Source: an uncultured Endozoicomonas sp. (GTDB lineage: Bacteria > Pseudomonadota > Gammaproteobacteria > Pseudomonadales > Endozoicomonadaceae). From it: a DNA stretch of 30,000 nucleotides. Location: the NCBI GenBank assembly GCA_900299555.1, contig OODV01000016.1:21065-51064 (forward strand), read 5' to 3'. The position numbers and the translations under genes are program-made. Of the stretch, positions 1 through 30,000 are shown piece by piece; within the stretch, counting starts at the first letter, position 1; the number at the start of each line of letters is the position of its first letter. The notes under the pieces are model-generated. The model worked only from the letters and a program-made list of their open reading frames with translations. It did no database searches and had not been told where the DNA came from.

Positions 1-260
1 AGATACTTATCGAACAACTGACGTAATTCCTCCCGATACTCTTTCTCCAGCTCATCCAGATCCAGAGACAGGTGATAATCACCGCAGATGGCCGTCAGGA
101 TCTCCACCATCTTCCCGCCTTTGTATTTGATCAGACACTCTTCCAGCGTGACTTGAGCACCATAGCGGGAAAACACATTGACCAGTCCCTGGTTACACAG
201 AATCTCACTATCAACCAGTGTTCCATCACAGTCGAAGATTACACACTCGATGTTATTAAT
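1..260 (-). CDS. HAD-superfamily phosphatase (YieH-like), partial; C-terminus lies beyond the window start
   Basis: The reverse-strand reading frame gives (M)NNIECVIFDCDGTLVDSEILCNQGLVNVFSRYGAQVTLEECLIKYKGGKMVEILTAI..., which carries the HAD motif I DxDGT. It is missing from the ORF track because the frame has no ATG, GTG or TTG. A GGGGAG Shine-Dalgarno sits 6 nt upstream of an in-frame ATT at 260-258, and an in-frame TGA lies at 266-264. Confidence 0.75.
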   Translation of the reverse strand, partial: MNNIECVIFDCDGTLVDSEILCNQGLVNVFSRYGAQVTLEECLIKYKGGKMVEILTAICGDYHLSLDLDELEKEYREELRQLFDKY

Positions 261-319
261 TGTTCACTCCCCATACTGCAAAAGCCCTTTAATGTAAAAA
301 CAGACACTATTGCAGGAAA

Positions 320-1288
320 TTATTCCTGATACTTCAGGCATCGAAGAAAATAGTTAACCCCATCAGACAATGCCTGATTGGATGCGTTCATCACTTTTGA
401 GTAATGAAGAAAAGCATGGAGGGTTCCCGGGTACATTTTGTACTCACACTCTATTCCATGACTTTCGAAAATTTTATAAAGTGCTTCACTGTCATCCAGA
501 AGAGGATCAAATTCGCTGGACGCGATAAAACTGGGAGGAATATTTTCAGATAAGTTATTGTTGAACAGGCAGTAGTAAGCAGCGTCTATCTCCTTATCAC
601 TGTTCAAATACATCTCCTGATAATACTCTAGATCTTCTTTCGTCAAACCATCCCACTCACCGCCGTACAGTTTTCGAGAACAAGAGTCTTTAAGGCCGTA
701 GAGTCCATAATAAAGCAACAGGCATTTGATATACCCGATATCCATTCCAGCATCACGTTGCCAGAGATAACTGGCCAGTGACAGATAAGCTCCAGCAGAG
801 TCTCCGGCATACCCCATGTTTTCACAATCGATGCCATGTTCATGACCATGCTTCAGAAAAAACTGACTGACGGCGACACATTCTTCGATGGCTTGAGGAT
901 ATTTCGCTTCAGGTGACAGGGTATAATCAATACCAATCACAACGGCTCCGGATGCTTCAGCCAGAATCCTCATAATTCGATCATGGGTATTAATGCTGCC
1001 CACAATAAAACCGCCACCATGAATATAAATCAGTGCCGGTGATTGTAATCTTTGGGTTGGGTAGTAGAGCCTTGTTCTTACATGACCGCCTTCGTATTCG
1101 ACATCCAGCTCTTTGATTTTATGCATTTGCGGGCCACCTTCATTCCAGAAAGCCCGACCTTTCTCATAGTCGCTGCGCATCTGCTGCAGTGGGTCACTGC
1201 ATATTTCCTGCCCTGATACTTGTGGTGCACAGTGCAGAGCGGCGGTCATCTCTTCAGACAACCGGCTCAAAACATCAACTTTATTCAT
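320..1288 (-). CDS. aes: Acetyl esterase, hormone-sensitive-lipase family alpha/beta hydrolase (Aes-like)
   Basis: The HGGGF oxyanion motif, the GDSAG nucleophile elbow and a C-terminal PGTLHAFLHYS are present. It aligns by eye along the full length to E. coli Aes as I recall it. I chose the ATG at 1288 (MNKVDVLSRLSEEM) because it matches the Aes N-terminus. The track ORF extends to a TTG at 1372. Confidence 0.85.
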   Translation of the reverse strand: MNKVDVLSRLSEEMTAALHCAPQVSGQEICSDPLQQMRSDYEKGRAFWNEGGPQMHKIKELDVEYEGGHVRTRLYYPTQRLQSPALIYIHGGGFIVGSINTHDRIMRILAEASGAVVIGIDYTLSPEAKYPQAIEECVAVSQFFLKHGHEHGIDCENMGYAGDSAGAYLSLASYLWQRDAGMDIGYIKCLLLYYGLYGLKDSCSRKLYGGEWDGLTKEDLEYYQEMYLNSDKEIDAAYYCLFNNNLSENIPPSFIASSEFDPLLDDSEALYKIFESHGIECEYKMYPGTLHAFLHYSKVMNASNQALSDGVNYFLRCLKYQE

Positions 1289-1455
1289 TCGGAGATTCTG
1301 TGGGTTGTATAAGCTTTTGGACCAATGACAACCAGTCTGGCCATGCTGCAGGGATTTATTGTTGAACCACAAAGAGAGCGAAGAAGCGCTTTTCTTTTCT
1401 CCTGTGATATCCGTGGTTCAATCTTTACCCCATGAAAGGGAGTACATGATAATGA

Positions 1456-2052
1456 TCAGGCAGAAATTTTAGGCTTCACATCGGTGGTACCCATCAGCCG
1501 GGGTCGGTTCAACTCCATTTCAACCAGTGGCATCACCTCTTTCATGGTTTTGCCAGAGCGGATGGCCAGATCCTGATACTCTTTGGTATTCAAGCCTTTC
1601 CAGTGCATGTCCTGGTCAGACACCTGACGAATCGGTTTGGCCGGTGAACCAATCAAAAGCTGCCTTGCTTCACCCTGAAAGCCAGCTTTCACAAAACTCA
1701 TGGCCGCTACAATGCTCTCTTCCCCGATAACGGCACCGTCCATTACCACCGAGTTCATGCCAACCAGTGCATTTCGACGGATGACACAACCGTGAAGAAT
1801 AGCCCCATGGCCGATATGTCCATCACGTTCGACAACCGTGTCCATATCACAGTAGCCATGCATTACACAGCCATCCTGAAGGTTGGCACCCTCCTCCAGA
1901 ATCAAACGACCATAGTCGCCTCTCAGACTGGCAACAGGACCAATATAAACACCCGGACCAACTATCACATCACCAATCAATACCGCGGTTGGATGGACAT
2001 AGGCAGTAGGGTCTACCACCGGTACCAGTCCTTCAAACTCATAACAGGGCAT
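1456..2052 (-). CDS. caiE: Carnitine operon protein CaiE (left-handed beta-helix, hexapeptide-repeat / gamma-carbonic-anhydrase-like family)
   Basis: The 198-aa product contains [34 protein letters not shown]...SLRGDYGRL...[11 protein letters not shown]...[11 protein letters not shown]. It is near-colinear with E. coli CaiE as recalled. An AAGGGAGA ribosome-binding site lies just upstream of the ATG. Confidence 0.9.
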
Positions 2053-2065
2053 TACGATATCTCCC

Positions 2066-2157
2066 TTAAAAAACGCAGCCCGTCACCCGCTGCCCGCTTC
2101 CCGTATAAGCGAAGATTATCCTAGCTTTTACGGGCGACGGGCGACGGGCAGCGGGAG
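2066..2157 (-). terminator. GC-rich imperfect palindrome followed, on the minus-strand transcript, by a U6 tract; terminator- or attenuator-like element between fixX and caiE (copy A of a repeated element)
   Basis: cccgctgcccg (2086-2096) pairs perfectly with cgggcagcggg (2145-2155), and cccgta (2100-2105) pairs with tacggg (2129-2134). gcccgtc (2079-2085) can alternatively pair with either of two tandem gacgggc copies (2136-2142, 2143-2149). The plus-strand A6 at 2068-2073 gives a U6 after the structure on the minus transcript. Confidence 0.55.
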
Positions 2158-2179
2158 GTGAATAGCGTTTTAAAATTAC

Positions 2180-2467
2180 TCAGCCGTAGCGGAACTCAAT
2201 CCCAAAGGTACCCTGTGGGTAGTGCCATTTTTTGATAATGGTGTCACCACAGAGAATACGGCAGGTGCCACACTCCAGGCAGCCAGCGGAGTCAAAATGG
2301 ATATTGCCATTTTCGTCACGCTTGTAAAGGCCCGCAGGGCAGGCAGCTTCCAGCTTGGCAAATTCTGCCGGATCCGGATTCTCAACCAGTTCGATATGAG
2401 GATTGCCTTCATCAACAAAGAATTTGTTAATGCCCAGCTTTACATCAACATTGACCTTCTCGCTCAT
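2180..2467 (-). CDS. fixX: Ferredoxin-like protein FixX
   Basis: The product is 95 aa, the same length as E. coli FixX, with Cys motifs ACPAGLY...CLECGTCRILC. Its start overlaps the fixC stop as ATGA. Confidence 0.9.
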   Translation of the reverse strand: MSEKVNVDVKLGINKFFVDEGNPHIELVENPDPAEFAKLEAACPAGLYKRDENGNIHFDSAGCLECGTCRILCGDTIIKKWHYPQGTFGIEFRYG

Positions 2468-3750
2468 AGCGCAGTCGCTCCCTTGAAGCCATCTTTGATC
2501 AGGTTCATGAAACCGGCCTGCTTCAGGTGAGGCATCACAATTTTCCGCAGTGGAGCAGAAGTGCCGTTCATGGTGTAAAGGTCTTTCATGATGCCGGTCA
2601 TCATGGTTGGATACTGGTTAAACATTCTTGGGTTATCCAGGAAGCCGGGAACCTTCTTATAGAGCTGAAGGTCTTTCATCACAAAGCTGTTATCCAGCGT
2701 TGTTTTGTAGGAAGCCAGGCCTGCTTCACTGAAGTCGCCCGCCTCTTTAGCCTTGATGATAGCATTGGCAGCCGCTTCACCGGAGGCAATGGCCAGGTCC
2801 ATTCCCCGAATGGTAAAGCCAATATTCAGACAGAGACCTGCGGCATCACCGGCAATCAGAACGCCATCACCCACCATCTTCGGCACCATGTCATAACCAC
2901 CTTCCGGTACAACGTGGGCAGAGTACTCAACGGTCTTACCACCAGCGATCAGCGGCTTAACGGTTGGATGATTTTTGAAGTCTTCCATCATCTGAGGAAT
3001 GCTTTTGCTGACCTTGTCGATGTTATGCAGACCAAACACCAGCCCCAGAGAAACGCTGTCTTCATTGGTGTACAGGAAGCCACCGCCCATCTGGCCATCA
3101 GAAGGTGAGCCAACAAACAGCCAGGCAGCACCTTCATTATCCATGCAGCCAAAACGATCGTTGATCTGCTGGCGGCTCAGCTCAATGACTTCCTTAACAC
3201 CCACACCGGTGTTGTGTGCATTTACACCGGTCACCATGCCCAGCTTCTGGCCCAGCATGGAGTTCACACCATCAGCAAGAAGCACGACATCGGCTTCCAT
3301 CTCTTCGCCACCGGCAATAACACCGCAGACCTTACCGTCGCGAACAATCAGGTCATCAACATGAACACCCGGAACAATGCTGGCACCTTCAGATTCAGCT
3401 TGTTCTGCCAGCCACTGATCAAATTTTGAACGCAGCACAGCATAAGAGCGACTGCCTGGATCTGCGGCTTCAGGGCTTGCATAGTCAAGCGTCACACTGC
3501 TGCTGCCATCCATAAAAGAGACCTTTTCATGGACAATGCAGCGCTCAACTGGTGCTTCTTCAGCAAAGTTGGGGAAAATTTTCTCGATACTGTGGGCATA
3601 AAGACGACCACCGGTCACATTCTTTGACCCTGGAAAATTGCCCCGTTCAATGACCAGTGTTTCCAGACCGGCCTTGGCTAACAGGTACGCACTGATGCAA
3701 CCGGCAAGTCCTGCCCCGACAATGATTACATCAAATTTATCTTCGGACAT
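2464..3750 (-). CDS. fixC: FixC, FAD-dependent ETF-quinone-oxidoreductase-like flavoprotein
   Basis: The product is 428 aa, matching E. coli FixC in length. It has an N-terminal DVIIVGAGLAGC dinucleotide-binding motif plus GGRLYAH, GGGFLYTN and VLIAGDAAG, and is colinear with FixC as recalled. Confidence 0.92.
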   Translation of the reverse strand: MSEDKFDVIIVGAGLAGCISAYLLAKAGLETLVIERGNFPGSKNVTGGRLYAHSIEKIFPNFAEEAPVERCIVHEKVSFMDGSSSVTLDYASPEAADPGSRSYAVLRSKFDQWLAEQAESEGASIVPGVHVDDLIVRDGKVCGVIAGGEEMEADVVLLADGVNSMLGQKLGMVTGVNAHNTGVGVKEVIELSRQQINDRFGCMDNEGAAWLFVGSPSDGQMGGGFLYTNEDSVSLGLVFGLHNIDKVSKSIPQMMEDFKNHPTVKPLIAGGKTVEYSAHVVPEGGYDMVPKMVGDGVLIAGDAAGLCLNIGFTIRGMDLAIASGEAAANAIIKAKEAGDFSEAGLASYKTTLDNSFVMKDLQLYKKVPGFLDNPRMFNQYPTMMTGIMKDLYTMNGTSAPLRKIVMPHLKQAGFMNLIKDGFKGATAL

Positions 3751-3828
3751 GGTGTCCCCTCACTTCTAACGATATGCACCTGGTAGTGCAATTCCATTTA
3801 TTGATTAAACTTTTCCGGCCCACGCTGT

Positions 3829-5427
3829 TTATTGGCTTAAAAGAGCGTTATATGGGATGGCCCAGTAATAGATAAGAAAGGTGGAAACCAATACCCCGGC
3901 AGCCACCATAATCCAGCCGTAGTAGCGACTTCTGACATACTCTGCTGCCACTGTTTCTGATGCGGGTATCTGGTGAATTTTGTTCTGGTAAGTAATCTCT
4001 TCCATGGTTTTGGTCTGGCCTTTTGAGCCCCAGATACCCAGCACAATGCTGATGGCTACGCCAATAAAGAAAGGATCAAAAAGATTAACCAGCGGCACGC
4101 CAGCCAGCTCTTTAAGCAGCTTAGCGACCATATATCCAAAGAAACCGCCCGCCATGGCCAGGTAAGCGCCACGTTCTGTCAACTTCTTACTCCAGACACT
4201 GGCAAAAGCAACGTAACCCCAGGATGCCGCGATAATCGTGCTGGCAAACCAGGCAATGACACGAATACTGGCCATATCCATACTGGCGATCATCAGTGAC
4301 AGCAAACTGACCAGCAGCATCATCCCACGGGTAAAGCGAAGCTGTGATTTCTCACTGGCAAACTTGATATTCAGAATGTCGCTGGACAGGCTGAAGCCCA
4401 CCACCGATAGAAAAGTGCATGCGGAGGTGAGACCGGCTGTCAGAATACCCGCCAGTAAGGCAACACCCACAAGTGGAGGCATCAGTTCCATAGCCGCCCA
4501 GATCATGACCTTTTCAGGCTGATCCATCGCTGAATTCACAGGAATGACACTGATGGACATCAGATAGAGGTAGAGCAAAAAGATTACCGTCAGTAGTGCC
4601 ATCATCACACTGGAGCGCAGGATGACCTGCTCATTTCGAGCCATCAGGTTACGGCCAGCCTGCCATGGGCTGACGGCAACGGTTACCAGCCAGATAATCC
4701 CCATGGTAATGCCGTAAAACACCATATCAAACTCGGAGCCACCACGAGGGTTACCGTGGTAATCCAGCAGTCCCGGTGGCGTTTCTGGATTACGGGCCAG
4801 CGTATCAAGCAGATTCTCAAGACCACCCGCAGCTTCAAATACATAAGGCCCGGCAAAGATCGTGATGCCCAGGAAGAACAGGCACATAACAGTGTCTGTT
4901 AATACGCTTCCACGAGCACCGGAATAGAAGGTAAACAGGGTAATGCCGACCCAGGCAATCAAAAGACAGGTTACACGACTGTAACCAGTTAATGTTTCCA
5001 TCAGCAGGCCGGTACCCTGTAGAACACTGATCAGATAAGCGAACAGGGAGGCTACCGTAATCATGGCAGCAAGCCGGCGAATACGAACACTGTTGAACCG
5101 ATGAGAAAAATAGGTGGGCATGGTATTAACCATGGCCCTGCGAATATAGCGACCAAAAAACAGGCCACCGATCACATACCCTCCAGCACAGAGCGTATTC
5201 AGTAAAAGCATGGTGGTAATGTTGCCACCGTAGCTGAAAGCGGTATCCCCCATAAACCCATTAGTACTGAGCATGGAGGCAAATAAGGTGCAGGTAATGA
5301 ATAACGTGGGAGCATTGCGACCGCAGACATAATAATCATCAATGCCTTTAACCTTCATTCCGGCGTATGCACCAATCAACACGAATACAACAATGCTGAC
5401 AAGAACGCCGGCGGCATAAATACTCAT
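3829..5427 (-). CDS. Sodium:solute symporter (SSS) family transporter, substrate unknown
   Basis: The 532-aa polytopic membrane protein has an SSS-typical N-terminal region, GIDDYYVCGRNAPTLFITCTLFASMLSTNGFMGDTAFSYGG, and many hydrophobic segments. It lies between fixB and fixC. Confidence 0.85.
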   Translation of the reverse strand: MSIYAAGVLVSIVVFVLIGAYAGMKVKGIDDYYVCGRNAPTLFITCTLFASMLSTNGFMGDTAFSYGGNITTMLLLNTLCAGGYVIGGLFFGRYIRRAMVNTMPTYFSHRFNSVRIRRLAAMITVASLFAYLISVLQGTGLLMETLTGYSRVTCLLIAWVGITLFTFYSGARGSVLTDTVMCLFFLGITIFAGPYVFEAAGGLENLLDTLARNPETPPGLLDYHGNPRGGSEFDMVFYGITMGIIWLVTVAVSPWQAGRNLMARNEQVILRSSVMMALLTVIFLLYLYLMSISVIPVNSAMDQPEKVMIWAAMELMPPLVGVALLAGILTAGLTSACTFLSVVGFSLSSDILNIKFASEKSQLRFTRGMMLLVSLLSLMIASMDMASIRVIAWFASTIIAASWGYVAFASVWSKKLTERGAYLAMAGGFFGYMVAKLLKELAGVPLVNLFDPFFIGVAISIVLGIWGSKGQTKTMEEITYQNKIHQIPASETVAAEYVRSRYYGWIMVAAGVLVSTFLIYYWAIPYNALLSQ

Positions 5428-5621
5428 AACCCACTTCCCACAGGTGCGCCCGGTAATGCTTCCGGTGCTGTCACAGATGTTTCTTCAATATTGTTACTAT
5501 CAATGCTTTGCTGATCGTTAGAATTGTGTCTTTTTTGCTCAAGATATAAGACTCTATTCATCAACAGGCCAACACCTGACAGAAAGCTGCCAATAAACAA
5601 TGAAAAAATGATTTCACCCAT
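5424..5621 (-). CDS. Small single-pass membrane protein, possible accessory subunit of the SSS transporter
   Basis: The 65-aa product has an N-terminal hydrophobic helix (IIFSLFIGSFLSGVGLLM) and a polar tail. Its stop overlaps the SSS start as ATGA, which suggests translational coupling. A GGGAGA ribosome-binding site lies upstream. I recognise no family. Confidence 0.45.
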   Translation of the reverse strand: MGEIIFSLFIGSFLSGVGLLMNRVLYLEQKRHNSNDQQSIDSNNIEETSVTAPEALPGAPVGSGL

Positions 5622-5662
5622 GATTGAACGTCTCCCTGCCAGTTATAAGAACGCTTTCCGCA

Positions 5663-5722
5663 ACCCGCTGGCCGCTTCCCGTAAAAACATGTGTCTTATC
5701 ATTTTCGGGAAGTGACCAGCGG
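5663..5722. repeat. GC-rich palindromic element, copy B (REP-like), between fixB and the small ORF
   Basis: ccgctggccgcttcccg (5665-5681) pairs with cgggaagtgaccagcgg (5706-5722), 17 bp with 2 mismatches. The 21-mer acccgctggccgcttcccgta (5663-5683) matches 2085-2105 at 20 of 21 positions, in the same orientation. Confidence 0.6.
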
Positions 5723-5748
5723 AGAGCGGACGGCGAATCAGCTGATGC

Positions 5749-6695
5749 TTATTTCTCGCCAAACGCAGCAGTCAGTGCTGGCACGATCTTGTAAAGATCG
5801 CCAACAATGCCGTAGTCCGCGTATTGGAAGATTGGAGCATTTTTGTCCTTGTTCACTGCAACAATCACCTGGGCACTGTTGGCAGCAACCATGTGCTGGA
5901 TCTGACCGGAAATACCCAGTGCCAGATACAGTTCTGGTTTTGGCATCACACCGGAGATACCCACATAACGCTCCTGCTCCAGCCACTTCTCGCTCTCAGC
6001 GATCGGACGGGAACAACCCAGCTCAGCATCAATGGCAGCACCCAGGGCTTCCGCCATGGCGATATCTTCTTTTTTGGCAATACCACGGCCAATACTGACG
6101 ATACGTTTGGCCTTACCCAGGTCTACCTGAGTAGCCTGCTAGGCTGACGCTCCAGACACTTGATGGCTGCTTTTGGTGCAACGAATTCAACGTTGATGGT
6201 TTCACCGGTTCTGGCAGCGTCTTCGCTTTCAGGTGCAAATACACCACCACTGACAACCATCACGGCAAACGGAGAAGCCACTTTCTCCTGACCGTGGGCA
6301 AGACCACCGTAAACCATGCGCTTACCGGTAACACCGCCGTCTTCAACGGTCACGTCATACGCTTCAGTTACCACACCCGCCTTCAGCTTAACGCCCAGCA
6401 GAGAAGCCAGAGCTTTACAGCAGCGAGTGCCTGGCAGCAGAATCAATGCAGAGTCCGCAGCTTCAGAGATGGCCTTGGCCATGGTGTCAGCGTAATCTTC
6501 AACAATGCGTGAAGTTTCTCTGGCACCCAACAGATAAACTTTGTCAGCACCCTGGGCGTAGGCTTTTGCTACATCACCATCGGTGCCAATCACAAAAGCA
6601 GAAACCACATCACCCAGTTCACGGGCACCGGCAAGTACTTCTGCCTGACGGGATTCGACGTCGCTGAAAACCCAAACGTTTGCAATCTTACTCAT
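5749..6695 (-). pseudogene. fixB: fixB (ETF alpha-subunit homologue) interrupted by a frameshift
   Basis: ORF 6123-6695 (190 aa, MSKIANVWVFSD...EFVAPKAAIKCLERQ) matches the FixB N-terminal domain. A different frame, open from 6138 down to 5749, encodes [52 protein letters not shown]...[19 protein letters not shown], which matches the FAD-binding C-terminal domain. The frame change maps to about 6126-6143. Confidence 0.8.
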
Positions 6696-6706
6696 TGGTC
6701 AACCTA

Positions 6707-7486
6707 TCAATTCAGAATTTTACGCAGGTGGCTTACCAGCTCAGCGATTTGATCTTCACCGTCGCCTTCAATCATGACGTTGAGGCGTTCTTTCTGCTTG
6801 GGTGCTTTGGTTTCCAGCAATTCAACCGATGCTGTGCCCTGCGCTACGCCCAGCGCTGATGGTGTCATCGTACCTACTGGCTTCTTACCGGCAGCCAGAA
6901 TGGCCTTCATGCCAGGAATCGCAGGGGTGTTGATGTCTGCAGAAACAGAGATAACGGCGGGCAGAGTGACTTCCAGCACTTCCACTTCACTTTCCAGTGC
7001 ACGCTCAACCACCAGTTTGCCGTTGTCCGCAGAAACAATTTTGCTGACGCCGCTCAGGGTGGCGACATCCAGCAGTGCACCCAGACGGGTACCGACCTGC
7101 TGAGCCAGAAGGTCTCCGGAACCGTCACCACACAGGATCAGGTCAAAGCCAATCTCTCTGGCAGCAGTTGCCATCACTTCGGCCGTCTGCTCTGGCAGCA
7201 GATGCGTATAGGCATCGTCCATAACCGCAGTCATGGCGTCAGGACCGCGGGACAGGATGTCTTTACGGGCCTTGCTGTTTTCCAGGGTCTTGTCACCCAC
7301 GCTCAGAGCGGTGATGTGGGCTTCACCCACCAGGCCTTTTACTTCAACAGCTGCTTCAATAGCATTCAGATCAAATGGGCTGATCTTTGGCGTTGCACGG
7401 CTAACGTCCAGTGAGCCATCGGCCTGTACAACGATATCCTGCTCTTCAGGTACCAGTTTGCATCCAACAATAATTTTCATAGTCAT
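6707..7486 (-). CDS. fixA: FixA (ETF beta-subunit homologue)
   Basis: The 259-aa product contains MKIIVGCKLVPEEQDI...ISPFDLNAIEAA...LSRGPD...LILCGDGSGDL...IPGMKAILAAGKKP, colinear with E. coli FixA as recalled. The start could instead be the second ATG at 7480. Confidence 0.92.
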   Translation of the reverse strand: MTMKIIVGCKLVPEEQDIVVQADGSLDVSRATPKISPFDLNAIEAAVEVKGLVGEAHITALSVGDKTLENSKARKDILSRGPDAMTAVMDDAYTHLLPEQTAEVMATAAREIGFDLILCGDGSGDLLAQQVGTRLGALLDVATLSGVSKIVSADNGKLVVERALESEVEVLEVTLPAVISVSADINTPAIPGMKAILAAGKKPVGTMTPSALGVAQGTASVELLETKAPKQKERLNVMIEGDGEDQIAELVSHLRKILN

Positions 7487-7574
7487 TCAGCTTTCTACCT
7501 AAACTGCCCGGAGCACTCTGCCCCGGACATACTTCAAAACGACCTCTGCTCACCGGAACAGAGGGAGTGCATCT

Positions 7575-8426
7575 TTATTTCCACTCAGCGAGGGCGTAAT
7601 TCAGATATGCGATTTCTGGATCGTTGGCATCAATCACACGGAAGTGGATGGAGTTGTCATCCCACTTCCACATCTGGGTTTTGATGGTGCAGCCTGGGTA
7701 CAGAGACTTGGTAATCCGGGTCTTGAAGCGGGTCAGACGCTCAGGCTCACCAGGCAGCAGCGTGTTGATGATGTGACGGCAGGCAAAACCGGCAGTACTT
7801 ACGGCGTGCAGGTTTGGCTTGGGATGGTCAAACTTCTGGGCATATTCCCAGTCGATATGTTGAGGGTGGTAATCACCATTGAGACGATAGATGATTGCCT
7901 GGTTCAGAGGCACCTGTTCCACAACTTCAAAGTCAGGCTCTCTCTCTGGAATCTCAACGATATCCGCTGGTGCTTTTGGACCACCGAAGCCACCGTCGTA
8001 CAGACAGCAATCCCAGCTTTCATTGGTAAACAGCAGGGTGCCATCTTCATCAAAGGTCTCGCCAATATGCTGAGCCAGACAGCCACGACCTGGACCACGG
8101 TCATAAAGACCTTTCAGTAATACTTTGGTGCTGAGTTTGCCAGACAGCTTGGTCAGAGGCTGATGGAACTGAAGATCAAAGCCCCAGTGGAGGGAACCAC
8201 CCCACTCAAAACCAAAGTCGATGGTTTTGGTGACTTCGCTGTCCACAATCGGCATGGCAGCAAACATCGGCAGAATTTTCTGATCCTTTTCGTAAACGTA
8301 CTCAAGATCCGTCTTGCCATCGGCACCGGCACCACAGCCCAGGCCAAAGATAATCAGTTCACGGAAGTCATATTCCCGTTCAAAAGGGCCGTATGTCTTG
8401 CCCTGCATATCCAGTTTTAAAGCCAT
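7575..8426 (-). CDS. Hydratase-2-type (MFE-2-like, MaoC/double hot-dog) enoyl-CoA hydratase homologue occupying the caiD position
   Basis: The 283-aa product aligns by eye with the hydratase-2 domain of peroxisomal MFE-2 as recalled. Matches are GGFGGPKAP to GGFGGKRTS, LNQAIIYRLNGDYHPQHID to LNQAALYRLSGDWNPLHID, and RFKTRITKSLYPGCTIKTQMWK to [25 protein letters not shown]. It shows no crotonase-fold features. A GGAG ribosome-binding site lies upstream of the ATG. Confidence 0.8.
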   Translation of the reverse strand: MALKLDMQGKTYGPFEREYDFRELIIFGLGCGAGADGKTDLEYVYEKDQKILPMFAAMPIVDSEVTKTIDFGFEWGGSLHWGFDLQFHQPLTKLSGKLSTKVLLKGLYDRGPGRGCLAQHIGETFDEDGTLLFTNESWDCCLYDGGFGGPKAPADIVEIPEREPDFEVVEQVPLNQAIIYRLNGDYHPQHIDWEYAQKFDHPKPNLHAVSTAGFACRHIINTLLPGEPERLTRFKTRITKSLYPGCTIKTQMWKWDDNSIHFRVIDANDPEIAYLNYALAEWK

Positions 8427-8510
8427 GTCGATTCTCCACTATTTATTCAGAGGATGTTTCTATCGCTGTTTTTTCAACAATTACTTTTTGAATCTATTTT
8501 CCAACATTCA

Positions 8511-10106
8511 TCAAGCGGGTAACTCTTCCGGGTCTGTCCATACACAGACCCGCTCATTCTTCAGAACATTTTTCTTTACTTTGCCGGTACTGGTTCTTGG
8601 TAAACTTTTTCTAAACTCAACCGATGCCGGCACTTTGAATTTGGCTAATCGTTCTGAGCAATACCCTTGAATATCCGCTTCAGTCAGAAATGAATTCTCT
8701 TCCTGAACAACGACTGCTTTAACGATCTCGTCATACATTTCATCAGGGATGCCAATAACGGCTGCATCAAGAATATTCGGATGACTGATGAGAACATTTT
8801 CAATTTCTGTACTGGAGATATTTTCACCGGATCGCTTAATCAAATTGACATTGCGATCCATAAAGAAGAAGTAACCATCTTCATCCATGTGTGCAAAATC
8901 ACCCGTATGTAACCATCCATCACTATCATAGGTTTTGGCAGTTGCTTCCGGATTGTTGTAATACTCCCTGAACAGTGTTTTCCCGGGTATGCCTTTAATG
9001 ACAATCTCACCCAGTTCACCGGGTTCAACTTCTTTATTATTAGAATCGACAATTCGAATGTCATAACAGAACCCGGGCCTGCCAATAGCAGGCCACCGCC
9101 TTTCAAAACCTGGTGTATCAACGATATTACCAACGATGGTTTCTGTCATTCCGTAGGATGTTAATAACCTGACATTAAACCGATGAGTAAAATCTTCTTT
9201 CTCTTTCTCGGATAGATTTAAATAAAAGAGAACGTCTCGAAGCTGGTGTTCTTTTTCCCAGGGTGCTTCGGGCTGCAACATCAGAGTGCGAATCATTAAA
9301 GGAATACACTCTGTAACGGTTGCCCGATGGTGACAAATCTGACCCCAGAATTTTTTTGCGCTGTATTTTTCTACCAGGATTAATGCAGCACCGGAATGAA
9401 ATGCCGGCATTGCTGTAGTGCACTGAAAATCAATATGGCAGGCCGGCATGATGGTCAAATAACGGTCATCTTCTCTCAGTGAGCACATCCATGAACTGTA
9501 ATGCCCAGCAAAAAGTAGGTTGTAATGGGTTATTACCACTCCCTTTGGACAGGATGTAGTTCCGGACGTGAAAATGATCTCGGCAATATCATCACTGCTT
9601 ACCGGTACATTCCGGAGTAACTCGGTTGGCTGCTGTTTCAGCGCCCTTGAAAAGTTAAGGGCATCCGGAATATTTATATGGTCAGCAATACGGGCAACAA
9701 GAATTTGTTGTTGACTATCACCTGTGTGTTCAGCCTGATAGTTAGCAACAAACTGAGGCTCTACAATAACAGTTTTAATTTCACAGTGTTCAATAATGTA
9801 CCCACATTCATTCCGAAGACTATGAGCATTAATAGGTACAGTGATCGCGCCAATTTTGGCCAGACCAAACCAGCTGATCAGAAATTCGGGACAATTATTC
9901 AGTTGGGTAGCAACCCGATCACCTTTCTCAATACCAAGACTGAGAAACAGATTTGCGGCTCGGTTTATTTCGCCATTAAATTCTGCATAGGAATATTCAC
10001 TGATATTGCCCTCTGCATCTTCAAATACGACAGCCGTCCTTGAGCCATGCAAGTTTGCCAGCTGATCCCAGGCTTGCCGAATGTTTTTGTTACCCACTAA
10101 ATCCAC
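8511..10106 (-). CDS. caiC: Crotonobetaine/carnitine-CoA ligase CaiC (adenylate-forming enzyme)
   Basis: The 531-aa product has the AMP-binding motifs IIFTSGTTSCPKGVVITH, TSYGMTET and WLHTGD. It is colinear with E. coli CaiC as recalled (CPEFLISWFGLAKIGAI, YLNLSEKEKEDF). It starts at GTG. Confidence 0.9.
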   Translation of the reverse strand: MDLVGNKNIRQAWDQLANLHGSRTAVVFEDAEGNISEYSYAEFNGEINRAANLFLSLGIEKGDRVATQLNNCPEFLISWFGLAKIGAITVPINAHSLRNECGYIIEHCEIKTVIVEPQFVANYQAEHTGDSQQQILVARIADHINIPDALNFSRALKQQPTELLRNVPVSSDDIAEIIFTSGTTSCPKGVVITHYNLLFAGHYSSWMCSLREDDRYLTIMPACHIDFQCTTAMPAFHSGAALILVEKYSAKKFWGQICHHRATVTECIPLMIRTLMLQPEAPWEKEHQLRDVLFYLNLSEKEKEDFTHRFNVRLLTSYGMTETIVGNIVDTPGFERRWPAIGRPGFCYDIRIVDSNNKEVEPGELGEIVIKGIPGKTLFREYYNNPEATAKTYDSDGWLHTGDFAHMDEDGYFFFMDRNVNLIKRSGENISSTEIENVLISHPNILDAAVIGIPDEMYDEIVKAVVVQEENSFLTEADIQGYCSERLAKFKVPASVEFRKSLPRTSTGKVKKNVLKNERVCVWTDPEELPA

Positions 10107-10179
10107 TGAATCACCCCGTAACCGAGCAACAGGACAAAACCTTGTTGCTCAACTTTTTTTCAGCTTTCTTTCTCAAGAA

Positions 10180-10198
10180 GGTGGGCTGAAAGCCCACC
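10180..10198. repeat. Intercistronic hairpin between caiB and caiC
   Basis: ggtgggct-gaa-agcccacc forms a perfect 8-bp stem. A plus-strand T7 run lies about 20 nt upstream at 10154-10160. The CTGAAAG core and the GGTGG/CCACC ends are shared with the hairpin at 11518-11546. Confidence 0.5.
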
Positions 10199-10227
10199 TG
10201 AAGCTTCATTCTATTTATCAAAAAGCA

Positions 10228-11460
10228 TCACTCTCCGGCAGGAGCAATCCCCAGCTTGACGACACCTTTATCTGCCATCGCTTGAATGGCCTCATCGCTA
10301 TAACCGATATCATTCAGAATACTGGCGGTATCCATGCCATGTGTTGGCATACCACGCCAGACCTTGCAGGGGTTATTCTTGAACCGCGGCATGATATTTG
10401 GGCCCTTGTACACCTTGCCGGACGGAGTCTCCCACTCAATGAAGGAGTTACGGGCTACGTACTGGGGATGGGATTCCAGTTCCGGGATGTCCAGTACCTT
10501 GGAGAAGGCAATGCCGTACTCACCGTAAATGGCCTGGGCTTCCGCAATTGTCTTGCCAGCCAGGAATTCATCCAGATGATCTTCAACCAGCTGTGCAGAA
10601 GGCGATTTACGACTGATAAGCTGAATGCCTTCAGGAAACTCTTCCGTTCCCAACAGGTGCCCAATACCAATGGCAGGGAACATTTTCTCAATGGGTTTGG
10701 CACCCACCAGCTCCATAACCACATAACCATCGCGACACTTATAAACACCGCAGCCAACGTACAGAGGATCTTTACCACGGGTCATACGTGGGCACATTTC
10801 ACCACCGTTGAGGTAGTCCATCATGTAGTACTGCCCAACGTGGAGCATCACTTCATACATTGCCACATCAATGCTTTCGCCAACACCGGTTTTGTGAACG
10901 TTGTGAAGCGCGGCCAGGACAGAGCTGGTTACCGCAAAGCCGGAGATATAGTCAGCGGTGTATGGGAAAGCAGGCATTGGCTGGTCCACGTCACCGTTCT
11001 GAATCAGATAGCCACTGAAGGCCTGAGCGATGGTGTTATAAGCGGCACTATTCGTGTATTCATCCACACCAAATTGACCAAAGCCGGACAGGTGGGCAAT
11101 AACCAGTTTCCTGTTGTGCTCCCAAAGCAATTCATCGGTAATACCACGACGGGCAAAAGCAGGCCCCTTGCTGGCTTCGATAAAGATGTCTGCCGTTTCA
11201 ATCAATTTCAGAAAGGCTTCTTTGCCTTCATCTGAAAAAATATTGATAGCCATGGCATGAAGGTTTCTGCGGGACATTTCTGGATAGTTAGGCTGAACCC
11301 GGATCGTATCACCATAGGCAGAATGCTCAATCCAGATAACCTCAGCGCCCCACTCGGCCAACATTTGTGCTGAATATGGTCCAGCCACTTCGATGGCTGA
11401 AAAAACAACCCTTAATCCCTTTAAGGGACCAAACCCCGGTGTAAACAGTTTCTTGGACAT
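10228..11460 (-). CDS. caiB: L-carnitine CoA-transferase CaiB (class III CoA transferase)
   Basis: The 410-aa product contains [19 protein letters not shown]...WGAEVIWIE...[17 protein letters not shown]...FPYTADY...[12 protein letters not shown]...GMPTHGMDT, very close to E. coli CaiB as recalled. Confidence 0.93.
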
Positions 11461-11517
11461 GGTGTTTTCTCAAGGGGATAGCTGTCTATCCACTCTTAAA
11501 TTCTATTTTTTTCTGAC

Positions 11518-11546
11518 CCACCTCCGCTGAAAGTCAGCGAAGGTGG
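11518..11546. repeat. Intercistronic hairpin between caiA and caiB
   Basis: ccacctccgctga-aag-tcagcgaaggtgg forms a 13-bp stem with 1 mismatch. A plus-strand T7 run (11506-11512) lies immediately upstream. Confidence 0.5.
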
Positions 11547-11567
11547 AAAGACAACGATCGTTTTTTA

Positions 11568-12704
11568 TTAACGGTACTTCTTCAGTACCTGACGACCCAG
11601 TGTCAGGATCTGCATTTCGTCAGATCCACCGGAAACACGGTCAACCCGCAGGTCACGCCAGAAACGTCCAACGCGATGTCCAGTGATACCGATACCGCCC
11701 AGTACCTGCATGGCAGAGTCCACTACTTCGAAGGCAGCATTGGCACAGAAGTATTTACACATGGCAGCGTCACCGGAGTTCACAGTGCCGTTGTCGCACT
11801 TCCATGCAGTTTCATAAACCATGTTCTTCATGGCGTTCAGTTTGATCGCCATGTGAGCAAATTTTTCCTGGATCAGCTGAGTACGACCGATGGCTTCACC
11901 AAACTGGATACGCTGGTTGGCGTACTTGGCAGCGTCTTCAAAGGCACACAGGGCAATACCGTAGTTGGTGCAGGCAACCAGGAAGCGCTCTGCATCGAAC
12001 TCTTCCTTGACACGGTTAAAACCATTGCCTTCAGAGCCAAACATGTCCTTCTCTTCCAGCTCAACGTTGTCGAAGATCACTTCGCAGCAGCTATCCATGC
12101 GCAGACCGATCTCGTCCAGTGGGTTCAGCTTGATGCCTGGCTTGCTCATATCCACAAACCACTCAGAGAATACTGGTGAGTCTGGAGAAGCAGAGTCGCG
12201 GGCCATCACCACCAGGTAAGGACAGTGGGAGCTACTGGTGATAAAGCACTTGTGACCGTTCAGGTAAACTTTGCCATCCTTGCGGGTATAAGTGGTTTTC
12301 AGACTACCTACGTCAGAACCGGCACTTGGCTCAGTAATGGCGGAGTTCCACATTTGTTCGCCAGTGCCGCGCAGAGCAAAAATCTTGTCGATCTGTTCCT
12401 GGGTGCCATGACGCAGCACGGTGTTGAAACCAGGCAGCTGATACAGAACATAGGTAGGCGCACCGTGACGTCCAAGCTCTTCCCAGATAGCGGTCAGAGT
12501 AACCAGGCCAGCATCCATACCGTCGTGTTCTTCTGGCAGCAGCATGGTGTCGATGCCCAGTTCAGCCAGAGCCTTCACCCAGCGCAGTAGGTATTCGTGC
12601 TTTTCGTCACATTCAACGAAGTAGGCTTCCCAGTTCTCTCTTTCCATCAGTTCGCGGACACCCGCAACAAACAGTTCCTGCTCGTCAGATAAATTAAAAT
12701 CCAT
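11568..12704 (-). CDS. caiA: Crotonobetainyl-CoA reductase CaiA (acyl-CoA dehydrogenase family)
   Basis: The 378-aa product contains [20 protein letters not shown]...[24 protein letters not shown]...[11 protein letters not shown]...[24 protein letters not shown], near-colinear with E. coli CaiA as recalled. Confidence 0.93.
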
Positions 12705-12768
12705 GTCTAATACTCTTCTTTCTTAAGTGGTTCTTGTTTCAAAAAAGCTGCTTCACTGAAAAACAGAT

Positions 12769-14283
12769 TTACCAGCGATTCTTTTTGGCATCTTTCAGGA
12801 ATGCCCAGATAACCAGAATATTCACGATAGCCAGTGGCGCGCCCCCTGCGATGATGGCTGTCTGCAGAGGCTTCAGGCCGCCCAGGGCAAGCAGGGTAAT
12901 ACCCAGAATCCCCACCAGCAGAGACCAGCCAAGTCGAATCCACAGTGGTGGTTCGTCGTAACCCGTCGCTTCCTTACAGGTAGACATGGCCAGGGTGTAA
13001 GAACAGGCGTTTACCAGGGTGATCGTGGCCAGGAAACAGAGCACCAGGAAGACACCGATGGTGAAGGTGCTGAGTGGTAGTGTTGCCCAGATTTCGATAA
13101 TGGCCCGTGGTACATCGTTCTCACTGATGATGGTGCTGATATCCAGCAGTCCCTTGTGCATAACCTCAACGGTATAGCTGCCGAGGATGCCCCAGAGTGT
13201 CCATGTGGTCAGAGTCAGACCGCCCACCATGCCCAGACAGAGTTCACGTACTGTTCTGCCCTTGGAGATACGGGCAAGGAAGATGCACATCTGGATGCCG
13301 TAAATCATCCACCAGGCCCAGTAGAAGACAGTCCAGTTCTGAGGAAAACCACTCTCACCGATGGCATCGGTATAGAACAGCATCCTGCCGGCATTCATCA
13401 GGAGAACACCAAAGGAGTCGGTGAAGTAATTCAGAATAAAGGTGGTACCACCAACGATCAGAACCCAGGCAAGAACAAAGATACTCAGGTAGCTTCTCAG
13501 GTCACTGGCGATACGGATGCCTTTCTGAAGACCGAAGGCCACACAAATCGCGTTGAAAACAATGAGGAAAGAGATAATGGTCGCATCAACTTCCAGACTA
13601 CGCTCAATACCAAAAAGATACTCGATACACTCGGTAACCAGTGGTGTCGCCAGACCAAGACTGGTACCCATCGCCAGAATCAGCGCAACGATGTAAAGGT
13701 TATCTACGAAGGTTCCAAACAGGCCATTACTGTGCTTTTCACCCACCAGTGGTTCAATAGTCTTACTGGGGCGAATAACATTGACCTTTTTCACATACAG
13801 GAAGTAGCCAAAAGCAACACTTAACAGACTGTAGGTTGCCCAGGGTAAAGGTCCCCAGTGGAAGAGAGAGTAGGCAACACCGTATTCTTTTGCCTGTTGA
13901 GAGAAAGGTTCGATACCGAATGGAGGCGTGAGGATATAGTAATAAACTTCAATCGTACCCCAGAAAAGGACGGCTGCCGACGTACACGAAGCAAACATCA
14001 TGAAGATCCAGCTGGCAGTACTGAATTCAGGTTCCTCATCACCCAGCTTTTTATTGGCATAAGGGCCGAAGAGTAACCAGAAATAACCGCCCAGCATGAT
14101 GACCATGTACCACTCAAATGCCCAGGCCCATTTGTAGGTCACATATTGAAAGACCTGGTTAATCACCTGATTAGCGGCATCCAGGTCCCGAACCGTGAAA
14201 TAAATCAATATGGCAACAATAGCTAACGAAGGTATTGCTATCTTCGTATCTATTTTTATTGCCTTTTTTGATTCAGCATCCAT
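12769..14283 (-). CDS. caiT: L-carnitine/gamma-butyrobetaine antiporter CaiT (BCCT family)
   Basis: The product is 504 aa, the same length as E. coli CaiT. It contains [48 protein letters not shown] and [20 protein letters not shown] ribosome-binding site lies 7 nt upstream of the ATG. Confidence 0.93.
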
Positions 14284-15158
14284 TCAAACTTCCCCCTATT
14301 AAAAGCCTTGAATAACATACTAAAAAGCTAATCTGATTTTTGGGTGTTCAATCTTTTTTCTATAAATAAGTGTTTTCAACGATGGATCAATTGAATACTC
14401 AAAAACAGACTCTGAAACAGAAAATGAATAATCTGGAATAAAATTAATTCAGAAATTTACGAATAACTCATCATGAAGAAGACCAGATTTTAAGATAGCC
14501 ATAGCAGGACAGCTGGTCTTTAAATGATCAACAACACATCATAGTAATAAATGTAAATTCTCCCACTCATCTTAACCAGGAGATAAAAAATAAGCGCCTC
14601 TTTGAAGGCAGGCAGAATATAATATACTCACTATTTCCATAATTTGATTTGAAGCAATTATTGGATGAATAGTTTTTCCCTTTATCTTTCATTTACTATT
14701 CATAAACTTAAATAGTTTTGAGTATTTTTTAGACAACATAAAGCGTACGTCACTATTTATTAAAAAAACAGATTAAATATTATTCAGGATAAATATTGAC
14801 CTATTGCTCACTGATTGAGCAGTGGTTAAAAAAACACTAATAAAACAGTCAAGATTATTAACCTGAATCAATTTCTCAACCATCCATACAAAAATACATT
14901 TCAATAATTTGACGAGAATCATTTATTAATCATCAAAACATATCCGAATTGAAGAGCATTACTATCCAAGAAATAAAATAATCATCTTGAGAAAAAACAT
15001 TACCGGCGAAATCCTATATCTTTTTAACAATCCAACTCTGACCTCTGAAATGTAATTTTTAGGGAAGCCTTTATAAAAATGACTCATTTTGATAAAGGCT
15101 ATTTATGACAGGATTCTCACATTGAATTTCTGTATCCAGAAAGATACATAACCCAACA
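14284..15158. promoter_or_regulatory. 875-bp strongly AT-rich non-coding spacer; must contain the cai operon promoter and operators and the 3' end of the RpiR-regulator transcript
   Basis: No ORF of 60 aa or more lies on either strand. Only 5-10 codon ORFs without ribosome-binding sites were found by eye. Several inverted repeats are present: TTCAA-N11-TTGAA at 14375-14395, aagaccag/ctggtctt at 14479-14520, and tgctca-ctgat-tgagca at 14805-14821. Confidence 0.6.
15066..15100. terminator. 35-bp near-perfect AT-rich palindrome 59 bp downstream of the regulator stop; possible terminator or protein-binding site
   Basis: The sequence is agcctttat-a-aaaatga-c-tcatttt-g-ataaaggct. It has a single mismatch across 35 bp and is centred on TGACTCA. 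Confidence 0.4.
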
Positions 15159-16013
15159 TTAACTGGATACCTGATCCTCCTGACGGCAAAGTAACCCCAT
15201 CACCAGACATTGAGCCAGGTGCATAGAGGTACTCAATGAACGCATCCCCATCATTTCCGCTTCTTTAACCTGAAGCCCGTGGGTAATCACTTCTTTGCAG
15301 GGATGAATGCTGTGATCAGTCAATACCAGGGATGGGCAACGACGTTCATTGGCAATCTGAATGCACTCATTGGTCTCATCGGCATGCGGGTGGTAGCTGA
15401 CCGCCAGCAACAGGTCATTCTCAGTCAGCCGCTTTAGCTGGTTTTTATGCATGGCACCCACACCATCGAGCAAGATAACATCGACATCTGCACGCATCAG
15501 GGCATAGCAAAGGTAATAAGCCACCGGAAATGCACGACGAGCGCCAGTTACATAAATGATGCGTGCATTGCTCATCAAATCGAGCGCTTTGTCAAAATCG
15601 GCTGGAGAGATATCTACAGAAAGGTTTTCAATCGCCAGACTCTGCGGCCCAGAAAAAGCATCCAGCAAATGATGACCTTCTTTAATGGCGCCAGCCATTT
15701 CCGAAGCGTGTCGAACCCTCTCACGGTAACCACTGACTTGTCCCTTCAGCTGGCTGCGATACAACTGTTGTAGTTCAGAGAAACCGGCAAAGCCAAAAAA
15801 GTTGGCAAAACGCACCAGGGTTGAAGGCGACACATCAATCTCACGGGCAATAACCACCAGGTTTTCCAGTGCAACCGTATTGGGATTCTGAACAAAAAAA
15901 TCCGCAACCAAACGCAGGCGCTTACTCATTGAGTCGTAGCGATTGATGATATCACTTTTCAGTTCTTCAAGTGTCTGAGGTGTTGCTGGCTTCAGCTTGG
16001 TATTCATATTCAA
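15159..16013 (-). CDS. iolR: RpiR/MurR-family transcriptional regulator (N-terminal HTH, C-terminal SIS domain), probable inositol repressor
   Basis: The 284-aa product has an HTH_6-like N-terminus (RLRLVADFFVQNPNTVALENLVVIAREIDVSPSTLVRFANFFGFAGFSELQ) and a SIS-like C-terminal half (IIYVTGARRAFPVAYYL). It is adjacent to the iol operon, and GGAA-N6-TTCC palindromes sit in the iol promoters. Confidence 0.75.
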   Translation of the reverse strand: MNMNTKLKPATPQTLEELKSDIINRYDSMSKRLRLVADFFVQNPNTVALENLVVIAREIDVSPSTLVRFANFFGFAGFSELQQLYRSQLKGQVSGYRERVRHASEMAGAIKEGHHLLDAFSGPQSLAIENLSVDISPADFDKALDLMSNARIIYVTGARRAFPVAYYLCYALMRADVDVILLDGVGAMHKNQLKRLTENDLLLAVSYHPHADETNECIQIANERRCPSLVLTDHSIHPCKEVITHGLQVKEAEMMGMRSLSTSMHLAQCLVMGLLCRQEDQVSS

Positions 16014-16155
16014 TGACTTGTACTTGGTAATGGATCAAATGTGGATTCAGCCCTGCATATGCCTGGTAAAGAGCAGCAAAAACAATCACTGACTCAATCC
16101 ATCACCTATTTATACTCTCTTCTTTATTTAGACGGTCGCCACGGCAACCGTATTA

Positions 16156-16173
16156 TATACACACTTGTGTATA
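16156..16173. promoter_or_regulatory. Perfect 18-bp palindrome TATACACA-CT-TGTGTATA between the iolJ stop and the regulator gene
   Basis: Read directly from the sequence. It starts 3 bp beyond the iolJ stop codon (16177-16179) and lies 143 bp upstream of the regulator start. Confidence 0.4.
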
Positions 16174-16176
16174 AAA

Positions 16177-17019
16177 TTAGCCGCCATTCTTTCCGTAGAA
16201 CAGCTCCAGTTGATGACGTGCAGCATCTTCAACAGCCAACATCGCTGCAGCCATCAAGACCGGCCGGTCAAATTCCTCAGGATTAGCGATCATCGTTTCC
16301 CGAAGCTTACGGCCAAAGGCCATGCGCAGAACGGTACCAATATTAAATTTAGCGACAGCCCCCTTACGCATTCTGGTCAGGTCTTCTTCTTTGATGCCAC
16401 TGGTACCATGAATAACCAGAGGGGTCTCTACCGCATCGGCGATACGCGCCAGGCTGTCATGATCAATCGTGGCCGTTGGCTCTTTCAGACGATGGATATT
16501 TCCTACGGATACGGCTACAGCATCAACACCGGATTCTCTGGCAAAAGCGGCGGCTTCAAACGGATCGGTAGCAATGGTTTTAATGTGTGGACGAATATCG
16601 TCGTAAGGGACGGAACCAATCTCCCCTTCAACAGACACACCACAGGCATGAGCGACGTTAACCACCACACGGGTACGACGGATATTCTCTTCCAAGGGTA
16701 ACTGAGAACCATCAAACATTACGGAACTGAAACCATGATGAATACCCTTAAAAATAATATCCTCCTCATACGTATGATCAAGGTGAGCACAGACCGGTAC
16801 ACTGGCTTCTTTCGCCAGAGCACTGATCATCTGGGCAGCACTCGCAACTCCCATAAAGTCCACAAGGGTTTTATTAGCTGCGAGAATGACCGGTCGGTTC
16901 ACTTTTTCGGCTGCATTAACTACTGCCCTGGCATCTTCATAGCCAAAAACATTAAAGCAGGGTACAGCATAATCTGATTTTGCTGCGTCCGGCAGCAGGT
17001 CCCCAAGGTTCACCAACAT
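16177..17019 (-). CDS. iolJ: Class II aldolase, probable 6-phospho-5-dehydro-2-deoxy-D-gluconate aldolase (IolJ)
   Basis: The 280-aa product has class II FBA/tagatose-bisphosphate aldolase motifs: VCAHLDH, FSSVMFDGS, VSVEGEIG, AVSVGNIH, LVIHGTSGI and KFNIGT. It lies in iol operon context. Confidence 0.75.
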   Translation of the reverse strand: MLVNLGDLLPDAAKSDYAVPCFNVFGYEDARAVVNAAEKVNRPVILAANKTLVDFMGVASAAQMISALAKEASVPVCAHLDHTYEEDIIFKGIHHGFSSVMFDGSQLPLEENIRRTRVVVNVAHACGVSVEGEIGSVPYDDIRPHIKTIATDPFEAAAFARESGVDAVAVSVGNIHRLKEPTATIDHDSLARIADAVETPLVIHGTSGIKEEDLTRMRKGAVAKFNIGTVLRMAFGRKLRETMIANPEEFDRPVLMAAAMLAVEDAARHQLELFYGKNGG

Positions 17020-17051
17020 GGTCTTTCCACCTTACTATTGAGAGAGGGAAA

Positions 17052-17085
17052 GTACTGCAGGCTCCCTTACCCCCTACTGCAGTAC
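17052..17085. other. Intercistronic hairpin between iolB and iolJ
   Basis: gtactgcag (17052-17060) pairs with ctgcagtac (17077-17085), a perfect 9-bp stem with a 16-nt C-rich loop. Confidence 0.4.
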
Positions 17086-17105
17086 CCCCAAATTGTCACA
17101 GCCAT

Positions 17106-17951
17106 TTACTTGAATTTGGCGATCATGTCTTTGATACCGGGAATGGTGTTCACTTGATCCGCATGAGCCGGCTCAAAGTACTGGATCAAAGACTTGGAAG
17201 TTTCACCAACGATGATGGTGAAGTAATACATCTGATAGCCTGGAGCCGCTACGCTTGGGTGATAGCCTTTATTGATCACAATAACGCTGCCGTCTTTCAC
17301 CATGTAGCAGGGGCCACACGTTTCTTCTTCGGTATAAAGGAACTGGGCGCCAAATCCCTGGGGAGGATCAAAGCGGAACTGGTAAACCTCTTCGTAACGG
17401 GTTTCAATGCCTTCACGATCTTCATCGTGCTTATGCGTCGGGAAGCCGGACCAGCCGCCCTTGCCCACGGTAAACAGCTCACTGACCAACAGGCGACCAC
17501 GCTTGTCTGCATTAGCCTGACCGAGAACGTGTTTGATCTTACGGTGGGTTTTGGTGTCATCACTGCCATACTGAACCACCTGAACGTCATCAGGACGAAC
17601 GGCAAATGGCGTCAGTTTCTCTTCATAGCGTCCACCAGCAATCATGACTTCGGCATGATCACTGATGCACTCAATAAGCACTTCACTGTCGATTGGGGCA
17701 TAAACTGCACTGGGATGACCATCCCAGATACGCTCGCGCTCACCAATATTTTCGAATACTTCACCATCAACGGTGATGCGACAGGTACCATTGGCCAGTA
17801 CGGCCGCAGTTTCATAATTTCCCAGGCGATAAGTGTGAGTGCCACCCTTTACCAGCTTGATGCTGTTGAAATAACAAAGCGGGGTTGTATCGTCGTTTTC
17901 TGCAATAATCGCTTCGTTGCGATTATCAAAAGGTTCAATATGCTTGCCCAT
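17106..17951 (-). CDS. iolB: 5-deoxy-glucuronate isomerase IolB
   Basis: The product contains GGWSGFPTHKHDED...YEEVYQFRFDPPQGFGAQFLYT...KGYHPSVAAPGYQMYYF, which matches IolB (KduI/IolB cupin family) as recalled from B. subtilis. I chose the ATG at 17951 (MGKHIEPF) over the upstream extension to 18002. Confidence 0.85.
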   Translation of the reverse strand: MGKHIEPFDNRNEAIIAENDDTTPLCYFNSIKLVKGGTHTYRLGNYETAAVLANGTCRITVDGEVFENIGERERIWDGHPSAVYAPIDSEVLIECISDHAEVMIAGGRYEEKLTPFAVRPDDVQVVQYGSDDTKTHRKIKHVLGQANADKRGRLLVSELFTVGKGGWSGFPTHKHDEDREGIETRYEEVYQFRFDPPQGFGAQFLYTEEETCGPCYMVKDGSVIVINKGYHPSVAAPGYQMYYFTIIVGETSKSLIQYFEPAHADQVNTIPGIKDMIAKFK

Positions 17952-18027
17952 GTTTAACTCTTTCCCGGAGTGATTTCTGTAACCTTTGAAAAGCAATCGC
18001 ACTTCTCAAAGGCTTAATCGGATTTAC

Positions 18028-19032
18028 TTAATGACGCTCACGCTCAGCGATAAATTCAGCCAGCTCATCACTGGTTGGCATCGCTTCAGTACAGGTATCT
18101 CTTGAGACGTTAATGGCCGCTGCTGCCGACCCCATCTTCACCGCTTCTCTGAGGCTCTTGCCACGAATCAGTGCCAAGAACGTGGTTCCTGCATAAGAGT
18201 CACCGGAGCCAAATGGCTTTTTCACAGTGACCGGGAAAATACCCTGCTCAAAACGCTCGCCATCGCGGGTGTACACCTTGGAGCCCAACTCACCCGCCTT
18301 AAGCAGAATGATCTGGGTCTCACCCGTCATGAAACGCTTCGCAGTAGCATCATCATCACGGTTGTTCGGAGCAATCAGCGCTTCCAGAACATCAAACTCT
18401 TCACGGTTGCCAATCAGGATGTGAGCCATGCTGGCAGCCTGACGGTAATAAATCGCACTCTCTGCTTCTGACTTCCAGGAATAAGCGCGGTAATCCAGGT
18501 CCAGCGCAACAATGGTTCCCACTTCTTTCGCCACAGACATGGCATGGAACACCGCTTCCCGGGATGGGCTTTCTGATAGCGCCGTTCCGGTTACCAGCAG
18601 CACTTTGGCACTGGCGATGTAATCGCGGTCAATATCTTCTGGGGTCAGTGTCAGGTCGGCTGCATTATTCCGGTAGATAACCACCGAACCACCGGATGGT
18701 TTCAGCTCGCAGATAGCCAGACTGGTTCTTGATCCGGAGTCGTCTACTTTTACGCCCCTCAAATCGATACCAAACCCTTCCAGGTAATGGCAGACAAACT
18801 GTCCAAGAACGTCGTTCGATACACCACTGATCAGACCAGGGCGACCGCCCTGACGGGCGATCGCAGCGCTGATGTTCGCCGGCGAACCGCCGACGAACTT
18901 GTTGAAGCCAGTGACATCGTTCATGTCGGTGTTGGCTTCACGGGCGTAAAGGTCGACTCCAGCTCTTCCCATACTGATCACATCCAGTGGACGGTCTTTC
19001 AGGGAAGGATTCTGAAAATCGATTGTGGTCAT
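18028..19032 (-). CDS. iolC: 5-dehydro-2-deoxygluconokinase IolC (PfkB family)
   Basis: PfkB sugar-kinase features are present: N-terminal GRAGVDLYA, GGSPANI, and C-terminal GSGDSYAGTTF. The ATG at 19032 overlaps the upstream gene's stop as ATGA. An alternative GTG start lies at 19044. Confidence 0.85.
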   Translation of the reverse strand: MTTIDFQNPSLKDRPLDVISMGRAGVDLYAREANTDMNDVTGFNKFVGGSPANISAAIARQGGRPGLISGVSNDVLGQFVCHYLEGFGIDLRGVKVDDSGSRTSLAICELKPSGGSVVIYRNNAADLTLTPEDIDRDYIASAKVLLVTGTALSESPSREAVFHAMSVAKEVGTIVALDLDYRAYSWKSEAESAIYYRQAASMAHILIGNREEFDVLEALIAPNNRDDDATAKRFMTGETQIILLKAGELGSKVYTRDGERFEQGIFPVTVKKPFGSGDSYAGTTFLALIRGKSLREAVKMGSAAAAINVSRDTCTEAMPTSDELAEFIAERERH

Positions 19033-20189
19033 ACATTCACCCACTGGCTGCCGTTGTCTGCGGATTCAACGCAACGCTCGATAAAGCGGACGCCTTCGAT
19101 ACCATCGTCAATGCCAGGGAACCAGATACTGGCCAGTTCCTGCTGGGCATCGTTGTCCGCAGCGATCATGGCATGACCCATGTTGCGGTAGAGGTTAGCC
19201 CAGGAGTCGAACAAACCTTCAGGGTGGCCACCACCAATCCGCTCAAAACGGGCAGCATCGTGCAGATAGCCCATACCGCGATCCAGCTTGCGGAAAGGTT
19301 CACCCAGTGGTGCGTATTCGATCTGGTTTGGATGCTCATCCCACCAGCGGATGGTGCCCTTCTCACCAATGACTTCTACTTTGAAGTCGTGGACGTTACC
19401 GACGGCTACAGCAGAACACCAAAGAGTACCGACCGCACCGTTCTTGTAACGGATCATGACGTGTGCATCGTCTTCCAGCTGACGGCTTTCTACAAAGCTC
19501 TTGCGCATACAGCTCAGGCTGTCCATCTCCATGCCACTGATCAGATGACCCATCTGCAGACAGTGAGTACCGATATCACCCAGAACATAGGAAGGACCGG
19601 AAGCTTCCGGGGTTACACGCCAGGCCAGACCCGGGTCGTTCTTTTCAACTTCTTCCGCGTGGTAACCGTGGGCAAACTGCATGTGGACGATACGAACCTT
19701 ACCGATATCACCACGCTTAACCATTTCACGGGCCTGGGCGATGGTTGGGTAACCGGTGTAGCCATACATCACGCCGAATACACGATTGTGCTTCAGGGCA
19801 ATTTCTTTCAGTTCTTCAGATTCAGCCGCTGTAAACGTCAGTGGTTTTTCACACACGACGTGCATGCCATGCTCAAGTGCCATTTTGGAAATGGCATAGT
19901 GAGTGCTGTTAGGCGTAGCGATGGTGACGGCCTGAATACCGTCTTCACGCTTGCTTTCCACTTCGATCATCTGCTGGTAATCGTCATAGCAACGATCAGC
20001 ATCCAGACCCAGCTCTTCCACACCAAAGGCGCGGCCACGCTCAGGGTTTACGTCAAAAGCGCCAGCAACCAGTTTAAAGTTACGGTCACGCTGGGCTGCA
20101 TCACGGTGGATATAACCGATCTGGCTGCCCTTGCCACCACCAATCTGCCCCCAGCGCAGTGGCTGCTTCAGGTTATCAGTGCGAATCAT
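19029..20189 (-). CDS. Gfo/Idh/MocA-family NAD(P)-dependent oxidoreductase, putative inositol dehydrogenase
   Basis: The 386-aa product has an N-terminal Rossmann-like segment (WGQIGGGKGSQIG) and the family EKP motif (VVCEKPLT). It sits where iolG would lie within the iol operon. It is longer than the canonical B. subtilis IolG, so substrate and stereospecificity are not assigned. Confidence 0.65.
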   Translation of the reverse strand: MIRTDNLKQPLRWGQIGGGKGSQIGYIHRDAAQRDRNFKLVAGAFDVNPERGRAFGVEELGLDADRCYDDYQQMIEVESKREDGIQAVTIATPNSTHYAISKMALEHGMHVVCEKPLTFTAAESEELKEIALKHNRVFGVMYGYTGYPTIAQAREMVKRGDIGKVRIVHMQFAHGYHAEEVEKNDPGLAWRVTPEASGPSYVLGDIGTHCLQMGHLISGMEMDSLSCMRKSFVESRQLEDDAHVMIRYKNGAVGTLWCSAVAVGNVHDFKVEVIGEKGTIRWWDEHPNQIEYAPLGEPFRKLDRGMGYLHDAARFERIGGGHPEGLFDSWANLYRNMGHAMIAADNDAQQELASIWFPGIDDGIEGVRFIERCVESADNGSQWVNV

Positions 20190-20241
20190 GGTCTTACTCT
20201 CAAATGGTCTTAAAAATGTTTTGAATTAATTTTTTCTGGTT

Positions 20242-20265
20242 CGGGCAGGCTTCCCCACCTGCCCG
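20242..20265. other. Intercistronic GC hairpin between iolD and the dehydrogenase gene
   Basis: cgggcagg-cttcccca-cctgcccg forms a perfect 8-bp stem. A plus-strand T6 run lies upstream, which becomes an A-run after the hairpin on the minus transcript, so this is not a canonical terminator for the operon. Confidence 0.45.
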
Positions 20266-20303
20266 TTATCCATAACGTATTGATTCAGTTTTCTATTGGG
20301 TGA

Positions 20304-22157
20304 TCAGACGCCGGGGCGCTGGTACATGCGCTTTTCTTCCCAGTCAGCAACCGCTTTGGCAGTACGGTCATCACGGGTAACTTTTGGCAGACCCACTTCC
20401 CAGCAGCAGTCACACTGGGACCAGGCGTTCGGATCGATATCCACAACAATGGCAGTGGTTCGGTCAGCGGCCTTGGCTTTAGCGAACGCTTCATCAAACT
20501 CATGCATGCCACTGATCTTGATCGCCAGAGCACCCTGAGCTTCTGCATGCTTGGCAAAGTCAACACGGGCCAGTTCACCCGTTACTTCACGACGGCAGTC
20601 TTTCAGAAGATTATTGAAGGACTCGTTACCAGTGTTGTTCTGCAGCTTGTTGATAACGGCAAAGCCAGCGTTATCACACACCACCACAATCATCTTGTGA
20701 CCGGTCAGGACAGAGCTGTAGATATCGGAATTCATCAGCATGTAAGAGCCGTCACCCACCAGAACCACCACGTCGTTGTCTGGATTGGCAATCTTGGCAC
20801 CCCAGCCACCGGCAATTTCATAACCCATGCAGGAGTAGCCAAATTCGATATCAAACTTACCAAGCTGCTTGCTCTGCCAGTTCATGGCCAGTTCTGCTGG
20901 CAGGCCACCCGCAGCCGTCAGAACGGTGTCGCCTTCTTCGGTCAGTCGGTTAACAGCACCAACAACCTGGGCGTAAGACGCCATATCGCCTTCAACCGGT
21001 GTAATACGCTTGGTGACCAGAGCCTTCCACTCGTTGGTCACTTCCACACCCTTGGCAGTCCACTCTTCAGAGAAACGAACGCCCTGAAGCTGCTCACTCA
21101 GTTTTGGCAGTGTGTCGCGGGCATCACCGATCACAGGGACGGAGCGATGCTTGATCGCGTCAAAGTGCGCTACGTTAATGCTGACAATTTTCAGCGCTTC
21201 ATCGCGGAATACAGACCAGGAACCGGTGGTGAAGTCCTGCAGACGGGTACCAACAGCCAGTACCAGGTCAGCATGGCCAGCCATGTAGTTGGCGGAATCG
21301 GAACCGGTAACCCCAATCGGACCGCAGTTCAGCGGGTTGTCCTGAAGCATGGTGGCACGGCCGGCAATGGTTTCTACCACCGGAATGTTGTGGGTTTCAG
21401 CAAATGCTTTCAGTTCTTCAGACGCTTCTGAGTAGTGAATACCACCACCACTGATGATCAGCGGGCGCTTGGCGTTGCGGAGTAGTTCAGCGGCTTCCGC
21501 CACCATGCAGGATTCTGGTTGTGGACGACGAATTCTGTGTAATTTCTCTTCAAAAAAGCACTCTGGGAAATCAAAGGTATGACCCCAGACATCCTGTGGA
21601 ACACCCAGGAAAGCAGGACCACAGCTGGCTGGGTCGAGCATGGTGTCAACCGCATGAGGCAGAGAATGAATCAGCTGCTCAGGGTGAGTGATACGGTCCC
21701 AGTAACGGGTAACAGCCTTGAACGCATCGTTGGTGCTGATGGTTGGGTTGTGAAAATGTTCGGTCTGCTGCAGTACAGGGTCAGGCAGACGGCTGGCATA
21801 GGTATCGCCAGAGATCATCAGCAGCGGCAAACGGTTGGCATGGGCTACACCTGCAGCGGTAATCATGTTGGCAGCACCAGGACCGATGGACGTGGTCGCA
21901 ACACCAATACGCTGACGCTTATTTGCCTTGGCATAAGCAACAGCAGCCATGGCCATGGACTGCTCGTTCTGGCCACGCCAGGTTGGAATCTTGTCTTCTA
22001 TATTCTTTAACTGCTGAGAGAAACAGGTAACGTTACCGTGACCAAAAATACCAAAGCAGGTACCAAAGAGTTGCTCAACCTTGCCATCCACCTCAATTTT
22101 CTGGGCAACCAGGTATTTGGCCAGTGCTTCTGCAGTTGTTAGACGAATGCGTTTCAT
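20304..22157 (-). CDS. iolD: 3D-(3,5/4)-trihydroxycyclohexane-1,2-dione acylhydrolase IolD (ThDP-dependent)
   Basis: The 617-aa product has the IolD-like N-terminus RLTTAEALAKYLVAQKIEVDGK...FGIFGHGNV and the ThDP-binding region VLVGDGSYMLMNSDIYS. It lies in iol context. Confidence 0.92.
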   Translation of the reverse strand: MKRIRLTTAEALAKYLVAQKIEVDGKVEQLFGTCFGIFGHGNVTCFSQQLKNIEDKIPTWRGQNEQSMAMAAVAYAKANKRQRIGVATTSIGPGAANMITAAGVAHANRLPLLMISGDTYASRLPDPVLQQTEHFHNPTISTNDAFKAVTRYWDRITHPEQLIHSLPHAVDTMLDPASCGPAFLGVPQDVWGHTFDFPECFFEEKLHRIRRPQPESCMVAEAAELLRNAKRPLIISGGGIHYSEASEELKAFAETHNIPVVETIAGRATMLQDNPLNCGPIGVTGSDSANYMAGHADLVLAVGTRLQDFTTGSWSVFRDEALKIVSINVAHFDAIKHRSVPVIGDARDTLPKLSEQLQGVRFSEEWTAKGVEVTNEWKALVTKRITPVEGDMASYAQVVGAVNRLTEEGDTVLTAAGGLPAELAMNWQSKQLGKFDIEFGYSCMGYEIAGGWGAKIANPDNDVVVLVGDGSYMLMNSDIYSSVLTGHKMIVVVCDNAGFAVINKLQNNTGNESFNNLLKDCRREVTGELARVDFAKHAEAQGALAIKISGMHEFDEAFAKAKAADRTTAIVVDIDPNAWSQCDCCWEVGLPKVTRDDRTAKAVADWEEKRMYQRPGV

Positions 22158-22282
22158 TGCTGATTGAACTCGTTAAAAATTTCCCGGAATGTGTTGACTG
22201 ATGATTCCCGTAAATCCCCCTCTTCGTCCGGTTACCCGAAACAGGCAGGGGGAACACCCCGGGAAAAAGTCAGTGCCTGGAC

Positions 22283-23173
22283 TTACAGTCCTGCTTTAGC
22301 CACGTAGGCAGTCAGATTCTTGTAAGCCATGTCTGCATAAGTCTGTGGGTGAGCAACCGCAGGATCCTGCTCAGCTTCAACCACCAGCCAGCCTTCGTAG
22401 TCGAAGTTTTTCAGGGCAGCGAAGATTTCATCCCAGTTCAGGTCACCATCACCAGGAACAGTGAATACGCCGTTCAGAACTGCTTTCAGGAATGGAAGGT
22501 CTTTTTCACGAGCGTCTTTCATTACATCCAGACGAACGTCTTTGGTGTGGAAGTGAACAATACGCTCACCAACCAGACGGATGATTTCAGCAGCATTACC
22601 ACCGCCGTATGTGGCGTGGGCAGTATCAAATGTCAGGCCAACAGATGGCCCGGTGTACTGCATAAACATTTCAAAGTCACGTGGCGTTTCAAAAACAGTG
22701 CCTACATGGTGATGGAATGCCAGACGAATACCGTGCTCTTTCAGGTAACCAGCAAACTGGGTTACTTTAGCACCATACTCTTTCCACTCTTCGTCAGTCA
22801 GCACTACGCGAGTAGACAGTGGTTTTTCAATATCACCATGAACCGTGTTGCTGACTTCACCGGCAACCATAACTTTACAGCCGCAGCCTTTCATCAGAGC
22901 CAAGTGACTCTGAACCGCTTCAATCTCTTCTTCTACAGAGCGATGGCACAGTTCCAGGCTGTACCAGCCGGAGGCCAGAACCAGACCATTTTCTTCCAGT
23001 TTTGGTTTCAGCTCATCGGTAGTGCGTGGATACTTGACTCCCATTTCAGAACCTTTAAAACCAGCCTGGTGCATACCTGCCAGACAGGTTTCCAGAGCAA
23101 TCTCACCGCCCAGACTAGGCATATCATCGTTGCTCCAGGTCAAAGGACTGATTGCCAGTTGTACCTTGCTCAT
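22283..23173 (-). CDS. iolE: Inosose (2-keto-myo-inositol) dehydratase IolE (xylose-isomerase-like TIM barrel)
   Basis: The 296-aa product has the IolE-like N-terminus LAISPLTWSNDDMPSLGGE. An AGGAG ribosome-binding site lies 7 nt upstream of the ATG. It is the first gene of the minus-strand iol operon. Confidence 0.88.
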   Translation of the reverse strand: MSKVQLAISPLTWSNDDMPSLGGEIALETCLAGMHQAGFKGSEMGVKYPRTTDELKPKLEENGLVLASGWYSLELCHRSVEEEIEAVQSHLALMKGCGCKVMVAGEVSNTVHGDIEKPLSTRVVLTDEEWKEYGAKVTQFAGYLKEHGIRLAFHHHVGTVFETPRDFEMFMQYTGPSVGLTFDTAHATYGGGNAAEIIRLVGERIVHFHTKDVRLDVMKDAREKDLPFLKAVLNGVFTVPGDGDLNWDEIFAALKNFDYEGWLVVEAEQDPAVAHPQTYADMAYKNLTAYVAKAGL

Positions 23174-23288
23174 TGTTACGACTCCTAAGGTTTGGTATGA
23201 AGGGAAGCCCTTCTGATTTTCTTCAAATAGTTCGTCACGGCGTTGGCCCTATCTAACAAAAAAAATTAATTTCCAGTCAATAAGTTTT

Positions 23289-23304
23289 TGGAAAATATTT
23301 TCCA
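23289..23304. promoter_or_regulatory. Perfect 16-bp palindrome TGGAAAATATTTTCCA (GGAA-N6-TTCC), candidate IolR operator in the divergent iolE/transporter promoter region
   Basis: Read directly from the sequence. It matches the GGAA-N6-TTCC motif that I recall being reported for the RpiR-type IolR of Sinorhizobium meliloti. It lies 116 bp upstream of the iolE ATG, and a TTGACA -35-like hexamer follows at 23319-23324 on the plus strand. Confidence 0.55.
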
Positions 23305-23638
23305 GTTCTCCACTTTTTTTGACAAGCATCAACGTTTTAAATAACAAAAAAACTCATCCTTTCACCATCTCGAAACAGTCACGGCGCAAAAACGCCCGGA
23401 AATAAACACACCGTTTCTTTTTTAATCATCAAGTGTCGTTTATAGACAACTTCCAGCATCGGTTTGTTAATGGCTGTAAGGATGAGAAAAAGGAAAGGTG
23501 GATCCGGGTTAGCAGTCAGCCAGACAGGGTAGCTCCACCAATCGACTGGTCGACTGGCTTTATCTACCCGGGGGAAGAGCATCTCTTATCTGAGTGCTTC
23601 TGGCTGGCCTTTCATAAAAGAATGGTCAGGGAATCATT

Positions 23639-25069
23639 GTGAAATCGAGTCAAACCCACGATATCCAATATGTAATCCGTATCTGTATGGTGTCAGCACT
23701 GGGAGGATTGCTATTCGGCTACGACACTGCTGTTATCTCCGGAGCCATTGGCCCTTTACAGGAGTACTTTTCGCTTACTCCCGCCATGACTGGCTGGGCA
23801 GTATCTAACGTCGTTGTTGGCTGCATTATTGGCAGTTATTTTGCCGGCAAGCTCAGTTACTCCACTGGCCGTAAAAATGCCCTTCTTATTGCTGCCGTTC
23901 TTTTCTTTATTTCTGCATTGGGTTCTGCTGCAGCCTCTAATTTCACATGGTTCGTTATCTATAGGATGATCGGTGGTCTGGCCGTGGGGATCGCATCGGT
24001 TATATCACCAATGTATATGTCCGAAGTGGCACCAAAAAACTATCGTGGTCGTACAGTAAGCATGCATCAACAGTCTGCTGTCATTGGCCAGACGGTGGTT
24101 TTCTTTGTCAACTTCCTAATTGCCCGCGGTGCATCTGAGCTGTGGCTGGTCGATATGGGCTGGCGCTACATGCTGGGCTCCGAAATTATTCCGGCATTGA
24201 TGTTTGGTGGCCTTTTGTTTTTGATTCCTGAGTCCCCCCGCTGGTGTGTACTTCGTGGCCGGGATAACCAGGCACTGGAAATTCTCACCCGTATTTCCAA
24301 CCCGACACATGCTCAACGTACACTGGCAGATATCAAAGCATCCATGAAAGATACTGGTACGAGCGGTGGCGTCAGTATTCTCAAATCCGGCCTGATGCCC
24401 ATTGTTATCATCGGTATCATGATCGCCAGTATGCAGCAGATCATTGGTATCAACGTAATCATGTACTACACACCGGAAATTCTTAAGCCTATCGCCGGTG
24501 GTACCGAAATGGCACTGCTGCAAACCATCGTTATCGGTGTGGTATTCATTGCCGGTAACTCTCTGGGCATGTACCTGATTGATAAAGTAGGCCGCCTGCC
24601 TCTACTGAAAGCCGGCTCTATTGGCTGTCTGATCGGTATGCTGATGGCCAGCTGGGGAATTTTCAACCAGTCAACAGGTTATACCGCACTGTTCGGCCTG
24701 ATCATTTATGTTGTGTCCTTTGCCGTCAGCTGGGGTTGCTGCTGCTGGACACTGATCTCGGAAATCTTCCCCAACCGAATTCGTTCACAGGCAATGGCCA
24801 TTGCCGTTGCAGCCCAGTGGACTACCGGTTTTGTCGTCACCCAGGCGTTCCCGATGATTAACAGCAATGCCTGGTTGCAGGAACAGTTCAACGGCGCCTT
24901 CAGTTTCTGGGTATTCAGTCTGTTCTGTGTCTTCGCTTACTGGTTTGTTCAACGTTACGTACCAGAAACCAAAGGCGTCAGTCTGGAGCGTATGGAAGAG
25001 CATTTCATGTTACGCTATGGCAAGCAAAAACAGTCCACTGCCAATGCAAATCTTGCCCAAACCAGTTAA
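23639..25069 (+). CDS. iolT: MFS sugar-porter family transporter, probable myo-inositol:H+ symporter
   Basis: The 476-aa product has sugar-porter signatures: GGLLFGYDTAVISGA, GRKNALLIAAVLFFISALG, PMYMSEVAPKNYRG and PESPRW. It starts at GTG and lies in iol context. Confidence 0.75.
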   Translation: MKSSQTHDIQYVIRICMVSALGGLLFGYDTAVISGAIGPLQEYFSLTPAMTGWAVSNVVVGCIIGSYFAGKLSYSTGRKNALLIAAVLFFISALGSAAASNFTWFVIYRMIGGLAVGIASVISPMYMSEVAPKNYRGRTVSMHQQSAVIGQTVVFFVNFLIARGASELWLVDMGWRYMLGSEIIPALMFGGLLFLIPESPRWCVLRGRDNQALEILTRISNPTHAQRTLADIKASMKDTGTSGGVSILKSGLMPIVIIGIMIASMQQIIGINVIMYYTPEILKPIAGGTEMALLQTIVIGVVFIAGNSLGMYLIDKVGRLPLLKAGSIGCLIGMLMASWGIFNQSTGYTALFGLIIYVVSFAVSWGCCCWTLISEIFPNRIRSQAMAIAVAAQWTTGFVVTQAFPMINSNAWLQEQFNGAFSFWVFSLFCVFAYWFVQRYVPETKGVSLERMEEHFMLRYGKQKQSTANANLAQTS

Positions 25070-25100
25070 CCACCGGCCTAACTCCCTCTTAATATCACTT

Positions 25101-25125
25101 GTGGCTCCTGCATAGGAGCCACTTT
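25101..25125 (+). terminator. Rho-independent terminator after the MFS transporter gene
   Basis: gtggctcc-tgcata-ggagccac forms a perfect 8-bp stem and is followed by ttt. It starts 32 bp after the stop codon. Confidence 0.6.
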
Positions 25126-25152
25126 CAGTCTGGCTTTTACGCACAACAAAAA

Positions 25153-25168
25153 TGGAAAAAATATTCCA
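25153..25168. promoter_or_regulatory. Second GGAA-N6-TTCC palindrome (TGGAAAAAATATTCCA), candidate IolR operator upstream of the ABC transporter operon
   Basis: Read directly from the sequence. It lies 214 bp upstream of the binding-protein ATG, and a TTGACA hexamer follows at 25200-25205. Confidence 0.5.
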
Positions 25169-25381
25169 AAAAAATAAAAACAGAAAATTAATGCAAAGTT
25201 TTGACACATATCAACAGCAGGATTCACAAAGAACATCAAAATACACCACGCCAAACCCCGGGAAGATTCTGTGAAAAAGGTCGAGCTGCATGCTTGCCAT
25301 TAAGGTGCAAGCCTCTGGCTTACCCATGGTGATCCTGCAAAACCGTCTGTAATAAGAACTATTCAGAAAGTGAGGGTAGAT

Positions 25382-26302
25382 ATGAAGAAGCTCACCAAAA
25401 TGCTTCTGGTGTCAAGCATGGCAATTCTGGCTGGCTGTGGTCAGAAAGATGATGGACGTATCAAGATCGGCGCCTCTTTCTGTGCATTCAACGACACTTT
25501 CCAGATGTATATGAAAGATGCCATGGATGCCAAAGCGGCCGAACTGGGTGATGTTGACGTGGTCTACACCGACGGCAAAGAAGACATCACCATTCAGCTC
25601 TCTCAGGTTGAAAATTTTATAGCCCAGGGTATGGACAGCATGATCGTCTGCCCAACCAACGGCGATGCTGCCAAATCTATCTCCGATGCTGCCATCAAAG
25701 CAGGTATCAGTATTGTTTATCTGAATAGAATGCCAACAGAACTTCCTGACGGAACGTACTACGTCGGTTCCGATGAACGCACTGCTGGCCAGATTCAGGG
25801 CAAATACATTGCTGAACAGTTACAGGGAAAAGGACAGGTCGGTGTCATCATGGGTATTCCCGGTCTGGATAACACCGTTAAGCGTACCGAGGGTGTGAAA
25901 GATATCCTGAAAGATCACCCAGAGATGGCGGTTACCCGTGAGCAGACTGGCCGCTGGATGCGCGATCTGGGCATGAGCGTTGCGGAGAACTGGATCACTT
26001 CCGGCGACAACATGGCCGCCATCATTGCCAATAACGACGATATGGCTCTGGGTGCCGTCGCAGCGCTTGAAGCCAGTAACATGAAAGACAACGTTCTGGT
26101 AATGGGTATTGATGCCACGCCCGATGCCCTGGCTTTTATGAAAGATGGCCGCCTTGATGCCACCGTCTTTCAGGACCCTGTCGGTCAAGGTGCCGGCAGC
26201 CTGATGGTCGCTTACAACCTTGCCAAAAAACAGCCGGTGGAAAAGGAAACCTGGATTCCTTTCGAGCTGGTCACACCTGAAAACTACAAAGACTACCTGT
26301 AA
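25382..26302 (+). CDS. Periplasmic sugar-binding lipoprotein of an ABC transporter (PBP type I, RbsB-like), probably inositol-related
   Basis: The signal peptide carries a lipobox (MKKLTKMLLVSSMAILAGCGQ). The fold pattern is RbsB-like (IGASF...VVYTDGKED...GMDSMIVCP...IANNDDMALGA...GIDATPDA). I chose the ATG at 25382, which has a GAGGG ribosome-binding site, over the GTG at 25370. Confidence 0.8.
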   Translation: MKKLTKMLLVSSMAILAGCGQKDDGRIKIGASFCAFNDTFQMYMKDAMDAKAAELGDVDVVYTDGKEDITIQLSQVENFIAQGMDSMIVCPTNGDAAKSISDAAIKAGISIVYLNRMPTELPDGTYYVGSDERTAGQIQGKYIAEQLQGKGQVGVIMGIPGLDNTVKRTEGVKDILKDHPEMAVTREQTGRWMRDLGMSVAENWITSGDNMAAIIANNDDMALGAVAALEASNMKDNVLVMGIDATPDALAFMKDGRLDATVFQDPVGQGAGSLMVAYNLAKKQPVEKETWIPFELVTPENYKDYL

Positions 26303-26335
26303 TCCACCACCGCATAGAAATAGCAGCCGTTTGAG

Positions 26336-26374
26336 CCACAAAGTCACTGAAATCAACTGTTCAGCACTTTGTGG
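26336..26374 (+). other. Intercistronic hairpin between the binding-protein and ATPase genes (possible attenuator or mRNA-stability element)
   Basis: ccacaaagt (26336-26344) pairs with actttgtgg (26366-26374), with a nested ctgaa/ttcag pair inside. No clear T-tract follows. Confidence 0.35.
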
Positions 26375-26397
26375 TTCAACCAACCGATGGAGGCAAT

Positions 26398-27897
26398 ATG
26401 CAAGCAGAGGCAGAAGTTGTCCTCGATATGCGGGGAATTTCGAAATCCTTCCCTGGCGTCAAGGCACTGGATAACGTGCAACTGAGCCTGAAAAAAGGCA
26501 GTGTCATGGCCCTGATGGGCGAGAATGGCGCCGGTAAATCAACACTGATGAAAATACTGTTCGGCATGTACAGCCGTGACAGTGGCACCATCACTCTGGA
26601 TGGTCAGGACGTTCAGTTTGACAGCGCACTCGATGCCCTGGAAAACGGTGTCACCATGATTCATCAGGAACTGGCCCCTATCCTTCACCGAAGTGTCGCA
26701 GAAAACATCTGGCTTGGCAGAGAGCCAGTGAAAGGTCCTCTGGGACTGGTCGATCATGACAAAATGTGGGCAGACAGCCAGAACCTGCTACGCAGCCTGG
26801 ATCTGGACATGGATCCGAAAAAACGGATGTGTGAACTGACCGTCGCACAAATGCAAATGGTCGAAATCGCCAAGGCCATCTCCTATAACGCCCGCATCAT
26901 CATCATGGATGAACCTACGTCATCCCTCACCGATAAAGAAGTTAAACACCTTTTTGAAATCATCCGCCGATTGAAAGAAGAAGGCGTCTCCATTGTCTAT
27001 ATCAGCCACAAAATGGATGAAATCTTCCAGATATGCGATGAAATAACCGTCTTTCGTGATGGCCAGTACATCAGCTGTGTATACAGCAGAGACACCAGCC
27101 AAAGTGAGCTTATCAACATGATGGTTGGGCGAGAGCTCAAGGATATGTTTGTTCGTGAGAGCCATCATATTGGTGAGCCCATGCTGACCGTCCATAAACT
27201 CACCCTTGAAGGTAAGTTTCATAACGTTTCTTTCAGTGTCCGCAAGGGTGAAATTTTTGGTATTGCTGGACTGGTCGGCGCTGGTCGTACAGAACTGATC
27301 GAGACCATTTTTGGTGTTAACCAGAAATCCTCTGGAACTATTTTTGTTGACGGGAAAGAAGTCGATATTCCCTCTCCTTCCACTGCCATAGAGCACGGCA
27401 TGGCGTTACTCACAGAGGATCGCCGCCAGACAGGGCTCAGCCTGATGCTCTCAGTAGAAGACAATGGGTGCATTGCCAATATTGATAATTACATCAACAA
27501 ATTCAAATTACTGGATCTTGTCCGTCTTAGAAAAGAAACCCGAGAGGAATGTCAGAAAATCCGGGTTAAAACCCCTTCCATGTCAACCCCCATCGGTAAC
27601 CTCAGTGGCGGCAATCAGCAGAAAGTACTGCTGGCTCGCTGGCTATTGACTCAGCCTGAGATTCTCTTCCTGGACGAGCCTACCCGGGGCATTGATGTTG
27701 GAGCCAAAGCTGAGATTTACAAACTGGTCAGCCAACTGGCTGCCCAGGGAAAAACCGTCATTATGGTGTCTTCTGAAATGCCGGAACTGCTTGGACTTTG
27801 TGACCGGATCATGGTCATGCATGACGGTAAGGCCAAAGGCATTCTCAGTCATGAAGAAGCCAGCCAGGAAACCATTATGGATATCGCTCTGAACTAA
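26398..27897 (+). CDS. Sugar ABC transporter ATP-binding protein (duplicated ABC domains, RbsA/MglA-like)
   Basis: It has a Walker A motif (GENGAGKST), two signature motifs (LTVAQMQMVEIA-type and LSGGNQQK) and two Walker B motifs (IIIMDEPT, ILFLDEPT). A GGAGG ribosome-binding site precedes the ATG at 26398. Confidence 0.9.
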   Translation: MQAEAEVVLDMRGISKSFPGVKALDNVQLSLKKGSVMALMGENGAGKSTLMKILFGMYSRDSGTITLDGQDVQFDSALDALENGVTMIHQELAPILHRSVAENIWLGREPVKGPLGLVDHDKMWADSQNLLRSLDLDMDPKKRMCELTVAQMQMVEIAKAISYNARIIIMDEPTSSLTDKEVKHLFEIIRRLKEEGVSIVYISHKMDEIFQICDEITVFRDGQYISCVYSRDTSQSELINMMVGRELKDMFVRESHHIGEPMLTVHKLTLEGKFHNVSFSVRKGEIFGIAGLVGAGRTELIETIFGVNQKSSGTIFVDGKEVDIPSPSTAIEHGMALLTEDRRQTGLSLMLSVEDNGCIANIDNYINKFKLLDLVRLRKETREECQKIRVKTPSMSTPIGNLSGGNQQKVLLARWLLTQPEILFLDEPTRGIDVGAKAEIYKLVSQLAAQGKTVIMVSSEMPELLGLCDRIMVMHDGKAKGILSHEEASQETIMDIALN

Positions 27898-27916
27898 CAG
27901 AGCGTTGAAGAGCATG

Positions 27917-27968
27917 TAACAGGAAATACAAGACAAACCATAAACAGAGTTAACCGTGTTTCCTGTTA
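27917..27968 (+). other. Intercistronic long-loop hairpin between the ATPase and permease genes
   Basis: taacaggaaatac (27917-27929) pairs with gtgtttcctgtta (27956-27968), a 13-bp stem with 1 mismatch and a 26-nt loop. Confidence 0.35.
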
Positions 27969-27990
27969 AGAGAGAATCAAGGAAATTACC

Positions 27991-29019
27991 ATGTCAAACC
28001 CCGCGTTATCCACAGGTGGACAACACCTGAGTACAGACGAAAAAAAAGTACTGATTAAAAGCATCATCAGTAAATACGGCATTTATTTTGTCTTTCTTGG
28101 TCTGGTGCTGTTCATGTCCATCATGCACCCGGCATTTCTGACCGTCAACAATATTTTGAATATCATACGTCAGGTTACCAGTATTGGCCTGATTGCCCTG
28201 GGTGTCACCATCATCATCATTACCCGCGGCATCGACTTGTCTTCTGGCTCAGTACTGGCACTGGTTTCAGTAATTGCAGCATCACTCGCACAAAACCCAG
28301 ACTGGGGTGCCAGAATGTATCCGGCCCTGCCGATGCTTCCCATTGTTGTCCCGATTGTTGTTGGCCTTGCTATCGGTGCATTGTGTGGCGGTATTAATGG
28401 CTTCTTTGTTGCCAAGACCGGTATCCCGCCTTTCATTGCCACCCTGGGTATGATGATCGTGGCTCGTGGTGCCGCCATGATCTATAGCGATGGTCGCCCT
28501 GTCAGCTCACTGACCCCGGAATATAACTTTATTGGTCAGGGTGAAATTCTTGGTATTCCTTTCCCGGTTATTCTCTTCGCCATTATGGCGGTGCTCTGTT
28601 ACATCCTGCTGAACCATACCCGCTTTGGTAAATACGTTTATGCCATTGGTGGTAATGAACAGGCAGCTCATGTGTCCGGTATCAATGTCGGCAAGTATAA
28701 AATTCTGGTCTATATCCTCGGCGGTGTGATGTCTGCCCTGGCTGCGCTGGTTCTCTCTGCCCGTATCAGCTCCGGCCAGCCAGGTCTCGGCAATATGTTC
28801 GAGCTGGACGCCATCGCCGCAGCCACCATTGGTGGTGTCAGTCACTCCGGTGGTATCGGAACCATTCAGGGTACCGTCGTCGGCGCCTTAATCATTGGTG
28901 TACTCAATAACGGTCTGGATCTGCTTAACGTCTCAGCATACTGGCAGATGGTGATCAAGGGCGTGATCATCGTGGCTGCGGTTGTCTTTGATATGCGCAA
29001 GAACGCCAGAAAGAGTTAA
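27991..29019 (+). CDS. Sugar ABC transporter permease (RbsC/BPD_transp_2 family)
   Basis: The 342-aa polytopic protein has RbsC-like motifs: [35 protein letters not shown]-like ([20 protein letters not shown]) and [11 protein letters not shown]. Confidence 0.88.
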
Positions 29020-29047
29020 AAACGACAACGAACACCCAGCTAAACAG

Positions 29048-29087
29048 GCACGAATTCAAAAAAAGTATTGTCTTTGTGAATTCGTGC
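29048..29087 (+). terminator. Terminator-like hairpin after the permease gene
   Basis: gcacgaattca (29048-29058) pairs with tgaattcgtgc (29077-29087), a perfect 11-bp stem with an 18-nt loop. It is followed by tcttgt, a weak T-tract. Confidence 0.45.
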
Positions 29088-29156
29088 TCTTGTGGTGAAA
29101 AAGCTTTCCTATTGCATTTTTTGATTCATAAACGACCAATAGCAGGAGTTGTAAAC

Positions 29157-30000
29157 ATGGCTATTCACAGACAGGAAAGCCAGTTCAGGATTGCCAATGC
29201 CCCCTGTTCCTGGGGAGTGGAAGACCCGGGCAATCCAGATAATCCACCGTGGCAGCAGGTTCTGGATGAGGCATCCAAAGCCGGCTACAAAGGGCTGGAG
29301 CTGGGGCCTTATGGTTTCCTGCCAACCGATCATGTGCAGTTGCGGGATGAGCTGGGTATCCGCGAACTGACCATCAGTGCCGGTACTATCTTTGAGCCGC
29401 TGTGGGATGAAGAACAGCGCCCATTTATTCTGCAGAAAACCCACAAAATCTGTCAGCTGCTCAACAAGCTGGGCAGTGAATATCTGGTGGTAATCGACAG
29501 TGTTAATGGTCTTCGCAGCTCCTATGCAGGTCTGAAAGACCTTGCCCCCAGGCTGGATAACTATCACTGGGAAATCATGATGAGCACTATTCGTCAGATT
29601 TCGGATATTGCTCATGAGTATTGCATCAAGCCTGTGCTGCATCAACACGCCGGTGGCTATATCGAGTATGCCGATGAGGTGACTCGCGCCATGGAAGACC
29701 TTTCTGACGACACCATCTCCCTTTGTCTGGATACCGGCCATTGCGTCTATGCCGACATGGATCCAGTGCACTGGCTTAAGCAGTGCAAAGATCGTCTGGC
29801 CTATGTTCATTTCAAGGATGTCCGTGCTGAGCGACTTAAACACTGCATCGACTCCCGCATGGGCTTCTGGGACGCCTGTAAATACGGTGTGATGTGCCCT
29901 ATCGGTGAAGGCTGTGTGGATTACCCTGCCGTTAAACAGGCTCTCACGGAAATAGACTACCGTGGATGGATTGTTATCGAGCAGGAGCGTGACCCAAAAG
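29157..30000 (+). CDS. Xylose-isomerase-like TIM-barrel protein (sugar phosphate isomerase/epimerase family; IolE/IolH/IolI-like), partial; C-terminus lies beyond the window end
   Basis: My own translation gives MAIHRQESQFRIANAPCSWGVEDPGNPDNPPWQQVLDEASKAGYKGLELGPYGF...LHQHAGGYIE...LCLDTGH...YVHFKDV...GWIVIEQERDPK. An AGGAG ribosome-binding site lies at 29144-29148. The track lists only its antisense shadow (29109-29843, minus strand). Confidence 0.7.
   Translation, partial: MAIHRQESQFRIANAPCSWGVEDPGNPDNPPWQQVLDEASKAGYKGLELGPYGFLPTDHVQLRDELGIRELTISAGTIFEPLWDEEQRPFILQKTHKICQLLNKLGSEYLVVIDSVNGLRSSYAGLKDLAPRLDNYHWEIMMSTIRQISDIAHEYCIKPVLHQHAGGYIEYADEVTRAMEDLSDDTISLCLDTGHCVYADMDPVHWLKQCKDRLAYVHFKDVRAERLKHCIDSRMGFWDACKYGVMCPIGEGCVDYPAVKQALTEIDYRGWIVIEQERDPK

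Follow-up and report, generated by a model that had tools for sequence, protein, structure and literature searches.

The window, i.e. the whole 30,000-nt stretch of Endozoicomonas DNA analysed here, carries an array of 12,828 bp running from caiT to caiE (14283 to 1456), in which every gene lies on the minus strand in the order caiT-caiA-caiB-caiC-MaoC hydratase-fixA-fixB-65-aa ORF-SSS transporter-fixC-fixX-caiE. Genes were identified by NCBIfam and Pfam profile matches (scores below are bits / curated cut-off), and seven products exceed NCBIfam curated cut-offs. These identities and coordinates confirm the original prediction that cai and fix genes are fused on one strand in this order, with the fix genes and some extra genes between the slot of caiD and caiE. 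The short gaps and the two ATGA overlaps that it listed were also retrieved: from caiT to caiE, the gaps measure 64, 107, 121, 84, 88, 11, 127, 78 and 127 nt, and the overlaps are located at 5427-5424 (65-aa ORF/SSS gene) and 2467-2464 (fixX/fixC). The paradigm with which it compared the array, i.e. divergent fixABCX and caiTABCDE operons in E. coli, holds on the annotated record, which also includes caiF; the window array does not show such a pair of divergent operons with a common control region. The source Endozoicomonas is a symbiont of marine animals.

The first four genes encode a BCCT family antiporter for L-carnitine and gamma-butyrobetaine (caiT, 12769-14283; NF002887 equivalog, 837 / 541), a crotonobetainyl-CoA reductase with an acyl-CoA dehydrogenase fold (caiA, 11568-12704; NF002885, 732 / 540), a family III carnitine CoA-transferase (caiB, 10228-11460; NF002914, 668 / 413) and a crotonobetaine/carnitine-CoA ligase with a GTG start (caiC, 8511-10106; NF005947, 819 / 651). 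At the other end, caiE (1456-2052; NF010150, 388 / 305) encodes the hexapeptide-repeat protein of the carnitine operon, which is 74% identical to E. coli CaiE and, among 80 loci, is confined to gammaproteobacterial ones. The caiB-caiC segment is divergent. Its left breakpoint is the caiA/caiB gap (11461-11567), where identity with E. elysicola falls: CaiB is only 62% identical to its counterpart in this species and 96-97% to that of E. atrinae, the corresponding values for CaiC being 67% and 89%. Furthermore, caiC has the lowest GC content among the long genes (43%).

The fix genes encode an electron-transfer flavoprotein (ETF) beta-type subunit (fixA, 6707-7486; NF002888, 359 / 219), an ETF alpha-type subunit (fixB, 5749-6695), an ETF-quinone-oxidoreductase-like flavoprotein (fixC, 2464-3750; NF007542 FixC, 623 / 610) and a ferredoxin-like protein (fixX, 2180-2467). 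The FixABCX set is not intact: FixA and FixC are above their cut-offs, FixB is split into two frames (N-terminal 6695-6123, C-terminal 6138-5749), and FixX matches NF011993 FixX best and over its full length with 133 bits, which is under the equivalog cut-off of 166. This FixX is 77-86% identical to FixX from Thermodesulfobacteriota.

Between fixB and fixC lies a sodium:solute symporter (SSS) family transporter gene (3829-5427; Pfam SSF, 99 bits), whose product reaches none of the NCBIfam cut-offs for SSS models and therefore belongs to no named subfamily. We propose that it would import carnitine or acylcarnitine. The ATGA overlap couples this gene to the 65-aa ORF (5424-5621), a single-helix membrane protein with no match in Pfam or NCBIfam that probably forms a small transporter subunit. 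Counterparts in the same place upstream of the SSS gene in Maridesulfovibrio and Pseudodesulfovibrio share 64-66% identity with it across the N-terminal 32-33 residues, and the Desulfobaculum counterpart is 43% identical over 51 residues. The role of accessory transporter is taken instead by a YaaU-type MFS protein in E. coli, Sutterella and actinomycete clusters; no YaaU orthologue was found in the source genome. An Aes-like alpha/beta-hydrolase (esterase) gene (320-1372; NF007547, 455 / 389) follows caiE in the same orientation after 83 nt and is probably the last gene of the array, which thus most likely extends beyond caiE as far as position 320. Its product is a candidate acetyl-/acylcarnitine esterase. 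Homologues located on the same strand within 2.5 kb of the cluster were found in 52 of the 80 loci. The gene is missing in E. elysicola DSM 22380 and present in E. atrinae and in the MAG.

The slot of caiD, directly after caiC, is occupied by a MaoC / hydratase-2 double hot-dog protein (7575-8426; Pfam MaoC_dehydratas and MFE-2_hydrat-2_N), presumed to be the carnitinyl-CoA dehydratase. Its closest solved structure is the human MFE-2 hydratase-2 (1s9c, E 4e-33), with which the catalytic Asp and His align. This protein is 99-100% identical in three sister Endozoicomonas and 59-89% identical to counterparts in cai loci of other families, in at least five phyla. An orthologue of CaiD is absent from the whole source genome, where the best match is a generic crotonase encoded on another contig (35% identical). 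CaiF gave no match in this genome at E-values up to 0.01, and tblastn against the window was likewise negative; the search was run without a positive control. The genome from which both CaiD and CaiF are missing is rated 100% complete.

Four groups of known systems can be compared with the array. The cai and fix operons of E. coli and Proteus encode orthologues of CaiT, CaiA, CaiB, CaiC, CaiE and FixA/B/C/X, and their presumed chemistry and electron supply are the same as those of the window. However, E. coli has two divergent operons, the crotonase CaiD, CaiF and a YaaU MFS gene after fixX, whereas the window has a single strand with fix between the dehydratase slot and caiE, a hot-dog hydratase-2 homologue without CaiF, an SSS transporter with its small subunit within fix, an appended esterase gene and, in the source strain, a broken fixB. 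Shewanella and Ferrimonas, which are also Gammaproteobacteria and whose loci are annotated as caiABCDE (for instance in Shewanella sp. MTB7; PMC10059138), share with the window caiTABC, MaoC (75-77%), caiE (75-82%) and, further downstream, an esterase gene (28-32% identical). Unlike the window, they carry fixAB in divergent orientation, like that of E. coli, and a true CaiD beside MaoC, and they lack the SSS gene.

The cluster described in the dairy bacterium Propionibacterium freudenreichii in the Scoary2 paper (Roder et al., bioRxiv 10.1101/2023.04.19.537353 = PMC11007987) puts caiABC together with fixABCX in a single syntenic cluster without CaiD, with an 'enoyl-CoA hydratase' and a transporter in between. 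It shares with the window the clustering of caiABC with fixABCX, the lack of CaiD, a hydratase gene in between, known there only by its published name, and an alpha/beta-hydrolase and an accessory transporter, which in P. freudenreichii are linked to acylcarnitine turnover. It lacks the CaiT and CaiE found in the window, carries an MFS transporter instead of SSS plus small subunit, and differs in gene order. Propionibacteriaceae and Actinomycetaceae loci encode the same MaoC protein (59-62% identical), together with a YaaU-type MFS in Actinomycetaceae. Desulfovibrionaceae (Maridesulfovibrio, Pseudodesulfovibrio and Desulfobaculum), which hold the nearest CaiA clade, display the window's order caiTABC-maoC-fixAB-small ORF-SSS-fixCX (identities: MaoC 86-89%, CaiA 84-89%, FixX 80-86% and, in the same slot in three loci, SSS 65-67%). 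These loci are devoid of caiE and of an adjacent esterase gene, both of which are present in the window. In addition, genes for a TetR-family regulator and an MBL-fold protein lie upstream in Maridesulfovibrio, neither of which occurs in Endozoicomonas; the same TetR (60% identical) is found at a related Geopsychrobacteraceae locus. No publication on the Desulfovibrionaceae cai-fix loci was found.

The window array thus has the features of MaoC-type co-directional clusters (P. freudenreichii / Desulfovibrionaceae / Sutterella type): cai and fix on one strand, a hydratase directly after caiC without CaiD, an accessory transporter within or beside fix and an adjacent Aes-like hydrolase on the same strand. 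The 80 loci were seeded with the MaoC protein, so that their architecture counts describe MaoC-bearing loci and are uninformative on those having only CaiD; 68 of them, from five phyla, are complete. Among these, 57 are co-directional, 39 have the gene order of the window and six, i.e. three from Endozoicomonas and three from Desulfovibrionaceae, carry SSS inside fix. Hence, judged from these loci, the one-strand layout is common outside Enterobacterales, Shewanella and Ferrimonas. The architecture had been put forward as novel relative to E. coli; this does not hold, since it is the sole cai form in the source clade (present in four of 63 Endozoicomonadaceae genomes, always in the form of the window) and the majority form of MaoC-bearing loci, and since a similar fused caiABC-hydratase-transporter-fixABCX cluster has been published for P. 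freudenreichii (PMC11007987). The distribution of cai in the source clade is patchy: CaiA and MaoC occur together in the same four Endozoicomonadaceae and in none of the 399 other scored genomes of an even Gammaproteobacteria sample. In the CaiA tree, Endozoicomonas is sister to Thermodesulfobacteriota with an SH-aLRT of 99 and is separated from E. coli, Shewanella and Ferrimonas. The exact form shared with marine Desulfovibrionaceae and the nearest CaiA being found there suggest that the cassette was acquired by horizontal transfer.

Upstream of caiT, an AT-rich non-coding spacer (14284-15158, 29% GC) is the sole candidate promoter or control region for the array. Its caiT-proximal part, about 550 bp, is nearly identical in E. 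elysicola. Searches of this spacer for ORFs, Rfam families and relics of CaiF or TetR genes found none; no TetR-type regulator was found for the array. An FNR-like site with one mismatch occupies 14657-14644, roughly 360 nt upstream of caiT's ATG, and no CRP-like site lies closer than 820 nt to caiT. Inside the array, no sigma-70-like site was found in the gaps on the coding strand, the sole matches being inside caiC. The common strand, the short gaps, the two coupled overlaps, the cross-phylum synteny and this lack of internal sigma-70-like sites make it reasonable to consider that one control region and one transcript plausibly serve the whole array.

Hairpins had been noted in nearly every intercistronic gap, which turned out to be overstated: folding against shuffles retrieved a significantly stable hairpin in five of the ten gaps (caiA/caiB, caiB/caiC, maoC/fixA, fixB/small ORF and fixX/caiE; z -2.5 to -4.8), four others do not stand out from shuffles to that degree (z 0.1 to -1.8) and one further gap is just 11 nt long. 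The caiA/caiB gap contains a 14-bp GC-rich hairpin (-36.3 kcal/mol, z -4.8). A stable hairpin directly 3' of caiA recurs in seven of nine lineages with unrelated sequences, and E. coli also has one; this recurrence is one piece of support for the proposed stoichiometry control. The maoC/fixA gap (7487-7574; -34 kcal/mol, z -2.5) includes a terminator-like hairpin at 7564-7543 on the coding strand, which is made of a 9-bp stem followed by UCGUUUUG, is identical in E. elysicola and has a second hairpin after it. REP-like palindromic elements, whose core motif occurs 16-27 times across the genome when up to two mismatches are allowed, lie in two further gaps. The first copy is found in the fixB/small-ORF gap (5622-5748; -49.7 kcal/mol, z -4.1); over 40 nt, it shares 80% identity with the copy at 2069-2108. 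The second one is found in the fixX/caiE gap (2053-2179; -56.7 kcal/mol, z -4.8), where an inverted repeat (2070-2104 / 2137-2171) forms a terminator- or attenuator-like hairpin that precedes U6 and the ribosome-binding site of caiE and is kept in E. elysicola (z -5.7).

Evidence against a simple uniform unit comes from the two terminator-like hairpins of the coding strand, one at 7564-7543 and the other, with U6 after it, at about 2171-2070. A possible, though rather doubtful, alternative is that the array consists of two or three head-to-tail units (caiTABC-maoC, fixAB-small-SSS-fixCX and caiE-esterase), each having its own start or termination, which would imply that cai and fix are regulated separately as in E. 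coli. One of these hairpins lies exactly at the maoC/fixA junction and the other, very stable, immediately 5' of caiE; the REP-like copies flank the small ORF-SSS-fixC-fixX block. Moreover, the parts differ in their histories (caiE only gammaproteobacterial, a Desulfovibrionaceae-like core, an esterase absent in E. elysicola), and the orders found in Bacillota and Propionibacteriaceae show that modules shuffle. However, separate starts would fit poorly with the lack of sigma-70-like sites in every internal gap and with the short length of these gaps (84-127 nt), mostly occupied by hairpins; the maoC/fixA gap is even reduced to 22-43 nt in two Thermodesulfobacteriota loci. Furthermore, REP-type hairpins within operons usually influence mRNA stability and are seldom full terminators. 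Under the single-transcript reading, transcription would most likely start in the AT-rich spacer and probably read through the array, with internal hairpins modulating its 3' portions.

Taken together, these data make it likely that the array represents a carnitine-reduction cassette of the 'MaoC type' that was gained by horizontal transfer, lies on one strand and is probably read through from the caiT spacer, its fixB carrying a 1-nt deletion in the source strain. Homology suggests that L-carnitine would be converted by the known anaerobic route to crotonobetainyl-CoA and then to gamma-butyrobetaine. CaiT would exchange carnitine for gamma-butyrobetaine, CaiC and CaiB would make and recycle the CoA thioesters, the hydratase-2 homologue would carry out the dehydration done by the crotonase CaiD in E. 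coli, and CaiA would reduce crotonobetainyl-CoA with electrons delivered via FixABCX. The SSS transporter, its 65-aa subunit and the Aes-like esterase would probably supply acetyl- or acylcarnitine from the animal host.

Enzymes of the hydratase-2 family (MFE-2/PhaJ) normally yield a hydroxyl configuration opposite to that of crotonases. Therefore, the action of MaoC on L-carnitinyl-CoA is not self-evident, and the substrate might be D-carnitine, acylcarnitines as such or another host-derived 3-hydroxy/enoyl quaternary amine, with a specificity set by the R-specific-type hydratase and the Na+-coupled importer. The deviant motif of the MaoC protein (YRLNGDYHPQHID vs YRLSGDWNPLHID in 1s9c), a second paralogue in E. 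elysicola (54% identical), the SSS protein falling outside the named subfamilies and the recurrence of the esterase and accessory transporter agree with such a substrate. The 11 complete loci of Shewanella and Ferrimonas all encode, besides MaoC, a true CaiD with 84-89% identity to that of E. coli; MaoC is thus not simply redundant there and may act otherwise than, or beyond, the task of CaiD. We nevertheless consider a substrate other than free L-carnitine unlikely, since CaiT, CaiA, CaiB and CaiC all score above equivalog cut-offs that were trained on carnitine enzymes and CaiT shares 69% identity with the E. coli antiporter. Moreover, in P. freudenreichii strains having the fused cluster devoid of CaiD and CaiT, carnitine and acylcarnitine levels are correlated with the cluster genes for the MFS transporter and the alpha/beta-hydrolase, and they shift as a carnitine pathway predicts (PMC11007987).

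With L-carnitine as the favoured substrate, carnitine would serve as an anaerobic electron acceptor, and an essential gene of this function, fixB, is broken in the source strain. The lesion is a 1-nt deletion at about 6141-6139, where one A is missing from an AA pair (CCTAGCAGG in the window vs CCTAAGCAGG in three related genomes, in which fixB is intact and encodes 315 aa); on the FixB model of 313 positions, the two resulting ORFs align with 1-179 and 213-311. That the deletion arose in sequencing or assembly, with a fully functional locus in the living strain, appears very improbable. The assembly is indeed a 638-contig draft and the change amounts to a single A, but a 2-base run is an atypical site for homopolymer errors and all other genes of the array are intact. 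The same truncated 190-aa product was also retrieved on independent Logan contigs, from at least two runs of different accession series (ERR664236 and ERR361041) and one further sample; their DNA is 100% identical to the window, which attests to reproducibility within one strain, not to spread in a population, and one DNA preparation or sequencing platform could be their common source. We therefore regard the deletion, as read from these assemblies, as genuine. It probably abolishes or cripples the reductive step, and the locus may be decaying. In P. freudenreichii, carnitine accumulates in a strain whose fixABC is split off, and the clusters of some strains decay by pseudogenisation (PMC11007987).

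In the window, 13 ORFs succeed one another on the minus strand from 14283 down to 320. NCBIfam and Pfam matches identify their products as CaiT (12769-14283), CaiA (11568-12704), CaiB (10228-11460), CaiC (8511-10106), a 283-aa double hot-dog protein of the MaoC/hydratase-2 type (7575-8426), FixA (6707-7486), FixB spread over two frames (5749-6695), a sodium:solute symporter (SSS; 3829-5427), FixC (2464-3750), FixX (2180-2467), CaiE (1456-2052) and an Aes-like esterase (320-1372). A 65-aa membrane ORF (5424-5621) lies between fixB and the SSS gene. Intergenic gaps range from 11 to 127 nt, and two gene pairs (small ORF/SSS and fixC/fixX) share ATGA overlaps. Gene order, coordinates, gaps and overlaps are thus as originally predicted, and the contrast drawn with E. 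coli, in which fixABCX and caiTABCDE are divergent and accompanied by caiF, matches the annotated record of that species. The end of the array had been placed at 1456, but it most likely lies further downstream and takes in the esterase gene.

The novelty initially attributed to this layout in comparison with E. coli does not hold. Using the MaoC protein as seed, 80 loci were gathered (one genome per species) and the proteins of the window and of E. coli were mapped onto them; 68 loci were complete enough to be classed. The cai and fix genes are co-directional in 57 of these 68 loci, a MaoC-seeded sample that is uninformative on loci carrying only CaiD, such as those of Enterobacterales. The order found in the window (cai genes and maoC, then fix genes) is shared by 39 of the 57 co-directional loci, which belong to Endozoicomonas, Desulfovibrionaceae, Geopsychrobacteraceae, Sutterellaceae, many Actinomycetota and one Dormiibacterota. 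In 18 others, from Bacillota, Propionibacteriaceae and Nocardioidaceae, fixAB(CX) precedes caiC-maoC. The divergent layout is limited to 11 of the 68 loci, every one from Shewanella or Ferrimonas. Insertion of the small ORF and SSS gene between fixB and fixC is also seen in three further loci of Endozoicomonas and in three of Desulfovibrionaceae. CaiA and MaoC co-occur in 4 of 63 Endozoicomonadaceae genomes, all from a single genus and all with the layout of the window. Within the source clade, this layout is therefore the usual one (4/4 cai-bearing genomes). In an even sample of 400 Gammaproteobacteria, CaiA was absent from all of the other 399 genomes scored.

Hence, the array is a member of a widespread and barely characterised cai/fix variant and not the oddity of one genome. 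Propionibacterium freudenreichii offers a published precedent for the fused layout, and carnitine accumulates in a strain of this species in which fixABC is split off (PMC11007987). The E. coli arrangement, with two divergent operons, CaiD and CaiF, appears to be a minority form for anaerobic carnitine reduction; in the majority of MaoC-seeded lineages, cai and fix genes are grouped in a single block that also encodes another type of dehydratase, an additional transporter and an esterase. The physical fusion of cai and fix genes brings independent comparative support to the view that CaiA has FixABCX as its dedicated source of electrons.

The position of caiD is occupied by the MaoC gene, and the genome of the window has no CaiD orthologue. 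The nearest solved structure is that of the human MFE-2 hydratase-2 (1s9c, E 4e-33), with which the catalytic Asp and His are aligned in a variant of the motif. Hydratase-2 enzymes normally yield the hydroxyl configuration opposite to that produced by crotonases. CaiD is present in all 11 divergent-type loci and in none of the 57 co-directional ones. In Shewanella and Ferrimonas, each of the 11 complete loci has maoC directly after a gene for a true CaiD (84-89% identity with the E. coli protein), the order in these genera being caiTABC-caiD-maoC-caiE-esterase (L009-L020, L038). Since both genes are found side by side in these lineages, the MaoC protein is more than a mere stand-in for CaiD. 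Our literature search found no paper describing the use of a MaoC/hot-dog protein in place of CaiD for carnitine and crotonobetainyl-CoA.

Other genes accompany the cai and fix genes in many lineages. In 52 of the 80 loci, a homologue of the Aes-like esterase is encoded within 2.5 kb on the strand of the cluster; its gene lies ahead of caiA in Actinomycetota, after caiE in Shewanella and Ferrimonas, and after fixX and an MFS gene in Sutterella. At the end of the Endozoicomonas array, it displays a presence/absence polymorphism: the genome of the window, E. atrinae and the related MAG OZ239981 carry it, and in E. elysicola DSM 22380 it is missing, the downstream gene coming directly after caiE. 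An accessory transporter is as recurrent as the esterase across cai-fix loci. In Sutterella (L045 14434-15735) and Actinomycetaceae (L054 10969-12285), this is an MFS protein encoded inside the cluster and 47-53% identical to YaaU of E. coli, whose gene lies directly downstream of fixX (L082 7984-9315). Gene neighbourhood thus suggests that yaaU, an uncharacterised E. coli MFS gene, is functionally part of the carnitine system. The Endozoicomonas genome has no YaaU orthologue and carries instead the genes for the SSS protein and its probable small subunit. The N-terminal helix of the 65-aa ORF is kept upstream of the SSS gene in Desulfovibrionaceae. Elsewhere in the window, a plus-strand ORF (23639-25069) shows a distant similarity (25%) to YaaU.

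By analogy with P. freudenreichii, the SSS pair and the esterase would feed acetyl- or acylcarnitine into the pathway. We raise, as a tentative and rather unlikely reading, that the cassette is a module for the respiration of host acylcarnitine. The SSS protein and its small subunit would take up acetyl- or acylcarnitine that the animal host releases, the esterase would free carnitine, and dehydration would be carried out by a hydratase-2-type enzyme mechanistically, and perhaps stereochemically, distinct from CaiD. Such a module would explain the retention of both dehydratases by Shewanella and Ferrimonas, and CaiD-based surveys would then miss most carnitine-reducing bacteria. More generally, marker surveys of the potential to convert carnitine to gamma-butyrobetaine will give too low a count if they depend on caiD or on the operon structure of E. 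coli, a point relevant to studies of gut TMAO precursors and of animal-symbiont metabolism. For a few Endozoicomonas species, host carnitine or acylcarnitine may serve as an anaerobic electron acceptor.

The carnitine trait is patchy and mosaic in Endozoicomonas. The CaiA proteins of this genus cluster with those of Thermodesulfobacteriota (SH-aLRT 99), outside the E. coli/Shewanella/Ferrimonas clade, and the MaoC tree displays a similar pattern with weaker resolution. Identities to Maridesulfovibrio and Desulfobaculum reach 86-89% for MaoC, 84-89% for CaiA and 82-86% for FixX; those to Shewanella, in a comparison restricted to the window, are lower (75-77% for both MaoC and CaiA). Together, the grouping of CaiA, the identities to Desulfovibrionaceae and the patchy distribution indicate that the cassette probably moved laterally, in either direction, between marine anaerobes and a small Endozoicomonas subclade. 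Base composition was uninformative in this respect (49.4% GC for the array, 46.8% for the genome). Among the loci mapped, caiE is restricted to those of Gammaproteobacteria (the CaiE of the window is 74% identical to that of E. coli), and Thermodesulfobacteriota loci have instead an upstream TetR regulator and an MBL-fold gene, neither of which has an orthologue in the genome of the window. The Endozoicomonas array therefore looks composite. The TetR regulator ahead of caiT is 60% identical between two Thermodesulfobacteriota (L005 2194-3638 and L006 2238-3002). The metallo-beta-lactamase-fold gene lies beside it in Maridesulfovibrio and is also found inside actinomycete clusters (L054 12356-12961).

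Mosaicism also extends to the interior of the array. Identity between the window and E. elysicola (L002) amounts to 93-100% in caiT-caiA and to 90-100% from maoC up to and including caiE, but falls to 52-74% in the intervening caiB-caiC segment (about 11620-8427), where E. atrinae (L004) is 68-90% identical to the window. The change is abrupt at both breakpoints, which coincide with the hairpin after caiA and the beginning of maoC, and in the CaiB tree the E. elysicola protein stands apart from that of the window. Both the drop in identity and the tree argue that the middle of the operon has been swapped among close relatives. At least three alleles of this part circulate among them. The maoC gene of the window shares 100% identity with its counterpart in E. 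elysicola DSM 22380 and 99% with the one in E. atrinae. It is single in the window and in E. atrinae; E. elysicola DSM 22380 (L002 9108-9959) and the related MAG (L003 9108-9959) have, upstream-adjacent to the conserved gene, a second MaoC paralogue that is 54-55% identical and has a very long branch. In MAG OZ239981, caiC is apparently interrupted: a shortened caiC is separated from another caiC-like piece by a 426-aa ORF without Pfam match (L003 5482-6762), possibly an insertion. Three features are particular to the window: a reproducible fixB frameshift, a lone MaoC gene combined with divergence over caiB-caiC, and the esterase added to the array.

FixB is not an intact member of the array as originally described. 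Of the 313 positions of the FixB model, the N-terminal ORF covers 1-179 and an ORF in another frame covers 213-311, the two frames joining at about 6141-6123. One extra A is found at this join in E. elysicola, E. atrinae and the related MAG, in which the gene is intact (315 aa). Programmed frameshifting was rejected in view of the plain intact frame of these three close relatives, and inspection by eye of the shift site revealed no X XXY YYZ slippery heptamer. An exact-protein look-up in independent Logan assemblies retrieved the truncated 190-aa product on contigs from ERR664236 (plus one more sample) and ERR361041, the DNA of which is 100% identical to the window. Since the same product occurs on independently assembled contigs, the lesion is reproducible for the strain and not an accident of one assembly. 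The genome encodes just one further ETF-alpha, 31% identical. The lesion would block the reductive step of the pathway, and the carnitine trait is apparently on its way out in this strain.

Upstream of caiT lies an 875-bp spacer (29% GC) that contains no gene remnant; no Rfam family was detected in the window. The caiT-proximal part of the spacer is almost invariant between species. Beyond it are a gene for an RpiR-family regulator and then a myo-inositol catabolic set (15159-22157; class II aldolase, iolB, iolC, a GFO/IDH/MocA dehydrogenase and iolD). An orthologue of the RpiR gene (93%) is found, in a different neighbourhood, in one cai-less Endozoicomonas (G017); this genome is not syntenic past the orthologue, and no island borders were demonstrable by empty-site comparison. 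The original prediction placed the whole array under one control region. The shared strand, the short gaps, the two coupled gene pairs, the gene order conserved across phyla and the absence of a sigma-70-like site in the internal gaps favour, as a reasonable prediction, a single main transcript starting in the AT-rich spacer. However, a terminator-like hairpin exactly at the maoC/fixA junction (7564-7543) and a very stable palindrome followed by U6 ahead of caiE, both conserved in E. elysicola, argue against a uniform unit. Regarding regulators, searches of the genome found neither CaiF nor an orthologue of the Thermodesulfobacteriota TetR, and FNR and CRP consensus scans gave no convincing site near caiT.

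Hairpins had been predicted in almost every gap, but significantly stable folding was found in only five (caiA/caiB, caiB/caiC, maoC/fixA, fixB/small ORF and fixX/caiE; z -2.5 to -4.8), four others folding like shuffled sequence. A stable hairpin directly after caiA, of unrelated sequence, recurs in 7 of the 9 lineages tested (z -2.6 to -6.3). It lies in the caiA/caiB gaps of the window (11461-11567), E. elysicola (L002 5854-5941), E. atrinae (L004 6802-6950), Geopsychrobacteraceae (L006 6790-6858), Sutterella (L039 6957-7051), Ferrimonas (L009 6072-6148) and E. coli (L082 15882-16009), and is absent from two Desulfovibrionaceae with gaps of 42-45 nt. The E. coli hairpin has a REP-like look. 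This recurrence hints at selection for structure after caiA, for instance as a block to 3' decay by which the ratio of caiT-caiA to downstream message would be set, and it is the sole, indirect support found for the stoichiometry control proposed earlier. A REP origin for all hairpins was rejected, since only the palindromes at 5647-5686 and 2069-2108 are dispersed, the others being unique in the genome. These two are copies of a GC-rich REP-like element, 80% identical over 40 nt, that flank the small ORF-SSS-fixC-fixX block on both sides; its core motif, CGGGAAGCGGNCAGCGGG, occurs 16-27 times in the genome when up to 2 mismatches are allowed.

What the first reader, a model, noticed from the sequence alone, without database searches (positions are those of the whole stretch)
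7575..8426. CaiD slot filled by a hydratase-2 (MFE-2-type, hot-dog fold) enzyme with a deviant catalytic motif
Between clear orthologues of CaiC and FixA, where E. coli has the crotonase-fold carnitinyl-CoA dehydratase CaiD, sits a 283-aa double hot-dog protein. It aligns to the hydratase-2 domain of peroxisomal MFE-2. The catalytic Asp and His are kept: residues 180-196 are YRLNGDYHPQHIDWEYA (nt 7839-7889). Three otherwise conserved positions of the hydratase-2 motif [YF]-x(1,2)-[LVIG]-[STGC]-G-D-x-N-P-[LIV]-H-x5-[AS] are changed (N for S/T/G/C, H for N, Q for L/I/V). The downstream HG is HA here. This looks like a non-orthologous replacement of the hydration/dehydration step of the carnitine pathway. 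By CIP priority swapping, L-(R)-carnitine corresponds spatially to an L-(3S)-hydroxyacyl group, which is the crotonase product. A hydratase-2 with canonical (3R) stereochemistry would therefore be expected to make or consume D-carnitinyl-CoA. Several readings are open. The cluster may handle D-carnitine or racemise it, the enzyme may have evolved inverted binding for the trimethylammonium substrate, or the true substrate may be a different betaine. I know of no described cai cluster of this type.
Basis: partly seen in the sequence, partly recalled or inferred. Interest (0 to 1): 0.8.

Follow-up and report, generated by a model that had tools for sequence, protein, structure and literature searches.

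The report
Hot-dog hydratase replacing CaiD in carnitine operons
In this Endozoicomonas carnitine-respiration operon the usual dehydratase gene (caiD) is absent and its place is taken by an unrelated "hot-dog fold" hydratase from a tightly conserved, uncharacterised family that sits in carnitine operons of at least five bacterial phyla, so the E. coli textbook operon is only one of two versions and gene surveys built on it miss many likely carnitine reducers.

Summary
Window 7575-8426 (-) encodes a 283-aa double hot-dog hydratase-2 protein. It hits Pfam MaoC_dehydratas and MFE-2_hydrat-2_N, and the AF2 model (pLDDT 93.5) matches human MFE-2 hydratase 2 at TM 0.88. It lies between caiC and fixA in a caiT-A-B-C-[H]-fixA-fixB-SSS-fixC-fixX-caiE operon that has no crotonase.

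H is a discrete family. All 80 related genomic loci place it in a cai cluster, and wherever the flank is held it sits directly after caiC. The motif G-D-x-H-P-Q-H-x-D-W-x-Y-A is invariant in 81/81 members; canonical relatives have GDxNPLHxDPxFA. H is as conserved as CaiA.

Compact operons in Bacillota, Sutterella and Geopsychrobacteraceae contain only caiT, A, B, C, H and fixABCX, so H is the only dehydratase candidate. Enterobacillus has the E. coli layout with H in place of caiD-caiE.

There is a complication. In Shewanella and Ferrimonas, H sits beside a true CaiD, and both are under strong purifying selection. Those H proteins carry Gly208; all CaiD-less clusters carry Ala208.

My verdict is that H is a probable non-orthologous carnitinyl-CoA dehydratase. 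It is widespread and unannotated, and only hinted at in the literature. Its stereochemistry, the interesting point, is untested.

The parts
7575..8426 (-). H: 283-aa double hot-dog (hydratase-2/MaoC type) protein, the proposed carnitinyl-CoA dehydratase / crotonobetainyl-CoA hydratase
   Evidence: Pfam PF01575 and PF22622 both score above cut-off. There is no NCBIfam model. Human MFE-2 hydratase 2 (1s9c) matches at E=4e-33. AF2 pLDDT is 93.5 and Foldseek TM is 0.88. All 80 related loci place it in a cai cluster.
7839..7889 (-). Deviant hydratase-2 motif, residues 180-196 YRLNGDYHPQHIDWEYA, containing catalytic Asp185 and His190
   Evidence: G184, D185, H187, P188, Q189, H190, D192, W193, Y195 and A196 are invariant in 81/81 family members. 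In 73 canonical relatives, position 187 is N in 73, 189 is L/I/V in 73, and 193 is P in 67.
7803..7805 (-). Ala208 codon, equivalent to the oxyanion-hole Gly533 of human hydratase 2
   Evidence: The alignment to 1s9c pairs LHG with LHA. Position 208 is Ala in 68/68 H proteins from CaiD-less clusters and Gly in 13/13 from CaiD+H clusters. The importance of Gly533 is taken from PMC3823801.
8511..10106 (-). caiC, betaine:CoA ligase, always immediately upstream of H
   Evidence: NCBIfam NF005947 equivalog scores 818.6 bits against cut-off 651. C-H adjacency holds in every locus that holds the upstream flank. Its GC of 0.43 is an outlier.
10228..11460 (-). caiB, L-carnitine CoA-transferase
   Evidence: NCBIfam NF002914 equivalog scores 668.5 bits against cut-off 413. 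It is 70% identical to E. coli CaiB.
11568..12704 (-). caiA, crotonobetainyl-CoA reductase
   Evidence: NCBIfam NF002885 equivalog scores 732 bits against cut-off 540. It is 80.5% identical to E. coli CaiA.
12769..14283 (-). caiT, carnitine/gamma-butyrobetaine antiporter (BCCT)
   Evidence: It is 69% identical to E. coli CaiT by tblastn.
6707..7486 (-). fixA (ETF beta-like)
   Evidence: NCBIfam NF002888 scores 358.8 bits against cut-off 219.
5749..6695 (-). fixB (ETF alpha-like), split by a 1-nt deletion near 6140. The N-terminal part is 6123-6695; the C-terminal part is 5749-6138 in another frame.
   Evidence: fixB is intact in Endozoicomonas loci L001 and L003.
3829..5427 (-). Sodium:solute symporter inserted between fixB and fixC
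   Evidence: Pfam SSF. Homologues are 65-67% identical at the same position in Desulfovibrionales H-type clusters.
2464..3750 (-). fixC
   Evidence: NCBIfam NF007542 scores 622.6 bits against cut-off 610.
2180..2467 (-). fixX
   Evidence: NCBIfam NF011993 hits at E=3.4e-39 with 132.9 bits, below the cut-off of 166.
1456..2052 (-). caiE
   Evidence: NCBIfam NF010150 equivalog scores 387.6 bits against cut-off 305.
320..1372 (-). Abhydrolase_3 esterase at the end of the operon, a candidate acylcarnitine hydrolase
   Evidence: Pfam PF07859 at E=2e-50. It is 39% identical (E=9e-92) to the hydrolase in actinobacterial H-type cluster L083. Homologues occur in 54 of 81 loci.

Best explanation
H is the carnitinyl-CoA dehydratase (crotonobetainyl-CoA hydratase) of a second, phylogenetically broad version of the anaerobic carnitine-to-gamma-butyrobetaine pathway. 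It is a hot-dog-fold analogue that takes the place of the crotonase-fold CaiD.

Proposed sequence of steps:
1. CaiT or other transporters import carnitine. The clustered esterase may first free it from acylcarnitines.
2. CaiC and CaiB make carnitinyl-CoA.
3. H removes water using the conserved Asp185/His190 dyad, giving crotonobetainyl-CoA.
4. CaiA, fed by FixABCX, reduces this to gamma-butyrobetainyl-CoA.
5. CaiB passes the CoA to the next carnitine.

The family-specific invariant residues replace small or hydrophobic residues of fatty-acyl hydratases 2. They are His187, Gln189, Trp193 and Tyr195 in the catalytic helix, Trp81, Phe83, Trp138, Asp139 and Asp155 in the N-domain, and Ala208 at the oxyanion position. 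I infer that they rebuild the acyl pocket for a short cationic trimethylammonium group. Because the natural substrate is L-carnitine, I also infer that they let the enzyme handle the stereoisomer a canonical (R)-hydratase would not make.

Shown here: fold, catalytic dyad, family signature, obligatory cai context, and absence of any crotonase in the cluster. Inferred: substrate, direction and stereochemistry.
For: Fold and dyad.

Context: all 80 loci place H in a cai cluster, with caiC immediately upstream wherever that flank is held, even where the fix genes are shuffled. Clusters in Bacillota, Sutterella and Geopsychrobacteraceae contain only T, A, B, C, H and fixABCX, with no other unassigned gene. 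Enterobacillus tribolii has the E. coli architecture (divergent fixABCX, then caiTABC) with H where caiD-caiE would be. No CaiD-like crotonase lies within +-10 kb in 67 of 80 loci or anywhere in the window.

Co-evolution: H is as conserved as CaiA (mean pairwise identity 0.72 against 0.70) and more conserved than CaiB (0.59) or CaiC (0.50). Its distance matrix tracks theirs, r = 0.72-0.88.

Discreteness: the family collapses to one 50%-identity representative at 413 bits, and the next hit scores 256 bits.

Pathway identity: CaiA is 61-80% identical to E. coli CaiA across these clusters, so the downstream substrate is very likely the same.

Sister subfamily: the GDWHQQHIDW proteins of Coriobacteriia pair with a CaiB-like CoA-transferase, which is the minimal two-enzyme 'carnitine dehydratase' combination.

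Natural substrate: a conserved esterase in 54/81 loci points to natural L-(acyl)carnitine as the feed. So does the association of an MFS transporter plus alpha/beta-hydrolase with acylcarnitine depletion in a caiD-less P. freudenreichii cluster.
Against: No biochemical data exist for any member.

All characterised hydratase-2/MaoC enzymes give the (3R)-type geometry, which for this substrate would be D-carnitinyl-CoA, not the natural L form (established stereochemistry).

In 13 Shewanella/Ferrimonas loci H coexists with a true CaiD, and both are under strong purifying selection. Plain redundancy does not predict this.

I could not scan the rest of the Endozoicomonas genome, or any other H-only genome, for a crotonase that might do the step in trans.

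The link to the P. freudenreichii phenotype is unverified. No P. freudenreichii-named H member was retrieved.

fixB is frameshifted in this window, so the pathway may not be functional in this particular strain.
Confidence: 0.6

Rival explanations
1. H keeps the canonical (R)-hydratase face and interconverts crotonobetainyl-CoA and D-carnitinyl-CoA. Together with CaiD it would form a two-hydratase carnitine epimerase/racemase. This mirrors peroxisomal 3-hydroxyacyl-CoA epimerase activity, which is the sum of hydratase 1 and hydratase 2. Alone, it would let cells use D-carnitine.
For: The fold and dyad are those of (R)-hydratases. Coexistence with CaiD under purifying selection in Shewanella/Ferrimonas fits complementary rather than redundant roles. 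Those H copies retain the canonical oxyanion Gly208.
Against: 67 of 80 loci have H without CaiD. D-carnitine is not a known natural metabolite (general knowledge). An operon kept as conserved as CaiA across five phyla for D-carnitine alone is hard to justify. The clustered esterase points to natural L-acylcarnitines.
Confidence: 0.15
2. H acts on a different CoA thioester. This could be another hydroxylated betaine or an acyl side product, or H could serve another role such as proof-reading or thioester handling linked to CaiC. The carnitinyl-CoA dehydration would then be done by a crotonase encoded elsewhere.
For: The universal adjacency is to caiC specifically. H coexists with CaiD in some clusters. 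Genomes could not be scanned for distant crotonases. An Asp-less paralogue H' sits beside H in E. elysicola DSM 22380, next to a second caiB'-caiC' pair, which suggests substrate diversification in this family.
Against: The Asp/His hydratase dyad is invariant in all 81 H proteins; only the two H' paralogues lack the Asp. Nearest relatives are hydratases, not thioesterases. caiC-caiD adjacency is also the E. coli order. The compact operons have no other dehydratase candidate. The pathway enzymes score as CaiA, CaiB and CaiC equivalogs.
Confidence: 0.2
3. H is a decaying or non-catalytic passenger in this strain, part of an operon that is being lost.
For: fixB carries a 1-nt deletion in the window. 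caiC has anomalous GC and the caiB-caiC segment is mosaic among Endozoicomonas strains.
Against: The H ORF is intact and 99-100% identical to those of two other Endozoicomonas genomes whose fixB is intact. All 78 near-invariant family positions are kept. The single-base fixB change could be a sequencing error.
Confidence: 0.05

Closest known systems
2-enoyl-CoA hydratase 2 domain of peroxisomal MFE-2 (human 1s9c; C. tropicalis 1pn2/1pn4) and bacterial MaoC-type (R)-specific enoyl-CoA hydratases
   Same: Two-domain double hot-dog fold (TM 0.88). The catalytic Asp and His sit in the same helix motif, with about 28% identity over the whole length.
   Different: The motif is GDxHPQHxDWxYA rather than GDxNPLHxDPxFA. 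The oxyanion Gly is Ala in CaiD-less clusters. About 30 positions are invariant in the family and rare (<=10%) in canonical relatives, including aromatic and acidic residues gained in the N-domain pocket. The context is a betaine-CoA pathway rather than fatty-acid, PHA or bile-acid metabolism. The natural substrate would have the opposite spatial configuration at C3.
CaiD of E. coli (crotonase-fold crotonobetainyl-CoA hydratase / carnitinyl-CoA dehydratase)
   Same: Operon position directly after caiC, and partnership with CaiA, CaiB, CaiC and FixABCX. The presumed reaction is the same.
   Different: The fold is unrelated, with no PF00378 hit and no NCBIfam hit. In the top 120 hits, true CaiD orthologues (>=81% identity) were seen only in Enterobacterales, Shewanella and Ferrimonas, whereas H spans five phyla. 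The two coexist in Shewanella and Ferrimonas.
caiD-less caiABC-fixABCX cluster of Propionibacterium freudenreichii (Scoary2 paper, doi 10.1101/2023.04.19.537353)
   Same: A cai cluster that lacks caiD and caiT and carries an MFS transporter, an alpha/beta-hydrolase and an 'enoyl-CoA hydratase' between caiABC and fixABCX. The authors suggest the hydratase fills the caiD gap. The same architecture, with H in it, is seen in actinobacterial loci L082-L084.
   Different: The paper does not give the fold or family of that hydratase. My searches returned no P. freudenreichii-labelled H member, so identity with the H family is unconfirmed. The paper contains no family-wide survey, motif analysis or discussion of stereochemistry.
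MaoC-type hydratases acting on carboxylated substrates (mesaconyl-CoA hydratase; itaconyl-CoA hydratase such as PaIch 8khg)
   Same: Double hot-dog hydratases recruited to non-fatty-acid CoA esters. PaIch appears as a remote fold match.
   Different: Only about 15% identical, with TM about 0.66. By CIP reasoning their products keep the canonical (R)-type geometry. They handle anionic, not cationic, substituents.

Membership tests
Hydratase 2 / MaoC dehydratase superfamily (double hot-dog) | Pfam MaoC_dehydratas (PF01575) above gathering score | tested here: met
   46.9 bits against cut-off 27, residues 158-260
Hydratase 2 / MaoC dehydratase superfamily (double hot-dog) | MFE-2 hydratase-2 N-terminal domain (PF22622) above gathering score | tested here: met
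   35.4 bits against cut-off 27, residues 18-137
Hydratase 2 / MaoC dehydratase superfamily (double hot-dog) | Two-domain hot-dog fold superposable on solved hydratase 2 | tested here: met
   AF2 pLDDT 93.5; Foldseek TM 0.88, rmsd 2.5 A to 1s9c
Hydratase 2 / MaoC dehydratase superfamily (double hot-dog) | Catalytic Asp and His spaced D-x4-H in the central-helix motif | tested here: met
   D185 and H190 align to the human dyad and are invariant in 81/81 family members
Hydratase 2 / MaoC dehydratase superfamily (double hot-dog) | Full hydratase-2 sequence motif [YF]-x(1,2)-[LVIG]-[STGC]-G-D-x-N-P-[LIV]-H-x5-[AS] | tested here: not met
   N183, H187 and Q189 break the pattern in the window. H187 and Q189 break it in every family member.
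Hydratase 2 / MaoC dehydratase superfamily (double hot-dog) | Conserved oxyanion-hole Gly (human Gly533) | tested here: not met
   Ala208 in the window and in 68/68 CaiD-less clusters; Gly only in the 13 CaiD+H clusters. The role of Gly533 is taken from PMC3823801.
Hydratase 2 / MaoC dehydratase superfamily (double hot-dog) | (3R)-specific hydration of trans-2-enoyl-CoA | not testable with these tools
   Requires an enzyme assay with chiral product analysis
CaiD (carnitinyl-CoA dehydratase, crotonase superfamily) | Crotonase/ECH fold (PF00378) and sequence similarity to E. coli CaiD | tested here: not met
   H has no PF00378 or NCBIfam hit. tblastn with E. coli CaiD finds nothing in the window.
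CaiD (carnitinyl-CoA dehydratase, crotonase superfamily) | Gene directly downstream of caiC in a caiTABC operon | tested here: met
CaiD (carnitinyl-CoA dehydratase, crotonase superfamily) | Reversible dehydration of L-carnitinyl-CoA to crotonobetainyl-CoA | not testable with these tools
   No biochemical data for any H member were found in four literature searches
cai/fix anaerobic carnitine reduction system | CaiT, CaiA, CaiB and CaiC orthologues in one operon | tested here: met
   NCBIfam equivalogs above cut-off for CaiA, CaiB and CaiC. Identity to the E. coli proteins: CaiT 69%, CaiA 80.5%, CaiB 70%, CaiC 54.5%.
cai/fix anaerobic carnitine reduction system | FixABCX electron-transfer module | tested here: inconclusive
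   fixA and fixC score above their cut-offs. fixX matches below its cut-off. fixB is frameshifted by a 1-nt deletion relative to L001 and L003.
cai/fix anaerobic carnitine reduction system | CaiF activator | tested here: not met
   No tblastn hit to E. coli CaiF in the window or in any locus

The most novel reading that the evidence does not exclude
H would be the first hot-dog-fold (hydratase-2 type) enzyme whose physiological substrate has the crotonase-type configuration (L-carnitinyl-CoA, spatially a 3S-hydroxyacyl). That would be a natural inversion of the facial selectivity of this fold. The invariant extra His187, Gln189 and Trp193, together with the Gly208-to-Ala change at the oxyanion hole, would achieve it.

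The Gly208 variants that coexist with CaiD in Shewanella and Ferrimonas would keep the ancestral (R)-face. Paired with CaiD they would form a two-hydratase carnitine racemase. That could explain the long-unassigned 'carnitine racemase' type of activity.
Probability: 0.3. Interest if true: 0.85.

Novelty: new variant of a known kind. Interest (0 to 1): 0.62.

Why it matters
There are three reasons.

1. Pathway annotation. The anaerobic carnitine-to-gamma-butyrobetaine route is the first half of the gut route from dietary carnitine to TMA/TMAO. It is currently recognised by the E. coli gene set. One recent database demands all six caiTABCDE genes (PMC11857547). H-type clusters lack caiD, and often caiE and caiT, so such screens cannot see them. 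They nevertheless occur in human-associated Actinomyces, Schaalia, Winkia, Trueperella, Arcanobacterium, Sutterella and gut Bacillus. Public annotation calls H a 'MaoC/PaaZ C-terminal domain-containing protein' or a bile-acid enoyl-CoA hydratase, and no NCBIfam model exists.

2. Enzymology. A hydratase-2 fold acting on L-carnitinyl-CoA would have to deliver the stereochemistry so far reserved for crotonases. The invariant signature and the Ala/Gly208 split give concrete residues to mutate.

3. Evolution. This is a clean in-situ non-orthologous displacement. The same operon slot is filled by two different folds. Both versions occur within Enterobacterales, and a lineage keeping both provides a natural experiment.

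Tried and rejected
1. A canonical caiD in the same genome. tblastn found none in the 30-kb window or in +-10 kb of the Endozoicomonas loci. A database search with E. coli CaiD listed only Enterobacterales, Shewanella and Ferrimonas among its top 120 hits (>=81% identity). That cannot exclude a more distant Endozoicomonas crotonase.

2. Prior descriptions in the literature. Four searches combined caiD, carnitine, crotonobetainyl-CoA or carnitinyl-CoA with MaoC, hot-dog or enoyl-CoA hydratase terms. They returned only the Scoary2 remark. A search for crotonobetaine with Eggerthella or Sutterella gave nothing useful. The Psychrobacter plasmid paper concerns a truncated caiAB module.

3. Tying the P. 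freudenreichii phenotype to the H family. Cluster P0107 has the matching architecture but is labelled Actinomyces or Cellulomonas. A search seeded with a Propionibacteriaceae H returned no P. freudenreichii name. This is left unconfirmed.

4. H as a thioesterase. Rejected, because the closest sequence and fold relatives are all hydratases and the Asp/His dyad is invariant.

5. The overlapping plus-strand ORFs (7644-8120 and 8163-8420). I treated them as shadows of the strongly conserved minus-strand gene and did not pursue them.

6. Reading pocket geometry or substrate orientation from the AF2 model. The tools do not expose coordinates. Only sequence-level specificity positions could be listed.
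Full report
WHAT IS THERE

The window comes from an Endozoicomonas genome. The target protein is 100% identical to that of E. elysicola DSM 22380 and 99% identical to that of E. atrinae. The operon layout is that of E. atrinae.

On the minus strand lies one long gene array:
- caiT, 12769-14283
- caiA, 11568-12704
- caiB, 10228-11460
- caiC, 8511-10106
- the target ORF, 7575-8426
- fixA, 6707-7486
- fixB, 5749-6695 (frameshifted)
- a sodium:solute symporter, 3829-5427
- fixC, 2464-3750
- fixX, 2180-2467
- caiE, 1456-2052
- an Abhydrolase_3 esterase, 320-1372

CaiA, CaiB, CaiC and CaiE score above the curated cut-offs of their NCBIfam equivalog models. Identity to the E. coli proteins is 80.5% for CaiA, 70% for CaiB, 54.5% for CaiC, 74% for CaiE and 69% for CaiT. 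No crotonase-like sequence exists anywhere in the window.

CHECKING THE OBSERVATION

The 283-aa ORF starts at ATG, with GGAG 8 nt upstream. It matches Pfam MaoC_dehydratas and MFE-2_hydrat-2_N above their gathering scores. It matches no NCBIfam model.

Its best solved relative is the hydratase-2 domain of human MFE-2 (1s9c, E=4e-33). There, YRLNGDYHPQHID aligns residue for residue with YRLSGDWNPLHID, and PNLHAVSTAGF aligns with PILHGLCTFGF. An AlphaFold2 model built from a 66-sequence alignment has mean pLDDT 93.5 and pTM 0.91. It superposes on 1s9c at TM 0.88. The next matches are M. tuberculosis 3khp, Phytophthora MaoC 3kh8, Arabidopsis ECH2 7mku and C. tropicalis hydratase 2 1pn2/1pn4.

THE PROTEIN BELONGS TO A DISCRETE, UNANNOTATED FAMILY

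A search of 5.8 billion proteins gave 433 hits. The top ~100 are 57-92% identical full-length proteins from very different bacteria. In the library clustered at 50% identity, the whole family collapses to a single representative at 413 bits. The next hit scores 256 bits, followed by a continuum of ordinary hydratase-2 proteins.

I analysed 83 sequences from genomic loci: 81 H proteins and two copies of a divergent paralogue H'. Seventy-eight positions are invariant with at most one exception. The stretch G184-D185-x-H187-P188-Q189-H190-x-D192-W193-x-Y195-A196 is invariant in all 81 H proteins.

I compared these with 73 canonical relatives carrying GDxNP[LIV]H. In those, position 187 is Asn in 73/73, position 189 is Leu/Ile/Val in 73/73, and position 193 is Pro in 67/73. 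About 30 positions are fixed in H and rare in the relatives. Among them are W81 (Gly in relatives), F83 (Gln), W138, D139, C140 (Phe), D155, S210 (Cys) and H218 (Ala).

The published description of the motif is Y-R-L-S-G-D-X-N-X-L-H-I-D-P-X-X-A, with an Asp/His dyad and an important Gly533 (PMC3823801).

Public names for the family are 'MaoC/PaaZ C-terminal domain-containing protein', 'acyl dehydratase' or a bile-acid enoyl-CoA hydratase.

GENOMIC CONTEXT ELSEWHERE

A scan of one genome per species (GTDB) found 113 genomes that encode a relative, and 80 loci were fetched with 10-kb flanks. I mapped the window's Cai and Fix proteins and E. coli CaiD, CaiF and FixB onto them by tblastn. Every locus with enough flank carries caiA, caiB and caiC.

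H lies directly downstream of caiC without exception, even where the order of the fix genes differs:
- Bacillota: T A B fixABCX C H
- Propionibacteriaceae: A B fixAB C H fixCX
- Most others: (T) A B C H fixABCX

In Bacillota, Sutterella and a Geopsychrobacteraceae MAG the clusters are compact, with no unassigned space. The conserved set is exactly a transporter, CaiA, CaiB, CaiC, H and FixABCX.

Enterobacillus tribolii (Enterobacterales) has the E. coli architecture: divergent fixABCX, then caiT-A-B-C. There H stands where E. coli has caiD-caiE.

Across 68 loci that have all four genes, H is as conserved as CaiA (mean pairwise identity 0.72 against 0.70). It is more conserved than CaiB (0.59) or CaiC (0.50). 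Its distance matrix correlates with theirs at r = 0.72-0.88, the same level as CaiA against CaiB (0.78). H therefore behaves as a core, co-inherited component of the cluster.

The taxa covered are:
- Gammaproteobacteria: Endozoicomonas, Shewanella, Ferrimonas, Enterobacillus
- Sutterella
- Desulfobacterota
- Many Bacillota
- Many Actinomycetota, including the human- or animal-associated Actinomyces, Schaalia, Winkia, Trueperella and Arcanobacterium
- One Dormibacterota MAG

By contrast, the 120 best database hits to E. coli CaiD (all >=81% identical) are from Enterobacterales, Shewanella and Ferrimonas only.

THE COMPLICATION

In 13 loci, all from Shewanella and Ferrimonas, the order is T A B C D H E. 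The CaiD there is genuine, 84-89% identical to E. coli CaiD. Within this group both genes are under strong purifying selection. Median dN/dS is 0.025 for H and 0.014 for CaiD, compared with 0.014 for CaiA and 0.020 for CaiB. H is therefore not simply redundant with CaiD.

These 13 H proteins differ from all others at two places next to the catalytic machinery. Position 208 is the equivalent of the human oxyanion-hole Gly533. It is Gly in 13/13 of them and Ala in 68/68 H proteins from CaiD-less clusters. Position 186 neighbours the catalytic Asp. It is Asp in 11/13 of them and aromatic in 68/68 of the others. The 13 form one clade, so this correlation is confounded with phylogeny. It is nevertheless what functional divergence would look like.

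STEREOCHEMISTRY (ESTABLISHED CHEMISTRY AND INFERENCE)

L-carnitine is (R). The CH2N+ group outranks CH2COO- in the CIP rules, whereas an alkyl chain ranks below CH2COSCoA. As a result, L-(R)-carnitinyl-CoA has the same spatial arrangement as L-(3S)-hydroxyacyl-CoA, which is the crotonase product. The shared 'L' in Fischer convention says the same thing.

The same priority swap explains why MaoC-type mesaconyl-CoA and itaconyl-CoA hydratases give '(S)'-labelled products while keeping the (R)-hydratase face. A canonical hydratase 2 would therefore make D-carnitinyl-CoA.

The comparative data bear on it only indirectly. H-only clusters dominate, with 67 of 80 loci. They occur in animal-associated and marine bacteria, where the available substrate is L-carnitine. 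Fifty-four of 81 loci also carry a homologue of the window's Abhydrolase_3 esterase. It is 38-49% identical in the roughly 40 H-only loci outside Endozoicomonas that carry it, and about 30% identical in the 13 CaiD+H loci.

In P. freudenreichii, an alpha/beta-hydrolase plus MFS transporter in a caiD-less caiABC-fixABCX cluster was statistically associated with three changes in yogurt: depletion of acylcarnitines, a rise in carnitine, and a rise in putative gamma-butyrobetaine. The authors remarked that an 'enoyl-CoA hydratase' in the cluster might fill the caiD gap. Actinobacterial loci L082-L084 show the same architecture with H in it. I could not confirm that the P. freudenreichii hydratase is an H member.

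MOST LIKELY FUNCTION AND MECHANISM

H is the carnitinyl-CoA dehydratase of a second version of the cai pathway (confidence 0.6). The steps are:
1. Import, with optional de-acylation by the clustered esterase.
2. CoA activation by CaiC and CaiB.
3. Dehydration by H, using Asp185 and His190.
4. Reduction by CaiA with FixABCX.
5. CoA recycling by CaiB.

The family-specific aromatic and acidic residues, the extra His187 and Ala208 are the candidates for two tasks. One is binding a short cationic head group instead of a fatty chain. The other is presenting the other face of the enoyl thioester. Fold, dyad, signature and context are shown here. Substrate, direction and stereochemistry are inferred.

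The rivals are:
- A canonical-face D-carnitinyl-CoA hydratase that forms an epimerase with CaiD (0.15).
- A different substrate or role, with a crotonase acting in trans (0.2).
- A decaying passenger gene in this strain (0.05).

COMPARISON WITH WHAT IS KNOWN, AND NOVELTY

H is a member of the hydratase-2/MaoC superfamily by domain models, fold and dyad. It fails the classical sequence motif and lacks the conserved oxyanion Gly. It is not a member of the CaiD (crotonase) family, although it very probably works like CaiD.

Non-orthologous displacement is a familiar phenomenon, and one paper has noticed a caiD-less cai cluster. What I found in no paper is the following: the identification of the replacement as a distinct hot-dog family with an invariant deviant motif; its breadth; its coexistence with CaiD; the Ala/Gly208 split; and the stereochemical implication. 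I rate it a new variant of a known kind, with interest 0.62.

CAVEATS

There is no biochemistry for any member. The genomes could not be scanned for distant crotonases. In this window fixB carries a 1-nt deletion relative to two sister genomes, so the operon may be inactive in this strain, or the base may be a sequencing error.

Noticed in passing
window 5749-6695 (-), deletion near 6140: fixB is split by a single-base deletion (AA to A) relative to E. elysicola DSM 22380 (L001) and E. atrinae (L003), where fixB is intact at about 312 aa. This is either a sequencing error or strain-specific inactivation of the electron-transfer module.
   Followed up: yes
window 320-1372 (-): An Abhydrolase_3 esterase sits at the distal end of the operon. 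It is 39% identical (E=9e-92) to the hydrolase in actinobacterial H-type clusters. Homologues lie within 10 kb of H in 54 of 81 loci. It is a candidate acylcarnitine esterase, by analogy with the alpha/beta-hydrolase flagged in P. freudenreichii. E. coli cai has no such gene.
   Followed up: partly
window 3829-5427 (-): A sodium:solute symporter family gene is inserted between fixB and fixC. Homologues 65-67% identical sit at the same position in Maridesulfovibrio, Pseudodesulfovibrio and Desulfobaculum clusters. It may be a second betaine transporter beside CaiT.
   Followed up: partly
L001:5942-9956 (E. elysicola DSM 22380); window 8511-10106: The caiB-caiC segment is mosaic among Endozoicomonas strains. 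DSM 22380 has caiB' (62% identical) and caiC' (67% identical), plus an extra paralogue H' (54% identical, L001:9108-9956) directly upstream of H. H' has Ile instead of the catalytic Asp (RLIGIYHHLHADWEYA). In the window, caiC has GC 0.43 against about 0.51 for its neighbours.
   Followed up: partly
L085:8735-10873 (also L086, L087): A sister subfamily about 50% identical to H carries the motif GDWHQQHIDW. Source labels are Coriobacteriales and Eggerthellaceae. It is paired only with a CaiB-like CoA-transferase (42% identical to CaiB). The pair lies beside a LuxR-type regulator and a few kb from a flavoprotein plus multihaem cytochrome pair, with no caiA or caiC. This may be a minimal carnitine/crotonobetaine interconversion module feeding a different reductase.
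   Followed up: partly
H residues 186 and 208 across loci L001-L080: Position 208 (the oxyanion-hole equivalent) is Ala in all 68 H proteins from CaiD-less clusters and Gly in all 13 from CaiD+H clusters. Position 186 is aromatic in the former and Asp in 11 of 13 of the latter. The pattern is confounded with phylogeny, since the 13 form one Shewanella/Ferrimonas clade.
   Followed up: yes
window 7543-7564 (-): A terminator-like hairpin (9 bp stem, then TCGTTTTGAA) lies 11 nt after the H stop codon and before fixA. This could separate cai and fix transcription units, as in E. coli. It is a consensus match only.
   Followed up: no
whole window and all loci: No homologue of the E. coli activator CaiF was detected by tblastn. 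The region upstream of caiT (14001-15000) is AT-rich (GC 0.325). It is followed by an RpiR-type (HTH_6 + SIS) regulator gene at 15159-16013 (-).
   Followed up: partly
window ~16177-29019: By eye, the rest of the window looks like a myo-inositol catabolism cluster, plus an MFS sugar transporter and a sugar ABC transporter. These were not checked with any tool and are unrelated to the finding.
   Followed up: no
P0116 (443 aa, ENA metagenome): One database protein combines an AMP-binding C-terminal domain with the MaoC domain. It is either a CaiC-H fusion or a gene-calling read-through. Either reading fits the universal caiC-H adjacency.
   Followed up: no
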